A DNA stretch of 64,000 nucleotides from Bdellovibrionales bacterium (GTDB lineage Bacteria > Bdellovibrionota > Bdellovibrionia > Bdellovibrionales > UBA1609). Under the pieces are notes generated by a model, which saw only the letters and a program-made list of their open reading frames with translations, ran no database searches and was not told where the DNA came from. The DNA is taken from NCBI GenBank assembly GCA_015163875.1, contig JAAOIH010000002.1, forward strand, positions 17,574 to 81,573, given 5' to 3'. This document shows positions 1 through 64,000 of this stretch, in pieces. The translations under genes and the position numbers were made by a program. Numbering within the stretch: the stretch's first letter is position 1; the number at the start of each line of letters is the position of its first letter.

Positions 1-88
1 GATACTCTAAAATTTTTTGTATATTTAAATAACAAACAACAAAAACACCAATGCTTGCAAAAATACTTAATAAAATTGGATTAGCCAT
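1..88 (-). CDS. 5' fragment of probable TadB-like pilus assembly membrane protein (runs off the window edge)
   Basis: Own translation from ATG at 88: MANPILLSIFASIGVFVVCYLNIQKILEY. It is a hydrophobic N-terminus overlapping the cpaF stop by 8 nt. TadB identity is inferred from gene order only. Confidence 0.55.
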   Translation of the reverse strand, partial: MANPILLSIFASIGVFVVCYLNIQKILEY

Positions 89-2381
89 TGCCGCCAACTT
101 TTTTTAATTTATTTTTAAAAATGATACCAGATTTTTTAACTATTTTTTTATCATTAATAGATGTTACTTTAGAAGCCTGTGCAACTGGCCTTGCAGAAGT
201 TAAAGAATTTTTAAAAGTAGATTTATTTTCGTTATCTTTTGTAGGTGTATTTTTTACACTAGAAATTTTTGTAATTGTAGACACCGCAGGCTTACTTGTA
301 ACAGAATTTTCTGTTGTAAATAAATTTCTTGGAATTTTAATTCCTTTTTGTTCAAACTTTTCAATAAAAGAGGGGATTAGTCCCATTGATTGAAACTTTC
401 CAATAATTTTTCTATTTTTATCAAAGCCTTCTTCTTTAAATCTAAAAATTTCTTGCAAAGTTACAGTGTCACCTTGCATTCCAACAACTTCTGTAATGTA
501 CATAATTTTACGACTGCCATCACCAAGTCGTGAAATTTGTATAATTAAATCTACTGCACCAGAAATTTGTTCTCTTAAAGCCTTTGCTGGTAAATCCATA
601 CCTGCCATCATGCAAAGAGTTTCAAGTCTTGCAATAGCCTCTCTTGGATTATTAGAGTGGACAGTTGTCATTGATCCGTCGTGACCTGTGTTCATTGCAG
701 AAATCATATCAAGGGCTGCACCGTCACGACACTCACCAACAATTATTCTATCTGGTCGCATTCTTAAACAATTTTTAACTAAATCACGAATGCTAACCTC
801 TCCTGTACCTTCCATATTTGCAGGGCGAGTTTCTAATCTAACAACATGTTCCTGTTTTAATTGTAGTTCGGCTGCATCCTCAACAGTTACAATTCTTTCG
901 CGATCAGGTATAAAACTAGATAAAACATTAAGCATTGTTGTTTTACCAGAACCTGTTCCACCAGAAATAATAATATTTAAACCTTGTTCAACACAAACTT
1001 TTAAAAAATCTGCCATTGCATGAGTTAAACTAGAAAACTTTTCGGTATAATCTTTAACTGTAATTCTATCAGCTGGAAATTTACGAATAGTTAAAGAAGG
1101 CCCGTCAATAGACAAAGGCTCTATTACTGCATTTACACGACTTCCATCAGATAAACGAGCATCTACATAGGGATTTTTTTCGTCAATTCGCCTTCCAAGA
1201 GGCGTGCAAATTCTTTCAATAACATTTCGCAACTGTAAGTTAGATGTAAATGTTGTTTTACTTAATGTTAATTTTCCAGATCTTTCAACATAAATATTAT
1301 TATAACCATTAACCATAATCTCACTAACGGCAGTGTCTTTTAATAAAGACTCTAAAGGGCCAAGCCCAAGAGCCTCGTCTAAAACTTCTTGAATAATTTG
1401 AGCCCTAACATTGCGATTAAGATTTTTTGCTAATTTATCTGTTAGCTCTACAATAACTTTTTTTGTAGTATCTTTTAATTCTTGCTCTTTGTTTGGATTA
1501 TTTTTTGAATCCATTGAATCTTTTTTAAGATTCATGGCTATAATAAGCTCTTTATGAATTTGTATTTTTAAACTATTTAAACTTTTTGTATCTGCAGAAT
1601 CTTTAGATACAACAGTGTTAGCCCCAGACTCTGATAAATTTTTTAATTTTTGAAGCAAACCACCACTTAAACTAGTAACTAATTTTTTATAAGATTGCGA
1701 CAAAGAAATATTTGGCTTATTTATTACAAACGGAGTAGAGCTTTGCAAAGCCCCGTAACTAGAAATTTCGTCATTAGGTAAAATAGATAAAATCTTTTTT
1801 TGTAAATTTTGCTCTATTGCGCTACTGCTTAACGCACTTTTAGAATCAAATTGATTAACAATTATTTGGCTAACCTCTCTAGGGACAGCCTCTAAAGTAA
1901 GCTCATTAAGTTTTCTTTTAGTGGCCGTGATAGATAAAGGATCAGCTTGTGTTACAAGTAGTATGGCATGCGAATTATTTGCAACTTGTTTTTGTAATTC
2001 TGAAAAGTTACTACCCAAGTCAATGATAATAAAATTATATTGGCTTTTTAATGATAGTAAGTATTGAAAAAATTGAGAAGAAGAAACACTTAATTTTTTT
2101 TCTGGACTAATAACGCTTGGTAAAAAAAATAAACCAGAGCTATGTTTTGTAATAGCTGTTTTAATATTAGAAGAAGAGTTTGCAACATCTTGCAAAGAGC
2201 TAGTAGGGCGGATTCCTAAAATTGTATTTAAATCTCCACAGTTATCGCCATCTAAATCAATTAACAAAGCTTTGCTATTAAGCTCTTTGTGAAGACTGAT
2301 TGCTAAGTTAGCTGCAAGAGTACTTTTTCCGGCACCACCCTTACCACTAGAAACTGCTATAATAAAGTTATTGTTATCCAT
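81..2381 (-). CDS. cpaF: Fused CpaE/TadZ (MinD/ParA-like) and CpaF/TadA pilus assembly ATPase
   Basis: N-terminal deviant Walker A SGKGGAGKS. C-terminal secretion ATPase motifs GGTGSGKTT, EDAAEL, LRMRPDRIIVGECR, TGHDGSMTTVH. Confidence 0.92.
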   Translation of the reverse strand: MDNNNFIIAVSSGKGGAGKSTLAANLAISLHKELNSKALLIDLDGDNCGDLNTILGIRPTSSLQDVANSSSNIKTAITKHSSGLFFLPSVISPEKKLSVSSSQFFQYLLSLKSQYNFIIIDLGSNFSELQKQVANNSHAILLVTQADPLSITATKRKLNELTLEAVPREVSQIIVNQFDSKSALSSSAIEQNLQKKILSILPNDEISSYGALQSSTPFVINKPNISLSQSYKKLVTSLSGGLLQKLKNLSESGANTVVSKDSADTKSLNSLKIQIHKELIIAMNLKKDSMDSKNNPNKEQELKDTTKKVIVELTDKLAKNLNRNVRAQIIQEVLDEALGLGPLESLLKDTAVSEIMVNGYNNIYVERSGKLTLSKTTFTSNLQLRNVIERICTPLGRRIDEKNPYVDARLSDGSRVNAVIEPLSIDGPSLTIRKFPADRITVKDYTEKFSSLTHAMADFLKVCVEQGLNIIISGGTGSGKTTMLNVLSSFIPDRERIVTVEDAAELQLKQEHVVRLETRPANMEGTGEVSIRDLVKNCLRMRPDRIIVGECRDGAALDMISAMNTGHDGSMTTVHSNNPREAIARLETLCMMAGMDLPAKALREQISGAVDLIIQISRLGDGSRKIMYITEVVGMQGDTVTLQEIFRFKEEGFDKNRKIIGKFQSMGLIPSFIEKFEQKGIKIPRNLFTTENSVTSKPAVSTITKISSVKNTPTKDNENKSTFKNSLTSARPVAQASKVTSINDKKIVKKSGIIFKNKLKKVGGNG

Positions 2382-2387
2382 AATTAA

Positions 2388-3851
2388 TTATTGTTTTAAG
2401 TTAAACTTTTTTCTTATTTTGTCAGAACCTGCACTTGCAGAACTTTTTATTAACGGAGTTATAAACACAACAAACTGTGATTGCTTTCTTTGAAAAGATT
2501 TAGAGGCGTGCAGTGGTATAATAGGATTTTTAACAGACCCAGATGGCAACTTGTTATAAAAAGTTCCAGACTCATTTGTAATTAATCCAGCCATTGCAGC
2601 GCTGTGCCCATTTTTAACTACTAAACTTGTTTTTATATTGTGACCAGCAGTTAGCGGCCCATCAGAACTTTGGCTAACCAAAGAGTTTACTTCAAAATTT
2701 ATTTGTAACTGAATACTGCTAGATGCAGAACTTATAATAGTTGGAGTAACGCTACTTTTTAAACCTACCGTTACAAAACTTGTACTAATACTATCACCAG
2801 TTCCTGTTAAATAAGGAATACTAGATTGTGAATTTAAAGCTCCCTCTACTCCATTTTCTGTAACAATACTTAGGCTTTTTAAAACACGAGCGTGACCATG
2901 CTCTTTTGCCCAATTTAATTTTGGAAGTAAATTACTAATAGTGGCCTTTAAAATAGATGCAGTATTACGACCTGTTTCTAAACTTAATTTTGTATCAGAT
3001 GACAAGCTTGGTCTCCAGCTAAAAGCAAAACCTTTTGCATAATCTTTATTTAATTCTACATAATGAAAAACTAATTGAATTAATTTTTTTCTTTCAACAG
3101 GCTTTGGAGGTATTTTTACAATTATTAAATCAATAATATCTAAAGTTTTTCTTTTTTGTACCTTTTGGCCATCACCTTCGTTTAATATAATATCTGGAAC
3201 ATAAGTTTGGGCCAATAAAAATGCTCTTCTTTTATCTGCAACACTAGTTACAACTCCCTCTAAAAGAAACTTTCCATTAATTGCACGAACATGCACTTCG
3301 GGATTATTAATTGCTCTTTCTATTAATTTAGAAATTTTGTTTTGCGCCAAAGGGCTAAGAGTAACTAATGATGTAGACTGCTCTGGATATTGATTAATAA
3401 CACTTAAAATACGATTCATATCTGTTGGAATTAAAATTTCACCATCTACGATAACAGTATTATTAATAATTTTAATACTAATTCCCTCTATATCTTTTAA
3501 CAAACTTTGAATATCTTTTGCAGCCTTGTGTAAATTAGTTTTTTTAATATCAATACGAAATTCATAAATCACATCACCAGTTTTAGGATTTTTTACAAAC
3601 AATGTTCCTACACCTGTTTTTTTTGGATACAATCTTAATAACTTTCTTTTTGGATTATATTGCAAACTTAATAAACTTCTATAAGTACCGCCCTTAGAAA
3701 AAGTTTTTCCTGATTTAGGAACTGGGACATCTCTGTAAACACCAACAGATAAAGACAAATACTTTATTGGATGTTTATCTTTTGCTGCCAAATTTAAATT
3801 TGGAAGTAAAATAATAGATAGTAAAAAAAGAAAAATATTTTTTTTATACAT
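2388..3851 (-). CDS. cpaC: CpaC/RcpA-like secretin with BON-like domains
   Basis: Signal peptide, BON-like segments (INNTVIVDGEI, INGKFLLEGVV), secretin C-terminus (HARVLKSLSIVTENG, QFVVFITPLI), Tad context. Confidence 0.82.
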   Translation of the reverse strand: MYKKNIFLFLLSIILLPNLNLAAKDKHPIKYLSLSVGVYRDVPVPKSGKTFSKGGTYRSLLSLQYNPKRKLLRLYPKKTGVGTLFVKNPKTGDVIYEFRIDIKKTNLHKAAKDIQSLLKDIEGISIKIINNTVIVDGEILIPTDMNRILSVINQYPEQSTSLVTLSPLAQNKISKLIERAINNPEVHVRAINGKFLLEGVVTSVADKRRAFLLAQTYVPDIILNEGDGQKVQKRKTLDIIDLIIVKIPPKPVERKKLIQLVFHYVELNKDYAKGFAFSWRPSLSSDTKLSLETGRNTASILKATISNLLPKLNWAKEHGHARVLKSLSIVTENGVEGALNSQSSIPYLTGTGDSISTSFVTVGLKSSVTPTIISSASSSIQLQINFEVNSLVSQSSDGPLTAGHNIKTSLVVKNGHSAAMAGLITNESGTFYNKLPSGSVKNPIIPLHASKSFQRKQSQFVVFITPLIKSSASAGSDKIRKKFNLKQ

Positions 3852-3862
3852 AATTAATTCTC

Positions 3863-4732
3863 TTATAAGTTAATAAATCCACCAGTTTTTGGTTTTGGTT
3901 TTTTAGGCTTAATCACTTTTGCAGGCACTCTTCTTTTTTGCACAGGCCTGTTAAGAACAACTTTTGCAATCCCCAAAACATTATTAATAGAAGTAGTAGG
4001 AATACGAAATTTTATATGATCACTTGGGTGTCTTAAAGTCATAAATAAAGATCCAGGCGAGGTAGATAAAATATAAACTAAACTTTGAGCATCTTTTGGA
4101 GAAACCTCCACAGTGATTGTGTCAAAACTTGTGTCGCTTGAAATATTTTTAATATATTCATCGCCTCCAACTTTTTCATAAAGTCGTGGCAACTCATTAG
4201 TAACTCTTAATCCAGTAGCTAAAATTATTACATCTTGCATAATAGTTTTTATTTCTTTTTTTTGTTTTCTTCCTTGTCCAATATCTAAAGCCGCTAACAA
4301 ATCAATTCTGTCACCAGGTTTAATTAATTTTGCAACTCCTCTAATTTTATCAACGGGAAGGGTAATGGCCCTTTTGTTAGGTGCTACTTGCAAAGACAAA
4401 CCAGTTACTGGCCCTGGCTCAATAATTTTATTTTTTAAAATTTGTTCGTTTGCTTGTATAGGTGTAAGTGCAACAAGTCCGATGGCGTGATCTGGGTTAT
4501 TAAGTGCACCTGGTTCTATAAAATCAACAGGTCGCTCTACAATTTTAAGCATAGTTTCGTTAATAGTTTCCATTGCATTAATTTGTTTAATTGCAATTAC
4601 CACTCTCTTTTTTAATCCAAACTTTTTTGTAATCTCTGCACTTTTTTCTTGAGTGTAGCTGTAAATTAAAAAAACAGAAAATAGCCCAACGGCTACAGAT
4701 ATCCATAAATTTCTAGCTTCGTTGTTATTCAT
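3863..4732 (-). CDS. cpaB: Flp pilus assembly protein CpaB (SAF domain)
   Basis: N-terminal TM segment, SAF-like VVIAIKQINAM, and KRAITLPVD...KPGDRIDLL typical of CpaB/RcpC. Confidence 0.88.
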   Translation of the reverse strand: MNNNEARNLWISVAVGLFSVFLIYSYTQEKSAEITKKFGLKKRVVIAIKQINAMETINETMLKIVERPVDFIEPGALNNPDHAIGLVALTPIQANEQILKNKIIEPGPVTGLSLQVAPNKRAITLPVDKIRGVAKLIKPGDRIDLLAALDIGQGRKQKKEIKTIMQDVIILATGLRVTNELPRLYEKVGGDEYIKNISSDTSFDTITVEVSPKDAQSLVYILSTSPGSLFMTLRHPSDHIKFRIPTTSINNVLGIAKVVLNRPVQKRRVPAKVIKPKKPKPKTGGFINL

Positions 4733-4770
4733 TAGCTCTCCTTTCTTTTTTTACAGCTTAAAATAGTTAT

Positions 4771-5271
4771 CTAATTTTTTGCTACACAAGCATCAAAATT
4801 TAAACACATGCCGTACGCACTTCTTATCCAAATTTCTTTTACGCCTTTTTTTGTTTTTTTTGTAAAAATATTATCATGAGAGTGTTGTGACAAAAGGCCA
4901 TCTTTTGTCTTTGACTGAACTGGAGAAAATCTACCGTAGTCAACAGCCAAAGGATAAGCTTGATCATCATTATTAGTCCGAACAACATAGTGAACTCGCG
5001 ATCCAGCTTTGTAATAATTTATGATTAGTCCATCATAATGCTCGCCTGATATAATTTGTTGATCACGAAAATATGTAAGATCTGCTCTGTTTCTAAAAGT
5101 TTCAAACGCGTAAGCTCTTGCACTAATTGAAGATAAAATTCCCGAATGTACTGACATAAAAAAACCCCACATATTTCCTAAAATAGTCATAAAAATAATT
5201 AAAAGTGGCAGCGTTTCTACTATCGCGCTTCCGTTTTCTTTTTTTATTGTGTTTATCTTATTTTTATTCAT
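4771..5271 (-). CDS. TadE-like minor pilin
   Basis: Class III signal ENG|SAIVE (Glu at +5) followed by a hydrophobic helix. Confidence 0.75.
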   Translation of the reverse strand: MNKNKINTIKKENGSAIVETLPLLIIFMTILGNMWGFFMSVHSGILSSISARAYAFETFRNRADLTYFRDQQIISGEHYDGLIINYYKAGSRVHYVVRTNNDDQAYPLAVDYGRFSPVQSKTKDGLLSQHSHDNIFTKKTKKGVKEIWIRSAYGMCLNFDACVAKN

Positions 5272-5351
5272 TAAAACCCTCTTAAAGTCTTTTCGACCTA
5301 TTGGGCTTAAGACTAAAGGGGGTTATGCTAGATTTTTGACTAGTTTTTTGA

Positions 5352-5990
5352 CTAGCAGCCGTTGTCTGATATTTGAAAGACTGGGGTGACAGAACCAGAC
5401 TGTTTACTTAGCTTATAGGCTCTTTCTTTTTCAAAATCTTTACATTCTAAAGCAGAGGGTTCTCGACCAAGAAATGATGAAATTTTTGTTCTAAATCCCG
5501 ATTCTTTTTGCTCTTCAGCGCCTTTTGTTTTTCCAATAAATGGCAGGCTAAAGTCTAAAAGTTTTGAAATAAAAAAAGTCGATACACCTTGAAACATTCC
5601 AGGCTGACCTCCTGTATCTTTATTTGCATATTCGTGATTTTTACTAATACTATCACTAAGAATAAAAACAACATTGTCAGCAGAGTCTATTTTAAACCAC
5701 GAAATTTTGTCAAAAAAATGTGACCAAGCTGTGTCTTTACGCAAACTGTTGTATTTATTTTTGGCCTGCTGCTCCTGATCTTGAGGTGTATTATGAGAGG
5801 CGTAATATGACCTAGCTGCGCTAAATGTAATGTATTGTGTAACTTCAATAAAACTTAAAGTTAACGACAGTGCTAAAATTAAATAAGTTAATCCCATAAC
5901 TAACACAAAAGAAAATAAAAAATCCACACTAATGCTAGCTTTTTCTGAAGACAAATTTTTGTAAAATAAATTTTTGTTATTGTTTTTCAT
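5352..5990 (-). CDS. TadE/TadG-like minor pilin with non-canonical processing site
   Basis: SEKA|SISVD then a hydrophobic helix; ITFSAARS resembles the TadE AAR motif; Tad context. Confidence 0.65.
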   Translation of the reverse strand: MKNNNKNLFYKNLSSEKASISVDFLFSFVLVMGLTYLILALSLTLSFIEVTQYITFSAARSYYASHNTPQDQEQQAKNKYNSLRKDTAWSHFFDKISWFKIDSADNVVFILSDSISKNHEYANKDTGGQPGMFQGVSTFFISKLLDFSLPFIGKTKGAEEQKESGFRTKISSFLGREPSALECKDFEKERAYKLSKQSGSVTPVFQISDNGC

Positions 5991-6011
5991 TTTTACACAA
6001 TTTGATATTTT

Positions 6012-6269
6012 TTAAGGCACTAAAGATTGATGTTTGTCTATAGAATTAGGATGCACTGGATTTTTACCAATGTCACCATACCTAATAACATTATCAATTT
6101 TTTTCCATGGTTTAGATATTAATTTAGATACAAGCTTTCGTTTTTTAAATTCACCAGCTACAAAAACAAAAACTCCAAATAAAATACTCATTAATAAAAT
6201 ACTTTCTACAACAGCTTGTCCTGAATTTTTTAGTATTGGCAGATATCTATTGTGTTTATTTTTTTTCAT
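6012..6269 (-). CDS. Small TadE/Flp-like pilin
   Basis: KNSG|QAVVESILL prepilin motif. Confidence 0.72.
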   Translation of the reverse strand: MKKNKHNRYLPILKNSGQAVVESILLMSILFGVFVFVAGEFKKRKLVSKLISKPWKKIDNVIRYGDIGKNPVHPNSIDKHQSLVP

Positions 6270-6281
6270 AATTAAATTTTT

Positions 6282-6797
6282 TTAAAATAAGAAGTCAATA
6301 AAATGAAATTTAAGCACAACAACAGATCCCCAAGAAAAAAACAAAGCAACACTAAAAGGAATGCTATGCAAATTTTTATTGTTTTTTAATTTTTTAAAAT
6401 CCATTAAGTTGGCAGCTAAACTAGATAATTGTCCAGATACAATAATTTGTATAATACCTAAAAGACTTGCCCAAACAAAAGAGAACAAAAAAACTTGAAA
6501 TAAAATTTGAGGTTTTAACACTAAAGCTAGTAACATTAGTAATTTTAAATCACCAGCTCCTAAAATTTTTGATAAAACAAAAGGTAAAACAACAGCAACA
6601 GACAAAAGAACTGCAATTCCAGACCCAGCTAAATGTTCTAAAAACCCAGATTTTAAATTCCACGCTAGCAGTCCTAAAGTTATAGGCAGCAAAATAAGTA
6701 AAAGTTTGTTGTGTATTTTTCGACTGGCAAGATCATCAATAACAGCTAATAGTAAAATTCCACCAGATAAAAAACTAAAAAAAGAAAAGTCATACAT
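6282..6797 (-). CDS. cpaA: Prepilin peptidase CpaA/TadV (A24 family)
   Basis: AVIDD..RKIHN and LGAGDLKL aspartate motifs, multi-TM protein, C-terminal IPFSVAL. Confidence 0.9.
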   Translation of the reverse strand: MYDFSFFSFLSGGILLLAVIDDLASRKIHNKLLLILLPITLGLLAWNLKSGFLEHLAGSGIAVLLSVAVVLPFVLSKILGAGDLKLLMLLALVLKPQILFQVFLFSFVWASLLGIIQIIVSGQLSSLAANLMDFKKLKNNKNLHSIPFSVALFFSWGSVVVLKFHFIDFLF

Positions 6798-6799
6798 AA

Positions 6800-7003
6800 T
6801 TACTCAGGGTCTTTCCATGCAGGTACAATTCCGCCTGTTTCTTTATTTGTAAATTGATATCCAGTAGCTAAATTTCTTTCAACTCTAGAGGCCAAAATTG
6901 GCCCCGCTTGTGAAAATATTTTTACAGGACCATTTTCTCCCAACAAAGATGTTAAGATAATAGCCGCATATAAACTTAAAATTAAAATTAGCTCAGTGGT
7001 CAT
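6800..7003 (-). CDS. Small pilin-like protein lacking a cleavable leader
   Basis: MTTELILIL aligns with the Flp sequence QGTTEYILIL; an in-frame stop lies two codons upstream of the ATG. Confidence 0.6.
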   Translation of the reverse strand: MTTELILILSLYAAIILTSLLGENGPVKIFSQAGPILASRVERNLATGYQFTNKETGGIVPAWKDPE

Positions 7004-7032
7004 TTTTTAAATAGACTTGTTAAAGTTTATTT

Positions 7033-7227
7033 TTAACCAATAGCGTCGGTTATGTTACTTCCTAATTTTTGTATTATTTTGTCTACCTGAAGTGTAATTT
7101 CTTTTCTAAACAGTGCAGCAATCCCAACAATCGCTACTAGAATTAAAATATACTCCGTAGTTCCTTGACCGGATTCATCTTTTAAAATTTCTATAAATTT
7201 TGTTTTAATAGAATTTAATATTTTCAC
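7033..7227 (-). CDS. flp: Flp major pilin
   Basis: DESG|QGTTEYILIL Flp motif; GTG start with strong AAGGAGG ribosome-binding site. Confidence 0.9.
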   Translation of the reverse strand: MKILNSIKTKFIEILKDESGQGTTEYILILVAIVGIAALFRKEITLQVDKIIQKLGSNITDAIG

Positions 7228-7311
7228 TTTAGCCTCCTTATGGCTTATACATTATATAGTCTTTACGGGTAGGCGGAGGTGTAACTTTAATTTTATTTAC
7301 AATTATTTTAA

Positions 7312-7385
7312 ATTTACTGCATTTTTAAGATATCAACCTCTTAAAAATAAGAGTCCAACCTCTTAAAAATGATTTACTGCATTTT
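7312..7385. repeat. Nested X-Y-Y-X direct repeats plus inverted repeats upstream of flp
   Basis: ATTTACTGCATTTT at 7312 and 7372; CAACCTCTTAAAAAT at 7334 and 7356; inverted repeat ATTTTTAAGA/TCTTAAAAAT at 7321-7348. Confidence 0.7.
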
Positions 7386-7413
7386 ATAGATTTATGCTTG
7401 GATAAAACTCTTT

Positions 7414-8703
7414 TTAAGAAAATAACAATTTAAAAATAAAGAAAAATATTACAGACATAAGTGCACCTGCAGGTAGCGTAATTAACCATGATAAAAAAAT
7501 CTTGTTAATCATTTTTGTATTAATTGCTTTAATACCTCTGGCCAAGCCAACCCCTAAAACAGCACCAACTAAAGTATGGGTTGTTGAAATTGGAATTCCA
7601 GTAGCCGAAGCAATTACAACTGTTGTTGCAGCGGCAAGTTCTGCAGAAAAACCCCGACTTGGCGTAAGATGAGTAATTTCTTTTCCGATTGTCGCAATAA
7701 CTTTGTGCCCGTAAGTAATTAAACCTAAAACAATTCCACCTCCACCGATAAGTAAAATCCAAGACGACAATGCGCTTTGACTACCTGTAACTCCAAGGTT
7801 GTGAACAATATTATAAATTGCAGCAAGTGGGCCGATTGCATTTGCTACATCGTTTGATCCATGTGCAAAAGCCATTGCACAAGCTGTGATTAACATTAAT
7901 GTTGCAAAAATTTTTTCCATTTGTTTTTTTTCATCTTCGTGACTTAGGTTTAATGCTTTTGTTTTTTTCATTCGTCTTTTTGAAAAACGCAAATTTTGCA
8001 TTAAAAAACCAATGCTCATAATAAACAAACCAAAAAATGTAGCTAATAAATAATTAGTGTCAGGCGCAAGATTCCACCCTAAATGTTTAAGACCTTTAAA
8101 CAAAGTTACTAACGCAATAACAAAACCCATTATAAAAGTATATGCAGGAGTATATTTTTTAGCATTTTCTAATGGCTGTTTTGTGTTTATAACAAAATAT
8201 TGTAAACTTTTATAAAATAAAAATGCCAGAGACCCCGCAATTACTGGCGACACAACCCAGCTCATTATAATTGTTAAAACTTTGCCCCAAGCAACCGCGT
8301 CTATGCTTACACCAACTGCGCCAAATCCAACAATTGCTCCAACAATAGAATGAGTTGTCGACACTGGCCAGCCGTAAGAACTTGCAACAACTAACCAAAT
8401 TCCAGCTCCAAGTAAAGATGCCAGCATTCCATAAACTAAAAGTTCGGGGCTTTGTATAAAAAAACTAGTGTCTAAAATACCTTTTCTTATTGTGGAGGTA
8501 ACCTCACCTCCAGCCAAAACTGCACCAATAAATTCAAAAATAATAGCTATAAAAATAGCCTGCCGAATTGTAATAGCCTTTGAGCCCACAGATGTGCCCA
8601 TGGCATTGGCCACATCATTTGCTCCCACTCCATAGGCCATAAAAAAAGCAAAAATAATGGCTAATATTAAAAAAACACTTCCGTAACTAGCTAATATTTC
8701 CAT
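7414..8703 (-). CDS. PiT-family inorganic phosphate transporter
   Basis: Two PiT signatures, GANDVANAMG and HGSNDVANAIG. Confidence 0.93.
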   Translation of the reverse strand: MEILASYGSVFLILAIIFAFFMAYGVGANDVANAMGTSVGSKAITIRQAIFIAIIFEFIGAVLAGGEVTSTIRKGILDTSFFIQSPELLVYGMLASLLGAGIWLVVASSYGWPVSTTHSIVGAIVGFGAVGVSIDAVAWGKVLTIIMSWVVSPVIAGSLAFLFYKSLQYFVINTKQPLENAKKYTPAYTFIMGFVIALVTLFKGLKHLGWNLAPDTNYLLATFFGLFIMSIGFLMQNLRFSKRRMKKTKALNLSHEDEKKQMEKIFATLMLITACAMAFAHGSNDVANAIGPLAAIYNIVHNLGVTGSQSALSSWILLIGGGGIVLGLITYGHKVIATIGKEITHLTPSRGFSAELAAATTVVIASATGIPISTTHTLVGAVLGVGLARGIKAINTKMINKIFLSWLITLPAGALMSVIFFFIFKLLFS

Positions 8704-8806
8704 TTTTTATAACCTATTTTTTAAAATTTTTTGACATCTTAATTTTTCTGTTGTGTATCTATATTTAAATGTTTAAATATAATTATATATACAAAGGGGT
8801 TTAAAA

Positions 8807-9385
8807 ATGAAAGCAATTTTTTTTATTATTTTATTATTATTTGTTTCATCTTGCGGAGTTCAAAGCATTCCTAAGGCTAAAAATAAAGTAGCGTCACAAC
8901 TTGCAGAAATTAGTAATCAATATAAAAGAAGATTAGATTTAATTCCTAATTTGGTTAAAACAGTAAAGGGCTATGCAAAGCATGAAAAATCTACTTTAGA
9001 GGCCGTAGTAAAAGCAAGAGCATCTGCAACCCAAGCTAAAATAGATATTAATAATTTAAATCCATCGCAAATTAAAAATTTTCAAAAAGCTCAAGCTGGT
9101 TTAGGCCAAGCTTTAGGAAGGCTTATGGTGGTTGTAGAAAAATATCCTAACTTAAAAGCTAATGCTAACTTTTTAGATTTGCAATCTCAATTAGAGGGAA
9201 CAGAAAATAGAATTACAATTGCACGCCAAAGATATATTCAAAGCATAGAGTCTTTTAACAACTTGGTAACTGTTTTTCCAAGCAGTTTAACAAATAGTAT
9301 GTTTTTTCATTACAAGACTCTTCCACAGTGGCAGGCTGATGAAAGCTCTAAAGAGCTAAAACAAACTCCTAAAGTACAATTTTAA
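8807..9385 (+). CDS. lemA: LemA family lipoprotein
   Basis: SSC lipobox; YKRRLDLIPNLV, YPNLKANANFLDLQSQLEGTENRI. Confidence 0.93.
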   Translation: MKAIFFIILLLFVSSCGVQSIPKAKNKVASQLAEISNQYKRRLDLIPNLVKTVKGYAKHEKSTLEAVVKARASATQAKIDINNLNPSQIKNFQKAQAGLGQALGRLMVVVEKYPNLKANANFLDLQSQLEGTENRITIARQRYIQSIESFNNLVTVFPSSLTNSMFFHYKTLPQWQADESSKELKQTPKVQF

Positions 9386-9399
9386 TAAAAGGCAAAACT

Positions 9400-10140
9400 T
9401 TGTTTATTTTTAGATTATTTTTTTTATTATTTTTTTTAAATTTTTTTCAAAGCCCATTAGTTTTTGCAAAAGATTTTTCTGTACCAAAACTAACTTCATC
9501 TGTTGTAGATAATGCTAATTTTTTGTCACAAACAACCAGCGATAGATTGCAAACAGTTTTTTCTTATTTATCACAAAAAGGCATAGCACAAATTGCATTT
9601 TTAAGTGTTAAAAGTTTACAAGAAGAAAGCATAGAAGGTGCAAGTATTAGAGTTGTAGAAAAATGGAAACTTGGCGACAAAGAAAAAGACAATGGAATTT
9701 TATTATTTTTTGCTAAAAAAGAGAGAAAAGTTCGTATCGAAGTAGGGCAAGGATTAGAGGGGTCATTAACAGACGCTAAATCTTCTAAAATAATTCGACA
9801 AGTTATTGTTCCGTTAATGAAACAAGGAAGCCCTGATAAGGCAATTTTGTATGGAGCATATTCTATTGTAGAAAGCATTAGCAACAAAACTACTGCCCAG
9901 CAATTATTTGGAAATTCTTTTGTTCCATATAAAAAAAAGAAAAAAAAGAAATCTTCTTTTATGTTTATTGTTTTTTTATTATTTTTTTTAATGGGAGGTA
10001 GGGGAGGCTTTTTTTCACTGTTTTTAGCATCTCAATTAGGCGGTCGCAGCTCTGGTTTTGGCGGAGGTGGTTTTGGCGGCGGAGGTTTTGGTGGAGGCGG
10101 GGGTGGCTTTAGCGGCGGAGGGGCATCTGGCTCTTGGTGA
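9400..10140 (+). CDS. TPM (YgcG-like) domain protein with Gly-rich tail
   Basis: VVDNANFL, WKLG..KDNGILL, RIEVGQGLEG, terminal FSGGGASGSW; standard lemA-TPM-TPM operon; TTG start. Confidence 0.9.
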   Translation: MFIFRLFFLLFFLNFFQSPLVFAKDFSVPKLTSSVVDNANFLSQTTSDRLQTVFSYLSQKGIAQIAFLSVKSLQEESIEGASIRVVEKWKLGDKEKDNGILLFFAKKERKVRIEVGQGLEGSLTDAKSSKIIRQVIVPLMKQGSPDKAILYGAYSIVESISNKTTAQQLFGNSFVPYKKKKKKKSSFMFIVFLLFFLMGGRGGFFSLFLASQLGGRSSGFGGGGFGGGGFGGGGGGFSGGGASGSW

Positions 10141-10184
10141 TTAAAGTTTTTAAGTTTTAAAAATTAATATAAGGATTTTTTAGT

Positions 10185-10835
10185 ATGACAGATTTACAAA
10201 ATGTTAAATGGATTAAAAATTATTTATCTAAAAAAGATTTTGATAAAATAGAAGAGTCAGTAAAACAAGCAGAGCTTTTAACATCTGGTGAAATTGTACC
10301 AATGATAGTAAAAAGCAGCTCTACAGTTGGGCATGTGCCAATTATTTTATTTATATTATCTTTATTGATAGTAACATTAGGCAAAATTTATTTTGAATTA
10401 TATTTTTCTACATATTGGATTTTTGTCTCGGTAGTATTTGTTTTACTTTTTACTAAAGTTTTATCATCATTTAATTTTGTATTAAGATTTTTTACAACAA
10501 AACAAGATCAATCAAGCCAAGTTTTATTGCGAGCTCAATTAGAATTAGAAACCTCCAATATAAAAAATACAAAAGATAACACCGGTGTTTTAATTTTTGT
10601 TTCGTTACTCGAAAAACAAGTTTGTGTGTTAGCCGACAAAGCAATAAGCCGACATTTTAAAAACGAAGATTGGAAGGTAGTGGTAAACTTAATTTTAAAA
10701 GGTTTAAAAAATAAAAACATGGCACAGGGTTTTGAAGATGGAATTTTAAAATGTGGAGATTTATTAAAAGAAAAATTTCCTATACAAAAAGACGACACCA
10801 ACGAATTAGAAAATCATTTAATTATAAAGGAATAA
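10185..10835 (+). CDS. TPM domain membrane protein
   Basis: AELLTSGEIVP, TKDNTGVLIFVS, DDTNEL motifs; operon context. Confidence 0.88.
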   Translation: MTDLQNVKWIKNYLSKKDFDKIEESVKQAELLTSGEIVPMIVKSSSTVGHVPIILFILSLLIVTLGKIYFELYFSTYWIFVSVVFVLLFTKVLSSFNFVLRFFTTKQDQSSQVLLRAQLELETSNIKNTKDNTGVLIFVSLLEKQVCVLADKAISRHFKNEDWKVVVNLILKGLKNKNMAQGFEDGILKCGDLLKEKFPIQKDDTNELENHLIIKE

Positions 10836-10836
10836 A

Positions 10837-12039
10837 ATGGAAATACCTAATGTCCAAAATTTATTAAAAGTTTACGAGCTATCTTATTTTGATTTTATTA
10901 TTACTTTAATAGTAAGTATATTTTCTGGAGTTGGGTCTAAACTTGTTTTAAAGGGTTTTTTTAAATTTTTAAAAAAATTAAAATATTCAGTAGATCAAGA
11001 CTTAATAGACCAAGTTTATAAACCACTATCTTGGTTATTATTTTCTGCAGTGTGGATATTTTCTTTAGAGTTTTTAAATTTAGCATCTTCTTTGTTAATT
11101 TTATTTAAATTAGGATTTAAATTATTATTTAGCATTACAGCAATTTGGTTTTTGTATTCTTTTTCTTATATTTTATCAGAAGTGTTAAATTTGTGGGCCT
11201 CTAAAACAGATAATAATGTAGACGACGAGTTAGTTCCTTTATTTTCTAAGTTACTAAGATTTTCTATTGTTCTTTTAGGAAGTTTAATGGCTTTGCAAAA
11301 TGTTGGAGTAAATGTGATGTCGGTAATGGCAGGATTAGGGTTGGGGGGGTTAGCATTAGCTTTAGCAGCCAAAGATACAGCCGCAAATTTATTTGGATCT
11401 ATTATGATATTACTAGACAGGCCTTTTAAAGTTGGCGACTGGATTGTTGTAGATGATTTAGAGGGGACTGTTGAGGCAATTGGATTTCGCTCTACAAGAT
11501 TAAAAACTTTTTATCAATCTAGTATTATTGTTCCAAATTCTTTTTTAGCTAATGCAAGTATTAATAATATGCAAGAAAGAAGCAGCAGGAGATTAAAATT
11601 TCATTTAGGAGTTTCTTACTCTACCACTCCCGATCAAATAGAAGCATTTATGCAAGGAATAAAAAATATTATTTTAGCTCACCAAACTACAGACAAAGAA
11701 CTTTATTATGTAGCCTTTGATGAATTTGGTGATTTTAGTTTAAATATTTTAGTACAATGTTTTTTTCAAGTACCAGACAGAAAGCAAGAGCTAAAAGCTC
11801 GTCGTATTTTATGTATGGAAATGCTAAGACTTGCACATAAATTAAAAGTTGAATTTGCATTTCCTACTCAAAGTTTATATGTAGAAAGCTTTCCTGGAAA
11901 AAACAACAACACAGATAATAAAGACAGTAATCAAAATAACAAAATCTTAAGCCGCGAAGAAATGCTTAAAGAATTAAATTCATTTGCAAAAGGCGGATCA
12001 GAATCTAAGCCACAAGGATTAGGGCTTTATCAAGATTAA
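10837..12039 (+). CDS. MscS-family mechanosensitive channel
   Basis: GLGLGGLALALAAKDTAANLFGS, DRPFKVGDWI, GTVEAIGFRST, EFAFPTQ. Confidence 0.93.
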   Translation: MEIPNVQNLLKVYELSYFDFIITLIVSIFSGVGSKLVLKGFFKFLKKLKYSVDQDLIDQVYKPLSWLLFSAVWIFSLEFLNLASSLLILFKLGFKLLFSITAIWFLYSFSYILSEVLNLWASKTDNNVDDELVPLFSKLLRFSIVLLGSLMALQNVGVNVMSVMAGLGLGGLALALAAKDTAANLFGSIMILLDRPFKVGDWIVVDDLEGTVEAIGFRSTRLKTFYQSSIIVPNSFLANASINNMQERSSRRLKFHLGVSYSTTPDQIEAFMQGIKNIILAHQTTDKELYYVAFDEFGDFSLNILVQCFFQVPDRKQELKARRILCMEMLRLAHKLKVEFAFPTQSLYVESFPGKNNNTDNKDSNQNNKILSREEMLKELNSFAKGGSESKPQGLGLYQD

Positions 12040-12226
12040 AATATTAATGTAACATATTAGTATTTGTTATTAAAATTGCTGCAGAGCCATTAAAGGCATT
12101 TTTAGTCAGTGTAAAAAATACAATCAATCAAGCTTTCTCATTTTAATACATTTTTTTGTTTATAGTTGTCTTTATAGGTTTTAAAAGGCTTTGAGCGATT
12201 ATTTATCTTTATTTTAAAAATAACTT

Positions 12227-12242
12227 TGGCACAAAATCTGCT
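12227..12242 (+). promoter_or_regulatory. Sigma-54 (-24/-12) promoter candidate for the S41 protease gene
   Basis: TGGCAC-AAAAT-CTGCT has exact GG-N10-GC spacing, 41 bp upstream of the ATG at 12284. Confidence 0.6.
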
Positions 12243-12283
12243 TTAATTCTTATATATATAAAATAATAAAAAAAGGTCTGTTT

Positions 12284-14683
12284 ATGCGCAAGTTATCTGT
12301 TTTAAAGTTAAAAAATTTTCTTAAACTATTTTCGTTTTTAATTTTTATCATATCTGCAAGTTGTTCAAAAAGTAATAATAAAAACAAACAAATAAACGAC
12401 TCAATTAACTTATCTTCTTTTTCATCAAAAAGTGAAATTACTTGTAAAGATGTTTCTAAAAGGTATCAATTTATACTAAGTGATAAATCACCATATATTG
12501 GAAGGGCTACAGAGTATAAAGACTTTTTTTCTGCCGAGGTATTAGACAAGGCAATTGTAAAAGCTATTTTTAAAGCATTTGACACAGACAAAGTTTTTTT
12601 TACACAAAGTGAAATAAAAAACTTAAGCCTAAATCGCCATGACAATATTATCGAAAGTTTATTAATTAATGATTGTACATGGTACGATTCTTTTTTTAAA
12701 TTATATTCAAAAAAAGTTAAAAGTATGCGCCAATGGTTTGATAAAAAAGTTTTATCAGGAGATCTAAACTCTGCGCTAAATAATTTTTTTAAAAAAACAA
12801 ATGATAGTAACATAAAAGATTTAGAAAAAAAATTAAATAAAAAATTTGAAGACATAACTTTTGACGAGGCAATTGCAAATTCACTTTTATCTAAGCAAGA
12901 TTTAAAAAATATTAAAAATTCTAATCAATTTGAAGTATTTAAAGCTATTAGGTTTCAATATAATAATACAAAAGATTTTTTTACTAAATACCCTTATAAA
13001 GAATACACTAAAGATGTAATATTAAAAAATGCAATTTTGAGCACAAAAAAGTATGCCTTATCTTATATAGATGATAAATACCACTCCTACCTTAGTGTGA
13101 TTGTTCAATCTTTAGATGCTCACAGTAATTATACAAAATTAACAAAAGACTCAAAAAAGAATTCTATAGACAGGAATGGGCACGCAGGACTGGGAATTTT
13201 ATTAAGATGTTTTAAAAATTCTTGCATTGTAATTGAATCTTTAAAAAAGGGACCATCTTCTGGAATTTTAAAAAACGGAGATTTAATATTAGCGGCAAAC
13301 TCTGCAGAAAAAAAAGACATGTCCTCTAATGAGTTTATTTCAAATTATTTAAAAGGAGACAGTGACAGCATAGTTAATTTAAAAGTTAAAAGACTTGTTG
13401 ATAATAAAGAAAAAATTATTTCACTTTCTGTTAAAAGAGGATTAGTGCAATCAGACAGGTTTGATTACAAATTATTAGATAACAAAGTTGCATATATAAA
13501 ATTAAAAAGTTTTTACGAATCTTCAAATGGATTTAATTCTTCTTCAACAGATTTTATTTTTGCATTGTCAGATTTAGATAAAAAAGCAGATTCTTTAATT
13601 ATTGATTTGCAAGATAATGGAGGGGGTAGTGTTGCACAAGTAGTTAATATATTAACTTCATTACTTGCAACATCTGAACTAGCCACCGTTGATATGATTG
13701 AGGAAAGATGGACTTGCGGAGAAGAAGAAAACTATACAGAAAACTATACAGAAAACGATACAGAAAACGATACTTCAAATATTTTAATTGAAAGACTTTA
13801 CACGGGGGAAGAAGTATACAAAATTAAAGGAGAAAAACCTTTATACAGAATGCCAGTAATCACTTATTTTACTGCATATCCAGAAGACCAAACAACATTT
13901 TCTTTTTATTGCAACAGAAAACCTTATTTTTTACACAAACCTATAATAGTATTAATTAATAAAAACTCTGCAAGCGCTTCAGAAATATTGTCTTTAGGTT
14001 TACAAGAGGCAGGAATTGCACTTGTCGCAGGTAGTAAAAATAGCTTTGGAAAAGGAAGCGGACAGAGTATATTTAATAGCGACTCATTAAGAATAACTAG
14101 TTTTTTATGGGGGTCATTTCTTGGAAAATCTATTCAATTTACGGGTGTACAATCAGATATATTAGTAGATTTTTCTAATAAAGACAAAATCTTGCTTAAA
14201 GGTGATAAAGCAGAAAAAGAACTTCACAGAGCCTTGCCAGTTCTTGGTAATTTTAAATTACCATGGAAAAACAACACTTATGGAAAGATTGTTTTAGAAT
14301 ATTATAATCAAATCAAACAATTAATAAAACAAAAATTATCAATTCCATTAAGTAGTCTAAGTATAAAAAGACAGTTAAAAGAAATTAAAAAACAAAGTAC
14401 ACAAAACAGTAAAAAAAGAAGCGATGACGAACAAAAAAAATATGAAAATAATTTAGTTATAAAAGAGGCTATAAATATTTTAGAAGATTGGAAAGCTGTT
14501 TTGCAAAATATAGTAACTGATGAATACAAAGATCAATTTCAAGAAAATGTTGATAAAGAAAATAAAAATTTAAATAAATTTGACAAAAATTTTAATAAAA
14601 TTGATAAAAGTAAAAATAAATTTGATCACTACAAAGATGAAGATGATTACTACAAAGATGAAGATAATTATTATCAAGATTAA
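12284..14683 (+). CDS. S41 family C-terminal processing (Prc/CtpA-like) protease, probable lipoprotein
   Basis: LDAHSNY, PDZ-like GLGILL...KNGDLILA, IIDLQDNGGG, catalytic SASASEI and SFGKG motifs; N-terminal SASC lipobox-like. Confidence 0.88.
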   Translation: MRKLSVLKLKNFLKLFSFLIFIISASCSKSNNKNKQINDSINLSSFSSKSEITCKDVSKRYQFILSDKSPYIGRATEYKDFFSAEVLDKAIVKAIFKAFDTDKVFFTQSEIKNLSLNRHDNIIESLLINDCTWYDSFFKLYSKKVKSMRQWFDKKVLSGDLNSALNNFFKKTNDSNIKDLEKKLNKKFEDITFDEAIANSLLSKQDLKNIKNSNQFEVFKAIRFQYNNTKDFFTKYPYKEYTKDVILKNAILSTKKYALSYIDDKYHSYLSVIVQSLDAHSNYTKLTKDSKKNSIDRNGHAGLGILLRCFKNSCIVIESLKKGPSSGILKNGDLILAANSAEKKDMSSNEFISNYLKGDSDSIVNLKVKRLVDNKEKIISLSVKRGLVQSDRFDYKLLDNKVAYIKLKSFYESSNGFNSSSTDFIFALSDLDKKADSLIIDLQDNGGGSVAQVVNILTSLLATSELATVDMIEERWTCGEEENYTENYTENDTENDTSNILIERLYTGEEVYKIKGEKPLYRMPVITYFTAYPEDQTTFSFYCNRKPYFLHKPIIVLINKNSASASEILSLGLQEAGIALVAGSKNSFGKGSGQSIFNSDSLRITSFLWGSFLGKSIQFTGVQSDILVDFSNKDKILLKGDKAEKELHRALPVLGNFKLPWKNNTYGKIVLEYYNQIKQLIKQKLSIPLSSLSIKRQLKEIKKQSTQNSKKRSDDEQKKYENNLVIKEAINILEDWKAVLQNIVTDEYKDQFQENVDKENKNLNKFDKNFNKIDKSKNKFDHYKDEDDYYKDEDNYYQD

Positions 14684-14692
14684 ATCTAATAA

Positions 14693-15796
14693 CTAGACAT
14701 TAAATCTAAAAAATAAAACATCTCCGTCTTTAACTTCATAAGACTTTCCCTCAAGGCGGGACTTTCCTGCCTCTTTTACAGCTTGTTCACTTTTGTATTT
14801 AAATAAATCCTCGCAGTGATAAGTTTCGGCCCTTATAAAACCTTTTTCAAAATCTGTATGAATAACCCCCGCTGCTTGCGGAGCAGTGTAGCCTTGTTTT
14901 ATTGTCCAAGCTCTTACTTCTTTTTTTCCAGCAGTAAAATAAGTAATTAACCCAAGCATGCTGTAAGCTTTTTGAATTAATAAATCTAATCCTGATTTTT
15001 TTAACCCCAAGTCTTTTAAAAATTCTTCTCTTTCATCTGACTCTAGTTGAATAATTTCTGATTCTAAAGAGCTGCATAAAGCTAAAATCTCTGCCCCTTC
15101 TTTAGTTGCAATTTTTTGCACCTCTATTACAAATTTATTTTTTTCGCTATCAGTAATATCTGACTCTGCAATATTGCAAACATATAAAATAGGTTTAAAG
15201 CTAATTAAATTCCAAAGTTGTATAGTTTTTGTTTCATCAACATCCCACTCCCCAGATCTTACAGGCTCTCCTTTTTCTAAAAAGTTTAAAACTTTTTTCA
15301 TAAGCTCTACTTCTTTTTTTAATAAAACATCATTGCTGGATTTAGCTTTTTTTTCACTTTTTTGTAATCGCTTTTCCATAGAATCTAAATCAGCAAGTAG
15401 TAATTCTGTATTAATTGTTTCAATGTCTCTGGTTGGGTTTATGTTACCCTCTACATGCACAATATTTTCGTCTTCAAAACATCTAACAACATGTATTATG
15501 GCATTTGTTTCTCTAATATGAGATAAAAATTGATTTCCCAAGCCCTCTCCCTTACTAGCGCCAGCAACAAGACCTGCAATATCTACAAACTGCGTGCTAG
15601 TTGGTATACTTTTTTCAGGATCTACAAAACCAATAATTTTTTCTAATCTTTCATCAGGCAAATGGACAATTCCAACATTAGGGTCGATGGTACAAAAAGG
15701 ATAATTAGAGGCCTCGGCACTACCTTTAGTTAAAGCATTAAATAAAGTACTTTTTCCAACATTTGGAAGCCCAACAAGTCCACATTGTAAATTCAT
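14693..15796 (-). CDS. ychF: Redox-regulated ATPase YchF
   Basis: GLVGLPNVGKST, NYPFCTIDPN, DIAGLV, TGS-domain C-terminus. Confidence 0.97.
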   Translation of the reverse strand: MNLQCGLVGLPNVGKSTLFNALTKGSAEASNYPFCTIDPNVGIVHLPDERLEKIIGFVDPEKSIPTSTQFVDIAGLVAGASKGEGLGNQFLSHIRETNAIIHVVRCFEDENIVHVEGNINPTRDIETINTELLLADLDSMEKRLQKSEKKAKSSNDVLLKKEVELMKKVLNFLEKGEPVRSGEWDVDETKTIQLWNLISFKPILYVCNIAESDITDSEKNKFVIEVQKIATKEGAEILALCSSLESEIIQLESDEREEFLKDLGLKKSGLDLLIQKAYSMLGLITYFTAGKKEVRAWTIKQGYTAPQAAGVIHTDFEKGFIRAETYHCEDLFKYKSEQAVKEAGKSRLEGKSYEVKDGDVLFFRFNV

Positions 15797-15809
15797 AACT
15801 ATCCTTTTT

Positions 15810-15887
15810 AATTAATTAACTCAAATTAATTAACTCAAATTAATTAACCCAAATTAATTAACTATAAATTAATTAACTCAAATTAAC
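15810..15887. repeat. 14-bp tandem repeat (AATTAATTAACTCA, about 5.5 copies) filling the pth-ychF spacer
   Basis: Read directly; the unit contains the last codons and stop codon of pth. Confidence 0.9.
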
Positions 15888-16460
15888 ACTGCCGTTGTTA
15901 AATTTATTAGCAGTTTTACTAAATCCATCTTTTATAAAATTTACCAAGCTTTTGTTAATTAACTTTAAAAAATTTTCTAAATCTGGAAGCTCTTTTTTAG
16001 AAAATTTTTCTAATACAAAATTACTTATCTCTACATTAGGATTTTCTGGCCTACCTATTCCTAATTTAAGTCTGGAGTAATTAGATGTATTTAGCTCTTC
16101 GTGAATATTTTTAATTCCATTATGCCCTGCGTGTCCGCGATCTTTTTGATACTTAAAAGATAATAAATTTAAATCCAAGTCGTCTTGAATAATTAAAATA
16201 TTTTCTATATCTATTTTGTAATAATTTATTAAAGCCTTAATACTTTCGCCAGAAAGATTCATATAAGTTTGTGGTTTTGCAAAAATGATACTTTTGTTAT
16301 TTAAATTAGTTTTAAGTATGTGCGCTTTACATTTATTTTGAAATTTCAAAGGCATCTTTAAATTATCTTCTATAAAATAATCTATAGCAGTAAAGCCAAG
16401 GTTGTGACGGGTTAAATTGTATTCTGTAGAGGGGTTACCTAATCCTGCAATTAAAAGCAT
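15873..16460 (-). CDS. pth: Peptidyl-tRNA hydrolase
   Basis: GLGNP..Y..TRHNLG, KPQTYMNLSG, DDLDL, GHNG. Confidence 0.97.
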   Translation of the reverse strand: MLLIAGLGNPSTEYNLTRHNLGFTAIDYFIEDNLKMPLKFQNKCKAHILKTNLNNKSIIFAKPQTYMNLSGESIKALINYYKIDIENILIIQDDLDLNLLSFKYQKDRGHAGHNGIKNIHEELNTSNYSRLKLGIGRPENPNVEISNFVLEKFSKKELPDLENFLKLINKSLVNFIKDGFSKTANKFNNGSVNLS

Positions 16461-16484
16461 AATAGTTTAGGTAATTTTAAAAAA

Positions 16485-17273
16485 TTAAGATTTTTTTCCT
16501 TCAGTAGAGCCATCTTTTTTTGCATCAGCAGATTTATCACCAGAAGATTTTGCATCAGCAGATTTATCGCCAGAAGATTTTGCATCAGCAGATTTTGCAT
16601 CATCAGGTTTGTCGCCAGAAGTTTTTGCATCAGCAGAAGCTGGGGTATCTGCAGGACTAACTGCCTCAACAACTTCTTCTACCTCTTCTTTTTTCTCAGA
16701 AACACTTGCTAAAGTTGTAGAAAGCTCTGTTAAAATTTTAACATCTGTTAAATTTAATTGTTTAGCTAGTTGCTCAACTGTAAAAGAGTCACCAGCTTTT
16801 AAGTCAGCTAAATTAATTACAGCAGATTCTGGAATACTAGTAGGTGAGCATTCTATGCTAATATTTTTTTGAGCTATATTAGCTTCTAAGTTATTTTTTT
16901 GTAGCTCGTCTATGCCTTCAAAATTTAAATCTAAATCAACAACAATATTTTCTTTCATATTAAGAGCATAAAAATCCATGTGAACAGGCTCTCTTTTTAC
17001 TGGATGAATATTTGTGCTTTTGCATAATACTTTTAAGTCATTTAATTTTTTGTCTTCTGATTCTAATTGAAAAATTTCGTTATTGTATTTAGATGCAGAA
17101 TATTTAATAGAATCTTGTATGCTAATACAAAAAATTTGATTTTCAGTTTTTGGCCCATAAACTACTGCAGGAACTTTTTTGCCAATACGAATAGCTTTTG
17201 AATTTTGCCTTCCTGATTCCCTAGAAAATGTTGTGATTTTAATAAAACTACTCATAAATTGCTCCTCATACAA
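16485..17273 (-). CDS. rplY: 50S ribosomal protein L25/Ctc with repetitive C-terminal tail
   Basis: R..G.VPAVVYG, HPV..EPVHMDF, located in the prs-rplY-pth cluster; true start may be the ATG a few codons in. Confidence 0.9.
   Translation of the reverse strand: MYEEQFMSSFIKITTFSRESGRQNSKAIRIGKKVPAVVYGPKTENQIFCISIQDSIKYSASKYNNEIFQLESEDKKLNDLKVLCKSTNIHPVKREPVHMDFYALNMKENIVVDLDLNFEGIDELQKNNLEANIAQKNISIECSPTSIPESAVINLADLKAGDSFTVEQLAKQLNLTDVKILTELSTTLASVSEKKEEVEEVVEAVSPADTPASADAKTSGDKPDDAKSADAKSSGDKSADAKSSGDKSADAKKDGSTEGKKS
16513..16636. repeat. 30-bp in-frame repeats encoding (KSADAKSSGD)n in the L25 tail
   Basis: TTTTGCATCAGCAGATTTATCGCCAGAAGA-type units read directly. Confidence 0.85.
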
Positions 17274-17336
17274 TAACCTAATAAATAACGCAGTATTTTT
17301 TTACTATTTTTAGTCTAAAGAGTCAATATTGCAGCC

Positions 17337-18287
17337 CTATTGAAACAACGAGCTAACTGATTGGTTATTTTGAATATTGTAAATCGCCTGAGACACAAGC
17401 TTACTAACAGATAAAACATGAATTTTTTTAGAAGATTTTTTTAAAGGTATTGTGTCTGTAACAAAAACCTTAGCTAGGCAGCTATTTTCAATACGCTCTA
17501 TAGCAGGATCAGATAAAATAGGATGAGTCGCCATTGCATAAACTGCCTTTGCTTTGTTTTTTAATAAAACCTCGGCAGCCTGAGTTAAAGTGCCAGCAGT
17601 GTCAATCATGTCATCAATAATTATAGCAACCTTTCCCTCTACATCTCCAATTACCTGTAAAGCTTTTGCCTTGTTAGGATTAATTCTTTGCTTGTCTATA
17701 ATTCCAATATTACATTTTAATTTACTAGCAAATGCCCTTGCTCTTTCTACCCCTCCAGCATCGGGGCTAATTACCACGCAATCTTCGCCCTGTAGCTTTT
17801 CTTTTTCAAGCCACTCTTTAGCAAGAACTGGAACTGCAAATAAATTATCAACTGGTATATTAAAAAATCCTTGAATTTGTGTTGAATGTAAATCAACAGA
17901 TAATAACCTATTTGCACCAGAAGTTTCACAAAGTTGCGCAACAGCTTTGGCAGAAATTGGAGCCCTTGGACTAACTTTTCTATCTTGTCTTGCGTATCCG
18001 TAGTAAGGCATAACAACAGTAATTTCTGAAACAGAGGCCCTTCTTAATGCATCAAGTGTTAAAAATAATTCCATATAATGTTCATTGGAGGGGGGGCATG
18101 TACTTTGTATTACAAAACAATGACAACCTCTAACAGTTTCATTAATTTCAATTTGAATTTCTCCATCTGCAAAACGAGAAATAGAGCAATCAGCAAGCTT
18201 GCTATCAAGATGCTCTGCAACTTTTTTTGCAAATGCTGGGTTAGAGTTTCCAGAAAAAAGTTTAAATTTTGTAGAATTTGTTTTCAT
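17337..18287 (-). CDS. prs: Ribose-phosphate pyrophosphokinase
   Basis: FADGEIQI, PYYGYARQDRK, VISPDAGGVERA, IIDDMIDTAGT. Confidence 0.97.
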   Translation of the reverse strand: MKTNSTKFKLFSGNSNPAFAKKVAEHLDSKLADCSISRFADGEIQIEINETVRGCHCFVIQSTCPPSNEHYMELFLTLDALRRASVSEITVVMPYYGYARQDRKVSPRAPISAKAVAQLCETSGANRLLSVDLHSTQIQGFFNIPVDNLFAVPVLAKEWLEKEKLQGEDCVVISPDAGGVERARAFASKLKCNIGIIDKQRINPNKAKALQVIGDVEGKVAIIIDDMIDTAGTLTQAAEVLLKNKAKAVYAMATHPILSDPAIERIENSCLAKVFVTDTIPLKKSSKKIHVLSVSKLVSQAIYNIQNNQSVSSLFQ

Positions 18288-18400
18288 ATGTAATTTTCTT
18301 TATGTAAATTTTCTTTATGTAAATTTTCTTTATGTTAAATTTCTTTATGTAAATTTCTTTATGTAAATTTCTTTATGTAAATTTCTTTATGTTAAATTTT
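18288..18400. repeat. 14-15-bp tandem repeat (ATGTAAATTTCTTT, about 8 copies) filling the rph-prs spacer
   Basis: Read directly; the last unit abuts the prs start codon. Confidence 0.92.
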
Positions 18401-18403
18401 ATA

Positions 18404-19135
18404 TTAAGCTTTATCCAAAGGAAAAAAATCACCAATAATAGATTTTTGTTTTTCAAATAATTCCATACTTGTTGATTGAGCTAATTCTGACATTTTTTGT
18501 AATTGCTCAAAACTAAAATCTTTTTTTTCTGCAGTCCCTTGTATTTCAATAAACGCATTGCGATTGTTCATAACAAAATTCATATCAACAGCAATTCGCG
18601 AATCTTCTTGATAGTCTAAATCTAATAAAATATCCTCTTTATCAATTCCTATACTAACTGCTGCAATATAAAAATTTAAAGGTATGTGACTTATTTCACC
18701 TTTTTGGTGAATAAAATTTAAAGCTAACGCAAGTGCAACAAATCCTCCAGTGATAGCAGCTGTTCTTGTTCCTCCATCAGCTTGCAAAACATCGCAGTCT
18801 ACAAAAATTTGTTTTCCAGGAATTGCCTTTAAATCAATGCAAGATCTAAGACTTCTTGCAATAAGGCGTGAAATTTCTTGAGACCTTGCACCAGATAAAG
18901 CTTTTTCTCTTTTTATTCTTGTATGAGTTGCCCTTGGAAGCATAGAATATTCAGCCGTTAGCCAGCCCTGATTTTTGCTATCCAACCATTTGGGGGTATT
19001 TTTTTCAACAGTAGCTGTACATAAAACCTTTGTTCCCCCAATAGTAATAAGCGCGCTACCCTCGGCATAAGAATTAGGATCTGTTGTAATAGACAGTGGT
19101 CGCAACTGATTTAAAGCTCTTTGACTAGTTCTCAT
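18404..19135 (-). CDS. rph: Ribonuclease PH
   Basis: AEGSALI, GWLTAEYSMLPRAT, EISRLIARSLR, DCDVLQADGGTRTAAITG. Confidence 0.97.
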   Translation of the reverse strand: MRTSQRALNQLRPLSITTDPNSYAEGSALITIGGTKVLCTATVEKNTPKWLDSKNQGWLTAEYSMLPRATHTRIKREKALSGARSQEISRLIARSLRSCIDLKAIPGKQIFVDCDVLQADGGTRTAAITGGFVALALALNFIHQKGEISHIPLNFYIAAVSIGIDKEDILLDLDYQEDSRIAVDMNFVMNNRNAFIEIQGTAEKKDFSFEQLQKMSELAQSTSMELFEKQKSIIGDFFPLDKA

Positions 19136-19225
19136 AATGAGATTACCTTAGCCAGACTCTGTGTTTTTGTAAACCAGTTTATATAAATTACACAAAATAT
19201 TTTACAAAATAAAAGGAATTAAACT

Positions 19226-20257
19226 TTGATTATCAAAAAAAACATTAGCGACTCTGTAGCAGTTTTAACTTTAAACAGAGCAGAGTCTTTAAACGCCCTA
19301 AGTACTGAAATGATACTTTCGCTTAAATCTCATTTAACAGATTTAGAAAAAGACAAATCTATAATTGCAATAGTAATAAATAGCTGTTTGCAAAAAGCTT
19401 TTTGTGCAGGGGGCGACATTGTAGATGTGTGCAAAGACATTCGTGATAAAAAAATTACAAAAGCTAATAAATTTTTTAGACAAGAATATGACATGCATAT
19501 TTTATTAAGAACTATAAAGACTCCAGTTATTGGAATTGCAGAAGGCTTTTCTATTGGAGGGGGATTAGGATTATTAAATTCTTGCAAATACAAAATAATT
19601 TCAGAAAGCTCGCAAGCCTCTATGCCAGAAGCATTGATTGGCTTTTTTCCAGATGTTGGTGCATCTAATTTTTTGTCTTCTTCTAAATTTGGTTTATTTT
19701 TAGGGCTAACCTCCCAAAGAATAAAAGCTTCTGATATGTTGCTTTGTAAATTAGCAGATTACTTTATTCCATCAAAAGATATTGATAAGTTGTTTAAATT
19801 TTTATCTACAGCAGATAGTTTAAATTTTACAGAACTATTAAATCAAAAATTAAAACTTTTAGACAAACGAGACATTTTAGAAGATGGAAATTTAATAAAA
19901 AATAAAAATTTTATAACAGAAGTTTGTAAAGCCAAATGCATAAAAGATTTTGATAAAAAATTAAATTCATACAGCGGAGACAGTGCTTGGATTTTAAAAG
20001 CAATAGAAAATTTTAACTACGGATCAAAACATTCTTTAAAATTTATTTTTGAACAATTAAAACAAAATCGTAATTGGGATTTAAAAAAACTTTTTGATAA
20101 AGAATATAAAATGGCTTTATATTTTTCAGAACATAATGATTTATTAGAGGGAGTAAGGGCTTTGCTAGAAGACAAAGACAAAGCTCCTGTATGGAAAGAT
20201 AGCTTATATAATAGTGTAGATATCCCAAATGATATTTTAAAAGAATTAAATAGTTAA
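19226..20257 (+). CDS. 3-hydroxyisobutyryl-CoA hydrolase-like crotonase-family protein
   Basis: TLNRAESLNALS, AFCAGGDI, MPEALIGFFPDVG, EGVRALLEDKD..P.W; TTG start. Confidence 0.88.
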   Translation: MIIKKNISDSVAVLTLNRAESLNALSTEMILSLKSHLTDLEKDKSIIAIVINSCLQKAFCAGGDIVDVCKDIRDKKITKANKFFRQEYDMHILLRTIKTPVIGIAEGFSIGGGLGLLNSCKYKIISESSQASMPEALIGFFPDVGASNFLSSSKFGLFLGLTSQRIKASDMLLCKLADYFIPSKDIDKLFKFLSTADSLNFTELLNQKLKLLDKRDILEDGNLIKNKNFITEVCKAKCIKDFDKKLNSYSGDSAWILKAIENFNYGSKHSLKFIFEQLKQNRNWDLKKLFDKEYKMALYFSEHNDLLEGVRALLEDKDKAPVWKDSLYNSVDIPNDILKELNS

Positions 20258-20275
20258 TAAAAAAATGGAGAAAAA

Positions 20276-21073
20276 ATGTTATTAAAAGAATATAAAAATT
20301 TATTAGTCACTAAAGAAGACAAAATTTTAACAATTAGTATTAATCGTCCAAAAGTATTAAACGCATTAAACCAAGAACTATTGTCTGAGTTAAAAACTTT
20401 ATTAACTTTAATAACAGACACAGATTTTAAAGATTTAAGGGGAGTTATTTTAACCTCAGAGGGAGAAAAAGCATTTATTGCAGGTGCTGACATAAAAGAA
20501 ATGGACGGATTAGAAGACGACAAGGCTTCTGACTTTTCTGCCCTAGGACAAGAGGTAAGTTTATTATTTTCTAAAGTTAAAGTTCCAGTTATTGCATGCG
20601 TTCAAGGTTATGCATTGGGAGGTGGGTGTGAAATGGCAATGTCTGCTGACTGGATTTACGCTACAGAAAACGCAATTTTTGGTTTGCCAGAATTAAGCTT
20701 GGGATTAATTCCTGGATTTGGAGGAACAAAAAGATTGGCGCAATTTGTTGGACTTGCAAAAGCTAAAGAACTTATTTTTACAGGAGGCAAGTGGACAGCT
20801 GCCGATGCTTATAAAAATTTATTAGTAAACAAAGTTTTTGCAAACAAAGAAGAAATGTTATCTTTTGCAAAAAAACAATTATTAAAATCAGAAAGACAAT
20901 CAGCCCTTGGAGTTTTTTATTCTAAAAAAACAATGGAAGAATCTTATTTTTGCAATATGCAAGACTCAATGTCTATAGAAAAAAAATCTTTTTCTGCAAT
21001 CTTTTCAAGCAAAGACAAACGCACCGGAATAAAAGCCTTCCTAAACAAAGAAAAACCAAACTTCCAATACTAA
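20276..21073 (+). CDS. Enoyl-CoA hydratase (crotonase)
   Basis: INRPKVLNAL, AFIAGADI, GYALGGGCE, PELSLGLIPGFGGT. Confidence 0.92.
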   Translation: MLLKEYKNLLVTKEDKILTISINRPKVLNALNQELLSELKTLLTLITDTDFKDLRGVILTSEGEKAFIAGADIKEMDGLEDDKASDFSALGQEVSLLFSKVKVPVIACVQGYALGGGCEMAMSADWIYATENAIFGLPELSLGLIPGFGGTKRLAQFVGLAKAKELIFTGGKWTAADAYKNLLVNKVFANKEEMLSFAKKQLLKSERQSALGVFYSKKTMEESYFCNMQDSMSIEKKSFSAIFSSKDKRTGIKAFLNKEKPNFQY

Positions 21074-21077
21074 AAAT

Positions 21078-21285
21078 GCACACCTGACCCCCAAACCAAA
21101 CCAAACCCCCTTTGAGGGTCAGGTACACCCCCCTCTAAACAGGGGCCTGCCGACCAAGTCAAACCAAACCCCCTTTGAGGGTCAGGTACACCCCCCTCTA
21201 AACAGAGGCCTGCCGACCAAGTCAAACCAAACCAACTTTGAGGGTCAGGTACACCCACTAAATAGGGGTGTACCTGACCCTCAAA
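21078..21285. repeat. REP-like locus A: degenerate half-site, three 63-bp-spaced arms and a terminal palindrome
   Basis: TTTGAGGGTCAGGTACAC at 21111, 21174 and 21237; reverse arm at 21268-21285; degenerate reverse arm at 21078-21095. Confidence 0.93.
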
Positions 21286-21287
21286 TT

Positions 21288-22685
21288 TTACCTAAGAATA
21301 ATATTGGCAATATCAACAACAATAAATAAAAATGATACCTGCACAATGGATTTATATGCCCCAATAGTTATTGGTATAATTGATAGGGGTATTTTTGTTT
21401 TAGAATTGTAATTAAAATTTTTTGTAGAAGCTGTTAGTTTAGAAGAAATATTTTCTATTCTGCTCATATTAAAATTTAAATCATAAATAGTTTCCCTGAG
21501 CATTTCTCTCACTTTAGAATGAGAGTCCCATGTTTTGCTAGTTTTTAATATCACGGCTAAAACATATTCAATATCGTAAATAAATTGTTGTATTTTATCG
21601 GAAGTTTTTCTATTTTCTGTTTTTATAAAATTCTCATAACTTTTATGATATGTATTTAGATTATCAAGCAAAGGCTTAAAGGTGTTACTCATCATTTCTG
21701 CCCCTATTGTGGTGCGAAGCTTCCATAAAATATTAGAAATCATCATAGAGTTTTCATGATTCATTCCAGAACGAATATCCAACAAAGATGTACGCCTATT
21801 TACATCACCTTCATGTCGCGCAACCCTTTCTTCAATATTGCGAAGAGGTGTATTGTCTTTATTAATTTTACCTATTTGTGGATTATTTAACATATGAGCC
21901 GCTCCAAAATCTGCAATGGCTTCATTCATAAAACTTTTGTTAACATAGGCAGGTATTGTGTAAGTGCTATGCATTAACGAATGAGTTCTTTCGTGGTACA
22001 GTATTGATTCACTCTCTACTGCGGCTTTATTACCGAACAAAGGATTCATAACAATAACTGTCTTTAGCTTTGGCGACCAGATATTTATTACAGGAGGGCC
22101 TATTGAGTGTGGACCACTTGCTGATGAATTATTAACGATTACACGGGTGATACTAGGTTTTTTAAATCCCATTTTCATCATAGTTTTATCAAAACTATCC
22201 AGGTTATTTGCTATTTTTTGTCCTATTTTTTTGGAATTTTTTAAATCTCCAACAACTTCTACAGTTTTATTATTTTTTGCTAATAAGCGATAAGGCCTAA
22301 CAAGAAGTTGTGCCCAAGATGTGTCTAGTAACATGACTCTAAGAACATCCTTAAGCTCTGTTAAAACTTCTTTTACAGATAAAGATGTAGTATCTTTTTC
22401 TAGTTTTGCCCAATTCGCAATTTCATCTTCCTTATATATTTTGTCTTTTTTTAATCGACTATTAGTAAATTTTATAGATACCTGTTCAGCACTTTGATGA
22501 AGTTCTCTAAATTTCAAAGTTTGAATTACTGGGTCACCAGCAAGTTGCACTCTATATGTTTCTCCTTTTTGAAAAGAGCTTTCTTGTAAAGAAGAAAACA
22601 ATGAAGAACAGACTGGCTGAGCTTTCCCTTTAATAGGAAAATATAAACTAATAGTACAAAGAATTATAATTAAGTATTTAAACAT
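21288..22685 (-). CDS. Secreted gluzincin metallopeptidase (thermolysin M4 / fungalysin M36-like)
   Basis: Signal peptide from MFKYL (ATG 22685; ORF track starts at 22706); HERTH (HExxH), NEAIAD third zinc ligand, PLRNI, HENSMMISNILWKLR; hydrophobic C-terminus. Confidence 0.72.
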   Translation of the reverse strand: MFKYLIIILCTISLYFPIKGKAQPVCSSLFSSLQESSFQKGETYRVQLAGDPVIQTLKFRELHQSAEQVSIKFTNSRLKKDKIYKEDEIANWAKLEKDTTSLSVKEVLTELKDVLRVMLLDTSWAQLLVRPYRLLAKNNKTVEVVGDLKNSKKIGQKIANNLDSFDKTMMKMGFKKPSITRVIVNNSSASGPHSIGPPVINIWSPKLKTVIVMNPLFGNKAAVESESILYHERTHSLMHSTYTIPAYVNKSFMNEAIADFGAAHMLNNPQIGKINKDNTPLRNIEERVARHEGDVNRRTSLLDIRSGMNHENSMMISNILWKLRTTIGAEMMSNTFKPLLDNLNTYHKSYENFIKTENRKTSDKIQQFIYDIEYVLAVILKTSKTWDSHSKVREMLRETIYDLNFNMSRIENISSKLTASTKNFNYNSKTKIPLSIIPITIGAYKSIVQVSFLFIVVDIANIILR

Positions 22686-22750
22686 ACTTCTTAATGTGCA
22701 AGGCATAATCCAGTTATTGTTTCATAGTAAAACACTTTATAAAAAGTAAC

Positions 22751-22900
22751 TAACTTTGAGTAACTTTGAGGGTCAGGTACACCCCCCTCTAAACAGGGGC
22801 CTGCCGACCAAGTCAAACCAAACCAACTTTGAGGGTCAGGTACACCCCCTAAATAGGGGTGTACCTGACCCTCAAAAATTCTCAAAAATTCTCAAAAGTT
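22751..22900. repeat. REP-like locus B
   Basis: Arm at 22765; 49-bp palindrome at 22828-22876; 10-bp micro-duplications TAACTTTGAG x2 and CTCAAAAATT x3 (third copy one mismatch) at the ends. Confidence 0.93.
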
Positions 22901-22935
22901 TAGACACTTATAAGTGCCTGTATTTATTTTGAATA

Positions 22936-22981
22936 TTGACTTTTGTGCATATCTGTATTCTATATACAGATATGCACAAAA
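22936..22981 (+). promoter_or_regulatory. TTGACT -35 box plus an 18-bp-arm perfect inverted repeat covering the ATPase start codon
   Basis: TTTTGTGCATATCTGTAT-TCTAT-ATACAGATATGCACAAAA (22941-22981); ATG at 22972 has no Shine-Dalgarno sequence. Confidence 0.65.
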
Positions 22982-24126
22982 TAAAAAGAGATATCTTATC
23001 CTTAGTTGAAAAAAAGCTACAAAGTAATCCAGTAGTGGCTTTGCTAGGGCCAAGACAATGTGGAAAATCGACTTTAGCAAAAGAGTATTTAAAAACTAAA
23101 AAAGATACTGTTTATTTAGATTTAGAAAACGATCAAGATCGTTTTAAAATTAAAGATATTTGGGAATTTTTTAATTACCATAAAGAAAAATTAATTTGCC
23201 TTGATGAAATTCAAAGATTGCCAGAAATTTTTTCACAAATTAGATCTTATGTTGATCAATCTTCTGGCAATGGAAGGTTTCTTATTTTGGGGTCAGCATC
23301 TAGAGATTTAATTAAACAAAGTTCTGAAACATTAGCAGGAAGAATTTCTTATATAGAGATGGGGCCTTTTTCTTATAAAGAATTACAAGACACTCAGTGG
23401 TTAAATGAACATTTTATTAGGGGATCTTTTCCCCGTAGTGTTTTGGCCAAAAGCCATGAAGAAAGTTTTGATTGGCGTAAAAATTACATAAGAACTTTTT
23501 TAGAAAGAGACATTCCAAATTTGGGTTTTCGAGTCCCATCCTCTGTGTTAAATAATTTTTGGCACATGTTAGCTCACTTACAGGGGCAAATTTTAAATGC
23601 CGACAAATTAGGAACTTCTTTAGGAGTGACGGCACATACTGTAAAAAATTATATACATATTTTAAAAGAAACTTTTATGATTAGATGCCTGCCTGCTTAT
23701 TTTTTTAATACAAAAAAAAGACTAATCAAGTCTCAAAAAATATATATTCGAGATACTGGAATTGTTCATGCTTTGTTAAATTTAGATAGTATAGATAATT
23801 TATTAGGGCACCCTGTATATGGTTTTAGTTATGAAACTTATGTTATAGAAACTTTAATAAATCTTTATCCTCAACATGAAGCTTATTTTTTTAAAACCGC
23901 AAAAGGGGAAGAGATTGATTTAGTATTAATTAAAGGACAACAAAAAATAGCTTTTGAAATTAAAGCCTCTGCAGTGCCAAAAATAGAAAAAGGTTTTTGG
24001 TCTGCATTGGATATTTTAAAACCTGATGAAGTTTGTATTATAGCTAAGGTAGATAAAGATTACCCAATACAAAATGGAGTGATGGTTAAAAGTCTTTCTA
24101 GCGTTGTTTCTAGCACTAAAGTTTAG
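22972..24126 (+). CDS. AAA_14 ATPase with DUF4143 C-terminal domain
   Basis: LLGPRQCGKST, LDEIQ, LGSAS, ETLAGR, K.YIRDTG, YETYV, EEIDLV..FEIK; start placed at MHKIK (ORF track starts at TTG 22936). Confidence 0.9.
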   Translation: MHKIKRDILSLVEKKLQSNPVVALLGPRQCGKSTLAKEYLKTKKDTVYLDLENDQDRFKIKDIWEFFNYHKEKLICLDEIQRLPEIFSQIRSYVDQSSGNGRFLILGSASRDLIKQSSETLAGRISYIEMGPFSYKELQDTQWLNEHFIRGSFPRSVLAKSHEESFDWRKNYIRTFLERDIPNLGFRVPSSVLNNFWHMLAHLQGQILNADKLGTSLGVTAHTVKNYIHILKETFMIRCLPAYFFNTKKRLIKSQKIYIRDTGIVHALLNLDSIDNLLGHPVYGFSYETYVIETLINLYPQHEAYFFKTAKGEEIDLVLIKGQQKIAFEIKASAVPKIEKGFWSALDILKPDEVCIIAKVDKDYPIQNGVMVKSLSSVVSSTKV

Positions 24127-24164
24127 TTTAAATAACTGGACTAACAGAGGCACACAGGTCTAGC

Positions 24165-24230
<66 letters not shown>

Positions 24231-24274
24231 TGTGTATTATATTTATAGAAGCAAAAATAAACACAGGAAATTTT

Positions 24275-25549
24275 ATGAAATTTTTAGCACTACTATTAAT
24301 ATTTGCACTAAGTTCATGCAATGGCATGAAGTGGAAAACTTCAAAAAATACTAAACCAACTAGAAAAATAAGTTTACTAAAGAGAGATATTTCTTCAAAT
24401 AAAGGAACCTCTACAGCCACAACTAAAATAATTTCTGGTGTCGAATGCTATTTATCAGTAGAAAGAAATGGCAAAATAATAAGAAGAAAAAAATTTCGAG
24501 AGCCATTAGGAACTGAATTCCATTTTTCTTCTAAAGTTGAATCTGGTGAATTTTATGCAATGATAGACCATAACCAAGAACATAGTAGAATTGCAATAAG
24601 CTCAAAGGCTGAAGACCTTTCATGGTCGTTTATTCATAATGGTAAAAAAGCATCTACTATTAAGGTTGCAGATTGTAGGAAAATAAAAAGAAACAAATTA
24701 GGAGCTGTGATTCGCTGTTTCCCTTCTGGGCAAGGGAGTACAAAAATTACGAAGAAAATTTCTTTTGATTGTGAAAGGAACAATAATGATGATTCTGTGT
24801 ATACAAAGCATATTGATTCTTTCTATGCAACAGGTGAAAACTCTCAGGTGAGGAGGGCTCTTGAGATGCTTTCCAAAGTGCCTATCTCACTGTCCTTTAG
24901 AGGAAGAGGGAGTAGTAAGATTTATAAAGTTGATAATCACAATTTAGTTTTATTGAGATATTATAAGACCCCATATCCGGAAAAGACTTGGCAAAAAGAG
25001 GGAAATTATGCGAGTGGCATTTATGAGGTTACTGGAGGAAAATTTTGTGATGAAAACAGCGGGCTGTTCTGTACTCCTTCATATGGAGTGCCTATCTCCA
25101 TTTGTGTGGCCAGAAAATCTGGTGTTTTGGTCCCTAATGACGTGGAGAGCGGCAGAACTAAAAAAACAGTCGCAGACAGTCTTGTCAATTATTGGTGGTA
25201 TAACATGGTGTCAAACCTTAAGTCAGGATTAAAAAAAGTTTTTAACTACAATAAAACAGCATCTTCAAAACAACCAAAACTAGGAACACTACGACTACTT
25301 AGATATTCAAAAAACTTAGATGACGCCTTAAAATCTTCTTATGATAACGATACGCGACTTCTACCTGAAAAAAACACTCCCCATGCACTAAGTGGCAATT
25401 ATTATACAAAGTACGCCGGTGTCAGCGTTGGAGTGCCGAAATGCCGCAATGGCGTGTCAGTACTTATGGAACATTCACAAGTAGAAAAATTAGAAGTAGT
25501 GTTTGATAGACGATATGACTATAACAAAAATAGGAATAAGAAAAAGTAG
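24275..25549 (+). CDS. Uncharacterised lipoprotein, visibly more GC-rich than the host DNA
   Basis: ATG 24275 after AGGAAA; MKFLALLLIFALSSC lipobox; no family recognised (ORF track starts at TTG 24230). Confidence 0.7.
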   Translation: MKFLALLLIFALSSCNGMKWKTSKNTKPTRKISLLKRDISSNKGTSTATTKIISGVECYLSVERNGKIIRRKKFREPLGTEFHFSSKVESGEFYAMIDHNQEHSRIAISSKAEDLSWSFIHNGKKASTIKVADCRKIKRNKLGAVIRCFPSGQGSTKITKKISFDCERNNNDDSVYTKHIDSFYATGENSQVRRALEMLSKVPISLSFRGRGSSKIYKVDNHNLVLLRYYKTPYPEKTWQKEGNYASGIYEVTGGKFCDENSGLFCTPSYGVPISICVARKSGVLVPNDVESGRTKKTVADSLVNYWWYNMVSNLKSGLKKVFNYNKTASSKQPKLGTLRLLRYSKNLDDALKSSYDNDTRLLPEKNTPHALSGNYYTKYAGVSVGVPKCRNGVSVLMEHSQVEKLEVVFDRRYDYNKNRNKKK

Positions 25550-25592
25550 TTTGCTTCTTATTCTCATTGCTATGATGGTGCATACATACTTA

Positions 25593-25620
25593 GTGTACCT
25601 GACCCCCAAACAAATCTGAT
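25593..25620. repeat. REP-like locus C (single reverse half-site)
   Basis: GTGTACCTGACCCCCAAACAAATCTGAT. Confidence 0.85.
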
Positions 25621-25650
25621 TGGCCTACTTGCCAATACTTTCTTTGTTCG

Positions 25651-25680
25651 TATATATCTCTATTTAAATAGAGATATATA
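25651..25680. promoter_or_regulatory. Perfect 30-bp palindrome 3 bp upstream of the resB-like start
   Basis: TATATATCTCTATTTAAATAGAGATATATA equals its own reverse complement; function not established. Confidence 0.6.
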
Positions 25681-25683
25681 ATC

Positions 25684-26835
25684 ATGAAAAAAATCAAACC
25701 ATTTATTAAATTTTTTGCCAAAACAGAAATTTTTTTCTACTCATTAATTCCATTAATGGCATTGGTAGTTTTAGGCACAGTTGCGCAAAAATATATTGGT
25801 CTATATCAAGCACAAGCTACTTATTTTTCATCTTTTTATTTTTTAGTATTTAAATATATTCCAATCCCTGGCGGCTATACTATTTTATCTATTATTTTTG
25901 TTAATTTAATTTGCAAACTTTTTATAAGCTCTTGGAAGTTAAACAAATTAGGAACAAACATCGTTCATATTGGAGTAGCATTATTATTATTTGGAGGTTT
26001 TTTAACAGCAGTTTTTACTCAAGAGGGGCAAATTACATTAGGGGAGGGGGAGTCTAAATCTTATTTTACAGATTATTTTAAAAATGAATTAATTTTACAA
26101 AAGGTTGTTTTTAATAAAAATAAACCTCGGCCAAAGATGCCAGCATTTTTTTCTAAAAAAAAACCATCTTATAAAGTTTTAAAAACATGGGTAAAAACTG
26201 ATTTTATTAAAAATAAAACAATATTTTTTTCTTCTGCAAAAATTAACATACAAATTTTAAAACATTTTAAAAATGTAGGTCTTAAAAAAAGAAACACAGC
26301 AGCGCCTGTTAATCAAAAAGGTTTTATAACTCAATTTTATTTATTTAATAAAAAAGAAGAAGTAAAAAAAGAACTTAACTCCGAGGCCTTAATATTTAAA
26401 GTTAAAGAAAATAAATTAGTGTATGGTATTTTTGATGGAATGCCTATTTCGCAAACCATATCAGTAAATGATAAAATATTTGTAATATCATTAAGGCGTA
26501 GGCGCTACCACCTCCCAATTAATATTAAATTAATAGATTTTAAAAAACTAAATTATACAGGAAGCTCTAAAGCTAAAAATTATCAATCTTTTATAGAGGT
26601 TAAAAATAAAGCAGGATTACAAAAAGCATTAGTTGAAATGAATCAACCTTTTAGATACAAAGATTACACTTTTTATCAGGCATCTTTTTCGCAAGAAAAT
26701 AATAAAGAAACTTCTGTGCTGGCAGTAGTAAAAAACAAAGGCAGAATTTTTCCATACTTAGCAAGTTTAATTATGTGTTTTGGATTACTGTTTCACTTAC
26801 TTGCATACTTGCCAAAAGTTTTAAGGAGAGTTTAA
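25684..26835 (+). CDS. ResB/Ccs1-like cytochrome c biogenesis protein (system II)
   Basis: GTVAQKYIG, VHIGVALLLFGG, MNQPFRYKDYTFYQASF; adjacent to ccsA. Confidence 0.82.
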   Translation: MKKIKPFIKFFAKTEIFFYSLIPLMALVVLGTVAQKYIGLYQAQATYFSSFYFLVFKYIPIPGGYTILSIIFVNLICKLFISSWKLNKLGTNIVHIGVALLLFGGFLTAVFTQEGQITLGEGESKSYFTDYFKNELILQKVVFNKNKPRPKMPAFFSKKKPSYKVLKTWVKTDFIKNKTIFFSSAKINIQILKHFKNVGLKKRNTAAPVNQKGFITQFYLFNKKEEVKKELNSEALIFKVKENKLVYGIFDGMPISQTISVNDKIFVISLRRRRYHLPINIKLIDFKKLNYTGSSKAKNYQSFIEVKNKAGLQKALVEMNQPFRYKDYTFYQASFSQENNKETSVLAVVKNKGRIFPYLASLIMCFGLLFHLLAYLPKVLRRV

Positions 26836-26836
26836 A

Positions 26837-28747
26837 ATGTTTTGGTTTAAAAAAATAATATTAATTATTATAAGCTTATCATTTAGCACATCTGCTAAAT
26901 CTTACGACTCTTTTTTATCTAAACAAAAAAATATAAATCACAAATCTACTTTTTTTAACAAAGATTTTAAATTACTTTCAAACTTACCTATATTAAGAGG
27001 TGGTAGAATGCAGCCCTTAGGTGATTTTGCAAAATCTTTTTTAAGCAAAATTTACTCGCGAGATACTTACAAAAATAAATCTGCAATACAAGTTTTTTCA
27101 ATAATTTTATTTACACCAGAGCTAGCTAAAAATTTAAATATTTTTAATATTCCTTATCCAAATGTGATACATACGCTTGGATTAAAGTGGACAGCTAAAC
27201 ATCGCTACTCTTTTAATAACCTGATTAAAGGATTTCAAAAAAACTTTAAGTTAATTGAAGCTTTGTCTAAAGCCAAAAGAGATAAAATGAGCGTTTCTCA
27301 AAAACATATTATAGATGTGTATTATAATTTTATAAGTTTTTTTGATTTATCTCAAAGCTTAGCTTTAACTAATAAAAATTTAAGCTTATCTAGTAAAAAG
27401 TGGGCCAATAAATTAGGATTAAAAAAAAATACACTTTATTCTTATTTAGATTTGGCGGGGATTACATCTAAAACAAATTTTTTAGCAAAAAAACTAAGCA
27501 AAAAAAAATCTGTAAATAAACAAGATATTAATTTTTTACTTTTTGGGGCAAAACTACAAAAGCTAAGTGAATCTCAAAATTACTCATCAACTTTTAAAGT
27601 TATCCCCTCACAATGGAAATCTGGAAACTGGAATTCTTTATGGGGAACAATTTTAAATGGAGAGGCAACTCCAAATAGTTATGTTTTATTTAATTTATGG
27701 GGCAAAGTAAAAAAATCTTATTTAAAAAATAATTTATTAATATGGAAGCAGTCTTTACAAAAAATTAATTTACAGGGCCAAAAATTTTTAACACAAAAAC
27801 AAAAAAGACAATTAAGCATGGAGTCTTTTTATAGCAAATGGGATTTGCTTTATAAATCTACAATTTTATATATTTTATCTTTTGTATTTTTGTTGATAAG
27901 TTTATTACTTTTGCCAGCTATATTTTCTAAACTAGCTTTATTTTCTGTATATTTAGCAATGCTTTTGCATGGCATAGCTATTAGTTTGAGAATTTTAATT
28001 TTATCAAGACCTCCAGTAACTACATTATATGAATCTATTTTATTTGTAGGATTTGCAGGAGTGATTAGCGCATTTTTTTTATTAAAATCAAAAACAAGTA
28101 ACATTAATTTATTTATATCTAGTTTTTTAGGCTCAGCATTATTATTATTATCTTTTGGCTACGCACAAGGTAACGATACTTTTTCAACATTAGAGGCAGT
28201 TTTAAATACTAATTTTTGGCTAGCAACTCATGTGTTAATTATAACAATTGGTTACTCTGCTTGTTTTGTTGCTGGAATTTTAGGACATATTTATTTTATT
28301 AAATCTATATTTAGGCCAAACGAAAATTTACAAAAACTTTATAAACAAATGTTAGGAGTTTCTATTTTAGCCTTATTTTTTTCTTTATTCGGAACTATTT
28401 TGGGAGGTATTTGGGCCGATCAATCATGGGGAAGATTTTGGGGATGGGACCCAAAAGAAAATGGAGCATTGTTAATTGTTTTGTGGCTTTTATTTATGCT
28501 ACATGGAGTGTTAGCAGGAAAAATAAAAGCTCAAGGCTACGCGCTTGGAATGGTCTTTATAAATATTATAGTCGCAGTCGCATGGTTTGGAGTAAATTTA
28601 CTAAGTGTAGGCCTGCACTCTTACGGATTTAACGAGGGAGCTTTTTTTAATCTATTGCTGTTTTCATACACAGAATTAATTTTTGGCCTACTAGCCTACG
28701 CATGGATTAATTACAAAAATTATTGCCTTGATTTTAGTAAAAAGTAG
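26837..28747 (+). CDS. ccsA: Cytochrome c biogenesis protein CcsA/ResC with large N-terminal periplasmic domain
   Basis: RPPVTTLYES, NFWLATHV, WADQSWGRFWGWDPKE (WWD motif), GVNLLSVGLHSY. Confidence 0.93.
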   Translation: MFWFKKIILIIISLSFSTSAKSYDSFLSKQKNINHKSTFFNKDFKLLSNLPILRGGRMQPLGDFAKSFLSKIYSRDTYKNKSAIQVFSIILFTPELAKNLNIFNIPYPNVIHTLGLKWTAKHRYSFNNLIKGFQKNFKLIEALSKAKRDKMSVSQKHIIDVYYNFISFFDLSQSLALTNKNLSLSSKKWANKLGLKKNTLYSYLDLAGITSKTNFLAKKLSKKKSVNKQDINFLLFGAKLQKLSESQNYSSTFKVIPSQWKSGNWNSLWGTILNGEATPNSYVLFNLWGKVKKSYLKNNLLIWKQSLQKINLQGQKFLTQKQKRQLSMESFYSKWDLLYKSTILYILSFVFLLISLLLLPAIFSKLALFSVYLAMLLHGIAISLRILILSRPPVTTLYESILFVGFAGVISAFFLLKSKTSNINLFISSFLGSALLLLSFGYAQGNDTFSTLEAVLNTNFWLATHVLIITIGYSACFVAGILGHIYFIKSIFRPNENLQKLYKQMLGVSILALFFSLFGTILGGIWADQSWGRFWGWDPKENGALLIVLWLLFMLHGVLAGKIKAQGYALGMVFINIIVAVAWFGVNLLSVGLHSYGFNEGAFFNLLLFSYTELIFGLLAYAWINYKNYCLDFSKK

Positions 28748-28832
28748 ATTCAGATTTAATTATAAAGGCTCTCATGCTCAGGCATCCCTTCGGGCTGAGT
28801 CGCATGATAGCCTTTATAATTAAATCTGAATC
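28747..28832. repeat. 86-nt hairpin with a 24-bp perfect stem between ccsA and groES
   Basis: GATTCAGATTTAATTATAAAGGCT ... AGCCTTTATAATTAAATCTGAATC with a GC-rich inner stem and C(UUCG)G loop. Confidence 0.88.
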
Positions 28833-28881
28833 CCCAATTAAACCCATCTAAGACAAAAAATTTATTTTTTAAATCTATAAA

Positions 28882-28909
28882 CTTGACTTTTTACACTTCA
28901 AACTCATAT
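28882..28909 (+). promoter_or_regulatory. Sigma-32-like promoter candidate for groESL
   Basis: CTTGAC-N14-ACTCATAT resembles the RpoH consensus CTTGAA-N13/14-CCCCATNT; no CIRCE present. Confidence 0.4.
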
Positions 28910-28938
28910 TTAGTCTGAAAACTTTATAAGGAGGCAAA

Positions 28939-30905
<1,967 letters not shown>

Positions 30906-30907
<2 letters not shown>

Positions 30908-30996
30908 GCTTTTATTTTTGAAATAAGTTTTATTTTTGAAAAAAGTTTTATTTTTGAAAAAAGTTTTATTTTTGAAAAAAGTTTTATTTTTGAAAA
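30906..30996. repeat. 18-bp tandem repeat (AAGTTTTATTTTTGAAAA, 5 copies) starting in the groEL stop codon
   Basis: Read directly. Confidence 0.92.
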
Positions 30997-31012
30997 AATA
31001 AAAATAATCTCC

Positions 31013-31047
31013 AAAAAGACAGACCTGCCGGGTCTGTCTTTTTTTTT
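31013..31047 (+). terminator. Intrinsic terminator of groESL
   Basis: AAAAAGACAGACC-TGCCG-GGTCTGTCTTTTT followed by a T-run. Confidence 0.85.
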
Positions 31048-31157
31048 GAGGATCAGATTTGAGGGTCAGATTTGAGGGTCAGGTACACCCCCTAAATAGG
31101 GGTGTACCTGACCCTCAAATCAAACAAAATTAACTTTGAGGGTCAGGTACATATAAA
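31045..31157. repeat. REP-like locus D
   Basis: 13-bp degenerate duplications (31045-31070), 49-bp palindrome at 31071-31119, half-site at 31135-31151. Confidence 0.93.
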
Positions 31158-31158
31158 T

Positions 31159-31196
31159 TTGATTTCAAAGAATAAATAGTGTACATTGTACACTAT
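31159..31196 (+). promoter_or_regulatory. Toxin-antitoxin promoter and operator
   Basis: TTGATT-N17-TACATT; palindrome ATAGTGTACA-T-TGTACACTAT (31176-31196) covers the -10 box and the ATG at 31195, implying a leaderless mRNA. Confidence 0.7.
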
Positions 31197-31461
31197 GGAG
31201 CAGTTTAATTGGGATGATGAAAAAAATAATTTATTAAAAGCTAGCAGAAACATGAGCTTTGAACAGGTTTTAGATTGTTTTGAAAATGGTAATTTTTTTG
31301 GGGTTTACGAAAATCCTAGTAGTAACTTTTCTCATCAGGAAGTGTTTTTAGTTAAAATAAATGACTACCCTTGCATAGTTCCTTTTACAAAAAACAAAGA
31401 CGAAATATTTTTAAAAACAATAATACCAGATAGGCGGTTTAAACAATTTATCAAGGAGTAA
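31195..31461 (+). CDS. BrnT-like (DUF497-type) toxin
   Basis: MEQFNWDDEKN.L..SRNMSFE, YPCIVPF, FLKTIIP typical of this RNase toxin group; start placed at ATG 31195. Confidence 0.8.
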   Translation: MEQFNWDDEKNNLLKASRNMSFEQVLDCFENGNFFGVYENPSSNFSHQEVFLVKINDYPCIVPFTKNKDEIFLKTIIPDRRFKQFIKE

Positions 31462-31464
31462 GTT

Positions 31465-31794
31465 ATGAATAAAAAACTAAACAAGAAAGAAAAAGAAATT
31501 GCTGATAATTTTGTAAGTGGTAAATTTAAAAAAAAAGCTTCTTCAAGTAATTTTAAAGCTATGGCACAAAAAACAAAAGAATCTAGAATAAATCTTCGAC
31601 TGCAAGTTAATGTATTAGAGTATTTTCAAAAATTATCACTAAAAGAAGGAATACCATATCAAACACTTATAAACAGTGTGCTTTTTAAAGTGGCCTCAGG
31701 ACAAATGATAGAAGGTAAGTTTTCTGACTTTGCAAAAACCATTGAAGAGTTAAAAAAGCAAATTTCTAATATGAATCGCAAAAAGCAAGCCTAG
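31465..31794 (+). CDS. BrnA/CopG-like antitoxin
   Basis: RINLRL...EGIPYQTLINSVL ribbon-helix-helix signature, directly downstream of the toxin. Confidence 0.82.
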   Translation: MNKKLNKKEKEIADNFVSGKFKKKASSSNFKAMAQKTKESRINLRLQVNVLEYFQKLSLKEGIPYQTLINSVLFKVASGQMIEGKFSDFAKTIEELKKQISNMNRKKQA

Positions 31795-31818
31795 TAAATT
31801 TTGTTAGTTTGTCCAAGA

Positions 31819-31949
31819 CTTGAGTATCAGATTTGACTTGAGGGTCAGGTACACCCCCTAAATAGGGGTGTACCTGACCCTCAAATCACTCAAATCAAAC
31901 AAAATTAACTTTGAGGGTCAGGTACATATAAAATAGGTACATATAAAAT
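31819..31949. repeat. REP-like locus E
   Basis: Palindrome at 31838-31885, half-site at 31910-31926, 9-bp (CTCAAATCA) and 15-bp (AGGTACATATAAAAT) micro-duplications. Confidence 0.93.
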
Positions 31950-31972
31950 TTCAGTTAGAAAATCAGATGCAC

Positions 31973-33367
31973 TTAAAAAATCTTTCCGGGATTTAAGATA
32001 TTGTTTGGGTCGAATATTTTTTTTATTTGTTTCATTATATTTATTTCTTCTTCTGTTTTGCTAAATTGTAAATAATCTTTTTTTACAAGGCCGACACCGT
32101 GCTCTGCAGAAACACTGCCTTTGTATTTTTTTATTAAATCAAATATTTGTAAATCTAATTTTTTATATGCAGCCATAAAACTTTCATCACTTTCGCCATC
32201 AGGCTTTAATAAATTAATATGCAAATTTCCGTCGCCGATATGTCCAAAATAAATTAGTTCATAATTTTTTGGCAGTAAAGAAATCAACAGCTGCAAGTCT
32301 TTTATAAATTCTTCTAAATTAGACAAGCGAACTGCAACATCATTTTTGTGGGGACTTCTATAATGTATTGATTCCGAAATATTTTCTCTTAAATCCCAAA
32401 TAAGTTTATCTTGATCCTTGTTTTGCGAAATTGTTCCGTCTACAATTAATTCTTTTTCTAAACTTTCTTCTAAAATTTGCATTAAAACTTCTTCGTCTGT
32501 TTTATTTTGTACATCTACCTCTGCGGTAACATAAAAATCATGTTCACAGCTTATTGGGCAATTTTTTTTTGAGTGATCTAAACTATATTTTAAAGCTTCT
32601 TTTGTAAAAAACTCAAATGCAATTAAATTTGTTTTGTTTTTGTATTGAAAATAAACTTTTAGCAAATTACTAATACTAGAGCTTGCTAATAATAAACTAA
32701 TATTTTTTTTTGCAGGGGAGGTTAGCTTAACAGTAACTTCTGTAATAATACCAAGACTTCCTTCGCTTCCTATAAACAGCTGACTTAAATCATAACCAGT
32801 TGCATCTTTTACAAGTGCATTTTTAAGATGTAAAATTTCTGCATTTCCAGTTACAACTGTAAGGCTTGTAATCCAATCTCTAGTATTTCCATATCTTAAA
32901 ACTTTAATCCCACCTGCATTGGTTGCAACATTTCCACCAATGTGGCTAGATCCAGTTGCTGCAAAATTAATAGGATAAATTAAGTTATGCTTTAATGCCT
33001 CTTCTTGAATATGTTGAGTAATAACTCCTGCCTGACAAAATAAACTTTGTTCTTCTGGAATAAATTTAAAAATTTTATTCATTTTTTCTAAAGAAACTAT
33101 CACTTCGTTTTTTGTTGCAGTTGCCCCTGCACTTAAACCAGTTCTGCCGCCAGAGCTTAGCAAGCCAATGTTATATTTTTTAGCTAAGCTTATAATACTT
33201 TGCACCTCTTTTGTGGAATGCGGAAACAATACAAGCGACCCGTTACCGATAAAATCTTTAGACCTGTCACTTGAATAAATTTTTATATCATCTACGCTAG
33301 TTAAAATTTGCTTTTCTGTTAAGCAAGATTTAATATCTTTAAAAAAATTATCTTTATTTTTTTGCAT
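31973..33367 (-). CDS. FAD-linked oxidoreductase (D-2-hydroxyacid dehydrogenase / GlcD-like)
   Basis: GGRTGLSAG, IGGNVATNAGG, GSEGSLGIIT, FGHIGDGNLH, SAEHGVG, DPNNILNPGK. Confidence 0.92.
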   Translation of the reverse strand: MQKNKDNFFKDIKSCLTEKQILTSVDDIKIYSSDRSKDFIGNGSLVLFPHSTKEVQSIISLAKKYNIGLLSSGGRTGLSAGATATKNEVIVSLEKMNKIFKFIPEEQSLFCQAGVITQHIQEEALKHNLIYPINFAATGSSHIGGNVATNAGGIKVLRYGNTRDWITSLTVVTGNAEILHLKNALVKDATGYDLSQLFIGSEGSLGIITEVTVKLTSPAKKNISLLLASSSISNLLKVYFQYKNKTNLIAFEFFTKEALKYSLDHSKKNCPISCEHDFYVTAEVDVQNKTDEEVLMQILEESLEKELIVDGTISQNKDQDKLIWDLRENISESIHYRSPHKNDVAVRLSNLEEFIKDLQLLISLLPKNYELIYFGHIGDGNLHINLLKPDGESDESFMAAYKKLDLQIFDLIKKYKGSVSAEHGVGLVKKDYLQFSKTEEEINIMKQIKKIFDPNNILNPGKIF

Positions 33368-33392
33368 TTTTATTAATTAAATTTAAATCAAA

Positions 33393-33716
33393 CTAAGATT
33401 TAGCGCCAATGCATATATATTCTTCTGTTAAATTTTTTAATTTTTTAATTTTTTTTATAACCATATCTTTATTTTTTTTAATATCCTCTGTTTTATCTGT
33501 CAATAATTGTTTACAAAGCTCCTCAACCTCTAAAGAAACAATAGAAATTTTATCAAAACCATAAGTTTTTCCGCTACCTTTTAATTTATGGCTTTCAGAA
33601 TAAATATTTTGAATATTATTTTCTTTAATAAGCTTATCAATAATTTTTAAAACTTTATTAAGATAATTTTTACTTAAACTTTCTACAACTTTTTGAAAAT
33701 CTTTGTCAGTTTTCAT
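33393..33716 (-). CDS. Stand-alone Hpt phosphotransfer protein
   Basis: HKLKGSGKTYGF Hpt motif. Confidence 0.85.
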   Translation of the reverse strand: MKTDKDFQKVVESLSKNYLNKVLKIIDKLIKENNIQNIYSESHKLKGSGKTYGFDKISIVSLEVEELCKQLLTDKTEDIKKNKDMVIKKIKKLKNLTEEYICIGAKS

Positions 33717-33729
33717 AATTATTATTTAG

Positions 33730-34791
33730 CTAAGCAGCTTTTTTAATTTTTTTTCTTACACCAGGTAAAATAAAGAAAAATATACTTCCACCAGTAGAGT
33801 TATCTTTAACACCAATTTCACCGCTATGCTGTTCAACAATAGATTTTGCAATAGAAAGCCCAAGACCGCTACCTTTTACTAAATGATCTTTTGGCTTTAT
33901 TGACTGTCTAAAACTTTCAAATATTTTATGTCTATCTACTTTTGGAACACCAGGGCCGCTATCTTTAATATTTATTTCTATTTTAGAGTTATTAATAATT
34001 TTTTGCTGCACAATAATGCTGCTGTCTTTTGGGCTATATTTTATAGCATTAGATAATAAATTATATAAAACTTGCTGAATTAATTCTGCATCGATATTAA
34101 CTTCTAGATCTACTATTTGTACATTTTCGATATTAATATTTTTTTGTTTAATTAAACTATAAAGACTTTGGCAAGTTTGTAAAATTATAGAATTTAAAGA
34201 GCACCACTGTTTATTAATTTTTAATTCACCGGATTCTATTTTTGCTAAATCTAACAAAGTATTTACAATCGAAACCAACCTGTCAGATTCTCGTTCTGCA
34301 ATTTTAATAGCTTGTAAAGCTTTTGGAGGTATATCTCCCAAGTAACCATTTTTTACCAAGTTAAGAGAGCCTTTTATTGATGTAAGAGGCGTTCTTAACT
34401 CATGACTTGCGATACTTACAAATTGAGTTTTTGCACGCTCTAATTGTTTATGATCTTCTAAAGCCGCACTGTATGATTGAATTACAGAATTAAAAGAGGC
34501 CTCTAAATTACCTAACTCATTAGACGGCAAAGATGTACTTACAGGATAATGATTACTATGAAAAAAAAATTGAATTTTTTTTGTTAACAGTTTTATTTGA
34601 GAAAGTATTTGAAACTTACCAACAGAGTAAGTGTAAACCAGACTTAAAAATAAAAAAGCAGAGTTAAATAATAAAAATTCTTTTTGTATTTTTAAAGGTT
34701 GATTATTAAAAAATAATTGCACAAACAACAAGCCAGTACTAATAATATTTAGTAAAATAATAAAGCTAATTTTGCTAGATAAACTTCCCAT
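33730..34791 (-). CDS. Membrane histidine kinase (HisKA + HATPase_c)
   Basis: ASHELRTPLTSI, NLLSNAIKY, DSGPG, GSGLGL. Confidence 0.93.
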   Translation of the reverse strand: MGSLSSKISFIILLNIISTGLLFVQLFFNNQPLKIQKEFLLFNSAFLFLSLVYTYSVGKFQILSQIKLLTKKIQFFFHSNHYPVSTSLPSNELGNLEASFNSVIQSYSAALEDHKQLERAKTQFVSIASHELRTPLTSIKGSLNLVKNGYLGDIPPKALQAIKIAERESDRLVSIVNTLLDLAKIESGELKINKQWCSLNSIILQTCQSLYSLIKQKNINIENVQIVDLEVNIDAELIQQVLYNLLSNAIKYSPKDSSIIVQQKIINNSKIEINIKDSGPGVPKVDRHKIFESFRQSIKPKDHLVKGSGLGLSIAKSIVEQHSGEIGVKDNSTGGSIFFFILPGVRKKIKKAA

Positions 34792-34794
34792 ATA

Positions 34795-35181
34795 TTATCC
34801 TGCTTTTTGATTTTGTTTTTTAAAATTATTTACTAACTGATCAATTGTTTTGCATAAGATCTTTGGCTCAAATGGTTTTGTAATTAAACCTAAAACTATA
34901 TTGTTTGTTATTTTTAATTTAGTGTTATTAGTATTAGCTGTAAAAAAAATAATAGGGCTATAAGTAGTTGCTGCTTTTTTATAAGCTTCATAAACTTGAA
35001 AACCATTTAAGCATGGAAGCATATCGTCTAAAAGTATTAAGTCATACGGAGTGTCTAAAATTTTTTGTAATGCAATATCTCCATCTTCAGCAGTTTCTAC
35101 CTGATGACTTCCTATCATTTCTAAACTTATTTTAGTAAGATTTAAAATATCTGGATTATCTTCTACTAATAATATTTTCAT
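34795..35181 (-). CDS. Single-domain response regulator
   Basis: LLVEDN, LILLDDMLP, KPF; no output domain. Confidence 0.9.
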   Translation of the reverse strand: MKILLVEDNPDILNLTKISLEMIGSHQVETAEDGDIALQKILDTPYDLILLDDMLPCLNGFQVYEAYKKAATTYSPIIFFTANTNNTKLKITNNIVLGLITKPFEPKILCKTIDQLVNNFKKQNQKAG

Positions 35182-35216
35182 ATAAACCTTAAAAGCAACA
35201 TTGCTATGTTTAAGGT

Positions 35217-35399
35217 TTATCGGTTATTTTTTCTTTTATAATAATAATTTTTAATAGGACATATCCCCCAAGAGCTAGTCAAAAGTAAGTAAACTCCAAC
35301 TATGGTCCAAATTGGACCCCCAATAATAAGCCAAGTTAATAATATGATGCTAAAAATGCCACGAAAAATTCTTTTATAGCTAGAAAGATAAAGTTTCAT
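35217..35399 (-). CDS. Small membrane protein, DUF2892/YgaP-like
   Basis: R.FRG..., G..LL.TS..G.CP pattern with two TM segments. Confidence 0.65.
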   Translation of the reverse strand: MKLYLSSYKRIFRGIFSIILLTWLIIGGPIWTIVGVYLLLTSSWGICPIKNYYYKRKNNR

Positions 35400-35567
35400 A
35401 AAAAATACCTAGACTTTTGTCTTAAAAATAGGTTTGTTCCTAGCTTAAACATTTAAGTCTTATTTATATATTAAGAGAGTATGTAGATAAAGTCTATAAG
35501 TCTTGATATAAATAATAATATAAATTTAATTAAAATTTATTATTAAATACAACAGCCTAGGTACATT

Positions 35568-35861
35568 ATGTTTAAAGACAATAGCGAAGCATCAAACTTT
35601 ATGCAGATTAGCGAAGGTCAAAGAAAAAAAGAAAGAGCTAAGGCCAGAGATTTAAGACATAGCTCTTGGTGGAAAAATAAATTACAAGATGCTATATGTT
35701 ATTATTGTGATTTAAAAATAAATAAGGAATTTTTAACAATGGATCACAAAGTTCCTATTTCAAAAGGTGGAAAAAGTACAAAAAATAATATAGTATTGTG
35801 TTGCAAGGATTGTAATACAAAAAAAAATCAAAGCACGGCGGCCGAAATTGCATATAAATAA
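35568..35861 (+). CDS. Small HNH endonuclease
   Basis: CYYC, MDHKVPISKGG, NIVLCCKDCN. Confidence 0.9.
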   Translation: MFKDNSEASNFMQISEGQRKKERAKARDLRHSSWWKNKLQDAICYYCDLKINKEFLTMDHKVPISKGGKSTKNNIVLCCKDCNTKKNQSTAAEIAYK

Positions 35862-35872
35862 GGAACAACTTA

Positions 35873-37477
35873 ATGTCAAAAATTAAAACAAGCAGCACGG
35901 CAGAATATTTTTCAAAAAATTTACAACAAGTAGGTTTTTCCTCTCCATTAAAAGCTGTGTTAACAACTTTAAAAGAGGCAGTAGATAATTCTTTAGATGC
36001 TTGCGAAGATAGTGGAATTTTACCTCACATAAAAATTAATATTAGTAAAATAGGAAAGGGCTCTTCTAGAAACACAGATTTAATTAAAATAAAAATAGAA
36101 GATAACGGACCAGGATTATCTGTTCAAGATTTACCTGCAGTTTTTGGTGAGTACTTAGCCTCTTCTAAATTTGGAAAAGGACAATGTTCGCGAGGTCAGC
36201 AGGGCATTGGTATTTCTGCAGCAACTACTTGGGCACAATTAACTAATGCAACTGGAGTTTGCGTAGAAAGTAAAACTAAAAATATGCAACAAGCAGTATC
36301 TATGGTTATTGATGTTGATATTAAAAACAACAAGGGTCTTGTTAAAAAAAAAACAAGCATAAAATGGAATAAAAAAAAACACGGACTAAAAGCTTCTTTT
36401 GTTATTGATGGAAGGGTGCAATTAAATGGAGACGGTGGATTAATTACTTATTTAGAGGGCACATCTTTAGTAAATCCACATTTAGAATTAGATTATACTT
36501 TGCTAGAAAACGACCCAGTAAGTGTAAAAAGAGTTAGCGATGTAATCCCAAAAGTACCTCCACCAACTTTGCCGCATCCTCATACTATGAAGCTTGGTGA
36601 ATTTATTACTTACTCTCATTTGTATGGAAAAATAAGTTTGTCCAAATTTTTAAAAACAGGATTTTCTAGAATATCAGATGCTACAATTAAAGAAATTTCT
36701 AAAAAAAATAAAATAAAATCTTCACTACTTAACCTTTCTCTTCCAAAGCTATTAGATTCTGATTTTAAAAAAGTGTTTGAAGCTTTGCAAGAAGCAACTT
36801 TAATGAACCCTCAAACAAATAGTGTTTTAATTATTGGCGAAAAAGCTTTAGAGCAAAGCATTCATCGAATAGGAGATGTAGATTTTTTTAGTGTAGTTAC
36901 ACGCAAGCCAAGAATTTGTGATTTTAAACCAGTGGTAATTGAAGTTGCCATGGCAAGACTTAATGACACAAAAGGAAAAGATGAAAACTCTTTGCAGCTT
37001 TTAAGATTTGCAAACAGAGTTCCTTTGCAATTTGATAAATCTTCATGCGCTCTTACAAAAGCTGTTGAAAGTGTAAATTGGAAGGCTTATGGATTGCAAC
37101 AAAGTAAAAACAGCGTTCCTAGTGGTCCTTATGTTTTGGCAATTTCTATGACATCTCCATTTATAAAATTTAAAAATGCCTCTAAAGAAACAGTTGATGC
37201 CAGTGAAGAACTGGTAGAAGAAATTCGCAAAGCACTAATTCAAACAGGACAAAAATTAGGTCGATATATTAGAAAAGAAAAAAAAGAATTTGATTTAGAA
37301 AGAAAAATTCAGCATATCGAAAAATTTGCTCCAATTTTAGTAAATGCTTTAGTTAAAATTACTAAAGCTCCTATTAAGCGCAAAAAAAAAGCAGAGTTAG
37401 GTTTAATGAAAATTTTAGGCAGAGATGCAAAAAATGCAGAAGCAGAGTTAACTCAAGCTAAAGAAAAATTAAAATAA
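35873..37477 (+). CDS. top6B: DNA topoisomerase VI subunit B
   Basis: GHKL motifs KEAVDNSLDA, EDNGPG, SSKF...SRGQQGIG; transducer RFANRVPL and FKNASKE. Confidence 0.93.
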   Translation: MSKIKTSSTAEYFSKNLQQVGFSSPLKAVLTTLKEAVDNSLDACEDSGILPHIKINISKIGKGSSRNTDLIKIKIEDNGPGLSVQDLPAVFGEYLASSKFGKGQCSRGQQGIGISAATTWAQLTNATGVCVESKTKNMQQAVSMVIDVDIKNNKGLVKKKTSIKWNKKKHGLKASFVIDGRVQLNGDGGLITYLEGTSLVNPHLELDYTLLENDPVSVKRVSDVIPKVPPPTLPHPHTMKLGEFITYSHLYGKISLSKFLKTGFSRISDATIKEISKKNKIKSSLLNLSLPKLLDSDFKKVFEALQEATLMNPQTNSVLIIGEKALEQSIHRIGDVDFFSVVTRKPRICDFKPVVIEVAMARLNDTKGKDENSLQLLRFANRVPLQFDKSSCALTKAVESVNWKAYGLQQSKNSVPSGPYVLAISMTSPFIKFKNASKETVDASEELVEEIRKALIQTGQKLGRYIRKEKKEFDLERKIQHIEKFAPILVNALVKITKAPIKRKKKAELGLMKILGRDAKNAEAELTQAKEKLK

Positions 37478-37489
37478 AAAGGAAGATCT

Positions 37490-38662
37490 ATGGCTAAACT
37501 AAAATCTGTTTTTAAAATGAATCACGCACAAAAAGATGTTGGCAAATTAGCCCACGCACTGTGTGATACAATGTTAAAGGATTTAGAAGGAGCCAAAAGG
37601 CCAACACTTGAAGCAGTTAAATGTTCTTTAGATAATGCTATTTATAATTCTAAAGTTGGTTTTTTTACACCAGGGGACAAAAGGGTAAAAACAGAATTAA
37701 ATGTATCTTCTGTTCAAAAAATGGCCAGAAGTGTTTTTTTATTAGATATTTTTTTAGAAAATTTAAAAGCAGGCGGTGTTAATACAAAAAGAGAAGTTTA
37801 CTACAGAGCAAAAGGTTGGATAAAAAAAGATCCTAAATTGCGACCTATTGATTTTGAAGTACAAGAAGAAAGCGACTCTATTATTAGTTTTTTGTGTGAT
37901 GCTTTGGAGGTTTACAGAGAAGAATTAAATTGTGTTGCAAACGACAGGGGCGGACAAACTTATTCTCAACAATTAATTGTTACAGAAAACCTTCCAGATG
38001 GAACAAAAGCACATATTGATTTAGGAAGTTTAGGTACAACTCCATTTCAACCTAAAAATAGACCACAAAGTTTTTCATTAAAAATGAAATCAAAAATTAA
38101 ATTTTGTTTAGTTGTTGAGTCAGAGGGTACAGCCAACACTTTGGTTACTAACGGAATTACTAAAAGAAATAATTGCATTGTTGTTGGTGCGCAAGGTGTC
38201 CCTAGTAACGGCGTAAGAGGTTGGGTAAAAACTATTCAAGATCAATTAAAAATACCAGTATTTTTTTTCGGTGACCTTGATGCATATACTTTACAAAATA
38301 TTTATAGAACTTTAAAAAGCGGATCTGCTGCAAGCTTGATTAGAAACAAAAATTTTTGCGCACCAGATGTAAAATTTTTGGGAGTGTTGCCAGAAGATGT
38401 AAAAAAATATGATTTAGATTGTTATTCTGTTAAAGAAAAAGACGCATCAGAGGCAAGGTCATTAAAAAAAGCTAGAGACGCTTTGCAAAATGATCCATTT
38501 TTTAAAGATGCAAAAAATAAAAAACTATCACAAGTATTAAAATGGTTATTAAAAAATAAAATTCGTTGCGAACAACAGGCTTTATTTTCTGTAGACCCAA
38601 AAGACATAACAGTTCCTGAAAAAATTATTTTAGATAAAATTAAAAATAAAATATATATTTAA
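37490..38662 (+). CDS. top6A: DNA topoisomerase VI subunit A (Spo11-like)
   Basis: TKREVYY (catalytic Tyr region), TOPRIM VVESE and GDLD, C-terminal CEQQAL; adjacent to top6B. Confidence 0.9.
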   Translation: MAKLKSVFKMNHAQKDVGKLAHALCDTMLKDLEGAKRPTLEAVKCSLDNAIYNSKVGFFTPGDKRVKTELNVSSVQKMARSVFLLDIFLENLKAGGVNTKREVYYRAKGWIKKDPKLRPIDFEVQEESDSIISFLCDALEVYREELNCVANDRGGQTYSQQLIVTENLPDGTKAHIDLGSLGTTPFQPKNRPQSFSLKMKSKIKFCLVVESEGTANTLVTNGITKRNNCIVVGAQGVPSNGVRGWVKTIQDQLKIPVFFFGDLDAYTLQNIYRTLKSGSAASLIRNKNFCAPDVKFLGVLPEDVKKYDLDCYSVKEKDASEARSLKKARDALQNDPFFKDAKNKKLSQVLKWLLKNKIRCEQQALFSVDPKDITVPEKIILDKIKNKIYI

Positions 38663-38689
38663 CTTAGCTGATGAAAAGGGGGGTAGGTC

Positions 38690-40222
38690 GTGAAAGATAC
38701 TATAAAGAAATGGTTTGTAAAAGGAATTAGTATTTTAATAGTTGCTATTTTAGGATTTTATTTAAGCACACCAAAAAAAATAAGTAAAAAAAAGAAAATA
38801 AATGTTCTTTCTATATTATCACATCACAAAAAACACAAAAACACAAAAATACAAAGGCATTTAGCTATTAGTGAAGATATACCTCTATTTATCAAAAGCG
38901 AAGAGGATGATTTACTGTTAGACCTTCAAAATACAAGCGGAACAACTCACAACTTTTTAAAAAAATTTCAAACTATTATAGATAAAAGTAAAAAATCTGC
39001 TAGACAAAATGCAAATTGTTGGGGGTTGGTGCTGGAGCTGTTTGGTATTTTAAAGCGATCTAGATATGCTTCTGAAATGGAGCTTAATAACTTTTTAGTA
39101 AATCGCTGTGTTTTAGTCAAAGATGGGCGACCTAGAAAAAACGCTGTAGTTGTTATGAGAAATCCACAGAACCATGCGTATGTTGTTTTAGACAGTCATA
39201 AAATTTTAGAAAGAGAAGGCATAGGAGAGCCATATAGGTATAGATCTTCCAATAATTTTTTTAAAAACCCTAAAGAGAAATACTTAGGTATATATCGAAT
39301 AATAGAACACCTTTTTTGCAAAGAATGTAAAAAACAATGGGTTGAGTATTATTTGTGTAGTGTTAATGCTCAGAAAAAAGATGTCTTTGGTTTAGATAAA
39401 ATAAAACAATGGAATATTATTAGTTTAGCAACGGTTACTAATAAAAAAGAAATAATGGATAATTTGATAAACAGTGTTAAAAAAACTAATTTAAAAAAAT
39501 TGCCCCAGCACACTTTAAGAGATCTTATGCTAATGCTTTATTATCACTCAAACCTCTTTGCAGGTAATAAGCTTCTGAATAAGACGGACAAGCAATTAGA
39601 AGATAATTTAATAAGCAGTTTGTTAAGTTACGATAAAGTTTCTCACTTTGATTACCTTCTTTTGTTAAGGCTAGGTAGATATAAAGAACTTGCACCCATT
39701 GTTTTTAAAAAGTGGAAGCATCTAACACATGAATTTAAAGAAAATTTTTTAATGTATTCAAAAAATGTTGAAGTTAAAAAATATATTTTTTATAAATTTT
39801 TATATAAAAAGAAACATGAGTATAAAGAGGCCCTATTGCTTAACTTACTTCTTTCTTTGCAAAAATCTAGGGTTAAAACAAACATAAACAACCCTTCAGT
39901 CGAGAATAACTTTGGTTTTGAAAAAAAAAGTAGTAAATTTTATTTTGATATATTGTATAGTTTTAAAGAGTTAAAAGTAAATGATGCTTATACTGCTAGG
40001 CTGTATAATAGGCTTATTATATTTAGCTTAGATGTGGACACATATGTACAGGATATAAATTTCCTTAAGAAAAAGAAGAAAGAGTTAAAAGATTTACAAA
40101 TTAAATTAGATAAAGTATTTGTTAATGACCACTCCTTAAAAAATTTTTTAGATTATGAGATTAATGTTGTACAAAAAGGCATAGAAAATTTAAAACAACA
40201 AAAAATATTTAAAAAGAATTAA
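38690..40222 (+). CDS. Membrane-anchored hypothetical protein with a possible NlpC/P60-like Cys-His domain
   Basis: N-terminal TM segment; NANCWG and HAYVVLD motifs; GTG start. The fold assignment is inference. Confidence 0.5.
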   Translation: MKDTIKKWFVKGISILIVAILGFYLSTPKKISKKKKINVLSILSHHKKHKNTKIQRHLAISEDIPLFIKSEEDDLLLDLQNTSGTTHNFLKKFQTIIDKSKKSARQNANCWGLVLELFGILKRSRYASEMELNNFLVNRCVLVKDGRPRKNAVVVMRNPQNHAYVVLDSHKILEREGIGEPYRYRSSNNFFKNPKEKYLGIYRIIEHLFCKECKKQWVEYYLCSVNAQKKDVFGLDKIKQWNIISLATVTNKKEIMDNLINSVKKTNLKKLPQHTLRDLMLMLYYHSNLFAGNKLLNKTDKQLEDNLISSLLSYDKVSHFDYLLLLRLGRYKELAPIVFKKWKHLTHEFKENFLMYSKNVEVKKYIFYKFLYKKKHEYKEALLLNLLLSLQKSRVKTNINNPSVENNFGFEKKSSKFYFDILYSFKELKVNDAYTARLYNRLIIFSLDVDTYVQDINFLKKKKKELKDLQIKLDKVFVNDHSLKNFLDYEINVVQKGIENLKQQKIFKKN

Positions 40223-40228
40223 CCAAAA

Positions 40229-41644
40229 ATGATTTTAACTAGTTTTTTATTTTGTATGGCAATTTTTGCTTTAATTGGAATTTTAGCAAGTCACAAAAGC
40301 AAAGCTTCTTCTGAAGATTATTTGCTAGCAAGTAATACTATACCAGCAAGTATTTCTGCACTGTCTATGATGTCGTCTAAATTTAGTGGATACATGTTTA
40401 TTGGTTTTATTGGCTTTGTATATTTAAAAGGATTTTCTGGAATTTTATTAGCAGCAGGCTTAGTTGCTGGAGATTTTATAGGGCTTCATTTATTTTCTAA
40501 TAAAATAAAACAACTACATAATAAATATAAATCTTTAAGTTATGAAGATTTAATTTCACAAAGAGCGTCTGGAGTGTATAAAAAATTACGCTTTGTTCTT
40601 GCAAGCTTAATACTTATTTTATTAAGTATTTATATTTCTGCACAATTAAAGGCCAGCAGCAAAGCCATTCATGGAATTTTAGACTGGCCAGAAAACTCTG
40701 GAATTTTTATTTGTGCAGCTTTTGTATTATTTTATAGCTGGTCTGGAGGAATTAGAGCCTCTATGTGGACAGACGCAATTCAATCTATACTTATGATTGT
40801 TTCAGCAATTGCTTTAGGAATTTATTCTATTGTGCATTTGGGAGGAATCCATAATTTTTTTATTCAAGCAAATTCAATATCTGAAAGTTATTTTTCTATT
40901 TTTAAAAGTAATATTTCTATTGGAGGGGTAGAGGGGATATTAATATTTTCAATTGGATGGCTATTTGGTGGCTTTGCTATTTTAGGACAACCCCATGCAA
41001 TGATAAGAATTTTGGCATTAAATAATATTAAAAATTTAAAAAGTATGAAAAAATATTATTATTTATCTAGTTTAATTTTATTAATTGCTTTATTTATTGT
41101 AGGAATATCTTGCAGATTAATTTTAAAACAAAATGGACTAGATGGTTTTGATCCAGAAATGGCATTACCTCTTTTGTCTTTACAATTAATGCCATCTATT
41201 TTTGTAGGTATTATTTTGGCAGGAATATTTGCAGCAGTAATGTCAACAGTGGACTCACAAATTCTTAGTTGCTCGGCTGCAGTATCACAAAGTTTGACTA
41301 AAAATAAAACCAGTTATTTTTTTAATAAAGTAGTAACGGTTGTTTTAATTATATTAACATCACTAATGGCATTATTTGCAACTGGAAGCGTTTTTGATTT
41401 AGTAGTTTTTGCTTATGCTATTTTAGGCGTAACACTTGGAACAGCTATTATTATACAAGTTATATTTCCAAAAATGAAAGAGTCTATTTGTTTAGCAATT
41501 GTTATTTTATCAGGAATGAGCTCGGTTGTATGGGTGCTTGCTGGCTATAAAAGTATTGCCACAGAGTCTTTAATTGGTTTTGTAGTAAGTTTTACACTAA
41601 TGATTTTTTATAAAATATTTTGCCTATTTAAAAAAACTAAATAA
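40229..41644 (+). CDS. Sodium:solute symporter (PutP-like)
   Basis: DYLLA, FSGYMFIG, YSWSGG..ASMWTDAIQ, GQPH..R, AAVMSTVDSQ. Confidence 0.9.
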   Translation: MILTSFLFCMAIFALIGILASHKSKASSEDYLLASNTIPASISALSMMSSKFSGYMFIGFIGFVYLKGFSGILLAAGLVAGDFIGLHLFSNKIKQLHNKYKSLSYEDLISQRASGVYKKLRFVLASLILILLSIYISAQLKASSKAIHGILDWPENSGIFICAAFVLFYSWSGGIRASMWTDAIQSILMIVSAIALGIYSIVHLGGIHNFFIQANSISESYFSIFKSNISIGGVEGILIFSIGWLFGGFAILGQPHAMIRILALNNIKNLKSMKKYYYLSSLILLIALFIVGISCRLILKQNGLDGFDPEMALPLLSLQLMPSIFVGIILAGIFAAVMSTVDSQILSCSAAVSQSLTKNKTSYFFNKVVTVVLIILTSLMALFATGSVFDLVVFAYAILGVTLGTAIIIQVIFPKMKESICLAIVILSGMSSVVWVLAGYKSIATESLIGFVVSFTLMIFYKIFCLFKKTK

Positions 41645-41671
41645 AAAAATTAAAAAAACTAAATAAAAAAA
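41628..41671. repeat. 22-bp tandem duplication containing the symporter stop codon
   Basis: TTAAAAAAACTAAATAAAAAAA x2; it makes up the whole spacer between the convergent genes. Confidence 0.85.
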
Positions 41672-43180
41672 TTAAAAAATACCGCGATTGTCAGCGCTGC
41701 TATTTTTAATTTTTTTAATATCTACAACAACATTAAGCTGTCCAACTTCTTCTGCAGTAAGCTCTGGCAATCTTTGTACTAAATTTAAAAATCTTGTAGA
41801 TTCTTCTTCAGTAATAATATCTTTTGTTAAATTTTTAAATTTATTAATATAATTTTCTCTAACAAAAGGTTTTGCTCCGGCTGGGTGGGCATTAGCTAGT
41901 GCCATTTCGTCTTCTACCTTACTGCCGTCATTCATATGTATTACAATTTTAGCACCAAATGCTTTTTTTTGTGGATCAATTTCGTGATAACGCTTAGTCC
42001 ATAAAGGATCTTCTACGGTGCTAATTTTTTTCCACAACTCTATAGTTTCTTTTCGGCCTGCTCTTTCTGGAGCATAGCTATTTACATGATGCCAAGCCCC
42101 GTCTTCTAAAGCCACTGCAAAAATATACATAATACTATGATCTAAAGTTTCTCGACTTGCAGTTGGCGAAAATTTTTCAGGATCACCAGATCCTGTTCCA
42201 ATAACATAATGAGTATGATGACTTGTATGAATAACAATCTTGTTTATATCAGAAAAATTTTTAATTTTTGTTCTCATTTTACAAGCTAAATCAATTAAAG
42301 CTTGAGATTGATATTCAGCAGAATGTTCTTTTGTGTAAGATTCTAAAATAACTTTTTGCTCTTCGCCTTTTTCTGGAAGTTCGACATTGTAGGTAGCATC
42401 TGGACCATCTAACATCCAAGCAATAACACTATCTTCGCCTTCATAAATAGGTGACGGAGATTTTTCACCTCTCATTGCTCTATCAACAGCTTCGATTCCT
42501 AATTTTGCAGAGTACCCAGGGACATAAGCCTTCCAACTAGAAATTTCTCCTTTTCTAGATTGCCTTGTGCTAAAAGAAGTATGAACAGCTTGCCCGATAG
42601 ATTGATAAATAGTTTGTGTATCTAAATTTAAAAGTCTGCCAATTCCTGCAGCAGTTGCGGGGCAAAGATGAGCCATGTGATCAATTTTATGTTTATGCAA
42701 ACAAATAGCTTTTACTAAATTAATATGAACTTCATAAGCAGTTACAATTCCAGAAAGTAATTGCTCGCCAGTACATTTTTTTTGTTGAGCCACAGCAATA
42801 AGCGGTGGAATATTGTCCCCAGGGTGAGAGTAATCTGCGGCTAAAAAAGTATCATGATAATCTAACTCTCTTACGGCAGTGGAGTTAGCCCAAGCCGCCC
42901 ACTCCGCACAAACTTTAGTTTTATCACTTAACCCAAAAATTAATGCACCATCTTTTTTTGGATGACTTAAAGCCTGCGATCTTGCGTTACTAACCGGAAG
43001 CCTATTAATAGATGCTATTGCAACAGAGGCGTTATCAATAATGCGATTAATAACCATGTCTGACACTTGGCTTTTTATTGGAAATTTTTCTGAAGCAATT
43101 TCAGCTATTTTCCAAGCCAATTGTTTGCTTTGTGAAAGCTGTTCTTTGGAGGGGTAAACTTTTACTATATGTGTTTGCAT
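41672..43180 (-). CDS. prpD: MmgE/PrpD family protein (2-methylcitrate dehydratase-like)
   Basis: [47 protein letters not shown]. Confidence 0.88.
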
Positions 43181-43201
43181 AATCTATAATAATTTTAAAA
43201 A

Positions 43202-43396
43202 TTATACTTCAGAATTTTTTTCAGAATTTTCATTTTTTGCATTCATATCAGAAGATTTTTCTTTGCCATCAAGCCCTTTTCTAAAACCTCTAATAGCTTC
43301 TCCAATAGATTTTCCAAGTTGAGGAATTCTTTTTGGCCCAAAAATTAAAATCACAACTGCAATAATTAAAATAATTTGTGGAACAGATAAGCCCAT
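43202..43396 (-). CDS. tatA: Twin-arginine translocase TatA/TatE
   Basis: LIFGPKRIPQLGKSIGEAIRGFRK. Confidence 0.93.
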   Translation of the reverse strand: MGLSVPQIILIIAVVILIFGPKRIPQLGKSIGEAIRGFRKGLDGKEKSSDMNAKNENSEKNSEV

Positions 43397-43477
43397 AAAA
43401 ACTCCTTGTATTTTTAATACTTATTGTTTTTGTATGAGTGTTTTGTATCAAAGCTTAGCGGATAAGTCCAATTCCAT

Positions 43478-44623
43478 TTAAGTTTTTTGTAGCCTATTTT
43501 GTGATAGCCAAAAACTTTTAGCCTCAGTGTTTAATAAATCAAACTGTAATGCCATTTTAATAGCAAGTTTAACGGTTTTTCGATGAATTATTGTATGTAA
43601 TTCATGTGGAGTGTAATTGGGGGCTTGGTTTAAAGCTACCTGTAGCTTTAAGGCTTTTAGTATATTTTCTTGCTCGTATTTAAAACAACCCCACTCTTGA
43701 GAAAGCATAGTGCCAAATTGTGCATTAAGCTCCACTAAACTTTTTTTAGACAGTAACGCAATAGTTTGTTCATAATAAGGATTTTCATAAACATAGGCAA
43801 AAAATAATTTAGCAAATAGCTCTTCTGGTTTAATTTCGTCACTATAAAAATCTTGAGTTTTTAAAAATAAAAATGTGGAAGATTTGTACATAAAATGTTT
43901 AAAATCTTTATTTAAACTTGGACTAATTACTTTTAAAACTCCCAAGTCATGACAAGTTATAAAAGCTAAAGACGGGTCAGATAATTTTAAAAATTTTAAT
44001 AATTCCTCTCTAACTCTAGATAAAGGAGATTGTTTTAACAGAGCAGAGTGTTTAATAATTGCAAATTTTATACAAGAGTCTAAATCAAAATGAATTTTAT
44101 GAGTAAGCCTAATAGCTCTTAATATTCTAATTGGATCTTCAAACATTCTAACAATAGGGTCGCCTATCATTTTTATCTTACCTTTTTTTAAATCATCTAA
44201 AGCATTGGTGTAATCAAGTAATTCTTTTTTAATTGGATTATACAACAACGCGTTTATTGTAAAATCCCTTCTTAAAGCATCTTCTTCTGGAGTTCCAAAT
44301 GTATTATCCTCACCTAAAAGCTCTGTGTTTTGATTTTGATTTTGCTGCCTAAATGTACTAATTTCGTATTGTTGATTTTTTCTTTGAGCAAGAACTAATT
44401 TAAATCTTTTTCCAATAATGTAAGCTCTAGGTATATTTTTACGAATTTCTGTAGGAGTTGCAGATGTAACAATGTCAAAATCCTTAGGTTTTTGCCCAAG
44501 CAATATATCTCTAATACAGCCTCCAACTAAAAAACACGCAAAACCTTTGTCATTTAGTTTTTTTATAATTTCTACTGCATCTTTTGGAATAAGTTTGTGG
44601 TTAATTTTATTTGATATACCCAT
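43478..44623 (-). CDS. pcnB: Poly(A) polymerase I-like nucleotidyltransferase
   Basis: LVGGCIRD, PKDFDI, PAP signature IIGKRFKL, DALRRDFTINAL, EDPIRILRA. Confidence 0.82.
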   Translation of the reverse strand: MGISNKINHKLIPKDAVEIIKKLNDKGFACFLVGGCIRDILLGQKPKDFDIVTSATPTEIRKNIPRAYIIGKRFKLVLAQRKNQQYEISTFRQQNQNQNTELLGEDNTFGTPEEDALRRDFTINALLYNPIKKELLDYTNALDDLKKGKIKMIGDPIVRMFEDPIRILRAIRLTHKIHFDLDSCIKFAIIKHSALLKQSPLSRVREELLKFLKLSDPSLAFITCHDLGVLKVISPSLNKDFKHFMYKSSTFLFLKTQDFYSDEIKPEELFAKLFFAYVYENPYYEQTIALLSKKSLVELNAQFGTMLSQEWGCFKYEQENILKALKLQVALNQAPNYTPHELHTIIHRKTVKLAIKMALQFDLLNTEAKSFWLSQNRLQKT

Positions 44624-44722
44624 GATTTAAATGTACTTTTTATGTGCTGGTATTTCGGTATTACAATAAAAATATCTATCACGAATTACCCACTAGGTCT
44701 AGGCTGTCTTTTAGAGGTGCTT

Positions 44723-45547
44723 ATGAAACAATCTACAGAGTTAACTTTAGATAATTGGAATTATAAAATTATAGGAAAAAAATCAGCGCCTAAAATAGTT
44801 TTTTTACACGGAATAATGGGGTCTTTAAGCAACTGGCTAAAGGTTTCGGCATATTTTAAATCAAATTTTGAAATCTTGCTTTTTGATCAACGGGGTCACG
44901 GACGAAGCTTTCACGGAAACTCTTACAAACTTGCAGATTATGCAAAAGATTTAGAATTTATAACTAATAAAATAGGCTGGGATAAATTTCATTTAGTAGG
45001 ACACTCATCTGGAGGTGTTGTAGCTTGTGAGTATAGCGCAACTTATCCAAACAAGATTTTATCATTATGTATTGAAGATGTTAGTATGGAGCCTAGTAAA
45101 AATATTGGCAAAAGAATAGAAAAAATATTGTTATCTATTCCCACGCCATTTAAAGATAAGCTAAGTTATGAAAAATTTTTTACAGAAAAAGTACCGTCTT
45201 TAACAGAAAATTTTTTTCAATCTAAATTCTTAGAAAGATTTTTAGCTATGAATATTACTGAAGATAAAAATGGCGAAAAAAATTGGAGATTTCATAGAGA
45301 CGGGATAATAGAAAGCGTAAGGGAATCCAGGGCGGTGTCTCTTTACCCTAAATATTTTAACATTAGCTGCCCTATTTTAATAATTAGAGGAAGTAAATCA
45401 GAACATTTGCCTCCCGAAGAATATAAAAAAATGCTTACTCATAAAAATGCACAAGGCGTTGAATTTTTAAGTGGCCATGCGGTTCATATTGAACAGTGCG
45501 AGGGATTTTCAAAAGCTTTGCTCGACTTTATTAATGGACTGTGCTAG
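44723..45547 (+). CDS. Alpha/beta hydrolase (YbfF-like esterase)
   Basis: FLHG, DQRGHGRS, GHSSGG nucleophile elbow, GHAVH; start placed at ATG 44723 after GAGG. Confidence 0.88.
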   Translation: MKQSTELTLDNWNYKIIGKKSAPKIVFLHGIMGSLSNWLKVSAYFKSNFEILLFDQRGHGRSFHGNSYKLADYAKDLEFITNKIGWDKFHLVGHSSGGVVACEYSATYPNKILSLCIEDVSMEPSKNIGKRIEKILLSIPTPFKDKLSYEKFFTEKVPSLTENFFQSKFLERFLAMNITEDKNGEKNWRFHRDGIIESVRESRAVSLYPKYFNISCPILIIRGSKSEHLPPEEYKKMLTHKNAQGVEFLSGHAVHIEQCEGFSKALLDFINGLC

Positions 45548-45558
45548 TTAAGTCTTGT

Positions 45559-47067
45559 ATGAGTTTTTCTTCACTGGGCCTTCATTCTGATCTTTTAGAA
45601 AACTTAAAAGCTAAAGGTTTTGATACACCAACACCAATTCAAGTTTCATCTTTACCATTAGTTATTAAAGGAAAAGATGTAGCAGGCCTTGCTCGAACTG
45701 GAACTGGAAAAACTGCAGCATTTGTTTTGCCACTAATTCATAGAATTTTAAACAGTCGCGCTAATGACGAAAGTTTAAAACAAGAAAGTTTTGCCAGGTG
45801 GACAGATAAATCATATATTTTAATTTTAGTTCCCACTAGAGAATTAGCATTTCAAGTTCAAGATAATATTAACGAATTTAGCCCAACATTAAATATTGAA
45901 TCTGCAGTCTTTGTTGGAGGCTTGCCAATTGAAAAAGATGTAGAGGCATTGAGTAAAAATTTAGATTTTATTATTGCAACCCCAGGACGATTAATTGATT
46001 TATATAAAAATCATAATTTACACTTAGGACAAGTAGAGGCAGTAGTTTTAGACGAAGCAGACAGATTGTTTGATATGGGCTTTGCAGATGATGTAAAATA
46101 TATTTTAACTAGAATTCCAAAACATCGTCAGTTTTTATTATTTAGCGCCACTTTAAGTTTAGAAGCTTTGTATATGGGCTATGAGTTTGGAGCACAGCCT
46201 GTAGAATTAAGCGATAGCAAAAAAGAAATTCAAAAAGATTTAATAGAAGAATCGCTGTATCATATTTCTCGTCCAGAAAAATCTACTTACTTACTGTCTT
46301 TATTAAAAAGTAAATCATGGCGACAAGCTATTGTGTTTAGTAATTATAAAAATCAAATTTTAGATTTAGAAGTTTTTTTAGGTGCAAACGGAATTAAAAG
46401 CTTAGGCTTATCAAGTGTGTTAACACAAGCTAAGCGAAATAAAGTAATTACAGAATTTAAATCTTGCGAAAACAAAGTTGTATTAATTGCAACCGATGTT
46501 GCAGCTAGGGGTTTAGATATCGAGGGAGTTGATTTAGTTATTAATTACGACATACCTCAAAATTCTGATTCGTATATTCACAGAATCGGCAGAACAGGAA
46601 GAGCCGGAAGAAAGGGCGAAGCCATTAGCCTTGTAAGTGACAAAGATGCAGAGTGGTTAGTTAAACTAGAAGAAGATTTAAAAATAAAAATTTCTATTGG
46701 CTGGATTGAGGACAAAGATTTACTTAAAGATTTTGTAGAATTTAAAAGCTTAGCATTTATGGATTCTTCAACTCATCACAGTAAGCATATTTCTCAATCA
46801 AGAAGATCTGCGCAAGGCAAAGACAATCTTAAAAAATTTGTTCCATCTAAAAATACAAAAGATAGTCAGTCTTTAAAAAATATAAAAAGCAAAAAAGTAG
46901 TTGCTAAAAAATTTGTGGCATCTAAAAAATTTAAACCCAGCAAACAAACAAAGCAAAAATCTTCATCTTTTAAAATTATTAAAGGGTCTAAGCGCTCATT
47001 TAGAAGGGGAGGGGCTGCTAAATCTTCTTCTGGGGTTTTGTCAAAAATTGCATCTTGGTTTAAATAA
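45559..47067 (+). CDS. DEAD-box RNA helicase with basic C-terminal tail
   Basis: Q-motif PTPIQ, GTGKT, PTRELA, TPGRL, DEAD, SAT, HRIGRTGRAG; start either GTG 45541 or ATG 45559. Confidence 0.94.
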   Translation: MSFSSLGLHSDLLENLKAKGFDTPTPIQVSSLPLVIKGKDVAGLARTGTGKTAAFVLPLIHRILNSRANDESLKQESFARWTDKSYILILVPTRELAFQVQDNINEFSPTLNIESAVFVGGLPIEKDVEALSKNLDFIIATPGRLIDLYKNHNLHLGQVEAVVLDEADRLFDMGFADDVKYILTRIPKHRQFLLFSATLSLEALYMGYEFGAQPVELSDSKKEIQKDLIEESLYHISRPEKSTYLLSLLKSKSWRQAIVFSNYKNQILDLEVFLGANGIKSLGLSSVLTQAKRNKVITEFKSCENKVVLIATDVAARGLDIEGVDLVINYDIPQNSDSYIHRIGRTGRAGRKGEAISLVSDKDAEWLVKLEEDLKIKISIGWIEDKDLLKDFVEFKSLAFMDSSTHHSKHISQSRRSAQGKDNLKKFVPSKNTKDSQSLKNIKSKKVVAKKFVASKKFKPSKQTKQKSSSFKIIKGSKRSFRRGGAAKSSSGVLSKIASWFK

Positions 47068-47094
47068 TCAGACTTATCAAACTGGTATGCAACA

Positions 47095-48885
47095 ATGCTA
47101 ATAAAAAATAAAAAAAACGAAATTAAATATATTATTATTTTATCTTGTTTTTTTTTATTTTTAACTTGGGTAGAGCTATATTTATTGCAAGTTAGTAGAA
47201 ACCTGTCTTTTAGTGACACATTCTTTTTTTTATCTTTAGTTAATTTTAATATTCTTGTTTTTTTATTTTTGGGTTTTTTAATTTTTAAAAACTTTATTAA
47301 AATTTTTGGAGACTACTCTAAAACTTTTGGAAAAAGCTTAAAAACAAAATTAATTTCTGCATTTATATTTTTTAGCTTTATACCAACAGGTATTGTAGCT
47401 ATTTTGTCTATATTTTATTTAAACAACAGTTTTAGCAAATGGTTTGATTATAAAATTACAGACGCATTGGCAAAAGTTGTAAAAGTTGGAGACTATTACC
47501 AAAACAGTATAAAACGAAATAATTATAAAATGGCATATATTTTTGAAAGACAACTTAAATATAAATTAAATAGTTGGAAAAAATTAAATAAACAAAAAAA
47601 ATCTTTATTAATAAATAAATTTACAAAATCTTTTAAAAAGCAATATTTTTTAGATAAAATAACACTACATACAAATCAAGATTTAAAAAAACTTAAAAAA
47701 AACAATTTAAATATAAAAAAAGTAAAATCTTTTTTAAATGGCAAAAATTTTAGCACAATATCAACCACAGGTTCACACACAACTATAGAAAGCTTTATAC
47801 CAGTTACTTTAAAAAAAGACTTTGTGGCAATTTCTGTTGGAACTTTAATTTCTACATATTTTTTAACTCAGTCTAAAGATATTGACGAAGTGTATAAAGT
47901 TTTAAACAAACAATCATTTATTTTTACATCTTCTAAAATGCTTTATTTTTCTACTTTAATTATAATGGTTTTGGTTATTATATTTATGGCAACTTGGTTT
48001 GGTTTTTATTTGGCCAAAAGATTAACTATCCCAGTTGAATTACTAAGCCGCGCCAGTCGAAAAATTGCAAAAGGAAGTGTTTTAAATAAAAAAGATTTAT
48101 CTTTGTTTGGAGCTTTAGATTACAAATCCACCTCCAGAGAATTTGAACAACTGTTAAAAGACTTTCAATTTATGGCCGAAGAAATTAGAAAATCTAAAGC
48201 AGAGGCCTTAAAAGTACAAAGAGTAGAAGCTTGGGCAGAGGTAGCTAGGCGAATGGCACACGAGGTAAAAAATCCATTAACGCCAATTAGTTTGTCTGCA
48301 CAAAGATTAAGTAAATTATTTTCAAAAACTCTTGATGACCAAAGATTTGATAAAAGTATTAAAATGATAATTGAGCATACAAATATATTAAAAAACTTAG
48401 TTAACGAATTTGCATTATTTGCTAGACTTCCTAGAACTAATTTAAAAAAACACTCTATCGTAGATTTAATAAAAGATGTTATTTTATTTTATACAGAATC
48501 TCACCCTAAAGTTAAATTTTCATTAAGCACTGATTTGTATAATTTAGATTGTCTGTTTGATAAAGAGCAAATTAACAGAGTTTTAATAAATTTAATTGCC
48601 AACAGTATTGAATCAATGGTTTCAGTTGGCAATCCAGAAGTTAATATCACTGTCATTGAAGAAAACAAAAATATAAATATTAAATTATCTGATAATGGCC
48701 CTGGGTTTAAGCCAGAAATGATAAATCGAGTTTTTGAGCCATATATTACTAATAAAGCATCCGGCACAGGGCTTGGCTTAGCAATAGTGAATAAAATATT
48801 AAAAGAGCATGGCGGGTCTGTAAAAATAAAAAACTTATCAACAAATGGAGCAGAGGTTACTCTTGTTTTTCCAATAAAAACTTAA
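47095..48885 (+). CDS. NtrY-like sensor histidine kinase lacking the PAS domain
   Basis: NtrY-type N-terminus (SLKTKLISAF..PT, WF), HAMP region, AWAEVARRMAHEVKNPLTPI, DNGPG, FEPY.T.K..GTGLGL. Confidence 0.85.
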   Translation: MLIKNKKNEIKYIIILSCFFLFLTWVELYLLQVSRNLSFSDTFFFLSLVNFNILVFLFLGFLIFKNFIKIFGDYSKTFGKSLKTKLISAFIFFSFIPTGIVAILSIFYLNNSFSKWFDYKITDALAKVVKVGDYYQNSIKRNNYKMAYIFERQLKYKLNSWKKLNKQKKSLLINKFTKSFKKQYFLDKITLHTNQDLKKLKKNNLNIKKVKSFLNGKNFSTISTTGSHTTIESFIPVTLKKDFVAISVGTLISTYFLTQSKDIDEVYKVLNKQSFIFTSSKMLYFSTLIIMVLVIIFMATWFGFYLAKRLTIPVELLSRASRKIAKGSVLNKKDLSLFGALDYKSTSREFEQLLKDFQFMAEEIRKSKAEALKVQRVEAWAEVARRMAHEVKNPLTPISLSAQRLSKLFSKTLDDQRFDKSIKMIIEHTNILKNLVNEFALFARLPRTNLKKHSIVDLIKDVILFYTESHPKVKFSLSTDLYNLDCLFDKEQINRVLINLIANSIESMVSVGNPEVNITVIEENKNINIKLSDNGPGFKPEMINRVFEPYITNKASGTGLGLAIVNKILKEHGGSVKIKNLSTNGAEVTLVFPIKT

Positions 48886-48909
48886 TAAGCCATAAAAACT
48901 TAATAAGCC
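48874..48909. repeat. 18-bp tandem duplication containing the kinase stop codon
   Basis: ATAAAAACTTAATAAGCC x2. Confidence 0.88.
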
Positions 48910-48967
48910 ATGGCAACTTTAAAAATAAATTTGTTTAGTCTTAAAATTAAGCTATAGTAATTTTATT

Positions 48968-50125
48968 ATGAAGACTAAAATTTTAGTTGTAGATGACGAA
49001 GCCTCTATTGTACAAGTTTTATTAGATTTGTTAACAGACGAAGGCTACGAAACACAATCTGCGTCTAGCGGAGAAGAAGCACTTAGAATGATATCTAGTT
49101 TTCAGCCAGATATTATTTTGCTAGATATTTGGATGCCGGGTTCTTTAGACGGGCTAGATGTTTTAAAAGAAATTAAATCTAAATTAAATTTATCAGAAGT
49201 TATTATGATGTCAGGTCACGGGACTATCGAAACAGCAGTTCAGGCTACAAAAGTAGGGGCTTGGGGCTTTTTAGAAAAGCCTTTAGTTTTTGATAAGCTA
49301 CATATTTTAATAAAACAAATTTTAATTATTCAAAAAGAACGAAAAGAAAAAAACTTTTTACTATCAAGGTTGCGAGAAGACATTAGTTTAATAGGCAGCA
49401 GCGACTTTATAAAAAATTGTAAAAAAAATATTTTAAATTGGAGCAAAGCTTCTGCACCAGTATTAATTTGTGGCGAAGCATCTGTTGGAAAAAAGATTTT
49501 AGCAAAAAACATACATTATATGGGCGAAAGGTCTCCTTATGATTTTGTTTCTTATTTTTGTGCTAACTCTGCACAAAGTTTGCAAATTGAAGAACTTTTT
49601 GGAAGACAAAAATCTTTTAGATTTCCACAAGAACCTGCAAAGAGATCGCAATTATCATATACTCACAAGGGAAGTTTGTTTTTAAGAAATATAGAATTTT
49701 TAAATTTAGATGCTCAAAAATTATTATGCTCATTTATAAAAAGCTCTGAATATCAATCTGTTGGATCAGATAAAAAATACAACAGCGATGTACATATAAT
49801 TGCAAGCACCTCAGCTGATTTAAAAAAAATGGCAGACAACGGAACATTTTTAAAAGATTTATACAGTCAATTTGCAGAAGTAATAAATGTTCCTTCGCTT
49901 TCTAGCAGAAAACAAGATTTGCAAGATTTAATTTTATATTTTTTATCTTATTTTTCTAAAAAAGAATCTTGCGAATTAAAATCTTTAGACAAAGACGCAA
50001 TGGATTTTTTACTTTCTGAAAAATGGCAATTTCATGCCAAAGAATTAAAAAACTTTATAGAAAAAATTTATATTTTTTATAAAAAACAAAATTTAAATAT
50101 CGCAGATATAAAAAAAATATTATAA
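48968..50125 (+). CDS. NtrX-like response regulator with degenerate AAA+ domain and no HTH
   Basis: Intact receiver domain (VVDDE, LLDIWMPG, MMSGHG, EKP). The AAA+ domain lacks GAFTGA, Walker B DE and the Arg fingers, and the protein ends before the Fis-type HTH. Confidence 0.82.
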   Translation: MKTKILVVDDEASIVQVLLDLLTDEGYETQSASSGEEALRMISSFQPDIILLDIWMPGSLDGLDVLKEIKSKLNLSEVIMMSGHGTIETAVQATKVGAWGFLEKPLVFDKLHILIKQILIIQKERKEKNFLLSRLREDISLIGSSDFIKNCKKNILNWSKASAPVLICGEASVGKKILAKNIHYMGERSPYDFVSYFCANSAQSLQIEELFGRQKSFRFPQEPAKRSQLSYTHKGSLFLRNIEFLNLDAQKLLCSFIKSSEYQSVGSDKKYNSDVHIIASTSADLKKMADNGTFLKDLYSQFAEVINVPSLSSRKQDLQDLILYFLSYFSKKESCELKSLDKDAMDFLLSEKWQFHAKELKNFIEKIYIFYKKQNLNIADIKKIL

Positions 50126-50139
50126 ATTTAAGGATAAAT

Positions 50140-51921
50140 ATGCGCTGGACAAATATCGGAATTACTACAACTAAAGAAGCTCCTGTAGAAGCAGAGTTAA
50201 TTAGTCACCAGCTTTTATTAAGAGCTGCTTATATTAAAAAAATGAGCCAAGGTATTTTTGTTTATGGACATTTAGCTTTAAGAGTAATTCGTAATTTAGA
50301 AAATATTATTAGACAAGAGCTAGACAAAGCAAACGCTGTTGAAATTTCTATGCCAATGGTGCAATCTGCAGACTTGTGGAAGTCCACAGGCAGGTGGGAC
50401 AAAATGGGCGACACTATGTTGAGATTTAAAAATCGCACTCAACAAGAATTTTGCTTGGGCCCAACTCACGAAGAGGTTGTTACAGAGTATATAAAACCTT
50501 TTATTAAAAGCTATAAAAACCTTCCACTTAATTTTTATCAAATTCAAACTAAATATCGAGATGAAATTCGCCCTAGATTTGGATTAATGAGAGGCAGAGA
50601 ATTTATAATGAAAGACGGATACAGCTTTGACACAAGCGCAGAGTCTGCACAAAAATCTTATGATAGCATGTATAAAGTTTATCAAAATATTTTTAACAGA
50701 CTTGGAGTTTCTTATAGAATTGTTCAAGCAGATACTGGCGACATTGGAGGAAATCAATCTCATGAATTTCATTTACTAGCAGAAAGCGGAGAAGATATAC
50801 TTTTAGTTTCTGACACAAGTGATTTTGCAGCAAATAGTGAAATTTGTAAAACTTTATCATTTTTAGAAAAACAAAATTTTGCTAAATCAGAAGACAAAGA
50901 TAAAGAGTCAAAAAAAGATTTAACAAAACTTGATCAAAAATTATTAAGCACTCCAAATATAAAAAGCATAAAAGATTTATCAAAATTTTTAAATTTAAAA
51001 AAAGATAAATTAGTAAAAACTTTATTTTTTAATATAAAAACAACACAAGTTGAAAAAAAAGAAGTAAAACAAAATATTGAAAAAATAGTTGTACTTGTTA
51101 GGGGAGACCATGACATTAATACTTATAAATTAAAAAATTTTTTTAAAGCTTTAGAGGTAAGCCTGTTGACAGAAGAAGAAGTAATAGCATTAACAGGGGC
51201 AAATCCTGGAAGTTGCGGACCTATAAATTTAAAAGAAAAAATAAAAATTTATGCAGATTTTTCTATAGAAAAAATGATTAACTATACAGTAGGTGCTAAT
51301 AAAAATGATTATCATATTCAAAATGTTAATAATTCTGATTTTATTTGTGAGGGGTTTTTTGATTTTAGACTTGCAGTAGCTGGCGACTTGTCTCCAGACG
51401 GAAAAGGAAGGCTTGTAGAATACAAAGGCATAGAGGCTGGACATATTTTTTATTTAGGAACTACATATTCTAAAAAATTAAAAGCTGAATTTTTAGACAG
51501 CAACGGAAAAACTTGCCCAGTAGAAATGGGTTGTTACGGACTTGGGGTTTCAAGACTTGTGCAAGCAATAGTTGAGCAATCACATGATGAAAATGGAATT
51601 ATTTGGCCAATGATTTTAGCTCCATATAAAGTTCATATTTGTTTATTAGACCCAAAAGATGAAGAGATAAGCAAGTTATGCGATGACATTTATAAAGATT
51701 TAATCTCTAAAGGAGTAAGCGTTTTATTAGATGACAGAAAAGAAAGACCAGGGTTTAAATTTAAAGATGCTGATTTATTAGGCATGCCATTGCGATTAAC
51801 TTTTGGTGCAAGGTCTTTAAAAGAGGGAGGAGTAGAGCTGGTTGAAAGAAAAACTCAAGAAAAACAACTTATTAAATTAAACGAAGTTGTAGAAACTATA
51901 TTAAAAAAAGTTAAGCAATAA
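50140..51921 (+). CDS. proS: Proline--tRNA ligase with INS editing domain
   Basis: LGPTHEE, YQIQTKYRDEIRPRFGLMRGREF, GCYGLGVSR, DDRKERPGFKFKDADL. Confidence 0.97.
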   Translation: MRWTNIGITTTKEAPVEAELISHQLLLRAAYIKKMSQGIFVYGHLALRVIRNLENIIRQELDKANAVEISMPMVQSADLWKSTGRWDKMGDTMLRFKNRTQQEFCLGPTHEEVVTEYIKPFIKSYKNLPLNFYQIQTKYRDEIRPRFGLMRGREFIMKDGYSFDTSAESAQKSYDSMYKVYQNIFNRLGVSYRIVQADTGDIGGNQSHEFHLLAESGEDILLVSDTSDFAANSEICKTLSFLEKQNFAKSEDKDKESKKDLTKLDQKLLSTPNIKSIKDLSKFLNLKKDKLVKTLFFNIKTTQVEKKEVKQNIEKIVVLVRGDHDINTYKLKNFFKALEVSLLTEEEVIALTGANPGSCGPINLKEKIKIYADFSIEKMINYTVGANKNDYHIQNVNNSDFICEGFFDFRLAVAGDLSPDGKGRLVEYKGIEAGHIFYLGTTYSKKLKAEFLDSNGKTCPVEMGCYGLGVSRLVQAIVEQSHDENGIIWPMILAPYKVHICLLDPKDEEISKLCDDIYKDLISKGVSVLLDDRKERPGFKFKDADLLGMPLRLTFGARSLKEGGVELVERKTQEKQLIKLNEVVETILKKVKQ

Positions 51922-51968
51922 AAACAAAAACCAAAATAAAAACCAAAACAAAAACCAAAACAAAAATG
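51921..51968. repeat. 12-bp tandem repeat (AAAACAAAAACC, 4 copies) from the proS stop to the pyrF start
   Basis: Read directly; the last unit ends in the pyrF ATG. Confidence 0.88.
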
Positions 51969-52685
51969 AAATCAATATTAAAATATCCATTTTTTTTAGC
52001 CTTAGACATAAGTAGTCCAAGCGATGCATGGAAGTTTTTGCAAGAGCATCAATTAAATATTGGCGGAGTAAAGCTTGGTCCAAAACTTATTTTAAACGCA
52101 GGTTGGGATTTTGTAACAAAAGCATCTAAAATTGCCCCTGTTTTTTTAGATTTTAAATTTTATGATATTCCATCAGTAACTTTATCTGCGGTAAAACAAA
52201 GCTTTGATTTAGGGGCAAGTTTTGTTACAGTGCACGCCTCTATTGGTGCAGAAGCTTTGTCACTTATTTATGATTTTGAAAAAGAAGCTAATAAAACAAG
52301 AGCATTTAAAGTTTTGGCAGTAAGCATTTTAACAAGCTTTGCAGAAGATAAACAATTACCGCATTGGAAAGACGGAAAAATTATAGACAAAGTAAAATGT
52401 CTTGCTAATTTGGTTAAACAATCTGGACTAAAAGGCTTTGTTTGCTCACCTGAGGATTTAAAATATTTAAAACCTTTGTATCCAGAATTTTTTTTTGTAA
52501 CTCCTGGAATTAGACTAAATTCTGATTTAAAAAAAATAGAAAACGATGATCAAAATAGAATTTTAACACCAAGCGAAGCATTGCAAGAAGGCAGCGATGC
52601 TTTAGTAATTGGAAGGCCCGTGTATAATAATGAAAATCCAAGCAATATTTTAAAATCTATTATTTTAGACTGTAAAAATAAATAA
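51966..52685 (+). CDS. pyrF: Orotidine-5'-phosphate decarboxylase
   Basis: LALD, FLDFKFYDIP, TVHAS, VTPGIR, DDQNRILTP, VIGRP. Confidence 0.95.
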   Translation: MKSILKYPFFLALDISSPSDAWKFLQEHQLNIGGVKLGPKLILNAGWDFVTKASKIAPVFLDFKFYDIPSVTLSAVKQSFDLGASFVTVHASIGAEALSLIYDFEKEANKTRAFKVLAVSILTSFAEDKQLPHWKDGKIIDKVKCLANLVKQSGLKGFVCSPEDLKYLKPLYPEFFFVTPGIRLNSDLKKIENDDQNRILTPSEALQEGSDALVIGRPVYNNENPSNILKSIILDCKNK

Positions 52686-52748
52686 AATAAAACAAAAATA
52701 AATAAATAAATAAAATAAAAACTAAACAAATTAACTAAAAAGGAAAAG

Positions 52749-53996
52749 ATGCAAAATTTATTCACAGCAAATCAATTTTTTAATATTTTTATAATAGCCC
52801 TATCTTTACACACTTTAACAGAGCTCTATTTAAATTTTAGACAATTTATTTTTGTCAAAAAAAATAGCAACACAGTGCCAGAATTTTTTAAAGAAGAAAT
52901 TACTTTAGATGAACACAAAAAAGCAGCCAACTATAGCATTGCAAAATTAAAACTTTCTTCGGTAGAATTAATCTGGGGAGTTGTAGTATTACTTTTTTGG
53001 ACAAAAGCAGGGGGGCTTGAAGAATTAAACAAATATTTTTCTTTAAGCTCATCTAGTCCGTGGTATCTTCCATCACTAATGATTTTAAGTTTTATTGGAT
53101 TAAATATAATTATATCTTTGCCTTTTTCTTTATTTAAAACATTTTCTTTAGAAGAAAAATTTGGCTTTAACAAAACTAACTTAAAAACATTTTTTTTAGA
53201 TTTTTTTAAACAAATTTTATTATTATTCTTAATTGGATTTCCAATAGCTTCGCTTATCTTGTGGCTACTCCAAAGCATGGGAGAGTACTCTTGGATTTAC
53301 ACTTGGTTATTTTGGGTTAGCTTTATGATTTTAATGCAATGGGCTTATCCAGTTATTTTAGCCCCACTGTTTAATAAATTTACTCCACTAGAAGATAAAG
53401 AATTAAAAGAATCTATTTTAAATTTATTAAAGCGATGTGGCTTTGATGGAGGCGGAGTTTTTTTAATGGACGGATCTAAACGAAGCAGTCATGGAAATGC
53501 ATACTTATCTGGTTTAGGATCAAAAAAACGAATTGTTTTTTTTGACACACTTTTAAAACAGCTAACAACTACAGAAGTAGAAAGTGTTTTAGCTCACGAG
53601 CTTGGACATTTTTATCACAAACATATTCAAAAATTTTTATTGCGTTATGTAGCAATTAGCTTTGTAGCTTTTTTTATTTTAGGACAACTTTTAAATGCAA
53701 CATGGTTTCATAAAGGCTTAGGAGTTGAGGGAACTTTTATATGGAATTTTTTAATTTTATTTTCTTTGTCTTTATCTATCTTTACTTTTTGGATGTCGCC
53801 ATTTATCAATTTGTCTAGCCGTAAAAATGAGTTTGAAGCTGATCAGTTTGCTAAACAAAAAGCCTCTGCTAGCGATTTAAAAACTGCTTTATTAAAATTA
53901 AGTAAAGATAACGCATCTACCTTAACTCCTGACCCGTGGTATGCTACTTATCATTATTCTCATCCAGATATTTTAACAAGAATTAAAAAGATATAA
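52749..53996 (+). CDS. Ste24-type M48 metallopeptidase
   Basis: FSLEEKFGFN, DGSKRSSHGNAY, VLAHELGH, EFEAD, SHP. Confidence 0.93.
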   Translation: MQNLFTANQFFNIFIIALSLHTLTELYLNFRQFIFVKKNSNTVPEFFKEEITLDEHKKAANYSIAKLKLSSVELIWGVVVLLFWTKAGGLEELNKYFSLSSSSPWYLPSLMILSFIGLNIIISLPFSLFKTFSLEEKFGFNKTNLKTFFLDFFKQILLLFLIGFPIASLILWLLQSMGEYSWIYTWLFWVSFMILMQWAYPVILAPLFNKFTPLEDKELKESILNLLKRCGFDGGGVFLMDGSKRSSHGNAYLSGLGSKKRIVFFDTLLKQLTTTEVESVLAHELGHFYHKHIQKFLLRYVAISFVAFFILGQLLNATWFHKGLGVEGTFIWNFLILFSLSLSIFTFWMSPFINLSSRKNEFEADQFAKQKASASDLKTALLKLSKDNASTLTPDPWYATYHYSHPDILTRIKKI

Positions 53997-54005
53997 GGCA
54001 AAATT

Positions 54006-54743
54006 ATGAAAAAACCAAAACTTTCTACATCTCAAAACAGAGTAGGCCTACATGCCTGTTATGAATGCTTACTTAATAATCCAAAATCTGTTGAAAAAGC
54101 TTATATTTCTAGAACTAAACAAGATCCCTTATTTATAAAAATAAAAAAACTATTAGAGTCTAATAATATACCTACAGAAATAGTAAAAAAATCTTTTTTA
54201 GATTTAATGAGTTTTAATCACCAAGGTTTAGGATTAAAAGTAAACTCTCAACCAGAACTGGACTGGAAAAATTTAGATAACTTAGAAGAAAATAAAAAAA
54301 GCATGATATTATTTATTGACGGAGTAGAAGACCCTCACAATTTAGGAGCTTTAATTCGCACAGCATGGCTTATGAAAGTTAAAGCTATTTTTGTAGCAGA
54401 GCATCAGGGGTTAAGCTCGCTAACTCCAACAGTTTATAAAGTTGCCTGTGGTGGGGCAGAATATGTTCCTGTTATTTTTACAACTAAGTTGCCATTTTTA
54501 ATTGAAAAAATAAAACAAAAATCTTATTGGGTTTACGGACTGTCACACAAGGCAAAAGAAAATATACATAAATGTAATTACTCTAATAACATTGCATTTG
54601 TTTTAGGGTCTGAGTCAGGTGGTATTCGTAAATCTGTAGAAAATACTTGCGATGTATTGCTAAGCATTCCTCAAATTTCTGCCAATGCTAGTTATAATAT
54701 GTCAGTTGCAGGGGCATTAGCAATGTCTGCTGGGTCTTTATAA
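54006..54743 (+). CDS. rlmB: 23S rRNA 2'-O-methyltransferase RlmB (TrmH/SPOUT family)
   Basis: HQG, DGVEDPHNLGALIR, VLGSESGG, SIP...ASYNMSVA. Confidence 0.85.
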   Translation: MKKPKLSTSQNRVGLHACYECLLNNPKSVEKAYISRTKQDPLFIKIKKLLESNNIPTEIVKKSFLDLMSFNHQGLGLKVNSQPELDWKNLDNLEENKKSMILFIDGVEDPHNLGALIRTAWLMKVKAIFVAEHQGLSSLTPTVYKVACGGAEYVPVIFTTKLPFLIEKIKQKSYWVYGLSHKAKENIHKCNYSNNIAFVLGSESGGIRKSVENTCDVLLSIPQISANASYNMSVAGALAMSAGSL

Positions 54744-54832
54744 TTGTCTAAACTTTAAACACCTTATAAGTAAACTTTACATTTTTTACATGTATTTAAT
54801 TTTAATTTAATTTATGTGTTAGTTTTCATAGC

Positions 54833-57127
54833 ATGAGGTTATTTTATTTTCTTTTAATATCTTTTATTTCTATTAACGCACATTCTAAAATTCCAAATAT
54901 GCGAGTGCAGTTTGGATCTGGATTAAATAAAGAATGTAGTTTTGTAGATAACGAACAAGTTGTTGCGTCTTTAGAGGCATCTCTTAAAGTTTTAAATCAA
55001 ATCGAAGAACAACGAGAAGAATGCAAATCTGTACACAGCAACTCAAAAGCTTTTTTAGATACTTATTTAGGCTATATGCGAAACAGAGAAGAAAGCTTGC
55101 AACAAGCAGTTGTAGAAGAATCAGTTATTAAATCCGAAATAGAAAGATTAACTTTAGATGGATCTTATGACAATCAATATGACTCAAGTTTGTTAGAAGT
55201 TTTAAAAACCAAAGCTTTAAATTCTAATAAAAAAAAACGAAGATCTAATGCCTTATTACAAACATTTCAATTGTCGTCTACTTTACTTGAGGACTTAGAA
55301 AAAAACCCAAAATGCGCAGCTTCTGTTAGCTCACATATTGTTGCACCAAGCATTGGAATATTAGGCCAACTTTCTGGGGCATTTTATTCAGGGGCCAGTG
55401 CATTTGGAATTCCATTAATTGCGGGTTTTGCACAACTGGTTTCTAAATTTGTATCTTATGTTGGAAGCGTAAGCGAAAACTCTTATGTTGGTTTAGAAAA
55501 TTTAACTAAGTCTTCTAATTACTATCTTTCGTATAAATGTGCTTTTAAAAATATTGAAAAAATTAAATGCTCTCTTTTAGAAGAAGAACATATGCTTGGA
55601 AAGTTACACCTTCCTAACTTTGGCAAAAAAATTCTAAAATTAGATAAAACAAAACGATTTAAAACTTTAAGAGATTTAAAAAGACACAGATATAGAATTT
55701 TTGAACTAATAGAAGAGATAGATAAATTATTTAATTCGCCAGAAACTTTTGACGCCGTAACTCAAGTGGTAACTTTACAATCTACATTTTCTAAATTAGA
55801 GCTAGAGCCTAAAAACCCTCCCCTAAAAAATCAATTTTATATAGATGCTTTAAAAAAAGAGGGATTTGTTGTTATAAACCCAATTGGCATTTGGAGCTCC
55901 TATGATGTAGGTCAGCTTAAATGGTCAAAATGGTTTGTTCGTTATTTTTTAAATAGTAGTTTTTTAGGAACAGAGGTTCAAAACGCATGTTTAAAATCTG
56001 CAAGATGGTCTACAAATTTTACTGCATGTAAGGCAGTATCTTTAACTCAAGTTGCAGAGATAAATGATTTTATAAAAGAGGTAATTGTTCCTGCATTAAT
56101 TAATACCTTAAAAGAGCAAAAAAGATTAAATGTTCAAATTAAAGCTTTTCCAAGCTTGCAAAGTTTGTACACTTTATTATCTGAGCAAGAAACTTATAAG
56201 GGCGATCCAGATTACAACGAATACTCTTTAAGCAAGCTGTTTAAAAAATTTAATAATTACAGTAAATTTTTTTTACAAAGCCCTGCTAGATTATTTTCTC
56301 AAGATATTTTAAAAATTATAAAATCTTTAAACCGACTTTTGATAGCCAGAACACATACAATGGCATTATTTTTACAAGAAGCAAGAAACGCTTACGACTC
56401 TCTTGCTACAATTTCTAATAACGGAAGATCAGGCGGAGTTTTGTATGTTTCATTTCTTGATGCAAAATTTTCTAACTATTTTGAATCTATAACTAGATAT
56501 TATTTATTACAAGATCAAAAAGTAGCTTTAAATTTTTCTAAATTTAATGTTATGGCTAATTTATATAAAAAATATCAATCTAGATTAGTTCAGCCAAGCT
56601 CTGCTGGTAGTTCTAATTTATCTTTAATGACAGACATTCAATCTTCATTTTTAAATGTATTTTTGCCATCTATGATAGAGCATTTAAAAACAGTAAAAAT
56701 GCGTTACCAGTCATCTTTACATAAAAAAGAAAAACGAGAACTTTTACATAGCTGTGCATTATTTTTACCATATTTAGATTCAAAAGGCTCTGACTACAGT
56801 CATACTAATACAAATTATAACAACAGCTCAAATAATGTACTCGGCTACAACGATGGTGATGACAATGGTGATTACGGAACACAAATTAGCTCTAACACTA
56901 ATAATAATTGGGAGGGGGATTCATCTTTAGGTTTATTTTGTAAAAATTTATTACAAAAAGAACAAGGCCTTCCTTTTTTAGTTAGAGGCGAACAAAAATA
57001 TTCATTAAAACCAGATCACAGACCAGCCTTTGATAAATCTTGTTATTACTATTATTACCAAAGAGAAGTTTCTATAAAACAAATTTCTCAAAAATTTGAA
57101 TACTTAAATCAAAGTATTAAATTTTAA
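54833..57127 (+). CDS. Large secreted hypothetical protein
   Basis: Signal peptide (NAHS), paired cysteines, helical content, Asn/Asp/Gly-rich insert near the C-terminus; no family recognised. Confidence 0.75.
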   Translation: MRLFYFLLISFISINAHSKIPNMRVQFGSGLNKECSFVDNEQVVASLEASLKVLNQIEEQREECKSVHSNSKAFLDTYLGYMRNREESLQQAVVEESVIKSEIERLTLDGSYDNQYDSSLLEVLKTKALNSNKKKRRSNALLQTFQLSSTLLEDLEKNPKCAASVSSHIVAPSIGILGQLSGAFYSGASAFGIPLIAGFAQLVSKFVSYVGSVSENSYVGLENLTKSSNYYLSYKCAFKNIEKIKCSLLEEEHMLGKLHLPNFGKKILKLDKTKRFKTLRDLKRHRYRIFELIEEIDKLFNSPETFDAVTQVVTLQSTFSKLELEPKNPPLKNQFYIDALKKEGFVVINPIGIWSSYDVGQLKWSKWFVRYFLNSSFLGTEVQNACLKSARWSTNFTACKAVSLTQVAEINDFIKEVIVPALINTLKEQKRLNVQIKAFPSLQSLYTLLSEQETYKGDPDYNEYSLSKLFKKFNNYSKFFLQSPARLFSQDILKIIKSLNRLLIARTHTMALFLQEARNAYDSLATISNNGRSGGVLYVSFLDAKFSNYFESITRYYLLQDQKVALNFSKFNVMANLYKKYQSRLVQPSSAGSSNLSLMTDIQSSFLNVFLPSMIEHLKTVKMRYQSSLHKKEKRELLHSCALFLPYLDSKGSDYSHTNTNYNNSSNNVLGYNDGDDNGDYGTQISSNTNNNWEGDSSLGLFCKNLLQKEQGLPFLVRGEQKYSLKPDHRPAFDKSCYYYYYQREVSIKQISQKFEYLNQSIKF

Positions 57128-57132
57128 TAAAA

Positions 57133-57384
57133 TTATTTATTTAATAACTTATCTAAATCGCCATTTTGCTCTAGACTTGATAATTCTTGAAACCCACCAA
57201 TAAGCTTATCGTTAATAAAAATTTGTGGAACAGTTTGCATTCCTGTTTTTTGTTTTAATTTTACTAACTCGTCCATATTAGAAGATAAATTAATTTCTTT
57301 AAATTCTAAATTTTTAGATGCTAAAAGTTTTTTTGCTCTTATGCAAAATGGGCAGTAATCTGTGCTGTATAAAACTATAGACAT
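57133..57384 (-). CDS. grxC: Glutaredoxin 3
   Basis: CPFC, TVPQIFI, IGGF. Confidence 0.9.
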   Translation of the reverse strand: MSIVLYSTDYCPFCIRAKKLLASKNLEFKEINLSSNMDELVKLKQKTGMQTVPQIFINDKLIGGFQELSSLEQNGDLDKLLNK

Positions 57385-57404
57385 AAATTCCTTTTTTGTA
57401 ATTG

Positions 57405-59261
57405 TTAAGTTATTTGTTTTTCTTTTAAAAAATCATCCATACAAATTGCAGGTATTTCTAAATCTTCTGCAAGGTCTGAAACCCAGTCTCTAACAGATTT
57501 TCCATCAGAGGAATTCCACATACCTATTATTACTTTTTTAAATTCATATTGTTTTTGCAAAGTATGCAAGCCTTCAGATAAAGTACCTGGCAAAACTTTA
57601 ACTGTTAATATTATATTTTGATTATACAATGGCGCAACTTGTTGTGAAACAATTCTTTGAATTTGTTCAAAAAAGAATCCCTCTTTATCTTTGCCTTCTT
57701 CTGCGTGAAAAATTACAAATTCAAAATCATTTTTTTCATATTTTAAAATATGTCTTAAGGCTCTGTTAATTAACCATTGGCCCCTAATGTTTCCGGTACA
57801 TAAAATATAATGAGGCAAGTTACTTGGAAGGTCTGATGTGTTTTTAAATTTTCCTAAGCCAAGTCGTAAATCATTTCGCCCCTCTAATCTACTTTCTAAT
57901 AATCCCCACCTGTAGTATGCCATTAATAAAAGAGTAAGGGCTAATAAAAATACTAACATTAATAAAACACTTGCGTGAGAGTGTACAAGTAAAGTAGTGC
58001 TTGCTGCAGCTAGCACCACTCCCGAAAATAAAGGAACTACTGGAATTTTTTTATCTTTAAAAACAAATAACAAACTAGATAAATATTTTTTTGGAGTGTC
58101 TTTTTTTAAAGGTTGATTTCTTAATAAAATTACTCCTATGCAAAAACTAACCATTACTCCTAAAAATGCAATTTCGTAAACTTTAGCTAATAGGCCAACT
58201 TCGCCTGCAACAAGTGCAGACATTGTTAATGCTATACCAGCAAACGGCATTGCAATAAGTGGGTAGCCTTTAATGCTTGGGTAAATGTGAGCAACTCTCC
58301 ACAAAAGTCTTTCTGGTAGATTTCCTTGTTTGGCCATTGTTTTTGCAAGCCCAATAAAGCCTACAAAAGCAGTATTAACTGCGGCATATAAAGTTAAAGT
58401 TGCGTCTACAACAATAATAGTTAGTAAAAATTTACCACCAAGCTTCATTGCAAGTCCTGACAAAAGGTAATTTAAATTATTTTGAATTTCTAAAGGGCTT
58501 AATAAAATTAAACATAAAAAAGAAATAGCTGGTGCTGTAAGACTTACTAAAACAATTACAGTTTTATATAATTTATGCACAGTTGTTAGGGTTGGAGTTT
58601 CTAGCTCTTCAACAATTTGGGCGGCTGATTCAAAACCTGTAATACCTAAAAATGCAGAGGCAAAACCATACATAAGAGTGCTAAAAGATAAGCTAATTGT
58701 AGGTTGTGTAAATCTTTGAAAACTAATTGTATCCCAATTACTAATTAAAAATCCACCTCCCCAAATAGCAATTACAATAAGTAATAAAAAATGTAACCCA
58801 GCAATAAGTGTTACAAGTTTTGCTGGCTCTTTTATTCCTTTTGTATTAAGAAGTCCAAACCCAACGATAGGAATAAAAGATAGCAAAACAATATGTGCAG
58901 AACTTAAGTCTGGAAATAAAGAAGATAAATAAAAACTACCAGCAAGTGCGCTTACTGCGGCGGTTGCAAGGTAGGAGACAAATGTTAAGGCTCCAGCAAA
59001 AACTGCCCCACGCCTGCCAACACTTCTTAAGATCATAGAATAAGCACCACCATTGTAGGGGCTCATTGCCAATCCCTCTTCGTAGGTTTTTTTAAATAAC
59101 CACATCATAAGACAGCATGTTAATACAAATAATGGAGCATAGTAGCCAACTATTGGAAAAAGTATTCCTGTTCCATAAAATATAGATGTGCCAATATCGG
59201 CACCAACTATGCCGGCTGCAATAACCCAATTTAACTCGTCTTGTGAATTTTTATTTGGCAT
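57405..59261 (-). CDS. APC-superfamily amino acid permease with C-terminal soluble (USP-like) domain
   Basis: GADIGTSIFY, NGGAYS, ITGFES, TMAKQG.LP; about 12 TM segments. Confidence 0.85.
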   Translation of the reverse strand: MPNKNSQDELNWVIAAGIVGADIGTSIFYGTGILFPIVGYYAPLFVLTCCLMMWLFKKTYEEGLAMSPYNGGAYSMILRSVGRRGAVFAGALTFVSYLATAAVSALAGSFYLSSLFPDLSSAHIVLLSFIPIVGFGLLNTKGIKEPAKLVTLIAGLHFLLLIVIAIWGGGFLISNWDTISFQRFTQPTISLSFSTLMYGFASAFLGITGFESAAQIVEELETPTLTTVHKLYKTVIVLVSLTAPAISFLCLILLSPLEIQNNLNYLLSGLAMKLGGKFLLTIIVVDATLTLYAAVNTAFVGFIGLAKTMAKQGNLPERLLWRVAHIYPSIKGYPLIAMPFAGIALTMSALVAGEVGLLAKVYEIAFLGVMVSFCIGVILLRNQPLKKDTPKKYLSSLLFVFKDKKIPVVPLFSGVVLAAASTTLLVHSHASVLLMLVFLLALTLLLMAYYRWGLLESRLEGRNDLRLGLGKFKNTSDLPSNLPHYILCTGNIRGQWLINRALRHILKYEKNDFEFVIFHAEEGKDKEGFFFEQIQRIVSQQVAPLYNQNIILTVKVLPGTLSEGLHTLQKQYEFKKVIIGMWNSSDGKSVRDWVSDLAEDLEIPAICMDDFLKEKQIT

Positions 59262-59326
59262 ACAAAAAAAACAGTCTTCATTTTTTAACTTGTTGTCAAG
59301 ACCAAAAGCCTTTATACATATTAGTT

Positions 59327-59806
59327 ATGCGATATTGGTTAATGAAGTCAGAGCCATCTAGTTATTCTCTAGATAAATTAAAAAAAGATAAAAAAACTAT
59401 GTGGGACGGCGTTCGCAATTATCAAGCTCGCAACTACATGATAAAAGATATGAAAAAAGGCGATGGAGTTTTATTTTACCACTCCAATGCTAAGCCATCA
59501 GCAGTTGTCGGACTTGCTAAAATTTCAAAAAACGCAGTTCCAGACATTACATCTTTTGACAAAAAATCTGTATATTATGACCCTAAATCTACGCCAGAAA
59601 ATCCAAGATGGCATTGCGTTGAGGTAGAATACATTGCACACTTTAATAAATACTTACCTTTGGCTGAATTAAAACTTTTAAAAAGTTTAGACGGGCTAGC
59701 ATTGTTAAAAAAAGGAATGCGTTTATCAATACAGCCAGTTTTAAAAAAACATTTTAGAGTTTTATGTAAAAAAGGCGTGCTGGATAAAAACCCTTTTTTA
59801 AAGTAA
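59327..59806 (+). CDS. EVE domain protein
   Basis: YWLMKSEP, WDGVRNYQARN, FYHSN, YYDPKS, RLSIQPV; start placed at ATG 59327. Confidence 0.93.
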   Translation: MRYWLMKSEPSSYSLDKLKKDKKTMWDGVRNYQARNYMIKDMKKGDGVLFYHSNAKPSAVVGLAKISKNAVPDITSFDKKSVYYDPKSTPENPRWHCVEVEYIAHFNKYLPLAELKLLKSLDGLALLKKGMRLSIQPVLKKHFRVLCKKGVLDKNPFLK

Positions 59807-59846
59807 GATATTTTTTATAGTATTAATTTAATTACAAAAGGGCATC

Positions 59847-61256
59847 ATGAGTAACAAAGAAATCATAAAAGAAACTCGAATAGAAACCGACAGTTTGGGA
59901 GACATAAAAGTTCCAAAAGATAAATACTGGGGAGCTCAAACACAAAGGTCTATTGAAAATTTTAAAATTGGTACAGATAAATTTCCAAGAGAAATGATTC
60001 GTGCATTTGGTGTTTTAAAAAAATCTGCAGCCATGGCCAATGATAAATTAGGCTTATTAGATAACTCAAAATTAAAATTTATTGTTAAAGCCTCAGACGA
60101 AGTTATTAATGGAGACTGGGATGATCAATTTCCATTAGTGATTTGGCAAACAGGCAGCGGCACACAAACTAACATGAATGCAAACGAACTAATAGCCAAT
60201 CGTGCTAATTTTTTAAAAGATGGAAAAATAGATTCAAAAAGTATTCACCCAAATGATGATATAAATAAAGCACAGTCATCTAATGACACATTTCCAACAG
60301 CTATGAGAATTGCAATTGTTGAACAAGTTGAATCTAAACTTTTGCCATCTTTAAATAATTTAAAACTTGGATTACAAGAAAAGCAAAAAAAATTTAAAGA
60401 CATTATTAAAGTTGGAAGAACTCACTTAATGGACGCAACTCCATTAACTGTTGGTCAAGAGTTTTCAGCTTTTGTTTACCAGCTAGACCAAGTAGAAAAA
60501 AGTTTAAAACAAGTTTTGCCATTTGTAAAAGAATTAGCATTGGGAGGGACAGCGGTTGGAACTGGCTTAAACACTCATCCAGATTTTTCACAAATTGCTA
60601 TTGATTTTATTAATCAAGAAACAAAATTAAATTTTGTTAGCGGAGAAAATAAATTTGCATTACTAGCCTCTCACGATGCAGAAGTTGAACTAAGTGGAGT
60701 TTTAAAAAAATTAGCTTGTGCATTAATGAAATTAGCAAACGACATTCGATTGCTTGCTAGTGGACCACGATGCGGATTAGGTGAGTTACAATTACCAGCA
60801 AACGAGCCCGGAAGTTCTATTATGCCAGGAAAAGTAAACCCAACCCAGTGCGAGGCTTTAACTATGGTTTGTGCTCAGGTTATTGGAAATGATACAGCAA
60901 TTTCAATAGGCGGAGCTTCTGGAAATTTACAATTAAATGTTTTTAAACCAATGATTGTATTTAATTTATTAAATTCAATTCGGCTTTTATCAGATTCTAT
61001 GAAGAGTTTTCAGAGCAAATGTATTAATGGTCTAGATATTTGTGAGGATGTTGTTGAAGAGTATTTAAAAAAATCTTTGATGCTCGTAACTAGTTTAAAC
61101 CCCCATATTGGTTATGATAAAGCTGCAAGTATTGCAAAATTAGCCCATAAAAAAGGACTTACACTAAGGCAAGCAAGCATAGAATTGAAGTTTTTGTCTG
61201 GCGAAGAATTTGATAAAATTGTAGATCCTAAAAATATGATAAATCCTAAAAAATAA
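59847..61256 (+). CDS. fumC: Class II fumarate hydratase
   Basis: [42 protein letters not shown]. Confidence 0.97.
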
Positions 61257-61341
61257 AAATAAAAAATTTCTTTGGACAAAGGTGATAAATTTTGTATGAT
61301 TATAAAAGAACCTAGTGTCTAGGCAAAACAAGGAGGCCAAC

Positions 61342-61782
61342 ATGGCAGTAAAAAAGAAGAAAAAGGTAACTAAAAAGAGAGTGGCAAAGAAAAAAACAAC
61401 TAAAAGAAAAGTAGCTAAAAAGAAAAAAGTTACTAAGAAAAAAGTAGTTAAAAAGAAAAAGAAAGTTGTTAAAAAGAAAAAGAAAGTTGTTAAAAAGAAA
61501 AAAAAGGTAGTTAAAAAGAAATCTAAAACTAAAAGAAAGCCTAACGCTGCTTTTATGAAAGCTATGACTCCTAGTGCTATTTTAGCAGCTATTGTTGGGT
61601 CAGCTCCTCTACCAAGAACACAAGTTGTTAAAAAAATGTGGATTTATATTAAAAAGTACGATCTACAAAACCCTAAAAACCGTCGTAACATTATTGCTGA
61701 TTCAAAGTTAAAGCCTTTGTTTAAAAAAGCAGAAGTTTCTATGTTCGACATGGCTAAAATTATTAACAAACATTTAAGCTAG
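61342..61782 (+). CDS. SWIB/MDM2-domain protein with a lysine-rich histone-H1-like N-terminus
   Basis: KKKKKVV repeats, then RKPNAAFMK, LPRTQVVKKMW.YIKK..LQ..NRRNI; AGGAGG precedes ATG 61342. Confidence 0.9.
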   Translation: MAVKKKKKVTKKRVAKKKTTKRKVAKKKKVTKKKVVKKKKKVVKKKKKVVKKKKKVVKKKSKTKRKPNAAFMKAMTPSAILAAIVGSAPLPRTQVVKKMWIYIKKYDLQNPKNRRNIIADSKLKPLFKKAEVSMFDMAKIINKHLS

Positions 61783-61787
61783 TTTTT

Positions 61788-62543
61788 ATGACTGTATCAC
61801 AAGCAAGTGATATTAAATCTATGGAAAAAGCTGGGCAATTAACTGCTCAGCTTTTGTTTTATCTAGAGGGCTATGTTAAGCCTGGAATCACTACTAACGA
61901 GCTAGATAAATTAGCTTACGATTATACTTTGTCAAAAGGCGCAACTCCTGCTCCATTAAATTATAATGGTTTTCCTAAATCAATATGTACTTCTGTTAAT
62001 GATTGTATTTGTCATGGAGTTCCAGACGAAACTATTTTAAAAGACGGCGACATTATTAATGTAGATGTAACATGTATTGTAAATGGATTTTTTGGAGACA
62101 GCTCTAAAACTTTTTTTGTAGGAAGCGTTAGTGAGTCTGCTAAAAAAATTACCAAGTGCGCATACGAGGCCATGAACAAAGGCATCGAGCAAATTTCTGG
62201 AACAAGCACAACAGGAGACATAGGTTTTGCAATTAATAAATTTGTAACACGCAATTCATATTTTGTAGTAAAAGACATAGGAGGCCACGGCATAGGAAGA
62301 AAGTTTCACGACGATCCATTTGTTCCATCATTTGGTAAAAAAGGAAAGGGAGTAAAACTAAAACCATGGACATGCATAACTGTAGAGCCAATGATAAACC
62401 AAACATCGGCTAAAATGAAAGAAGTAAAAATACCAAATTCCACAATTTTATACTATTTAACAGGAGACAAAACTTTATCAGCTCAATTTGAGCATACAGT
62501 ACTAATTACTGACACAGGTTACGAAATTTTAACAAAATTGTAG
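61788..62543 (+). CDS. map: Methionine aminopeptidase (type I)
   Basis: FPKSICTSVN..ICHG.P, DVT, GDSSKT, GHGIG..FHD, EPM, AQFEHT. Confidence 0.96.
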   Translation: MTVSQASDIKSMEKAGQLTAQLLFYLEGYVKPGITTNELDKLAYDYTLSKGATPAPLNYNGFPKSICTSVNDCICHGVPDETILKDGDIINVDVTCIVNGFFGDSSKTFFVGSVSESAKKITKCAYEAMNKGIEQISGTSTTGDIGFAINKFVTRNSYFVVKDIGGHGIGRKFHDDPFVPSFGKKGKGVKLKPWTCITVEPMINQTSAKMKEVKIPNSTILYYLTGDKTLSAQFEHTVLITDTGYEILTKL

Positions 62544-62631
62544 TTTTTTATTTTGCAAACCAAGGCAAAGCATACTAATATTTTTTACATAAAAGTTACA
62601 CATTAATTTAAATTATAATGTTTTTACAATT

Positions 62632-62691
62632 AATACCACAGTGAATAACACAGCTAATAACACAGCGAATAACACAGCGAATACAACGGAG
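62632..62691. repeat. 12-bp tandem repeat (AATAACACAGCG, 4-5 copies) in the ahcY leader
   Basis: Read directly. Confidence 0.85.
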
Positions 62692-62696
62692 CCACA

Positions 62697-64000
62697 ATGA
62701 ATAAAAAAACACCCTCTTATAATATGAAACACTCAGCTTTAGAAAAAGATTATAAAGTTTGTAAGCAAGCAATGAATGACAAAGCCGTTTTTGATAAACT
62801 TGCAAAATGGGGAAGAGAAGAAATCACTATTGCAGAATCAGAAATGCCAGGGCTTATGAGTTTAAGAAAACGATATTCTACTAGCAAACCTTTAGATGGT
62901 GCAAAAATTTCTGGATGTTTACACATGACAGTACAAACAGCAGTGCTTATGGAAACTTTAGTAGAGCTTGGTGCCGAATTAAGATGGAGCTCTTGTAATA
63001 TTTATTCCACACAAGATCACGCAGCTGTTGCTGTTGCACAAGCTGGTATTCCAGTTTTTGCATGGAAGGGCGAAACAGAAGAAGAATTTAATTGGTGCAT
63101 AGAGCAAACAATTACAGAGTGGGGAAGTGAAGGTTTTAATTTAATTTTAGACGACGGAGGAGATTTAACAAACATGATGCACGAAGATCGCTTTGCATCT
63201 ATGATGAAAAATATTATAGGGCTGTCAGAAGAAACTACAACTGGCGTTCATAATTTATATAAACTTCATAAAGAAAAAAAATTAAAATGTCCCGCCATTA
63301 ATGTAAACGACTCTGTTACAAAATCAAAATTTGATAATTTATATGGTTGTAGAGAATCTTTAGCAGATGGAATTAAAAGAGCAACAGATGTTATGCTTGC
63401 AGGAAAGTTAATTGTTATTGCGGGATACGGCGATGTAGGAAAGGGTTGCGCAAATTCTATGCGTAGTTACGGGGCAAGAGTAGTTGTTACAGAAATTGAT
63501 CCAATTTGTGCATTGCAAGCATCAATGGAGGGTTTTGAAGTTACAACAATGGAAGAAGTTGCAAACAGAGCAGATATTTTTGTTACAACAACTGGGTGTT
63601 GCGACATTATTACATCTAAACATTTTGAAGCAATGAAATCTGGAAGCATTGTTTGCAACATTGGACACTTTGATATCGAAATTGATATGGAGTGGTTAAA
63701 TAACAACACAGAAATGCGCGAAATTAAACCTCAAGTAGATATTCATAAATTTAAAAATGGAAAAGAAATTATTGTTCTTGCTAAGGGAAGATTAGTTAAC
63801 TTAGGTTGTGCAACAGGGCACCCCTCATTTGTAATGAGCAACTCTTTTACAAATCAAGTTTTAGCACAACTGGAATTATGGGAAAACAAAAATACAGATA
63901 AATATAAAGTTGCAGTTTACACATTGCCTAAAACTTTAGACGAAGAAGTTGCGTCACTGCACTTAGGCAAAGTTGGAGCTAAATTAAGTATATTAAATGA
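62697..64000 (+). CDS. ahcY: Adenosylhomocysteinase, 3' end beyond the window (missing from the ORF track)
   Basis: Own translation: [73 protein letters not shown]; start ATG 62697 or 62724. Confidence 0.97.

Follow-up and report, generated by a model that had tools for sequence, protein, structure and literature searches.

A REP-like repeat family enriched at defence-type genes of a Bdellovibrionales genome and its probable pairing with a single-copy RAYT

The window considered here, a stretch of 64,000 nt, belongs to a genome of 1.29 Mb (G000; 29% GC; median spacer of 30 bp). For comparison, a sister species of the same genus (G001) was used, in whose genome neither the REP repeat described below, nor a RAYT (Y1/HUH transposase) gene, nor any cargo gene of the window was found. 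The genes and REP clusters (w1 to w5) at the locus are listed, in window numbering, in Table 1.

Table 1. Repeat clusters and bordering genes in the window.
Feature	Position	Strand	Description
Degenerate REP half-unit gCACACCTGACCCCCAAA	21078-21096	-	Directly after ECH stop codon (sequence read)
REP cluster w1	21097-21285	+	63-bp unit x2.5 (three direct REP units and linker); terminal hairpin doublet at 21237-21285
Cassette gene 1	21288-22706	-	472-aa exported protein with HExxH motif (HERTH)
REP cluster w2	22751-22897	+	Two direct units and hairpin doublet; 10-bp stutter duplications at both edges
AAA_14-DUF4143 ATPase	22936-24126	+	Pfam; PADLOC candidate defence family PDC-S01 (PDLC04790, 2.4e-84)
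Orphan 439-aa lipoprotein-like gene	24230-25549	+	(TTG)23 microsatellite upstream; absent from G001
Single REP unit GTGTACCTGACCCCCAAA	25593-25611	-	Right copy of outer direct repeat
REP cluster w4	31045-31157	+	13-bp stutter x2.9, hairpin doublet, one more unit; after groEL terminator
BrnT-like toxin	31186-31461	+	Pfam; absent from G001
BrnA/CopG-like antitoxin	31465-31794	+	Pfam; absent from G001
REP cluster w5	31819-31949	+	Hairpin doublet, one more unit, 15-bp stutter

Between ECH and resB lies a 4.5-kb island bounded by an outer direct repeat, the left copy of which is the half-unit following ECH; a CCTGACCCCCAAA variant is common to both copies. The right copy lies just upstream of the resB promoter region, which is conserved as judged from the G001 spacer. 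In G001, ECH is directly followed by ResB, with a spacer of 154 bp at the junction. Within the island, the gene for the HERTH protein, for which no Pfam, NCBIfam or PADLOC family match and no match in G001 were obtained, is flanked by w1 (hairpin dG -24 kcal/mol, z -10) and w2, which share a 113-bp stretch of 98% identity in direct orientation. The ATPase and lipoprotein-like genes make up one REP-bounded compartment. This ATPase, of which G001 holds no copy, is one of seven highly divergent paralogs in the population, and its best outside homologs (59-67% identity) come from varied phyla. The BrnTA pair is likewise flanked by w4 and w5, sharing a 121-bp stretch of 84% identity in direct orientation; at this junction, G001 contains a different 116-aa ORF. 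The preliminary description of this DNA had held that the two flanks of each cassette resemble one another, and this was borne out, with lower similarity between the cassettes, as was its statement that all five clusters touch foreign-looking genes, each cluster adjoining genes absent from G001.

The GC-rich arm reported to recur in the five clusters is real, the core GGGTCAGGTACAC, with up to two mismatches, being present in 14 copies in the window, as compared to 0.11 expected from shuffles. These copies are confined to positions 21116-21280, 22770-22871, 25593-25605, 31076-31152 and 31842-31927, with further units that are degenerate or incomplete (21078-21096 and 31045-31070) lengthening the clusters, in line with the truncated and variant arms described earlier. 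The palindrome of approximately 49 bp occurs four times in the window and folds stably as single-stranded DNA (stems of 21-23 bp, dG -24 to -28.5 kcal/mol, z -8 to -12). What had been taken for one unpaired C is, however, not a stem bulge but a 5C/4G asymmetry at the loop. When the whole assembly was searched, at least 82 units of the form AYTTGA-GGGTCAGGTACA-C were found in some 23 intergenic clusters (copy number about 82-95), the invariant 12-mer and the conserved AYTTGA foot being present in all 82. Thirty-two units form 16 inverted doublets with hairpins of 21-23 bp, with the remainder lying in direct arrays; a lone unit does not fold by itself (z 0.06). The repeat was not found in the 40 relatives searched, and only single matches at chance level were obtained among 185,579 species representatives.

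It is very improbable that these hairpins are selected mainly as terminators, insulators or mRNA-stabilising 3' structures against read-through at the borders of new genes, with the RAYT being incidental. Although the hairpins are very stable and lie at gene 3' ends as well as between convergent genes, and although termination and mRNA stabilisation are among the known REP roles (PMC3733652), a terminator scan picked only one window doublet (22829-22875), which lacks a proper T-run, and groEL ends in a canonical terminator of its own shortly before w4. Moreover, 50 of the 82 units stand singly in arrays and do not fold, clusters are also found at divergent promoters and within an ORF, and no Rfam family was matched.

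The trans-acting enzyme that the preliminary description placed elsewhere in the genome was located on another contig than the window, as a single-copy, TnpA-REP-like Y1 HUH transposase gene (G000 C35:2096-2671). Its product is the sole PF01797 match in G000, scoring above the Pfam cut-off, with the HUH motif (H60, H62) and the YxxxNP tyrosine (Y120) being invariant in the family alignment. Among solved structures, E. coli TnpA-REP (4ER8; E 1.4e-6) is the best match and outscores the IS200/IS605 transposases, while in NCBIfam only REP_Tyr_transpos is matched, at 65 bits versus an equivalog cut-off of 80. The protein is shorter than its 236-aa relatives, missing some 45 C-terminal residues. As had been anticipated for a transposase flanked by the same arms, the gene lies between two direct 183-bp copies of the REP mosaic (95.6% identity). 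Relatives of this RAYT share no more than 35% identity within the order, as opposed to 50-57% in marine Gammaproteobacteria, where an inverted repeat, TCAAGGGGTCAGCCAGCTTGA, of related, GGGTCAG-containing sequence flanks the homologs. Judging from these similarities and from the absence of the repeat among relatives and of the RAYT from G001, the REP and RAYT system of G000 looks recently acquired by horizontal transfer.

Because the RAYT gene is bracketed by the same repeat mosaic, it is assigned, together with its REP/BIME population, to a REPtron, and a lineage-specific, REPIN-like REP/BIME family with its own RAYT is probably what these repeats represent. REPtrons have been described in which TnpA-REP cleaves and recombines BIMEs in vitro (PMC3333891, PMC8266576). 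The G000 enzyme would nick and rejoin single-stranded REPs and, because of this, is proposed to spread them and amplify them locally. Clusters would persist where they are harmless, namely at convergent gene ends and beside dispensable genes, mostly of defence type. Recombination between co-oriented units around a gene would delete or restore that gene, a step that could be RAYT-catalysed, arise by hairpin-stimulated slippage, or depend on RecA; such REP-REP recombination would yield an integron-like appearance and differences between strains. RAYT-driven gene capture or excision is possible.

The E. coli REPtron (Ton-Hoang et al., 2012, PMC3333891; Corneloup et al., 2021, PMC8266576; PDB 4ER8) likewise comprises a single-copy Y1 HUH gene within its own repeat mosaics, along with many further intergenic repeats, which stand alone, pair in inverted orientation or form locally amplified arrays. 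There too, the enzyme gene can vanish while the flanking mosaics stay: tnpA-REP has been lost precisely with the BIMEs kept, and in some strains the equivalent position is taken by a TA operon, hicAB (PMC3333891, PMC8266576). Unlike in E. coli, the G000 unit lacks both a GTAG tag and a bulge and is not a palindrome alone, the RAYT comes from a distant, 236-aa family and is C-terminally shortened, copy number is low, and repeats are found in strong excess around defence genes of the accessory genome. Several points run counter to the REPtron assignment: the activity of the RAYT is a prediction, the protein is C-terminally short and falls below the equivalog cut-off, and the REP carries neither a GTAG nor a CGTC tag, with the single unit being non-folding. 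In tag and single-unit folding, the best-studied REPs differ from that of G000 (PMC3733652, PMC8266576). Pseudomonas REPIN-RAYT systems (Bertels and Rainey, 2011, PMC3116915; Nunvar et al., 2010) share with G000 inverted doublets forming long hairpins, a flanked, cognate single-copy RAYT and species-specific sequence. By contrast, REPIN-RAYT systems are described as ancient and vertically inherited, and REPs of the P. fluorescens group are characteristic of the older core genome, with accessory regions being 'REP deserts' (PMC3390384), a trend opposite to that in G000.

The neighbors of REP sites throughout G000 were scored against G001. A neighbor absent from G001 was found at 13 of 19 scored REP sites versus 185 of 1150 other sites (odds ratio 11.3, p 7e-7) and, at the level of regions, at 7 of 14 versus a 17% background (p 0.005). 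About half of the REP regions lie between conserved core genes, such as tig and ctp, a conserved 356-aa gene and priA, an xerD-like gene and rpmF, and a conserved divergent pair, and a variant cluster is found in frame inside a conserved gene (C3:2436-3560). As such, the earlier claim that no cluster separates two housekeeping genes holds within the window but fails genome-wide, as does the claim that only accessory-gene boundaries are marked. Of the 62 strain-specific islands, 55 are REP-free. The seven islands with REPs hold most PDC-S01 and TA genes, with REP-associated cargo being defence-like (PDC-S01 ATPases, BrnTA, HipBA and AbiEi/AbiEii). REPs are enriched at small dispensable defence or TA genes, yet are not specific to accessory borders. 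Simple tolerance of the repeats, as proposed above, fails to explain why REPs are limited to these seven islands or why these are so rich in PDC-S01 and TA genes, which counts against the REPtron reading as it stands.

In the reading of the preliminary description, the REPs might instead be places where defence and TA cassettes are captured and exchanged, with the RAYT excising segments between co-oriented REP hairpins as single-stranded circles and reinserting them beside another REP, as IS200/IS605 Y1 enzymes carry anything between their two hairpins (PMC6006769, PMC8266576). This is unlikely, even though three core-gene junctions carry islands divided gene by gene by REP clusters, namely that between ECH and resB, that between glpK and an ABC permease gene (a 449+/393-aa block along with two AAA_14 genes and one gene of 168 aa) and the hisC-tRNA region, with HipBA plus a secreted protein. 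The G001 equivalents of these REP-bearing junctions are cargo-free, with spacers of 68-154 bp, or hold other genes. HipBA and the RAYT are, moreover, flanked by the same 183-194 bp mosaic (92-93% identity), and the cargo (BrnTA, HipBA, AbiEi/AbiEii, PDC-S01) is typical of integron arrays. Against such a platform, no cassette was found twice in G000, the seven AAA_14 genes being at most 29% identical to one another, and REPs also lie between core genes and inside one gene, whereas most accessory islands lack them. One AAA_14 gene is bounded not by REPs but by a 52-bp duplication of a tRNA-Tyr 3' end; the direct-repeat flanks of 113-194 bp, like a 46-bp copy of the end of a neighboring gene, resemble homologous or Campbell-type events rather than Y1 peel-and-paste. 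The REP-flanked gene for a 339-aa secreted protein is ancestral and was not captured, since its ortholog sits in the same G001 neighborhood; here it was the REPs that arrived at the gene, rather than the reverse. REPtrons studied to date, furthermore, do not transpose as units (PMC3333891). IS200/IS605 elements (IS608, ISDra2) do share with G000 a related Y1 HUH core, hairpin ends recognized as single-stranded DNA and, in principle, mobilization of any cargo between two co-oriented hairpins, but G000 contains no multi-copy autonomous element, has long direct-repeat mosaics rather than distinct left and right ends, and its REP-bracketed segments bear no sign of having moved.

Strain variation was read from the depths of assembled contigs, rather than from junction-spanning reads, in two runs of one sponge sample, with the contigs of both runs breaking at REP repeats. 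Presence/absence differences were seen at the REPs: one array is bare in the majority genome and holds an AAA_14 and lipoprotein insert in a minority contig, a point in favour of the cassette reading, and only about one-quarter of genomes in the sampled population have another gene bounded by REPs. At L158, the contig depth of the 339-aa gene was 3.4-5.8, as compared to 10-23 alongside, with the end points of the difference lying in co-oriented REP units that share only 9-15 bp, a stretch short for RecA, which likewise favours the cassette reading. The L170 insert had a depth of 3-7 versus 23, and the RAYT contig 13.7/9.1 versus 24-37 on both sides. Three REP-bounded units, including the RAYT, therefore look unfixed in the sampled population on these depths. 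Among these contigs, no junction of a circle or of an emptied donor site turned up, two apparent joints being paralogous clusters.

Integron-like cassettes, the term used in the preliminary description, is a fair account of the layout rather than of an established mechanism, and no cassette is duplicated. Like integron arrays with attC and IntI, among them sedentary chromosomal integrons with abundant TA and defence cassettes, G000 has units of one or two genes set apart by imperfect palindromes that fold, its cargo is of TA and defence type, and the units vary in presence and absence. Still, a tyrosine recombinase acting on these repeats in folded or duplex form, as in an integron-like or Xer/dif-module system, is scarcely credible, being contradicted by the features tested. 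A REP-type hairpin does lie within 90-350 bp of both tyrosine recombinase genes, but these, the only two in G000, encode XerC/XerD-type proteins of some 295 aa, are both kept in repeat-free G001 and give no integron-integrase-level scores. Neither RYYYAAC/GTTRRRY cores nor a dif-like 11-6-11 site were found, and IntI, an attI/Pc platform and attC core sites are likewise lacking; gene orientation is mixed, and the separators are variable and multi-unit, in several small arrays at different core junctions.

As in G000, species-specific repeat mosaics (dRS3/NIME, Correia) flank variable genes in Neisseria, where they serve as recombination substrates, a role proposed above for the REPs. These and the Rickettsia palindromic elements have other sequences and other enzymes and are not known to involve a RAYT. 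The in-frame palindromic repeat in the conserved ORF on C3 resembles the latter.

Across the window, 14 matches to the repeat core GGGTCAGGTACAC were found when up to two mismatches were allowed, as compared to 0.11 expected from dinucleotide-preserving shuffles, and all 14 fall inside the five clusters named in the preliminary description. Reading of the sequence revealed these clusters to comprise direct arrays, four inverted doublets (i.e., pairs of inverted units) and, at the edges, partial units. When folded as single-stranded DNA, the doublets yielded perfect stems of 21-23 bp closed by loops of 5-7 nt (dG -24 to -28.5 kcal/mol; z -8 to -12), and a lone unit together with its linker folded no better than shuffled sequence (z 0.06). 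What had been described as one unpaired C in the palindrome is in fact a 5C/4G asymmetry at the loop, there being no bulge. The doublets were ruled out as intrinsic terminators, given that T-runs are missing, and no known RNA family was matched in the window.

The window corresponds to C22:17574-81573 of the source assembly. In this assembly as a whole (GCA_015163875.1, hereafter G000; 1.29 Mb, 29% GC, 50 contigs, median spacer of 30 bp), 82 units of this repeat, hereafter termed REP, share an invariant 12-mer, GGGTCAGGTACA, and a conserved head, AYTTGA, with a few variant units (GGGTCAGGAC and GGTACTGACCC) also being present. The REP 11-mer is by far the commonest repeated GC-rich word of this genome. 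Sixteen inverted doublets, with loops of the type CCCC(C)-TAAATA/ATTTTA/TAAAAA-GGGG(G), account for 32 units, while the other fifty lie outside doublets; each of the 16 is an inverted REP pair with a short spacer that forms a single long hairpin, as in a REPIN. The REP family was absent from 40 relatives, and nothing above chance was found among 185,579 species representatives. Sequencing runs containing the window DNA are labelled sponge metagenome.

The repeats are high-copy, lineage-specific and extragenic, with all 23 real clusters being intergenic. As an exception, a variant cluster combining a GGGTCAGGAC-type hairpin and stutters (see below) interrupts a conserved lipoprotein-like gene while preserving the reading frame; there it accounts for approximately 39 residues not found in the ortholog from the sister species, in a manner resembling that of Rickettsia palindromic elements. 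Three in-gene matches containing one mismatch were considered to reflect chance and set aside. An AbiEii toxin gene is, moreover, truncated by a REP event, with the ORF being cut at residue 124 of about 290 by the start of a REP unit; the adjoining AbiEi is intact. At several borders between REP units and unique flanks, tandem 'stutter' duplications of 10-15 bp were seen, and similar runs were noted on two other contigs. Y1 transposition produces no target duplication.

The preliminary description had assigned these hairpins to a recombinase encoded elsewhere, and a search for a Y1/HUH transposase flanked by the same arms did locate one, namely, the single Pfam Y1_Tnp match in the assembly (57-58 bits to PF01797; cut-off 23). 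This gene encodes a product of 189-191 aa and is bracketed by a pair of REP mosaics, which share 95.6% identity across 183 bp. Residues 60-62 (HFH) and Y120, found in YIEENP, are invariant across 15 homologs. Among solved structures, a profile of the family best matched E. coli TnpA-REP (4ER8; E 1.4e-6), followed by ISDra2-type transposases (0.004), whereas the single sequence gave no match. The sole NCBIfam match was to NF047646 (REP_Tyr_transpos, 'REP-associated tyrosine transposase'), at 65 bits, below the equivalog cut-off of 80. Judging by these sequence comparisons, the product is predicted to be a Y1 HUH transposase of the TnpA-REP clade (RAYT) that has an HUH triad and one catalytic tyrosine. 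Its gene occurs once in the genome and is bracketed by the repeat family found dispersed elsewhere, an arrangement described for the REPtron (PMC3333891).

As compared to its 236-aa relatives, the RAYT lacks roughly 45 C-terminal residues. These relatives, sharing 50-57% identity with the RAYT, come mostly from marine Gammaproteobacteria (Methylococcales, Methyloprofundus, Piscirickettsiaceae), whereas identity to RAYT copies within the window's own order is at most 35%. At two gammaproteobacterial loci, the RAYT is flanked by an inverted repeat, TCAAGGGGTCAGCCAGCTTGA, with a GGGTCAG core common to the G000 REP. At one of these (L275), the right-hand copy of the flanking repeat encodes the last codons (NQAG) and stop of the 236-aa homolog, while at the other (L276), the equivalent copy overlaps the 3' end of a 240-aa homolog.

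The REP family is accompanied by a cognate, repeat-flanked, single-copy RAYT, and both arrived recently. At the sequence level, the system displays the defining features of the REPtron, or REP-RAYT system, save for the GTAG/CGTC-tagged self-folding unit of the best-studied REPs. In those systems, a REP is an imperfect palindrome of 20-40 nt headed by GTAG/CGTC, whereas here the head is AYTTGA and only inverted doublets fold. As the GTAG/CGTC-headed palindrome is typical of most but not all described REPs (PMC3733652), its absence here represents a difference rather than grounds for exclusion. An integron, by contrast, would place an IntI-type integrase beside attI/Pc, an arrangement not found in G000. 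The assembly contains only two tyrosine recombinases. XerC/XerD models match them best, integron-integrase models with cut-offs of 265-435 give them 60-111 bits, and both are conserved in the repeat-free sister species. Moreover, whereas attC sites contain R''/L''-L'/R' cores (RYYYAAC...GTTRRRY) and extrahelical bases and are associated with co-oriented cassettes, here there are neither attC nor dif cores, stems are perfect and gene orientation is mixed. An integron or Xer module was accordingly rejected. Finally, IS200/IS605 elements are transposase units with distinct hairpin ends that exist in several identical copies, whereas here the gene is single-copy and no bracketed segment is duplicated in the genome.

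The 1.244-Mb sequence and gene set of the sister species (G001), a member of the same genus with a CcsA protein 77% identical to that of G000, were next compared to those of G000. Relative to G001, 1011 G000 ORFs are shared, another 56 have a weak match and 152 have no counterpart. No REP, no RAYT and no high-copy GC-rich repeat of any kind were detected in G001, nor were the window cargo genes or any AAA_14-DUF4143 gene. Sites free of cargo do exist in G001, as exemplified by the ECH/ResB junction (see the table). In G000, the genes beside the ABC permease run [449+ and 393 aa]/AAA_14/AAA_14/168 aa, with a REP cluster at each step.

Coordinates of repeat-related features and the state of REP-bearing junctions in the sister species (G001) and source assembly (G000); coordinates lacking a contig or locus prefix refer to the window
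Feature or junction	Coordinates	G001	G000
Direct array, 63-bp unit x2.5	21097-21256		
Stutter duplications	22751-22770, 22871-22897, 31045-31082, 31920-31949		
Stutter-like runs	C48:55030-55092, C24:2780-2826		
Conserved lipoprotein-like gene with in-frame variant cluster	C3:2436-3560		
Hairpin of in-frame variant cluster	C3:2695-2734		
REP-truncated AbiEii	L147 1-373; C35:1-213		
RAYT gene, minus strand	C35:2096-2671		
REP mosaics bracketing RAYT	C35:1871-2075, C35:2796-2956		
Flanking-repeat copies at gammaproteobacterial RAYT loci	L275 2197-2219, L276 2192-2220		
ECH / ResB		adjacent, 154-bp spacer	4.6 kb, three genes
GroEL / FAD oxidase		different 116-aa ORF	BrnTA
356-aa gene / PriA		overlapping genes	214-bp array, five REP units
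tig / ctp		AT-rich spacer	REP cluster
Conserved divergent pair (286 aa / 366 aa)		no REP	REP cluster
GlpK / ABC-permease operon		68 bp apart	separate contigs, each gene bordering REP cluster
GC-rich motifs in cargo-free ECH/resB spacer	L015 (G001:C27) 2833-2905		
3' end of 356-aa gene, just past window end	C22:82713-82727		
46-bp copy after L170 insert, and its source	L170 1869-1914; C22:82682-82727		
Position of extra L158 segment	between C26:10349 and C26:10354		
AAA_14-DUF4143 gene 3' of tRNA-Tyr	C26:5714-6907		
One-gene island at tRNA-Tyr	C26:5560-7050		
tRNAs near this island in second assembly	L158 5318-5496		
(TTG)23 microsatellite	24165-24233		
18-bp unit TTTTATTTTTGAAAAAAG x4.9	30910-30998	absent	

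Two further observations concern these junctions. The last codons of the conserved 356-aa gene are ACT TGA, and because this TGA belongs to the REP head CTTGA, the gene takes its stop codon from the first REP unit. In the G001 ECH/resB spacer, local GC-rich motifs (GGGACGGACCC, GGGGCGGGCCCC and GGGGCAGGCC) were noted, with the reverse complement of one resembling a G000 linker motif, GGCCTGCC; since these motifs are not repeated elsewhere in G001, a second repeat family was rejected.

With the gene sets of the two species in hand, 13 of the 19 REP sites that could be scored using ORF calls were found to border one or more genes lacking in G001, as compared to 185 of 1150 other intergenic sites (odds ratio 11.3; Fisher p 7e-7). 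As neighbouring sites are not independent, regions were counted as well, with 7 of 14 REP regions showing such a neighbour against a background of 17% (binomial p 0.005). At the same time, roughly half of the REP regions are situated between conserved genes, one variant cluster lies inside such a gene and only 7 of 62 G000-specific islands carry REPs. Because the link is partial in both directions, the earlier claim that the hairpins mark only accessory-gene boundaries is incorrect. Rather, the over-representation of REPs concerns one particular subset of such genes. This subset is defence-like, including five of the seven AAA_14-DUF4143 genes, BrnTA, HipBA, AbiEi with the truncated AbiEii, and small exported proteins, such that REPs are enriched around dispensable defence-type genes. 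These AAA_14-DUF4143 genes, with their AAA_14 plus DUF4143 Pfam architecture, match the PADLOC candidate PDC-S01 (E 2.4e-84 and 4.4e-123) and are considered candidate defence genes. In Pseudomonas, the reported pattern is reversed, with accessory regions being REP deserts (PMC3390384). The cargo shows no compositional foreignness, its 28-35% GC being like that of the genome. Within the window, the 472-aa exported protein gene is flanked by direct repeats of 113 bp at 98% identity and the TA pair by repeats of 121 bp at 84%.

The same population is represented by another public assembly (JAAGOD01; 99.6-100% identical), in which some contigs hold additional segments bounded by REPs. One such contig, L158, holds an extra 1.3-kb segment encoding a 339-aa secreted protein, with the end points falling within co-oriented REP units having 9-15 bp in common. 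No homolog of this gene exists in G000, and no diverged allele of the segment was found down to 80% identity. As an ortholog with 44% identity occupies the equivalent neighbourhood of G001, the 339-aa gene is ancestral, having gained REP flanks and apparently been lost from most genomes. In a second contig, L170, an AAA_14 gene and a lipoprotein gene lie between two pieces of a REP array that is uninterrupted in G000. After this insert come 46 bp that duplicate, with one mismatch, the 3' end of the adjacent 356-aa gene, and then the REP array. The 46-bp copy points to a homologous Campbell-type event or a circular form; the ORF of the insert's lipoprotein ends inside it.

Depths were taken from assembled contigs, which break at every REP, in two runs of a single sample and are thus indicative rather than proof. 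They were 3.4-5.8 (two runs) for the L158 segment, as compared to 22.7/23.4 for the adjoining HipBA contig and 10-18 for the flanks, 3-7 against 23 for the L170 insert, and 0.63-0.97 of adjacent core depth for other cassettes. For the RAYT contig, similarly measured values of 13.7/9.1, against 28.8/24.1 and 37.5/33.4 on its two sides, suggest that the RAYT itself is not fixed in the population. A comparable case is that of E. coli B2 strains from which tnpA-REP was lost while BIMEs were retained (PMC3333891). Differences between the two assemblies end in co-oriented REP units, at sites of low contig depth. Two apparent deletion joints were discarded, one (L180 1862->2733) as its sequence matches the paralogous cluster C48:55160-55234, and the other (L159 5049->5888) as it was judged to be the end of a contig stopping in the similar C24a cluster.

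The RAYT probably spreads and amplifies REPs via single-strand cleavage and strand transfer, the activities by which E. coli TnpA-REP acts on BIMEs in vitro (PMC3333891). REP clusters would then persist where harmless, given the 30 bp median spacer, and co-oriented units would mediate deletion or re-insertion of intervening DNA, with the RAYT, slippage or RecA as agent. The 9-15 bp shared stretches and the 10-15 bp stutters favour an enzyme or slippage at this last step, while direct-repeat flanks of 113-194 bp and the 46-bp gene-end copy favour homologous events. A more far-reaching possibility, namely that REP arrays and the RAYT form a hairpin-based, integron-like exchange platform in which defence and toxin-antitoxin genes lying between co-oriented REP units are captured and moved between REP sites, or deleted, by Y1-catalysed cleavage and joining of single strands, is considered improbable. 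The lack of any duplicated bracketed segment argues against such a platform, as do the absence of REPs from most accessory islands and the use by one AAA_14 gene of a tRNA-Tyr 3'-end duplication in place of REPs. Were such a platform real, a streamlined symbiont would have a small set of defence genes that is quickly reshuffled at a handful of safe junctions between core genes, and a Y1-transposase route would join those already known to build cassette arrays. The AAA_14-DUF4143 gene in question is the immediate 3' neighbour of tRNA-Tyr, and a 52-bp copy of the tRNA 3' half comes after it. This island of a single gene has att-like direct repeats but neither an integrase nor REPs.

New here are the host lineage, together with evidence of recent horizontal acquisition, the architecture of the unit, and the way in which REP mosaics concentrate around defence and TA genes, where there are signs that gain and loss are ongoing. 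This concentration is the opposite of the Pseudomonas 'REP desert' rule and suggests that, in a genome undergoing reduction, REP mosaics can drive dispensable genes to be gained and lost. For studying the spread of REPs and the role of RAYTs in their hosts, this population offers an unusually clean natural case of recent RAYT/REP acquisition. The repeat-free sister species defines the ancestral junctions, low copy number renders every cluster traceable and entire REP-bounded genes, the RAYT included, appear to distinguish co-existing strains.

Two simple repeats of other kinds were also noted in the window. The AAA_14 gene is separated from the orphan lipoprotein gene by a (TTG)23 microsatellite, which could be a contingency-type repeat, while an 18-bp tandem repeat occupies the stretch between the groEL stop codon and the groEL terminator.

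Follow-up and report, generated by a model that had tools for sequence, protein, structure and literature searches.

REP hairpin arrays around a secreted peptidase gene in a Bdellovibrio-like sponge symbiont: a lineage-specific repeat family that probably marks sites of gene-block insertion

In a 64,000-nucleotide stretch of a Bdellovibrionales genome (the window), one peptidase gene lies between two long and nearly identical direct repeats, which raises the question whether the gene reached this position as a mobile unit or whether the repeats came to surround it in another way. The initial annotation had labelled the repeats as REP units and proposed that a crossover between them would excise a 1591-bp circle carrying the gene and one REP unit, the layout fitting integration of such a circle into a resident REP site. 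The features at the locus are the following.

21174..21285 (+): copy 1 of the direct repeat; REPIN-like, bounded by 21-nt inverted arms, the 49-nt hairpin at its end covering 21237-21285
22765..22876 (+): direct repeat copy 2, with its hairpin at 22828-22876
21288..22706 (-): gene for a predicted secreted, C-terminally anchored thermolysin-fold zinc metallopeptidase of 472 aa, probable start M8
21097..21256 (+): tandem 63-bp REP units, 2.5 copies (TRF period 63, 96% matches)
22871..22897 (+): 10-nt stutter (CTCAAAAATT x2.7) that lengthens the 3' end of the REP

Alignment of 21174-21285 with 22765-22876 reproduced the reported identity of 110/112 positions and the spacing of 1591 bp; the identity becomes 111/113 once 21173/22764 is counted, and the two mismatches are at 21206 (A versus G) and 21257 (A versus C). 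The repeats were also correctly described as enclosing one gene, as the only open reading frame between them, of 472 aa, occupies 21288-22706 of the minus strand, with its stop codon (21288-21290) 2 bp from the end of the palindrome. Both copies start with TTTGAGGGTCAGGTACACCCC, the exact reverse complement of which forms the other end, with 70 nt between the two; the arms 21174-21194 and 21265-21285 are 100% complementary, and an internal third arm in each copy gives rise to the 49-nt terminal hairpin. As single-stranded DNA, copy 1 folds with -29.9 kcal/mol (z = -6.8). A search of the 64-kb window with the 20-nt arm gave 14 matches, compared to 0 expected from shuffles. According to TRF the left array holds one additional 63-bp tandem unit, the linker CCTGCCGACCAAGTCAAACC of this tandem array (21097-21256) is confined to the peptidase locus, and a mirror-image partial arm, AACTTTGAG, lies immediately left of copy 2. 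A CRISPR-like reading of the 63-bp array was ruled out because its 'spacers' are identical to each other, and a search of Rfam returned only sub-threshold chance matches.

A misjoin at the repeat during assembly could in principle have created the second copy or placed the peptidase gene between the arrays. REP arrays do interrupt contigs of the metagenome-assembled genome (MAG), at the end of C1 and the start of C35, both arrays of the peptidase locus interrupt Logan unitigs, and the depth of the peptidase unitig is the lowest among the long unitigs (14.5 and 16.9 versus 17.7-24.8 and 17.6-30.1). The sequence is present in two runs (X1 and X2) of one sponge sample, and the k=31 unitigs of these runs break at every REP array and cannot span or phase a 112-bp repeat. 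The depth gap amounts to about 1.4 SD of the unitig-to-unitig scatter, and low depth as a sign of heterogeneity was dropped because it falls within this scatter. The independent metagenome contig JAAGOD010059075.1 covers window positions 17221-21924 at 99.9% identity and traverses the entire left array into the peptidase gene, so the left junction rests on more than the MAG contig. Support for the right junction comes from just the MAG contig and compatible Logan unitigs, which reach the first arm of the right array from the gene (to 22793) and link the right hairpin to the downstream ATPase gene (from 22847). On this evidence an assembly artefact is very improbable. A unitig joint that skips 47 nt (22781>22829) was discarded: one of its sides is just 21 nt long and hairpins elsewhere account for it. 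Unitigs carry a non-A base at 21257 and, in X2, a T at 21284, which indicates variation within the sample, including the repeat SNP at 21257.

The 17-nt core of the repeats, TTGAGGGTCAGGTACAC, occurs 75 times with at most one mismatch and 83 times with at most three in the 1.29-Mb genome, in about 25 clusters, against 0 copies of a control pattern. Twenty-two of the 25 clusters are intergenic and the remainder are at contig ends or in one doubtful ORF. Hairpins with a 7-nt loop are present at many of these loci, inverted doublets recur at a fixed spacing (arms 70 nt apart), and tandem local expansion of REP units is frequent (C22:82724, C27:6878, C11:140859). A 5' GTAG/CGTC tag was not found; the core is mostly preceded on its 5' side by the base pair AC, and GTAG/GTCG is seen only as a subfamily-specific extension of the stem (CTAC...GTAG in C24, CGAC...GTCG in C26/C35). 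Each of 389 other genomes of the class has 0-1 copies of the core, and viral contigs searched for it gave two single 17-mer matches, which is chance level. The REP-unit label can thus be kept, as both copies belong to a genome-wide hairpin family: each is a compound REP element, and together they are two units of a single local array from a lineage-specific family of the REPIN/BIME type.

The genome also encodes a RAYT, a Y1/HUH protein (C35:2096-2671), with a match to PF01797 (E 2.8e-15) and the motifs HFH and YxxxNP. Its best NCBIfam match is NF047646 REP_Tyr_transpos, at 64.9 bits versus 19 bits for IS200, a score that lies under the 80-bit equivalog cut-off of that model. The gene is single copy, is located on another contig than the peptidase gene and has 183-bp REP arrays on each side. 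RAYT and REPs co-occur, the sister species (G001) having neither, and among 9 sampled family members with genomes under 2 Mb this host is the sole carrier of a Y1 gene. The single RAYT is presumed to be the processing enzyme of the REP family.

The nearest known system consists of the REP/BIME elements and RAYT (TnpA-REP) proteins that form the REPtrons and REPINs of E. coli, Pseudomonas and Stenotrophomonas (PMC2817692, PMC3116915, PMC8266576). Shared features are short GC-rich extragenic palindromes in high copy number, composite arrays, inverted doublets with a spacing of about 70 nt (in SBW25 REP doublets the two conserved 16-mers start 71 or 110 bp apart; PMC3116915), a single Y1/HUH gene flanked by cognate repeats, joint presence or absence of gene and repeats, and lineage-specific REPs. 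Unlike in those systems, the canonical 5' GTAG/CGTC tag is missing here, the stems pair perfectly over a long stretch (20-21 bp), the family has few copies (about 80) and subfamilies private to single loci, and the host has a reduced, AT-rich genome. The REPs are also enriched here at the borders of accessory genes, whereas Pseudomonas REPs mark the core genome (PMC3390384).

In the product of the enclosed gene, an HExxH motif (H238, E239, H242), an NEAxxD motif (E262) and D266 are each at least 90% conserved among 50 homologues. The AF2 model (pLDDT 89) matched 7zoc (M9 collagenase) and 4ger and 1bqb (M4 gentlyase/aureolysin) in Foldseek with a probability of 1.0, at E-values of 2e-4 to 3e-3 and with TM-scores of only 0.27-0.57. 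HExxH with a downstream Glu ligand and the predicted thermolysin-like fold assign the protein to the thermolysin-like gluzincins, clan MA(E). Since sequence searches against Pfam, NCBIfam and PDB gave no match, it represents a family of its own, unnamed and with about 136 cluster representatives. Just one copy of the gene is present, and its accessory status was confirmed: it is absent from the same-genus genome of the sister species, and the best match among 40 relatives is 34% identical and found in another family. Its GC and GC3 are native-like, so it did not arrive recently from a foreign source. No flanking repeats were found around the homologues in L268 or L269. At the G028 homologue, a perfect 21-nt direct repeat was considered as an att site and turned out to be the motif AAAGAACCTGGAACCTTT, which has 23-35 copies, is conserved in two species and is probably regulatory.

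The peptidase gene and its repeats are part of a larger accessory island, with the features listed here.

21075..25628 (no strand): accessory island of 4.55 kb between a crotonase (ECH_1) gene and a resB-like gene
21082..21096 (+): private REP-arm variant ACCTGACCCCCAAAC, a 15-mer, left island end
22936..24126 (+): AAA_14 + DUF4143 ATPase (Pfam), candidate phage-defence PDC-S01, probable ATG start 22972
24165..24233 (+): (TTG)23 microsatellite between the ATPase gene and the 439-aa ORF
24230..25549 (+): 439-aa ORF without family match, its GC3 exceeding the genome mean by about 2.8 SD
25597..25611 (+): private REP-arm variant ACCTGACCCCCAAAC, a 15-mer, right island end

Neither the sister species (G001:C27) nor contig VSKW01013655.1 carries the island; homology ends at 21074 and restarts at 25629. 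In the sister species, which lacks the island, the REP family, RAYT and all of the cassette genes, the crotonase gene is followed after 155 bp by resB, and the two genes are also adjacent in VSKW01013655.1. The expectation that relatives would have the order crotonase-REP-AAA ATPase was therefore not borne out, and the 'resident REP site' postulated for this locus is seen in no relative, the sister species being devoid of the REP family. The 15-mer ACCTGACCCCCAAAC has exactly two occurrences in the 1.29-Mb genome, one at each island end and in direct orientation. The island ATPase matches PDC-S01 in PADLOC (E 2.4e-84) and has six divergent paralogues in this genome and none in the sister species. 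Identity look-ups with the crotonase, ResB, peptidase and ATPase proteins for other strains returned the same sample only. Arrival of the island in the crotonase|resB spacer would postdate divergence from the sister species; as the outgroup G019 shows no synteny at the crotonase/resB locus, the island may instead have been lost in the sister lineage.

A second block in the window has a similar layout.

31045..31160 (+): left REP array of the BrnT/BrnA block, 95 bp of which are 91% identical to 31812-31949
31186..31794 (+): BrnT-like toxin and BrnA/CopG-like antitoxin genes, between groEL and an FAD oxidase gene
31812..31949 (+): right REP array of the BrnTA block, paired with 31045..31160

The linker TCAAACAAAATTAAC is private to the BrnTA locus, and the sister species has a different gene, of 116 aa, at the groEL|FAD oxidase site. 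Four blocks in the genome (peptidase, BrnTA, HipBA and RAYT) are flanked by directly oriented REP arrays, the left and the right array being reciprocal best matches (113 bp at 98%, 95 bp at 91%, 194 bp at 93% and 183 bp at 96%, respectively); in the C24 island some adjacent arrays are inverted instead of direct. Fifteen of the 22 intergenic REP clusters are next to a gene without an orthologue in the sister species, compared to 21.5% of all intergenic regions (binomial p 3e-6, or 2e-4 when weighted by bp; the clusters are statistically non-independent, several of them sharing islands). Seven clusters are located between conserved genes, and about 160 of the 184 genes without an orthologue lack a REP in their vicinity, so accessory status neither requires a REP nor follows from one. 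No block showed polymorphism, an empty site, a circle or a second copy, and insertion at REPs is read here from a comparison of just these two species.

Taken together, we consider it probable that REP arrays are sites of insertion and recombination of gene blocks, and that the pair around the peptidase gene is a locally made duplicate of one private REP unit. The mutual-best flanking arrays, the locus-private linkers and the arm variant ACCTGACCCCCAAAC, present at the island ends only, point to a local origin, and Marinomonas provides an earlier case of REPs multiplying locally close to tnpA-REP genes (PMC8266576). REP arrays would be the places where gene blocks insert and recombine, and the flanking pair would be a local duplicate instead of independent insertions of a genome-wide master element. 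Such a duplicate would arise when a block lands inside a tandem REP array or, alternatively, when a REP-carrying circle recombines with a resident REP. Once in place, the hairpin 2 bp past the stop codon would act as a predicted 3' stem-loop of the peptidase transcript, and the 112-bp direct repeats would be a substrate for RecA, a single crossover deleting the gene and leaving one unit. We infer the order of events, any role of RAYT and excision; the layout fits insertion into a pre-existing tandem REP array, or later local copying or gene conversion of a REP unit, as well as it fits integration of a circle.

Another model, in line with the initial annotation, is that REP-flanked blocks are mobilised as units. 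This could occur by RAYT acting in trans on the hairpins at both ends, in an IS200/IS605-like single-strand 'peel and paste' via a circle, or by REP x REP recombination that makes circles which re-integrate at other REP sites. The RAYT gene is itself flanked by direct repeats and its arrays are 88-93% identical to those of hipBA; a REP cluster is present at every junction of independent transcription units in the islands examined, the clusters numbering the blocks plus one; unpaired clusters at conserved-gene sites could be empty sites; and IS200/IS605 elements and REPtrons are alike in being palindrome-bordered coding sequences (PMC8266576). However, no block has a second copy, the k=31 unitigs show no circle or empty-site junction, each locus has linkers of its own while movement between sites should mix them, and the orientation of blocks relative to arrays is not uniform. 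Donors would have to be conspecific, as the REP family is in no other sampled genome, and the literature reports cleavage and strand transfer on REP ssDNA but no mobility by tnpA-REP (PMC8266576). We regard mobilisation of whole blocks as unlikely.

Conversely, the genes may already have been in place (or have been lost in the sister lineage) when REPIN-type units inserted into free intergenic space, with neighbouring copies homogenised by short-range copying or by RecA gene conversion seeded on the 49-nt hairpin. The direct repeats would then be uninformative on the arrival of the gene. Mean intergenic length in this AT-rich, 1.29-Mb genome of a Bdellovibrio-like sponge symbiont is about 73 bp, so that permissive sites would be mostly in accessory regions; the common tandem expansion of REP units and the native-like composition of the peptidase gene agree with this order of events, and the repeat SNP at 21257, variable within the sample, is compatible with ongoing conversion. 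Later insertion does not readily explain, however, why ACCTGACCCCCAAAC is at the outer island ends and skips the inner arrays, nor why none of the seven conserved-site clusters has a copy in the neighbouring spacer, and Pseudomonas REPs do the opposite by shunning strain-specific DNA ('REP deserts', PMC3390384). We consider this order of events improbable.

Insertion of gene blocks at REP arrays, the reading that we prefer, can be compared with three other systems. The minimal mobile elements (MMEs) of Neisseria, as defined in PMC3082526 after Snyder et al. (2007), are whole-gene cassettes that differ from genome to genome while the pair of conserved genes around them stays the same. The sites groEL|FAD-oxidase (brnTA here versus the 116-aa gene in the sister species) and crotonase|resB (the island versus nothing) resemble them, in a comparison between species and not between strains. 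MMEs are swapped through homologous recombination within the conserved genes on either side, flanking repeats being unneeded, whereas private direct REP arrays bracket the blocks here. IS200/IS605 elements and their non-autonomous or cargo-carrying derivatives (PATEs, mobile insertion cassettes; PMC6006769) share with these blocks a hairpin-bordered coding sequence that a Y1/HUH enzyme could read on one strand, and transposase-less cargo units alongside one unit with a transposase. Unlike in IS200/IS605, there is no multi-copy unit, there are no defined left and right ends and there is no target tetranucleotide; RAYTs, for their part, are not known to transpose anything. Hairpins are present at both ends of the peptidase, toxin-antitoxin and RAYT blocks, but all of these are single copy, which does not fit IS200/IS605 transposition.

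A third system is the integron, whose cassettes carry attC sites and in sedentary chromosomal integrons form repeat-homogeneous arrays. As in integron cassettes, single promoter-poor genes lie here between imperfect palindromes that can fold as single strands, and the cargo is of toxin-antitoxin and accessory type. An integron was rejected because no IntI is encoded: the PF00589 genes are two Xer-like ones only, on other contigs and with orthologues in the sister species. Unlike in integrons, there is no attI or Pc, RYYYAAC/GTTRRRY core sites are absent (the repeat ends are TTTGAG...CTCAAA), genes are on both strands relative to the arrays, and the same REPs also occur between core genes. The REP hairpin arrays and the single RAYT might nevertheless constitute a hairpin-based system of gene-cassette capture and shuffling, an integron analogue without integrase, in which defence and accessory genes (PDC-S01 ATPases, HipBA, BrnTA, the secreted peptidase) occupy REP 'landing pads' and blocks would be excisable as a circle with one REP unit; we hold this to be doubtful.

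In the usual account, REPs and RAYTs are passed on vertically, lack cargo and lie in old, core parts of the genome. The young, species-specific REP family described here does the opposite: its arrays bound single accessory and defence genes, those flanking a block are duplicates of local origin, and the gene for RAYT shares its layout with the cargo blocks. If REP arrays are preferred points of entry or exit for genes, this would give a domesticated Y1 transposase a concrete role and would account for a flexible defence repertoire in a 1.3-Mb symbiont genome. If they are not, the locus still shows cleanly how REPs multiply locally in a compact genome, in the only DNA that permits it.

The direct repeats reported in the initial annotation at 21174-21285 and 22765-22876 are real, with 110 of 112 positions identical and a spacing of 1591 bp, and they enclose, as described there, a single ORF (21288-22706, minus strand) whose stop codon lies 2 bp from a hairpin. 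The repeat unit starts with the arm (one palindrome half) TTTGAGGGTCAGGTACACCCC, and the perfect reverse complement of this arm, 70 nt further on, forms the end of the unit. A third arm inside the unit forms a 49-nt hairpin with the last arm (7-nt loop; z = -6.3 to -6.8 for the ssDNA folds). Across the window the arm matches 14 times with 0 expected, and the left repeat copy terminates a longer array that has a periodicity of 63 bp. An independent metagenome contig (JAAGOD010059075.1, 99.9% identity) spans the entire left array into the enclosed gene, and the right array junction is backed by the MAG contig and by compatible unitigs. REPs (GC-rich extragenic palindromic repeats) of E. coli form stem-loops at mRNA 3' ends, and the hairpin beside the stop codon is placed alike.

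The assignment of the repeats to REP units was upheld, the element being of the REP/RAYT kind with an unusual distribution and layout. The 17-nt core TTGAGGGTCAGGTACAC is present in 75 copies (≤1 mismatch) or 83 copies (≤3 mismatches) across the genome (1.29 Mb, 30% GC), where they form about 25 clusters spread over 13 contigs; a reversed control pattern gave 0 matches in the same genome. The clusters consist of hairpins, inverted doublets and tandem arrays and have 'stutters' of partial arms at the foot. A single-copy gene on contig C35 (2096-2671) encodes a 191-aa Y1/HUH protein with HFH and Y..NP motifs that matches PF01797 (E = 2.8e-15). Among NCBIfam models it scores best with 'REP-associated tyrosine transposase' (RAYT; 64.9 bits, under the 80-bit cut-off), compared to only 19 bits for the IS200 transposase model. 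On both sides of this gene lie 183-bp arrays of the same repeat family, matching the arrangement that defines REP/RAYT systems (REPtrons), in which the RAYT gene is flanked by its own repeats (PMC2817692, PMC8266576). Unlike canonical REPs, the family carries no 5' GTAG tag. The sister species of the same genus has 0 copies of the family, 0 RAYT genes and no comparable repeat family (9 copies of its top GC-rich 14-mer versus 76 in the genome under study), and 389 other genomes of the class gave 0-1 chance matches each to the core. The REP family is private to its own lineage.

Another, long palindrome whose tip is GC-rich (GCTCAGGCATCCCTTCGGGCTGAGTCGC) spans 28745-28830, between groES and a gene for cytochrome c assembly. 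At least six contigs of the sister species also contain its core; it is a second hairpin family that predates the REPs and is common to both species.

The comparison took in all 50 contigs of the sister species, in which 970 of the 1192 ORFs called in the genome under study have counterparts (median identity 78%). The order there is RNase PH, ECH_2, ECH_1 (crotonase, 92% identical), a 155-bp spacer and resB (78% identical), and metagenome contig VSKW01013655.1 has the same order. In the window, 4.55 kb (21075-25628) separate ECH_1 from resB.

Elements of the 4.55-kb island, in order from ECH_1 to resB
REP array (left repeat copy)
21288-22706, minus strand, peptidase gene
REP array (right repeat copy)
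22936-24126, ATPase gene
24165-24233, perfect (TTG)23 microsatellite
439-aa ORF, unknown
single REP arm

The AAA_14/DUF4143 ATPase matches the candidate defence family PDC-S01 (E = 2e-84). A variant arm, ACCTGACCCCCAAAC, has only two copies in the genome, one at each island end, in direct orientation. Since ECH_1 lies beside resB in the sister species, the island as a whole appears to be lineage-specific, and the relative predicted earlier, running from crotonase through a REP to the ATPase, does not exist: the sister species and VSKW01013655.1 run from ECH_1 to resB. The microsatellite, at which Logan unitigs stop, overlaps a possible TTG start region of the 439-aa ORF and may be a length-variable switch.

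The label 'peptidase' is justified because an HExxH and a downstream NEAxxD motif are nearly invariant across 50 aligned family members and because the AlphaFold model (pLDDT 89) matches the catalytic domains of M9 collagenase and M4 gentlyase/aureolysin. The N-terminus of the 472-aa product resembles a signal peptide, and a long helix lies at its C-terminus. The protein gave 0 sequence matches in Pfam, NCBIfam and PDB and is a gluzincin with a thermolysin fold whose family has no name. This family is small, with 136 of 1.8 billion cluster representatives. Only one copy of the gene is present; it is missing from the sister species and has matches in only 5 of 40 relatives, the best of them (34% identical) in a relative from another family. 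Two species of another family (G028 and G040) have 23-35 copies of a perfectly conserved motif, AAAGAACCTGGAACCTTT, including 1393-1413 and 3037-3057 of locus L002 (G028, contig C36); about 95 nt separate one copy from the downstream G028 peptidase homologue, and the motif probably serves a regulon as promoter or operator.

Gene blocks between REP arrays are not confined to the peptidase. In an all-against-all cluster comparison, both arrays of a block were mutual best matches in direct orientation, and the linkers in the flanking arrays of the four blocks are private to their own locus.

Blocks and the match between their flanking arrays
Peptidase, 113 bp, 98% identity
brnTA, window 31045-31949, 95 bp, 91% identity
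hipBA, contig C26, 194 bp, 93% identity
RAYT, contig C35, 183 bp, 96% identity

Two genes that are 72 bp apart in the sister species border a further island, made up of the end of contig C1 and C24:1-6516. It carries two additional PDC-S01 ATPase genes together with other ORFs; every block junction there has a REP cluster, and some neighbouring arrays are inverted. Six divergent paralogues of AAA_14/DUF4143 type, 22-29% identical and recognised by PADLOC as PDC-S01, are present in the genome and 0 in the sister species; four of the six adjoin REP arrays.

PDC-S01 paralogues
22936-24126 of the window (island ATPase)
C24:3000-4178
C24:4313-5440
C26:5714-6907
C34:211-1143
C1:423-1199

Overall, 15 of 22 intergenic REP clusters adjoin at least one gene without an orthologue in the sister species, against a background of 21.5% of intergenic regions (p = 3e-6) or 29% of intergenic bp (p = 2e-4), the clusters not being mutually independent. 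REPs in Pseudomonas, by contrast, are characteristic of the core genome, with strain-specific DNA appearing as 'REP deserts' (PMC3390384). The groEL/FAD-oxidase spacer (30908-31972), a site of variable cassettes in both lineages, holds brnTA in the genome under study and a 116-aa secreted protein in the sister species (C14:194-890, locus L020). Differing inserts at one site define the minimal mobile elements of Neisseria (PMC3082526), and this spacer shows the same pattern in two species. The 116-aa gene, unrelated to brnTA, is itself flanked by two similar terminator-like hairpins.

Private variants are common to both flanking arrays of a block, which argues that these arrays derive from one local ancestor rather than from separate master-copy insertions. 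A gene block could have inserted into a tandem REP array that was already there, or, as the initial annotation proposed, a circle with a REP unit could have recombined with a resident REP unit. Copying or conversion of a REP unit across the gene after its arrival also fits, and is favoured by the compactness of the genome with its few permissive sites, tandem expansion of REP units, the native-like GC and GC3 of the peptidase gene, and a repeat SNP at 21257 that is variable within the sample. We favour an insertion-coupled origin by either of the first two routes because the duplication is nested (a pair at the outer ends of the island and pairs at the cassettes within it), REP clusters number one more than the blocks, and seven clusters at conserved sites are unpaired. 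The interpretation in the initial annotation is partly supported, in the REP identity and not in the predicted relative. RAYTs are reported to cleave REP ssDNA and to catalyse strand transfer on it, and no evidence exists for movement of a RAYT gene (PMC8266576). The genome encodes no integron integrase, its tyrosine recombinases being limited to two Xer-type genes. Both of these (C48:8811-9852 and C3:1456-2740) lie directly beside a REP cluster or hairpin, which may be coincidence. We consider active mobility of the cassettes possible but unlikely.

Read data containing the sequence came from only two runs of one sponge sample, as k=31 unitigs, which end at every REP array. The depth of the peptidase unitig (14.5 and 16.9 in the two runs, versus 17.7-24.8 and 17.6-30.1) was the lowest of the long unitigs in both runs and lay within scatter. 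At hipBA (C26:8257-10688, locus L283) a 456-nt unitig of the second run (depth 13.2) passes from a REP array straight into the unique sequence to the right, so that 1990 nt are skipped. This differs from the simple crossover product and may represent a haplotype without HipBA or one with an alternative array; it is the best lead to heterogeneity at REP-flanked blocks. Elsewhere in the window, a tandem repeat at 18287-18400 (14-15 nt, 7.8 copies, between the genes for PRPP synthetase and RNase PH) has a 16-nt deletion at 18320 in the second run, and its length therefore varies within the sample.

Whatever the origin of the pair, the peptidase gene can be lost through RecA-mediated recombination between the 112-bp direct repeats.

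Follow-up and report, generated by a model that had tools for sequence, protein, structure and literature searches.

Does the toxin-antitoxin (TA) pair found between groEL and a convergent gene for an FAD-linked oxidase in a Bdellovibrionota genome move as a gene cassette, or do the repeats on both of its sides belong to something else? The original prediction had read these two nearly identical repeats as the ends of a cassette inserted in the manner of integron or pdif modules. A second possibility lies with REPs, whose way of spreading is still unsettled; REPs and RAYTs have been described in detail for Proteobacteria, in which the hairpins mostly stand alone between genes. The locus was analyzed in a window of 64,000 nucleotides, to which all coordinates refer unless another contig is named, and then followed across the genome and its relatives.

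The toxin-antitoxin genes and their genomic slot

The first gene of the pair (31186..31461, plus strand) encodes a brnT-like toxin, whose start codon is either TTG at 31186 (91 amino acid residues) or ATG at 31195 (88 amino acid residues). The toxin scored 21.8 bits against the Pfam family BrnT_toxin (PF04365), under the cut-off of 34.5 bits, and its homologs, 15 out of 15, also matched BrnT_toxin under the cut-off, with a best E value of 3.7e-6. Sequence and profile searches of the PDB gave no match to any solved structure, so a fold search was needed. The AF2 model of the toxin had a pLDDT of 90, and its leading Foldseek matches were nearly all RelE/YafQ/ParE/HigB toxins, with TM scores of 0.37–0.63 and E values of at least 0.011 for the top 21. 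As modeled, the toxin has a RelE/ParE-type fold. The second gene (31465..31794, plus strand) encodes a brnA-like CopG/RHH antitoxin and begins 3 nt past the toxin stop codon, while the two genes overlap in the homologs. The antitoxin scored above the cut-off for CopG_antitoxin (28.8 bits, cut-off 28) and below that for BrnA_antitoxin (25.2 bits, cut-off 26.1). Its homologs include a "CopG family antitoxin" of Halobacteriovorax with an identity of 57%.

A promoter for the pair (31159..31195, plus strand) was read by eye and consists of a -35 box TTGATT (31159–31164), a 17-nt spacer and a -10 box TACATT (31182–31187). These hexamers have 8 of 12 matches, which is under the threshold of the promoter scanner. 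A palindromic operator, TAGTGTACATTGTACACTA (31177–31195), overlaps the -10 box and the start codon. In the alignment of four homologous loci, the operator palindrome and the -35 pattern TTG.T.T were invariant, and the homology spanned from the -35 box to the antitoxin stop codon. The proposed BrnT/BrnA-like pair with a promoter and operator of its own holds. The closest TA homologs were 57–85% identical and were found on plasmid-like, ICE-like or chromosomal contigs; exact look-ups of the two TA proteins gave no match. Judged from its sequence, the module would be an ordinary, self-contained and horizontally acquired BrnT/BrnA-like type II TA, with predicted toxicity and autoregulation.

Upstream of the pair, groEL ends in an intrinsic terminator (31013..31048, plus strand) with a 13-bp stem, including an A/T extension, and a T-run that enters the first partial REP head described below. 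Its fold had a free energy of -13 kcal/mol (z = -5.7), and an analogous terminator follows groEL in the relative of the same genus. Downstream, the FAD-linked oxidase gene (31973..33367, minus strand) is a convergent core neighbor that is 83% identical to its ortholog of the same genus. This gene lacks its own terminator here, and the first stable structure that follows it is therefore the right REP hairpin.

The adjacency of groEL and the oxidase gene was found in one relative genome only, a MAG of the same genus labeled Pseudobdellovibrionaceae, in which the order is groEL, terminator, a different 116-aa ORF and the oxidase gene. Neither REPs nor the TA pair were present at this junction of the relative. 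Comparison of the junction had been suggested as a way of finding an empty site; given that the slot of this sole comparable relative is filled by the 116-aa ORF, it is differently occupied rather than empty. The absence of the TA pair from the relative bears out its predicted accessory nature, and the pair sits in a slot between groEL and the FAD oxidase gene that is variable. In the sister genome, an "empty" spacer of 154 bp stands at the position of a neighboring island. A GC-rich local repeat in that spacer was considered as a genome-wide family, which was ruled out.

The flanking composites and the REP family

The two-copy repeat noticed originally is real. Sequence reading and a repeat search showed that all 86 aligned bases of the left composite (31072–31157, 86 bp) and the right composite (31838–31932, 95 bp) are the same, the right copy having 9 additional bp. 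The repeat search on both flanks also returned direct repeats of 44 nt (100%) and 60 nt as well as the hairpins. In the left composite, a 49-bp palindrome, which is built of a 16-nt core, a 15-nt center and the inverted core, is followed by the linker TCAAACAAAATTAAC (31120–31134), a half-site (31136–31151) and TATAAA. The palindrome forms the left REPIN-like hairpin (31069..31121, no strand assigned), in which two inverted REP cores make a perfect 23-bp stem with a 7-nt loop; folded as single-stranded DNA it had a free energy of -28.5 kcal/mol (z = -11.7). The remainder of the composite (31120..31157, plus strand) thus comprises the linker, a single REP core and TATAAA. The right hairpin (31834..31888, no strand assigned) has the same sequence as the left one. 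Its tail (31886..31950, plus strand) starts with the 9 extra bases, TCACTCAAA (31886–31894), an imperfect duplication in which 7 of 9 positions agree with the ACCCTCAAA before it, and continues with the linker (31895–31909), a REP core (31911–31926), TATAAA and an extra partial copy, GGTACATATAAAAT (31935–31950), that lies after the right composite. The end of the right element is 23 bp from the stop codon of the FAD oxidase gene.

The homology between the two flanks runs further left through degenerate partial heads, termed stutters here. The left stutter (31042..31071, plus strand), identified by repeat search and sequence reading, contains two of them, TTTGAGGATCAGA and TTTGAGGGTCAGA, before the full hairpin, and the right stutter (CTTGAGTATCAGATTTGAC; 31816..31837, plus strand), found in the same way, is its degenerate counterpart. 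In agreement with the proposal that the left copy shares its first Ts with the groEL terminator, the left stutter starts in the T-run there. Similar stutters were found at other REP clusters of the genome and upstream of one homologous RAYT gene. When truncated heads were tallied for a fixed cleavage point, just five ended at GGGTCAG, which are too few to interpret. An Rfam scan gave only sub-threshold chance matches to generic hairpin and miRNA models.

With up to three mismatches, the core TTGAGGGTCAGGTACA occurred 14 times in the window against 0.18 expected. In the genome (1.29 Mb, 29% GC), 76 copies of the core were found in about 22 clusters, and reversed-pattern controls had zero occurrences. 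All clusters were between ORFs or at ORF ends, in both orientations and with variable linkers. The core was also found in tandem direct arrays and alone between core genes; the solitary clusters are between genes such as tig, clpP, priA, fabH and an xerD-like gene (names read from translations alone), which is typical REP behavior. The GTAG or CGTC tetranucleotide at the hairpin foot was absent, and the head is TTGA-GGGTCAGGTACA. None of 40 relatives, including the genome of the same genus, had the core. Among the matches listed from 16-mer scans of genome and metagenome contigs, all were chance singles or came from one assembly (JAAGOD01), and only JAAGOD01 gave multi-copy contigs, which were 99.8–99.99% identical to this genome or bridged its gaps, so the scans are informative for this host alone. 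Our results show that the flanking repeats are BIME-like clusters of a genome-wide, species-specific REP/REPIN-type family.

The original prediction had asked whether the closest homologs of the TA pair lie next to the same hairpins, and the outcome spoke against it. In the four contexts of the closest TA homologs that were examined, no REP core, hairpins or flanking direct repeats were present. The TA cargo is accessory, and the repeats belong to the REP/RAYT system of the host genome, not to the TA module. The TA bracket does share its repeat family with the bracket termed cassette 1, with a different linker, as had been proposed. The linker TCAAACAAAATTAAC is confined genome-wide to the two flanks of the TA pair; since it is common to both and is found nowhere else, the two flanking clusters are copies of each other.

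The transposase gene, other bracketed genes and possible origins of the brackets

The genome contains one Y1_Tnp gene and no second copy. It encodes a RAYT-type HUH/Y1 transposase (G000:C35:2096-2671) that scored 57 bits against Pfam Y1_Tnp, over the cut-off. Its NCBIfam scores were 65 bits for REP_Tyr_transpos, for which the equivalog cut-off is 80, and 19 bits for transpos_IS200. The HUH histidines H60 and H62 and the tyrosine Y120 were invariant in the RAYT alignment. The C-terminal tail of about 45 residues of its closest homologs is missing; this and the score under the equivalog cut-off make the activity of the protein uncertain. On each side of the gene is a composite cluster of 183 bp, the two being 95.6% identical, and in the genome of the same genus the RAYT gene and the REPs are both absent. 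The REP family is linked here to this single-copy RAYT, which is encoded elsewhere in the genome and is predicted to bind and cleave the repeats. The closest RAYT homologs were 53–57% identical. Two of these are flanked by 23–27-nt inverted repeats, TCAAGGGGTCAGCC..., which have GGGTCAG in common with the REP core described above, and one homolog is preceded by a series of partial-head stutters resembling those at the TA locus. Many close homologs were on contigs of about 1 kb with flanking inverted repeats; they are IS-like in their behavior.

Besides the TA pair, near-identical direct brackets were found around HipBA, a 472-aa protein and the RAYT gene. In the four clean brackets (those of the TA pair, cassette 1, HipBA and the RAYT gene), the two flanks were each other's best match. 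In addition, related clusters separate DUF4143 ATPase genes in an array on contig C24, where four clusters are spaced by 0.8–1.4 kb. The bracketed genes that were tested were all absent from the sister genome. The cargo was on both strands, and its orientation relative to the composites was not fixed. Given the near-identical brackets and the cargo missing from the sister genome, REP clusters fence accessory genes in this genome.

The site-cargo-site layout and the spacing of the C24 clusters superficially resemble a cassette array, and one Xer-like gene directly adjoins a REP cluster (C48). These features would suit site-specific insertion of a cassette, either integron-like (attC x attI) or of the pdif/Xer type. 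In an attC site, the palindrome is imperfect, with extrahelical bases, and a GTTRRRY core lies at the cassette boundary; the cargo is promoterless and in one orientation. A pdif module is plasmid-borne cargo between 28-bp XerC-spacer-XerD sites of opposite orientation. When the whole genome, which is 93% complete, was searched with PF00589, two Xer-sized tyrosine recombinases of about 295 residues were found, on contigs other than that of the TA locus, and no IntI-like third one. The perfect 23-bp stem of the hairpin contains neither extrahelical bases nor GTTRRRY, and the cargo has its own promoter and varies in orientation. The flanks are direct composites of 86 and 95 bp with 23-bp arms and a 7-nt loop, located on the chromosome from groEL to a core oxidase gene, and not alternating XerC/XerD sites. 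The repeats also occur in tandem direct arrays and alone between core genes, and a cognate HUH transposase is encoded in the genome. The integron and pdif readings were rejected for lack of an IntI-like recombinase and of attC features and for the promoter of the cargo. The mechanism that had been proposed is thus largely refuted by the two Xer-sized recombinases, the perfect palindrome, the cargo promoter and the dispersed REP flanks, and we regard it as very improbable.

The regularity of the brackets, with their paired flanks and absent cargo, exceeds what passive REP spread would give and fits a unit that inserts or excises. One such unit would be a non-autonomous element with cargo: RAYT acting in trans would cut single-stranded DNA at the hairpins on both sides and excise the composite and the TA pair as a single-stranded circle, which would reinsert beside another REP head by IS200/IS605 "peel-and-paste" or in the fashion of a MITE pair. 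The direct composites around the TA pair, HipBA, the 472-aa gene and the RAYT gene, the clusters between the DUF4143 ATPase genes, the absence of all tested cargo from the sister genome, its 154-bp spacer at the neighboring island and the IS-like RAYT homologs on ~1-kb contigs with inverted repeats all favor this explanation. Moreover, TnpA-REP in vitro cuts more than 400 nt from the bound REP on single-stranded circles and catalyzes strand exchange (PMC3333891). However, no second copy of the TA pair, empty allele or junction evidence was found by a genome search or in the Logan contigs of two runs (SRR11301536 and SRR11301537), which represent the same population and are broken at 30954 and 31903, inside the repeats. 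The unfixed cargo orientation, the TA homologs without hairpins and the missing C-terminal tail of RAYT also speak against such an element, and gene conversion between neighboring clusters could give the same picture. We consider it unlikely. A broader version appears slightly less likely again. In it, an HUH (RAYT) enzyme would drive a gene-cassette system distinct from integrons and Xer/pdif, with the hairpin clusters as its working ends. If true, any gene between co-oriented composites, be it a TA pair, an ATPase gene, a peptidase-like gene or the RAYT gene, could leave as a single-stranded circle and insert again next to another REP head.

The brackets could also be landing pads. Circular or linear DNA with the TA pair and one composite would have entered an identical composite, already present after the groEL terminator, by homologous (RecA) recombination, which leaves direct repeats, and a reverse crossover would delete the pair. 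The 86-bp flanks, identical at every aligned base, are long enough for RecA, their linker is unique to the TA-flanking pair and the slot varies between the two species of the genus. In E. coli, TA genes and REPs alternate in the folA-apaH spacer (PMC3184786), and an REPtron site is replaced by hicAB (PMC3333891). The incoming DNA must, however, carry a repeat that is specific to this genome, and the TA homologs elsewhere carry none. This explanation would therefore be limited to movement inside the genome or population, of which no sign was found, and it seems somewhat less likely than the two preceding ones.

The explanation that we favor as probable is that the flanks are BIME-like REP clusters with a RAYT partner, that an ordinary TA module occupies a variable slot and that the duplicate cluster arose by REP-cluster dynamics. 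Against it stand the regularity of the four clean brackets, the head without GTAG or CGTC and the uncertain activity of RAYT. TnpA-REP of E. coli is known to cut single-stranded BIMEs and rejoin them, and BIME excision and amplification have been modeled (PMC3333891). We infer that the duplicate cluster could have originated when a BIME was copied into the nearest free spacer by RAYT-type cleaving and rejoining or, alternatively, by gene conversion between neighboring clusters, and that no dedicated cassette recombinase would be behind the two clusters. A probable role of the hairpins is that of transcript-end structures or insulators, serving groEL and the TA operon as well as the convergent oxidase gene. 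Homologous recombination between the direct repeats of 86 bp would be able to delete the TA pair, and the pair may in turn stabilize the slot. Movement of the TA pair as a unit is a hypothesis.

Comparison with known systems

In a tiny Bdellovibrionota genome, a non-GTAG REP family fences nearly every recognizable accessory gene as well as its own transposase gene, and a sister species is without the REPs, the RAYT gene or any tested cargo. If the brackets reflect transposase action, they would be a clear case of RAYT-type enzymes handling genes as well as hairpins. If they were not made by the transposase, the locus still documents REP clusters that mark variable TA slots and are possibly recombination substrates.

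Similar to BrnT/BrnA of Brucella abortus (PF04365 and PF14384), the TA module is a toxin-first operon that combines a toxin of about 90 residues and RelE/ParE fold, as predicted, with a CopG/RHH antitoxin of about 110 residues, and has a palindromic operator at its promoter. Different from that pair, the toxin reaches 22 bits against the 34.5 bits of PF04365 and has no match to a solved structure, and its activity is a prediction. Integron cassettes (attC) and Acinetobacter pdif modules share with this locus the site-cargo-site layout and TA pairs as frequent cargo. The locus differs from both in the lack of an integron integrase and of attC- or dif-like architecture, in the cargo promoter and in repeats that are dispersed over the genome as a family and have an HUH partner. 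Pairs of MITEs, such as those of IMU-flanked blaGES-5 and of the MITE-flanked integron of Acinetobacter (PMC3184786), also place two identical non-autonomous direct repeats around a non-transposase gene. MITEs, however, have TIRs, target-site duplications and DDE transposases, whereas this locus has hairpin elements, no target duplication and an HUH candidate enzyme.

The REP/BIME and RAYT systems, i.e., the REPtrons and REPINs of E. coli, Pseudomonas and Stenotrophomonas (PMC2817692, PMC3116915, PMC3333891), share with the family described here a short GC-rich extragenic palindrome in high copy, here in an AT-rich genome, clusters in both orientations with variable linkers, specificity to one species and one single-copy Y1/HUH transposase gene flanked by the repeats. 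Classical REPs have a conserved GTAG (or CGTC) at the hairpin foot (PMC3733652, PMC3333891). The family here has neither of these heads; its single 16-nt core does not make a hairpin alone and is also arranged in tandem direct arrays, its clusters contain truncated-head stutters and more than half of them make near-identical direct brackets around accessory genes. Its RAYT, moreover, is under the NCBIfam equivalog cut-off and has nearest relatives that are IS-like, with terminal inverted repeats.

The last feature also relates the family to the TIRYT/TIRtron (PMC3733652) and to IS200/IS605 elements with MITE-like PATEs, given the 23–27-nt inverted repeats of the RAYT homologs and the GGGTCAG that these have in common with the REP core. 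Different from those elements, the transposase gene here is single-copy, the ends have multiplied without it and other cargo is found between the ends. The repeats of this genome look like the proliferated ends of a TIR-flanked RAYT-like element.

Repeat copies and toxin-antitoxin cargo downstream of groEL

The left repeat copy (31072-31157) consisted of a 49-bp palindrome (TTGAGGGTCAGGTACA + CCCCCTAAATAGGGG + inverted core), the linker TCAAACAAAATTAAC, a third copy of the 16-nt REP core (31136-31151) and TATAAA. The right copy (31838-31932) matched it at 86/86 aligned positions and contained nine additional bases, TCACTCAAA (31886-31894), which imperfectly duplicate the ACCCTCAAA just before them. 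Thus, direct reading and a repeat search confirmed the coordinates, repeat identity and 9-bp duplication of the original prediction. Partial degenerate heads preceded both copies (TTTGAGGATCAGA + TTTGAGGGTCAGA on the left, CTTGAGTATCAGATTTGAC on the right), and the left run began within the groEL terminator T-run, as had been noticed. Folded as single-stranded DNA, the palindrome formed a perfect 23-bp stem with a 7-nt loop (-28.5 kcal/mol, z = -11.7). With up to 3 mismatches, the core occurred 14 times in the window vs. 0.18 expected, and a genome-wide search found the linker of this bracket only at the two flanks of the toxin-antitoxin (TA) pair. Logan contigs of two runs holding the same population broke inside the repeats. 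An 18-bp AT-rich unit, TTTTATTTTTGAAAAAAG, was also repeated five times in tandem between the groEL stop codon and terminator (30910-30999); this array was absent from the corresponding place of the same-genus relative, and Logan assemblies broke within it, at 30954.

The two repeat copies enclosed two same-direction ORFs. The first (start at 31186 or 31195, end at 31461) encoded a putative BrnT-like toxin whose match to Pfam BrnT_toxin was 21.8 bits, below the cut-off of 34.5, and the matches of 15/15 members of its homolog family were likewise sub-threshold. The AlphaFold model from this family had a mean pLDDT of 90, and its leading PDB fold matches were nearly all RelE/YafQ/ParE/HigB-type toxins (TM ≤0.63). 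The second ORF (31465-31794), the predicted antitoxin, matched CopG_antitoxin over the cut-off and BrnA_antitoxin slightly under it. Similar to BrnTA, the toxin gene came first, with a 3-nt gap and comparable gene sizes. Alignment with three homologous loci showed homology from a -35-like TTGATT (31159-31164) to the antitoxin stop codon, including an invariant palindrome, GTGTACA(N)TGTACAC, that overlapped the -10 box and the start codon. The predicted BrnT/BrnA-like cargo with its own promoter and operator was supported by the CopG_antitoxin match, the aligned -35 box and the invariant palindrome, with the toxin profile match sub-threshold. Since homology was limited to this interval, the TA module is, as judged from the alignment, self-contained, and the repeats lie outside it. 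The hexamers GTACAC and GTGTAC were common to the TA operator (31177-31195, GTGTACA-T-TGTACAC) and the top of the REP stem (31082-31108, GGTACAC...GTGTACC), which is probably by chance because TA homologs without REPs had the same operator.

Among the relatives searched, adjacency of groEL and the oxidase gene was restricted to the genus, of which one MAG carries the NCBI label Pseudobdellovibrionaceae. In the sister genome G001, the groEL 3' end was followed by a similar terminator, a different 116-aa signal-peptide ORF, a bidirectional terminator and the oxidase gene, whose product was 83% identical to its ortholog in the genome under study (G000). Neither the TA pair nor a REP was found at this junction of G001. 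Thus, the slot is variable, although no strictly empty site was seen. The expectation that the closest TA homologs would lie beside the same hairpins was contradicted: the REP core and flanking direct repeats were absent around the homologs on four contigs with toxin identities of 85, 77, 70, and 64%, whose contexts were a Replic_Relax-type small replicon, FtsK/ICE-like and integrase genes, and chromosomal. More distant homologs were on Calothrix and Piscirickettsia plasmids. The TA module is independent of the hairpins. Elsewhere in the window (35568-38662), a small HNH-domain gene preceded genes resembling those for topoisomerase VI B and A, as assigned by Pfam family, a gene set uncommon in bacteria.

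Downstream of the convergent oxidase gene, the right hairpin was the nearest stable structure; this gene has no terminator of its own in G000, whereas its G001 ortholog has one. Given this position, the hairpins may, like classical REPs, function as insulators or as structures at 3' ends. Through its 86-bp direct repeats, the TA pair would be open to deletion by RecA, and the pair may select against its own loss by such deletion.

The REP family and its brackets around accessory genes

The G000 assembly (1.29 Mb, 29% GC, 50 contigs) contained 76 occurrences of the 16-nt core in about 22 clusters, and the reversed control pattern had none. The core was absent from 40/40 relatives searched, including G001. 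Clusters held cores in both orientations that formed hairpins, some being tandem direct cores only; their linkers varied and truncated heads stood at their edges. Two metagenome contigs of the same population, JAAGOD010048165.1 and JAAGOD010047984.1, bridged assembly gaps (from the C22 end to the C2 end, one reaching the C37 start) and held additional clusters with long symmetrical arrays of degenerate partial heads. Thus, the count of 76 is a minimum, and REP clusters are a main cause of the assembly breaks, so that their number is underestimated. Solitary clusters were also found between genes read, from translations alone, as tig, clpP, priA, fabH, and xerD-like, so that the family extends beyond accessory borders.

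All-against-all comparison of clusters identified four clean brackets, in which a gene or pair stood between two direct composite clusters ("composites") that were mutual best matches. They enclosed the BrnT/BrnA-like pair (window 31072/31838, 86/86 aligned bases plus one indel), the gene for the 472-aa protein of cassette 1 (C22, flanks of 113 bp, 98%), a HipBA pair (C26, 8431-10025, flanks of 194 bp, 93%) and the RAYT gene, a REP-associated Y1/HUH transposase-like gene on C35. Moreover, four related clusters on C24 separated two DUF4143 AAA ATPase genes (3000-5440) and a small Cys-rich secreted protein; a third DUF4143 gene came after cassette 1, at 22936-24126 of the window. The HipA/HipB-like pair and DUF4143 genes were absent from the sister genome, and other family members had many DUF4143 paralogs. 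A concatenated query of bracketed proteins, comprising the 472-aa protein, BrnT, BrnA, HipA, HipB, one DUF4143 ATPase, the Cys-rich protein and a lipoprotein found none of these eight in G001, in which the neighboring enoyl-CoA hydratase was 90% identical. Between the genes for this hydratase and resB, G001 had a 154-bp spacer (C27, 1034-1187), of which the G000 counterpart was a 4.5-kb REP-bounded island (window 21074-25683). The bracketed cargo is thus accessory in nature. Within the spacer, a GC-rich motif, GGACGGACCC(A/T)AAAGGGGC, occurred twice; it does not form a genome-wide family in G001 (3 matches) and could have been left behind by an older repeat.

The RAYT-type gene and its homologs

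The RAYT-type ORF (C35 2096-2671, minus strand, 189-191 aa) was the sole Y1 transposase gene in the genome. It matched Pfam Y1_Tnp above the cut-off (57 bits), and scored 65 bits with NCBIfam REP_Tyr_transpos (cut-off 80) vs. 19 bits with the IS200 transposase profile. The composite clusters on its two sides were 95.6% identical over 183 bp. As G001 had neither the core nor a RAYT homolog, repeat and enzyme are both present in one species and both missing from its sister. The closest homologs (236 aa, 53-57% identity), some labeled Methylococcales, shared invariant HUH histidines and Tyr region and possessed a C-terminal tail of ~45 aa that the G000 protein lacks. Many were on ~1-kb contigs, as with multi-copy IS-like elements. 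Two were flanked by inverted repeats of 23-27 nt, TCAAGGGGTCAGCCAGCTTGATT (L263 3860-3975; L262 2449-2471/3197-3219), which have the heptamer GGGTCAG in common with the G000 core; the downstream copy encoded the last residues NQAG and the stop. One of the two had an upstream array of about 8 tandem CTGAGGTCA partial heads resembling those of G000. The G000 repeats form one family linked to RAYT, and we read them, from sequence comparison, as probable proliferated ends of a RAYT/IS200-like element, i.e., a REP/REPIN-type family.

Origin of the bracketed arrangement and comparison with known systems

The locus had been proposed as a second insertion by the mechanism of cassette 1, like integron cassettes or pdif modules. 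The same repeat family and accessory TA cargo agree with this proposal, but the integron/pdif mechanism fails on defining features: G000 had two tyrosine recombinases of ~295 aa (Xer-sized) and no third was found, the hairpin lacked attC-type bulges or a GTTRRRY core, the cargo had its own promoter, bracketed genes were on both strands, and the flanks were direct composites instead of alternating Xer half-sites. One of the Xer-like genes (295 aa) had a REP hairpin cluster as its immediate neighbor (C48, 8811-9852; cluster at 9778-9852), which occupied the spacer between this gene and a divergent fabH-like gene.

We class the locus as a variant of the REP/BIME-RAYT system with a BrnTA-like module, and favor, with moderate confidence, a reading in which the TA module is an ordinary acquired one and REP dynamics took place around it. 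TnpA-REP of E. coli binds REPs, cuts single-stranded DNA in inverted REPs and linkers, with some cut sites hundreds of nucleotides distant, and joins the strands anew; this activity underlies models in which BIMEs are amplified or are excised as single-stranded circles (PMC3333891). For the second composite, we infer either that one composite was copied, in a TnpA-REP-like manner, into the closest unoccupied spacer or that gene conversion took place between neighboring clusters anchored by shared cores; either route would yield a pair of identical composites sharing a linker of their own. The regular pattern of brackets speaks for cargo-carrying elements mobilized in trans by RAYT, a rival that we consider unlikely. 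Integration or excision through homologous recombination at REP clusters appears quite improbable; E. coli provides anecdotal precedents, in which one variable spacer carries either TA genes or REPs (PMC3184786; PMC3333891). The chief value of the locus lies in the systematic bracketing of accessory genes and in the testable idea that a RAYT handles gene-sized cargo. Different from classical REPs, which begin with a GTAG or CGTC head (PMC3733652; PMC3333891), the G000 repeats lack such a head and thus represent an atypical REP family.
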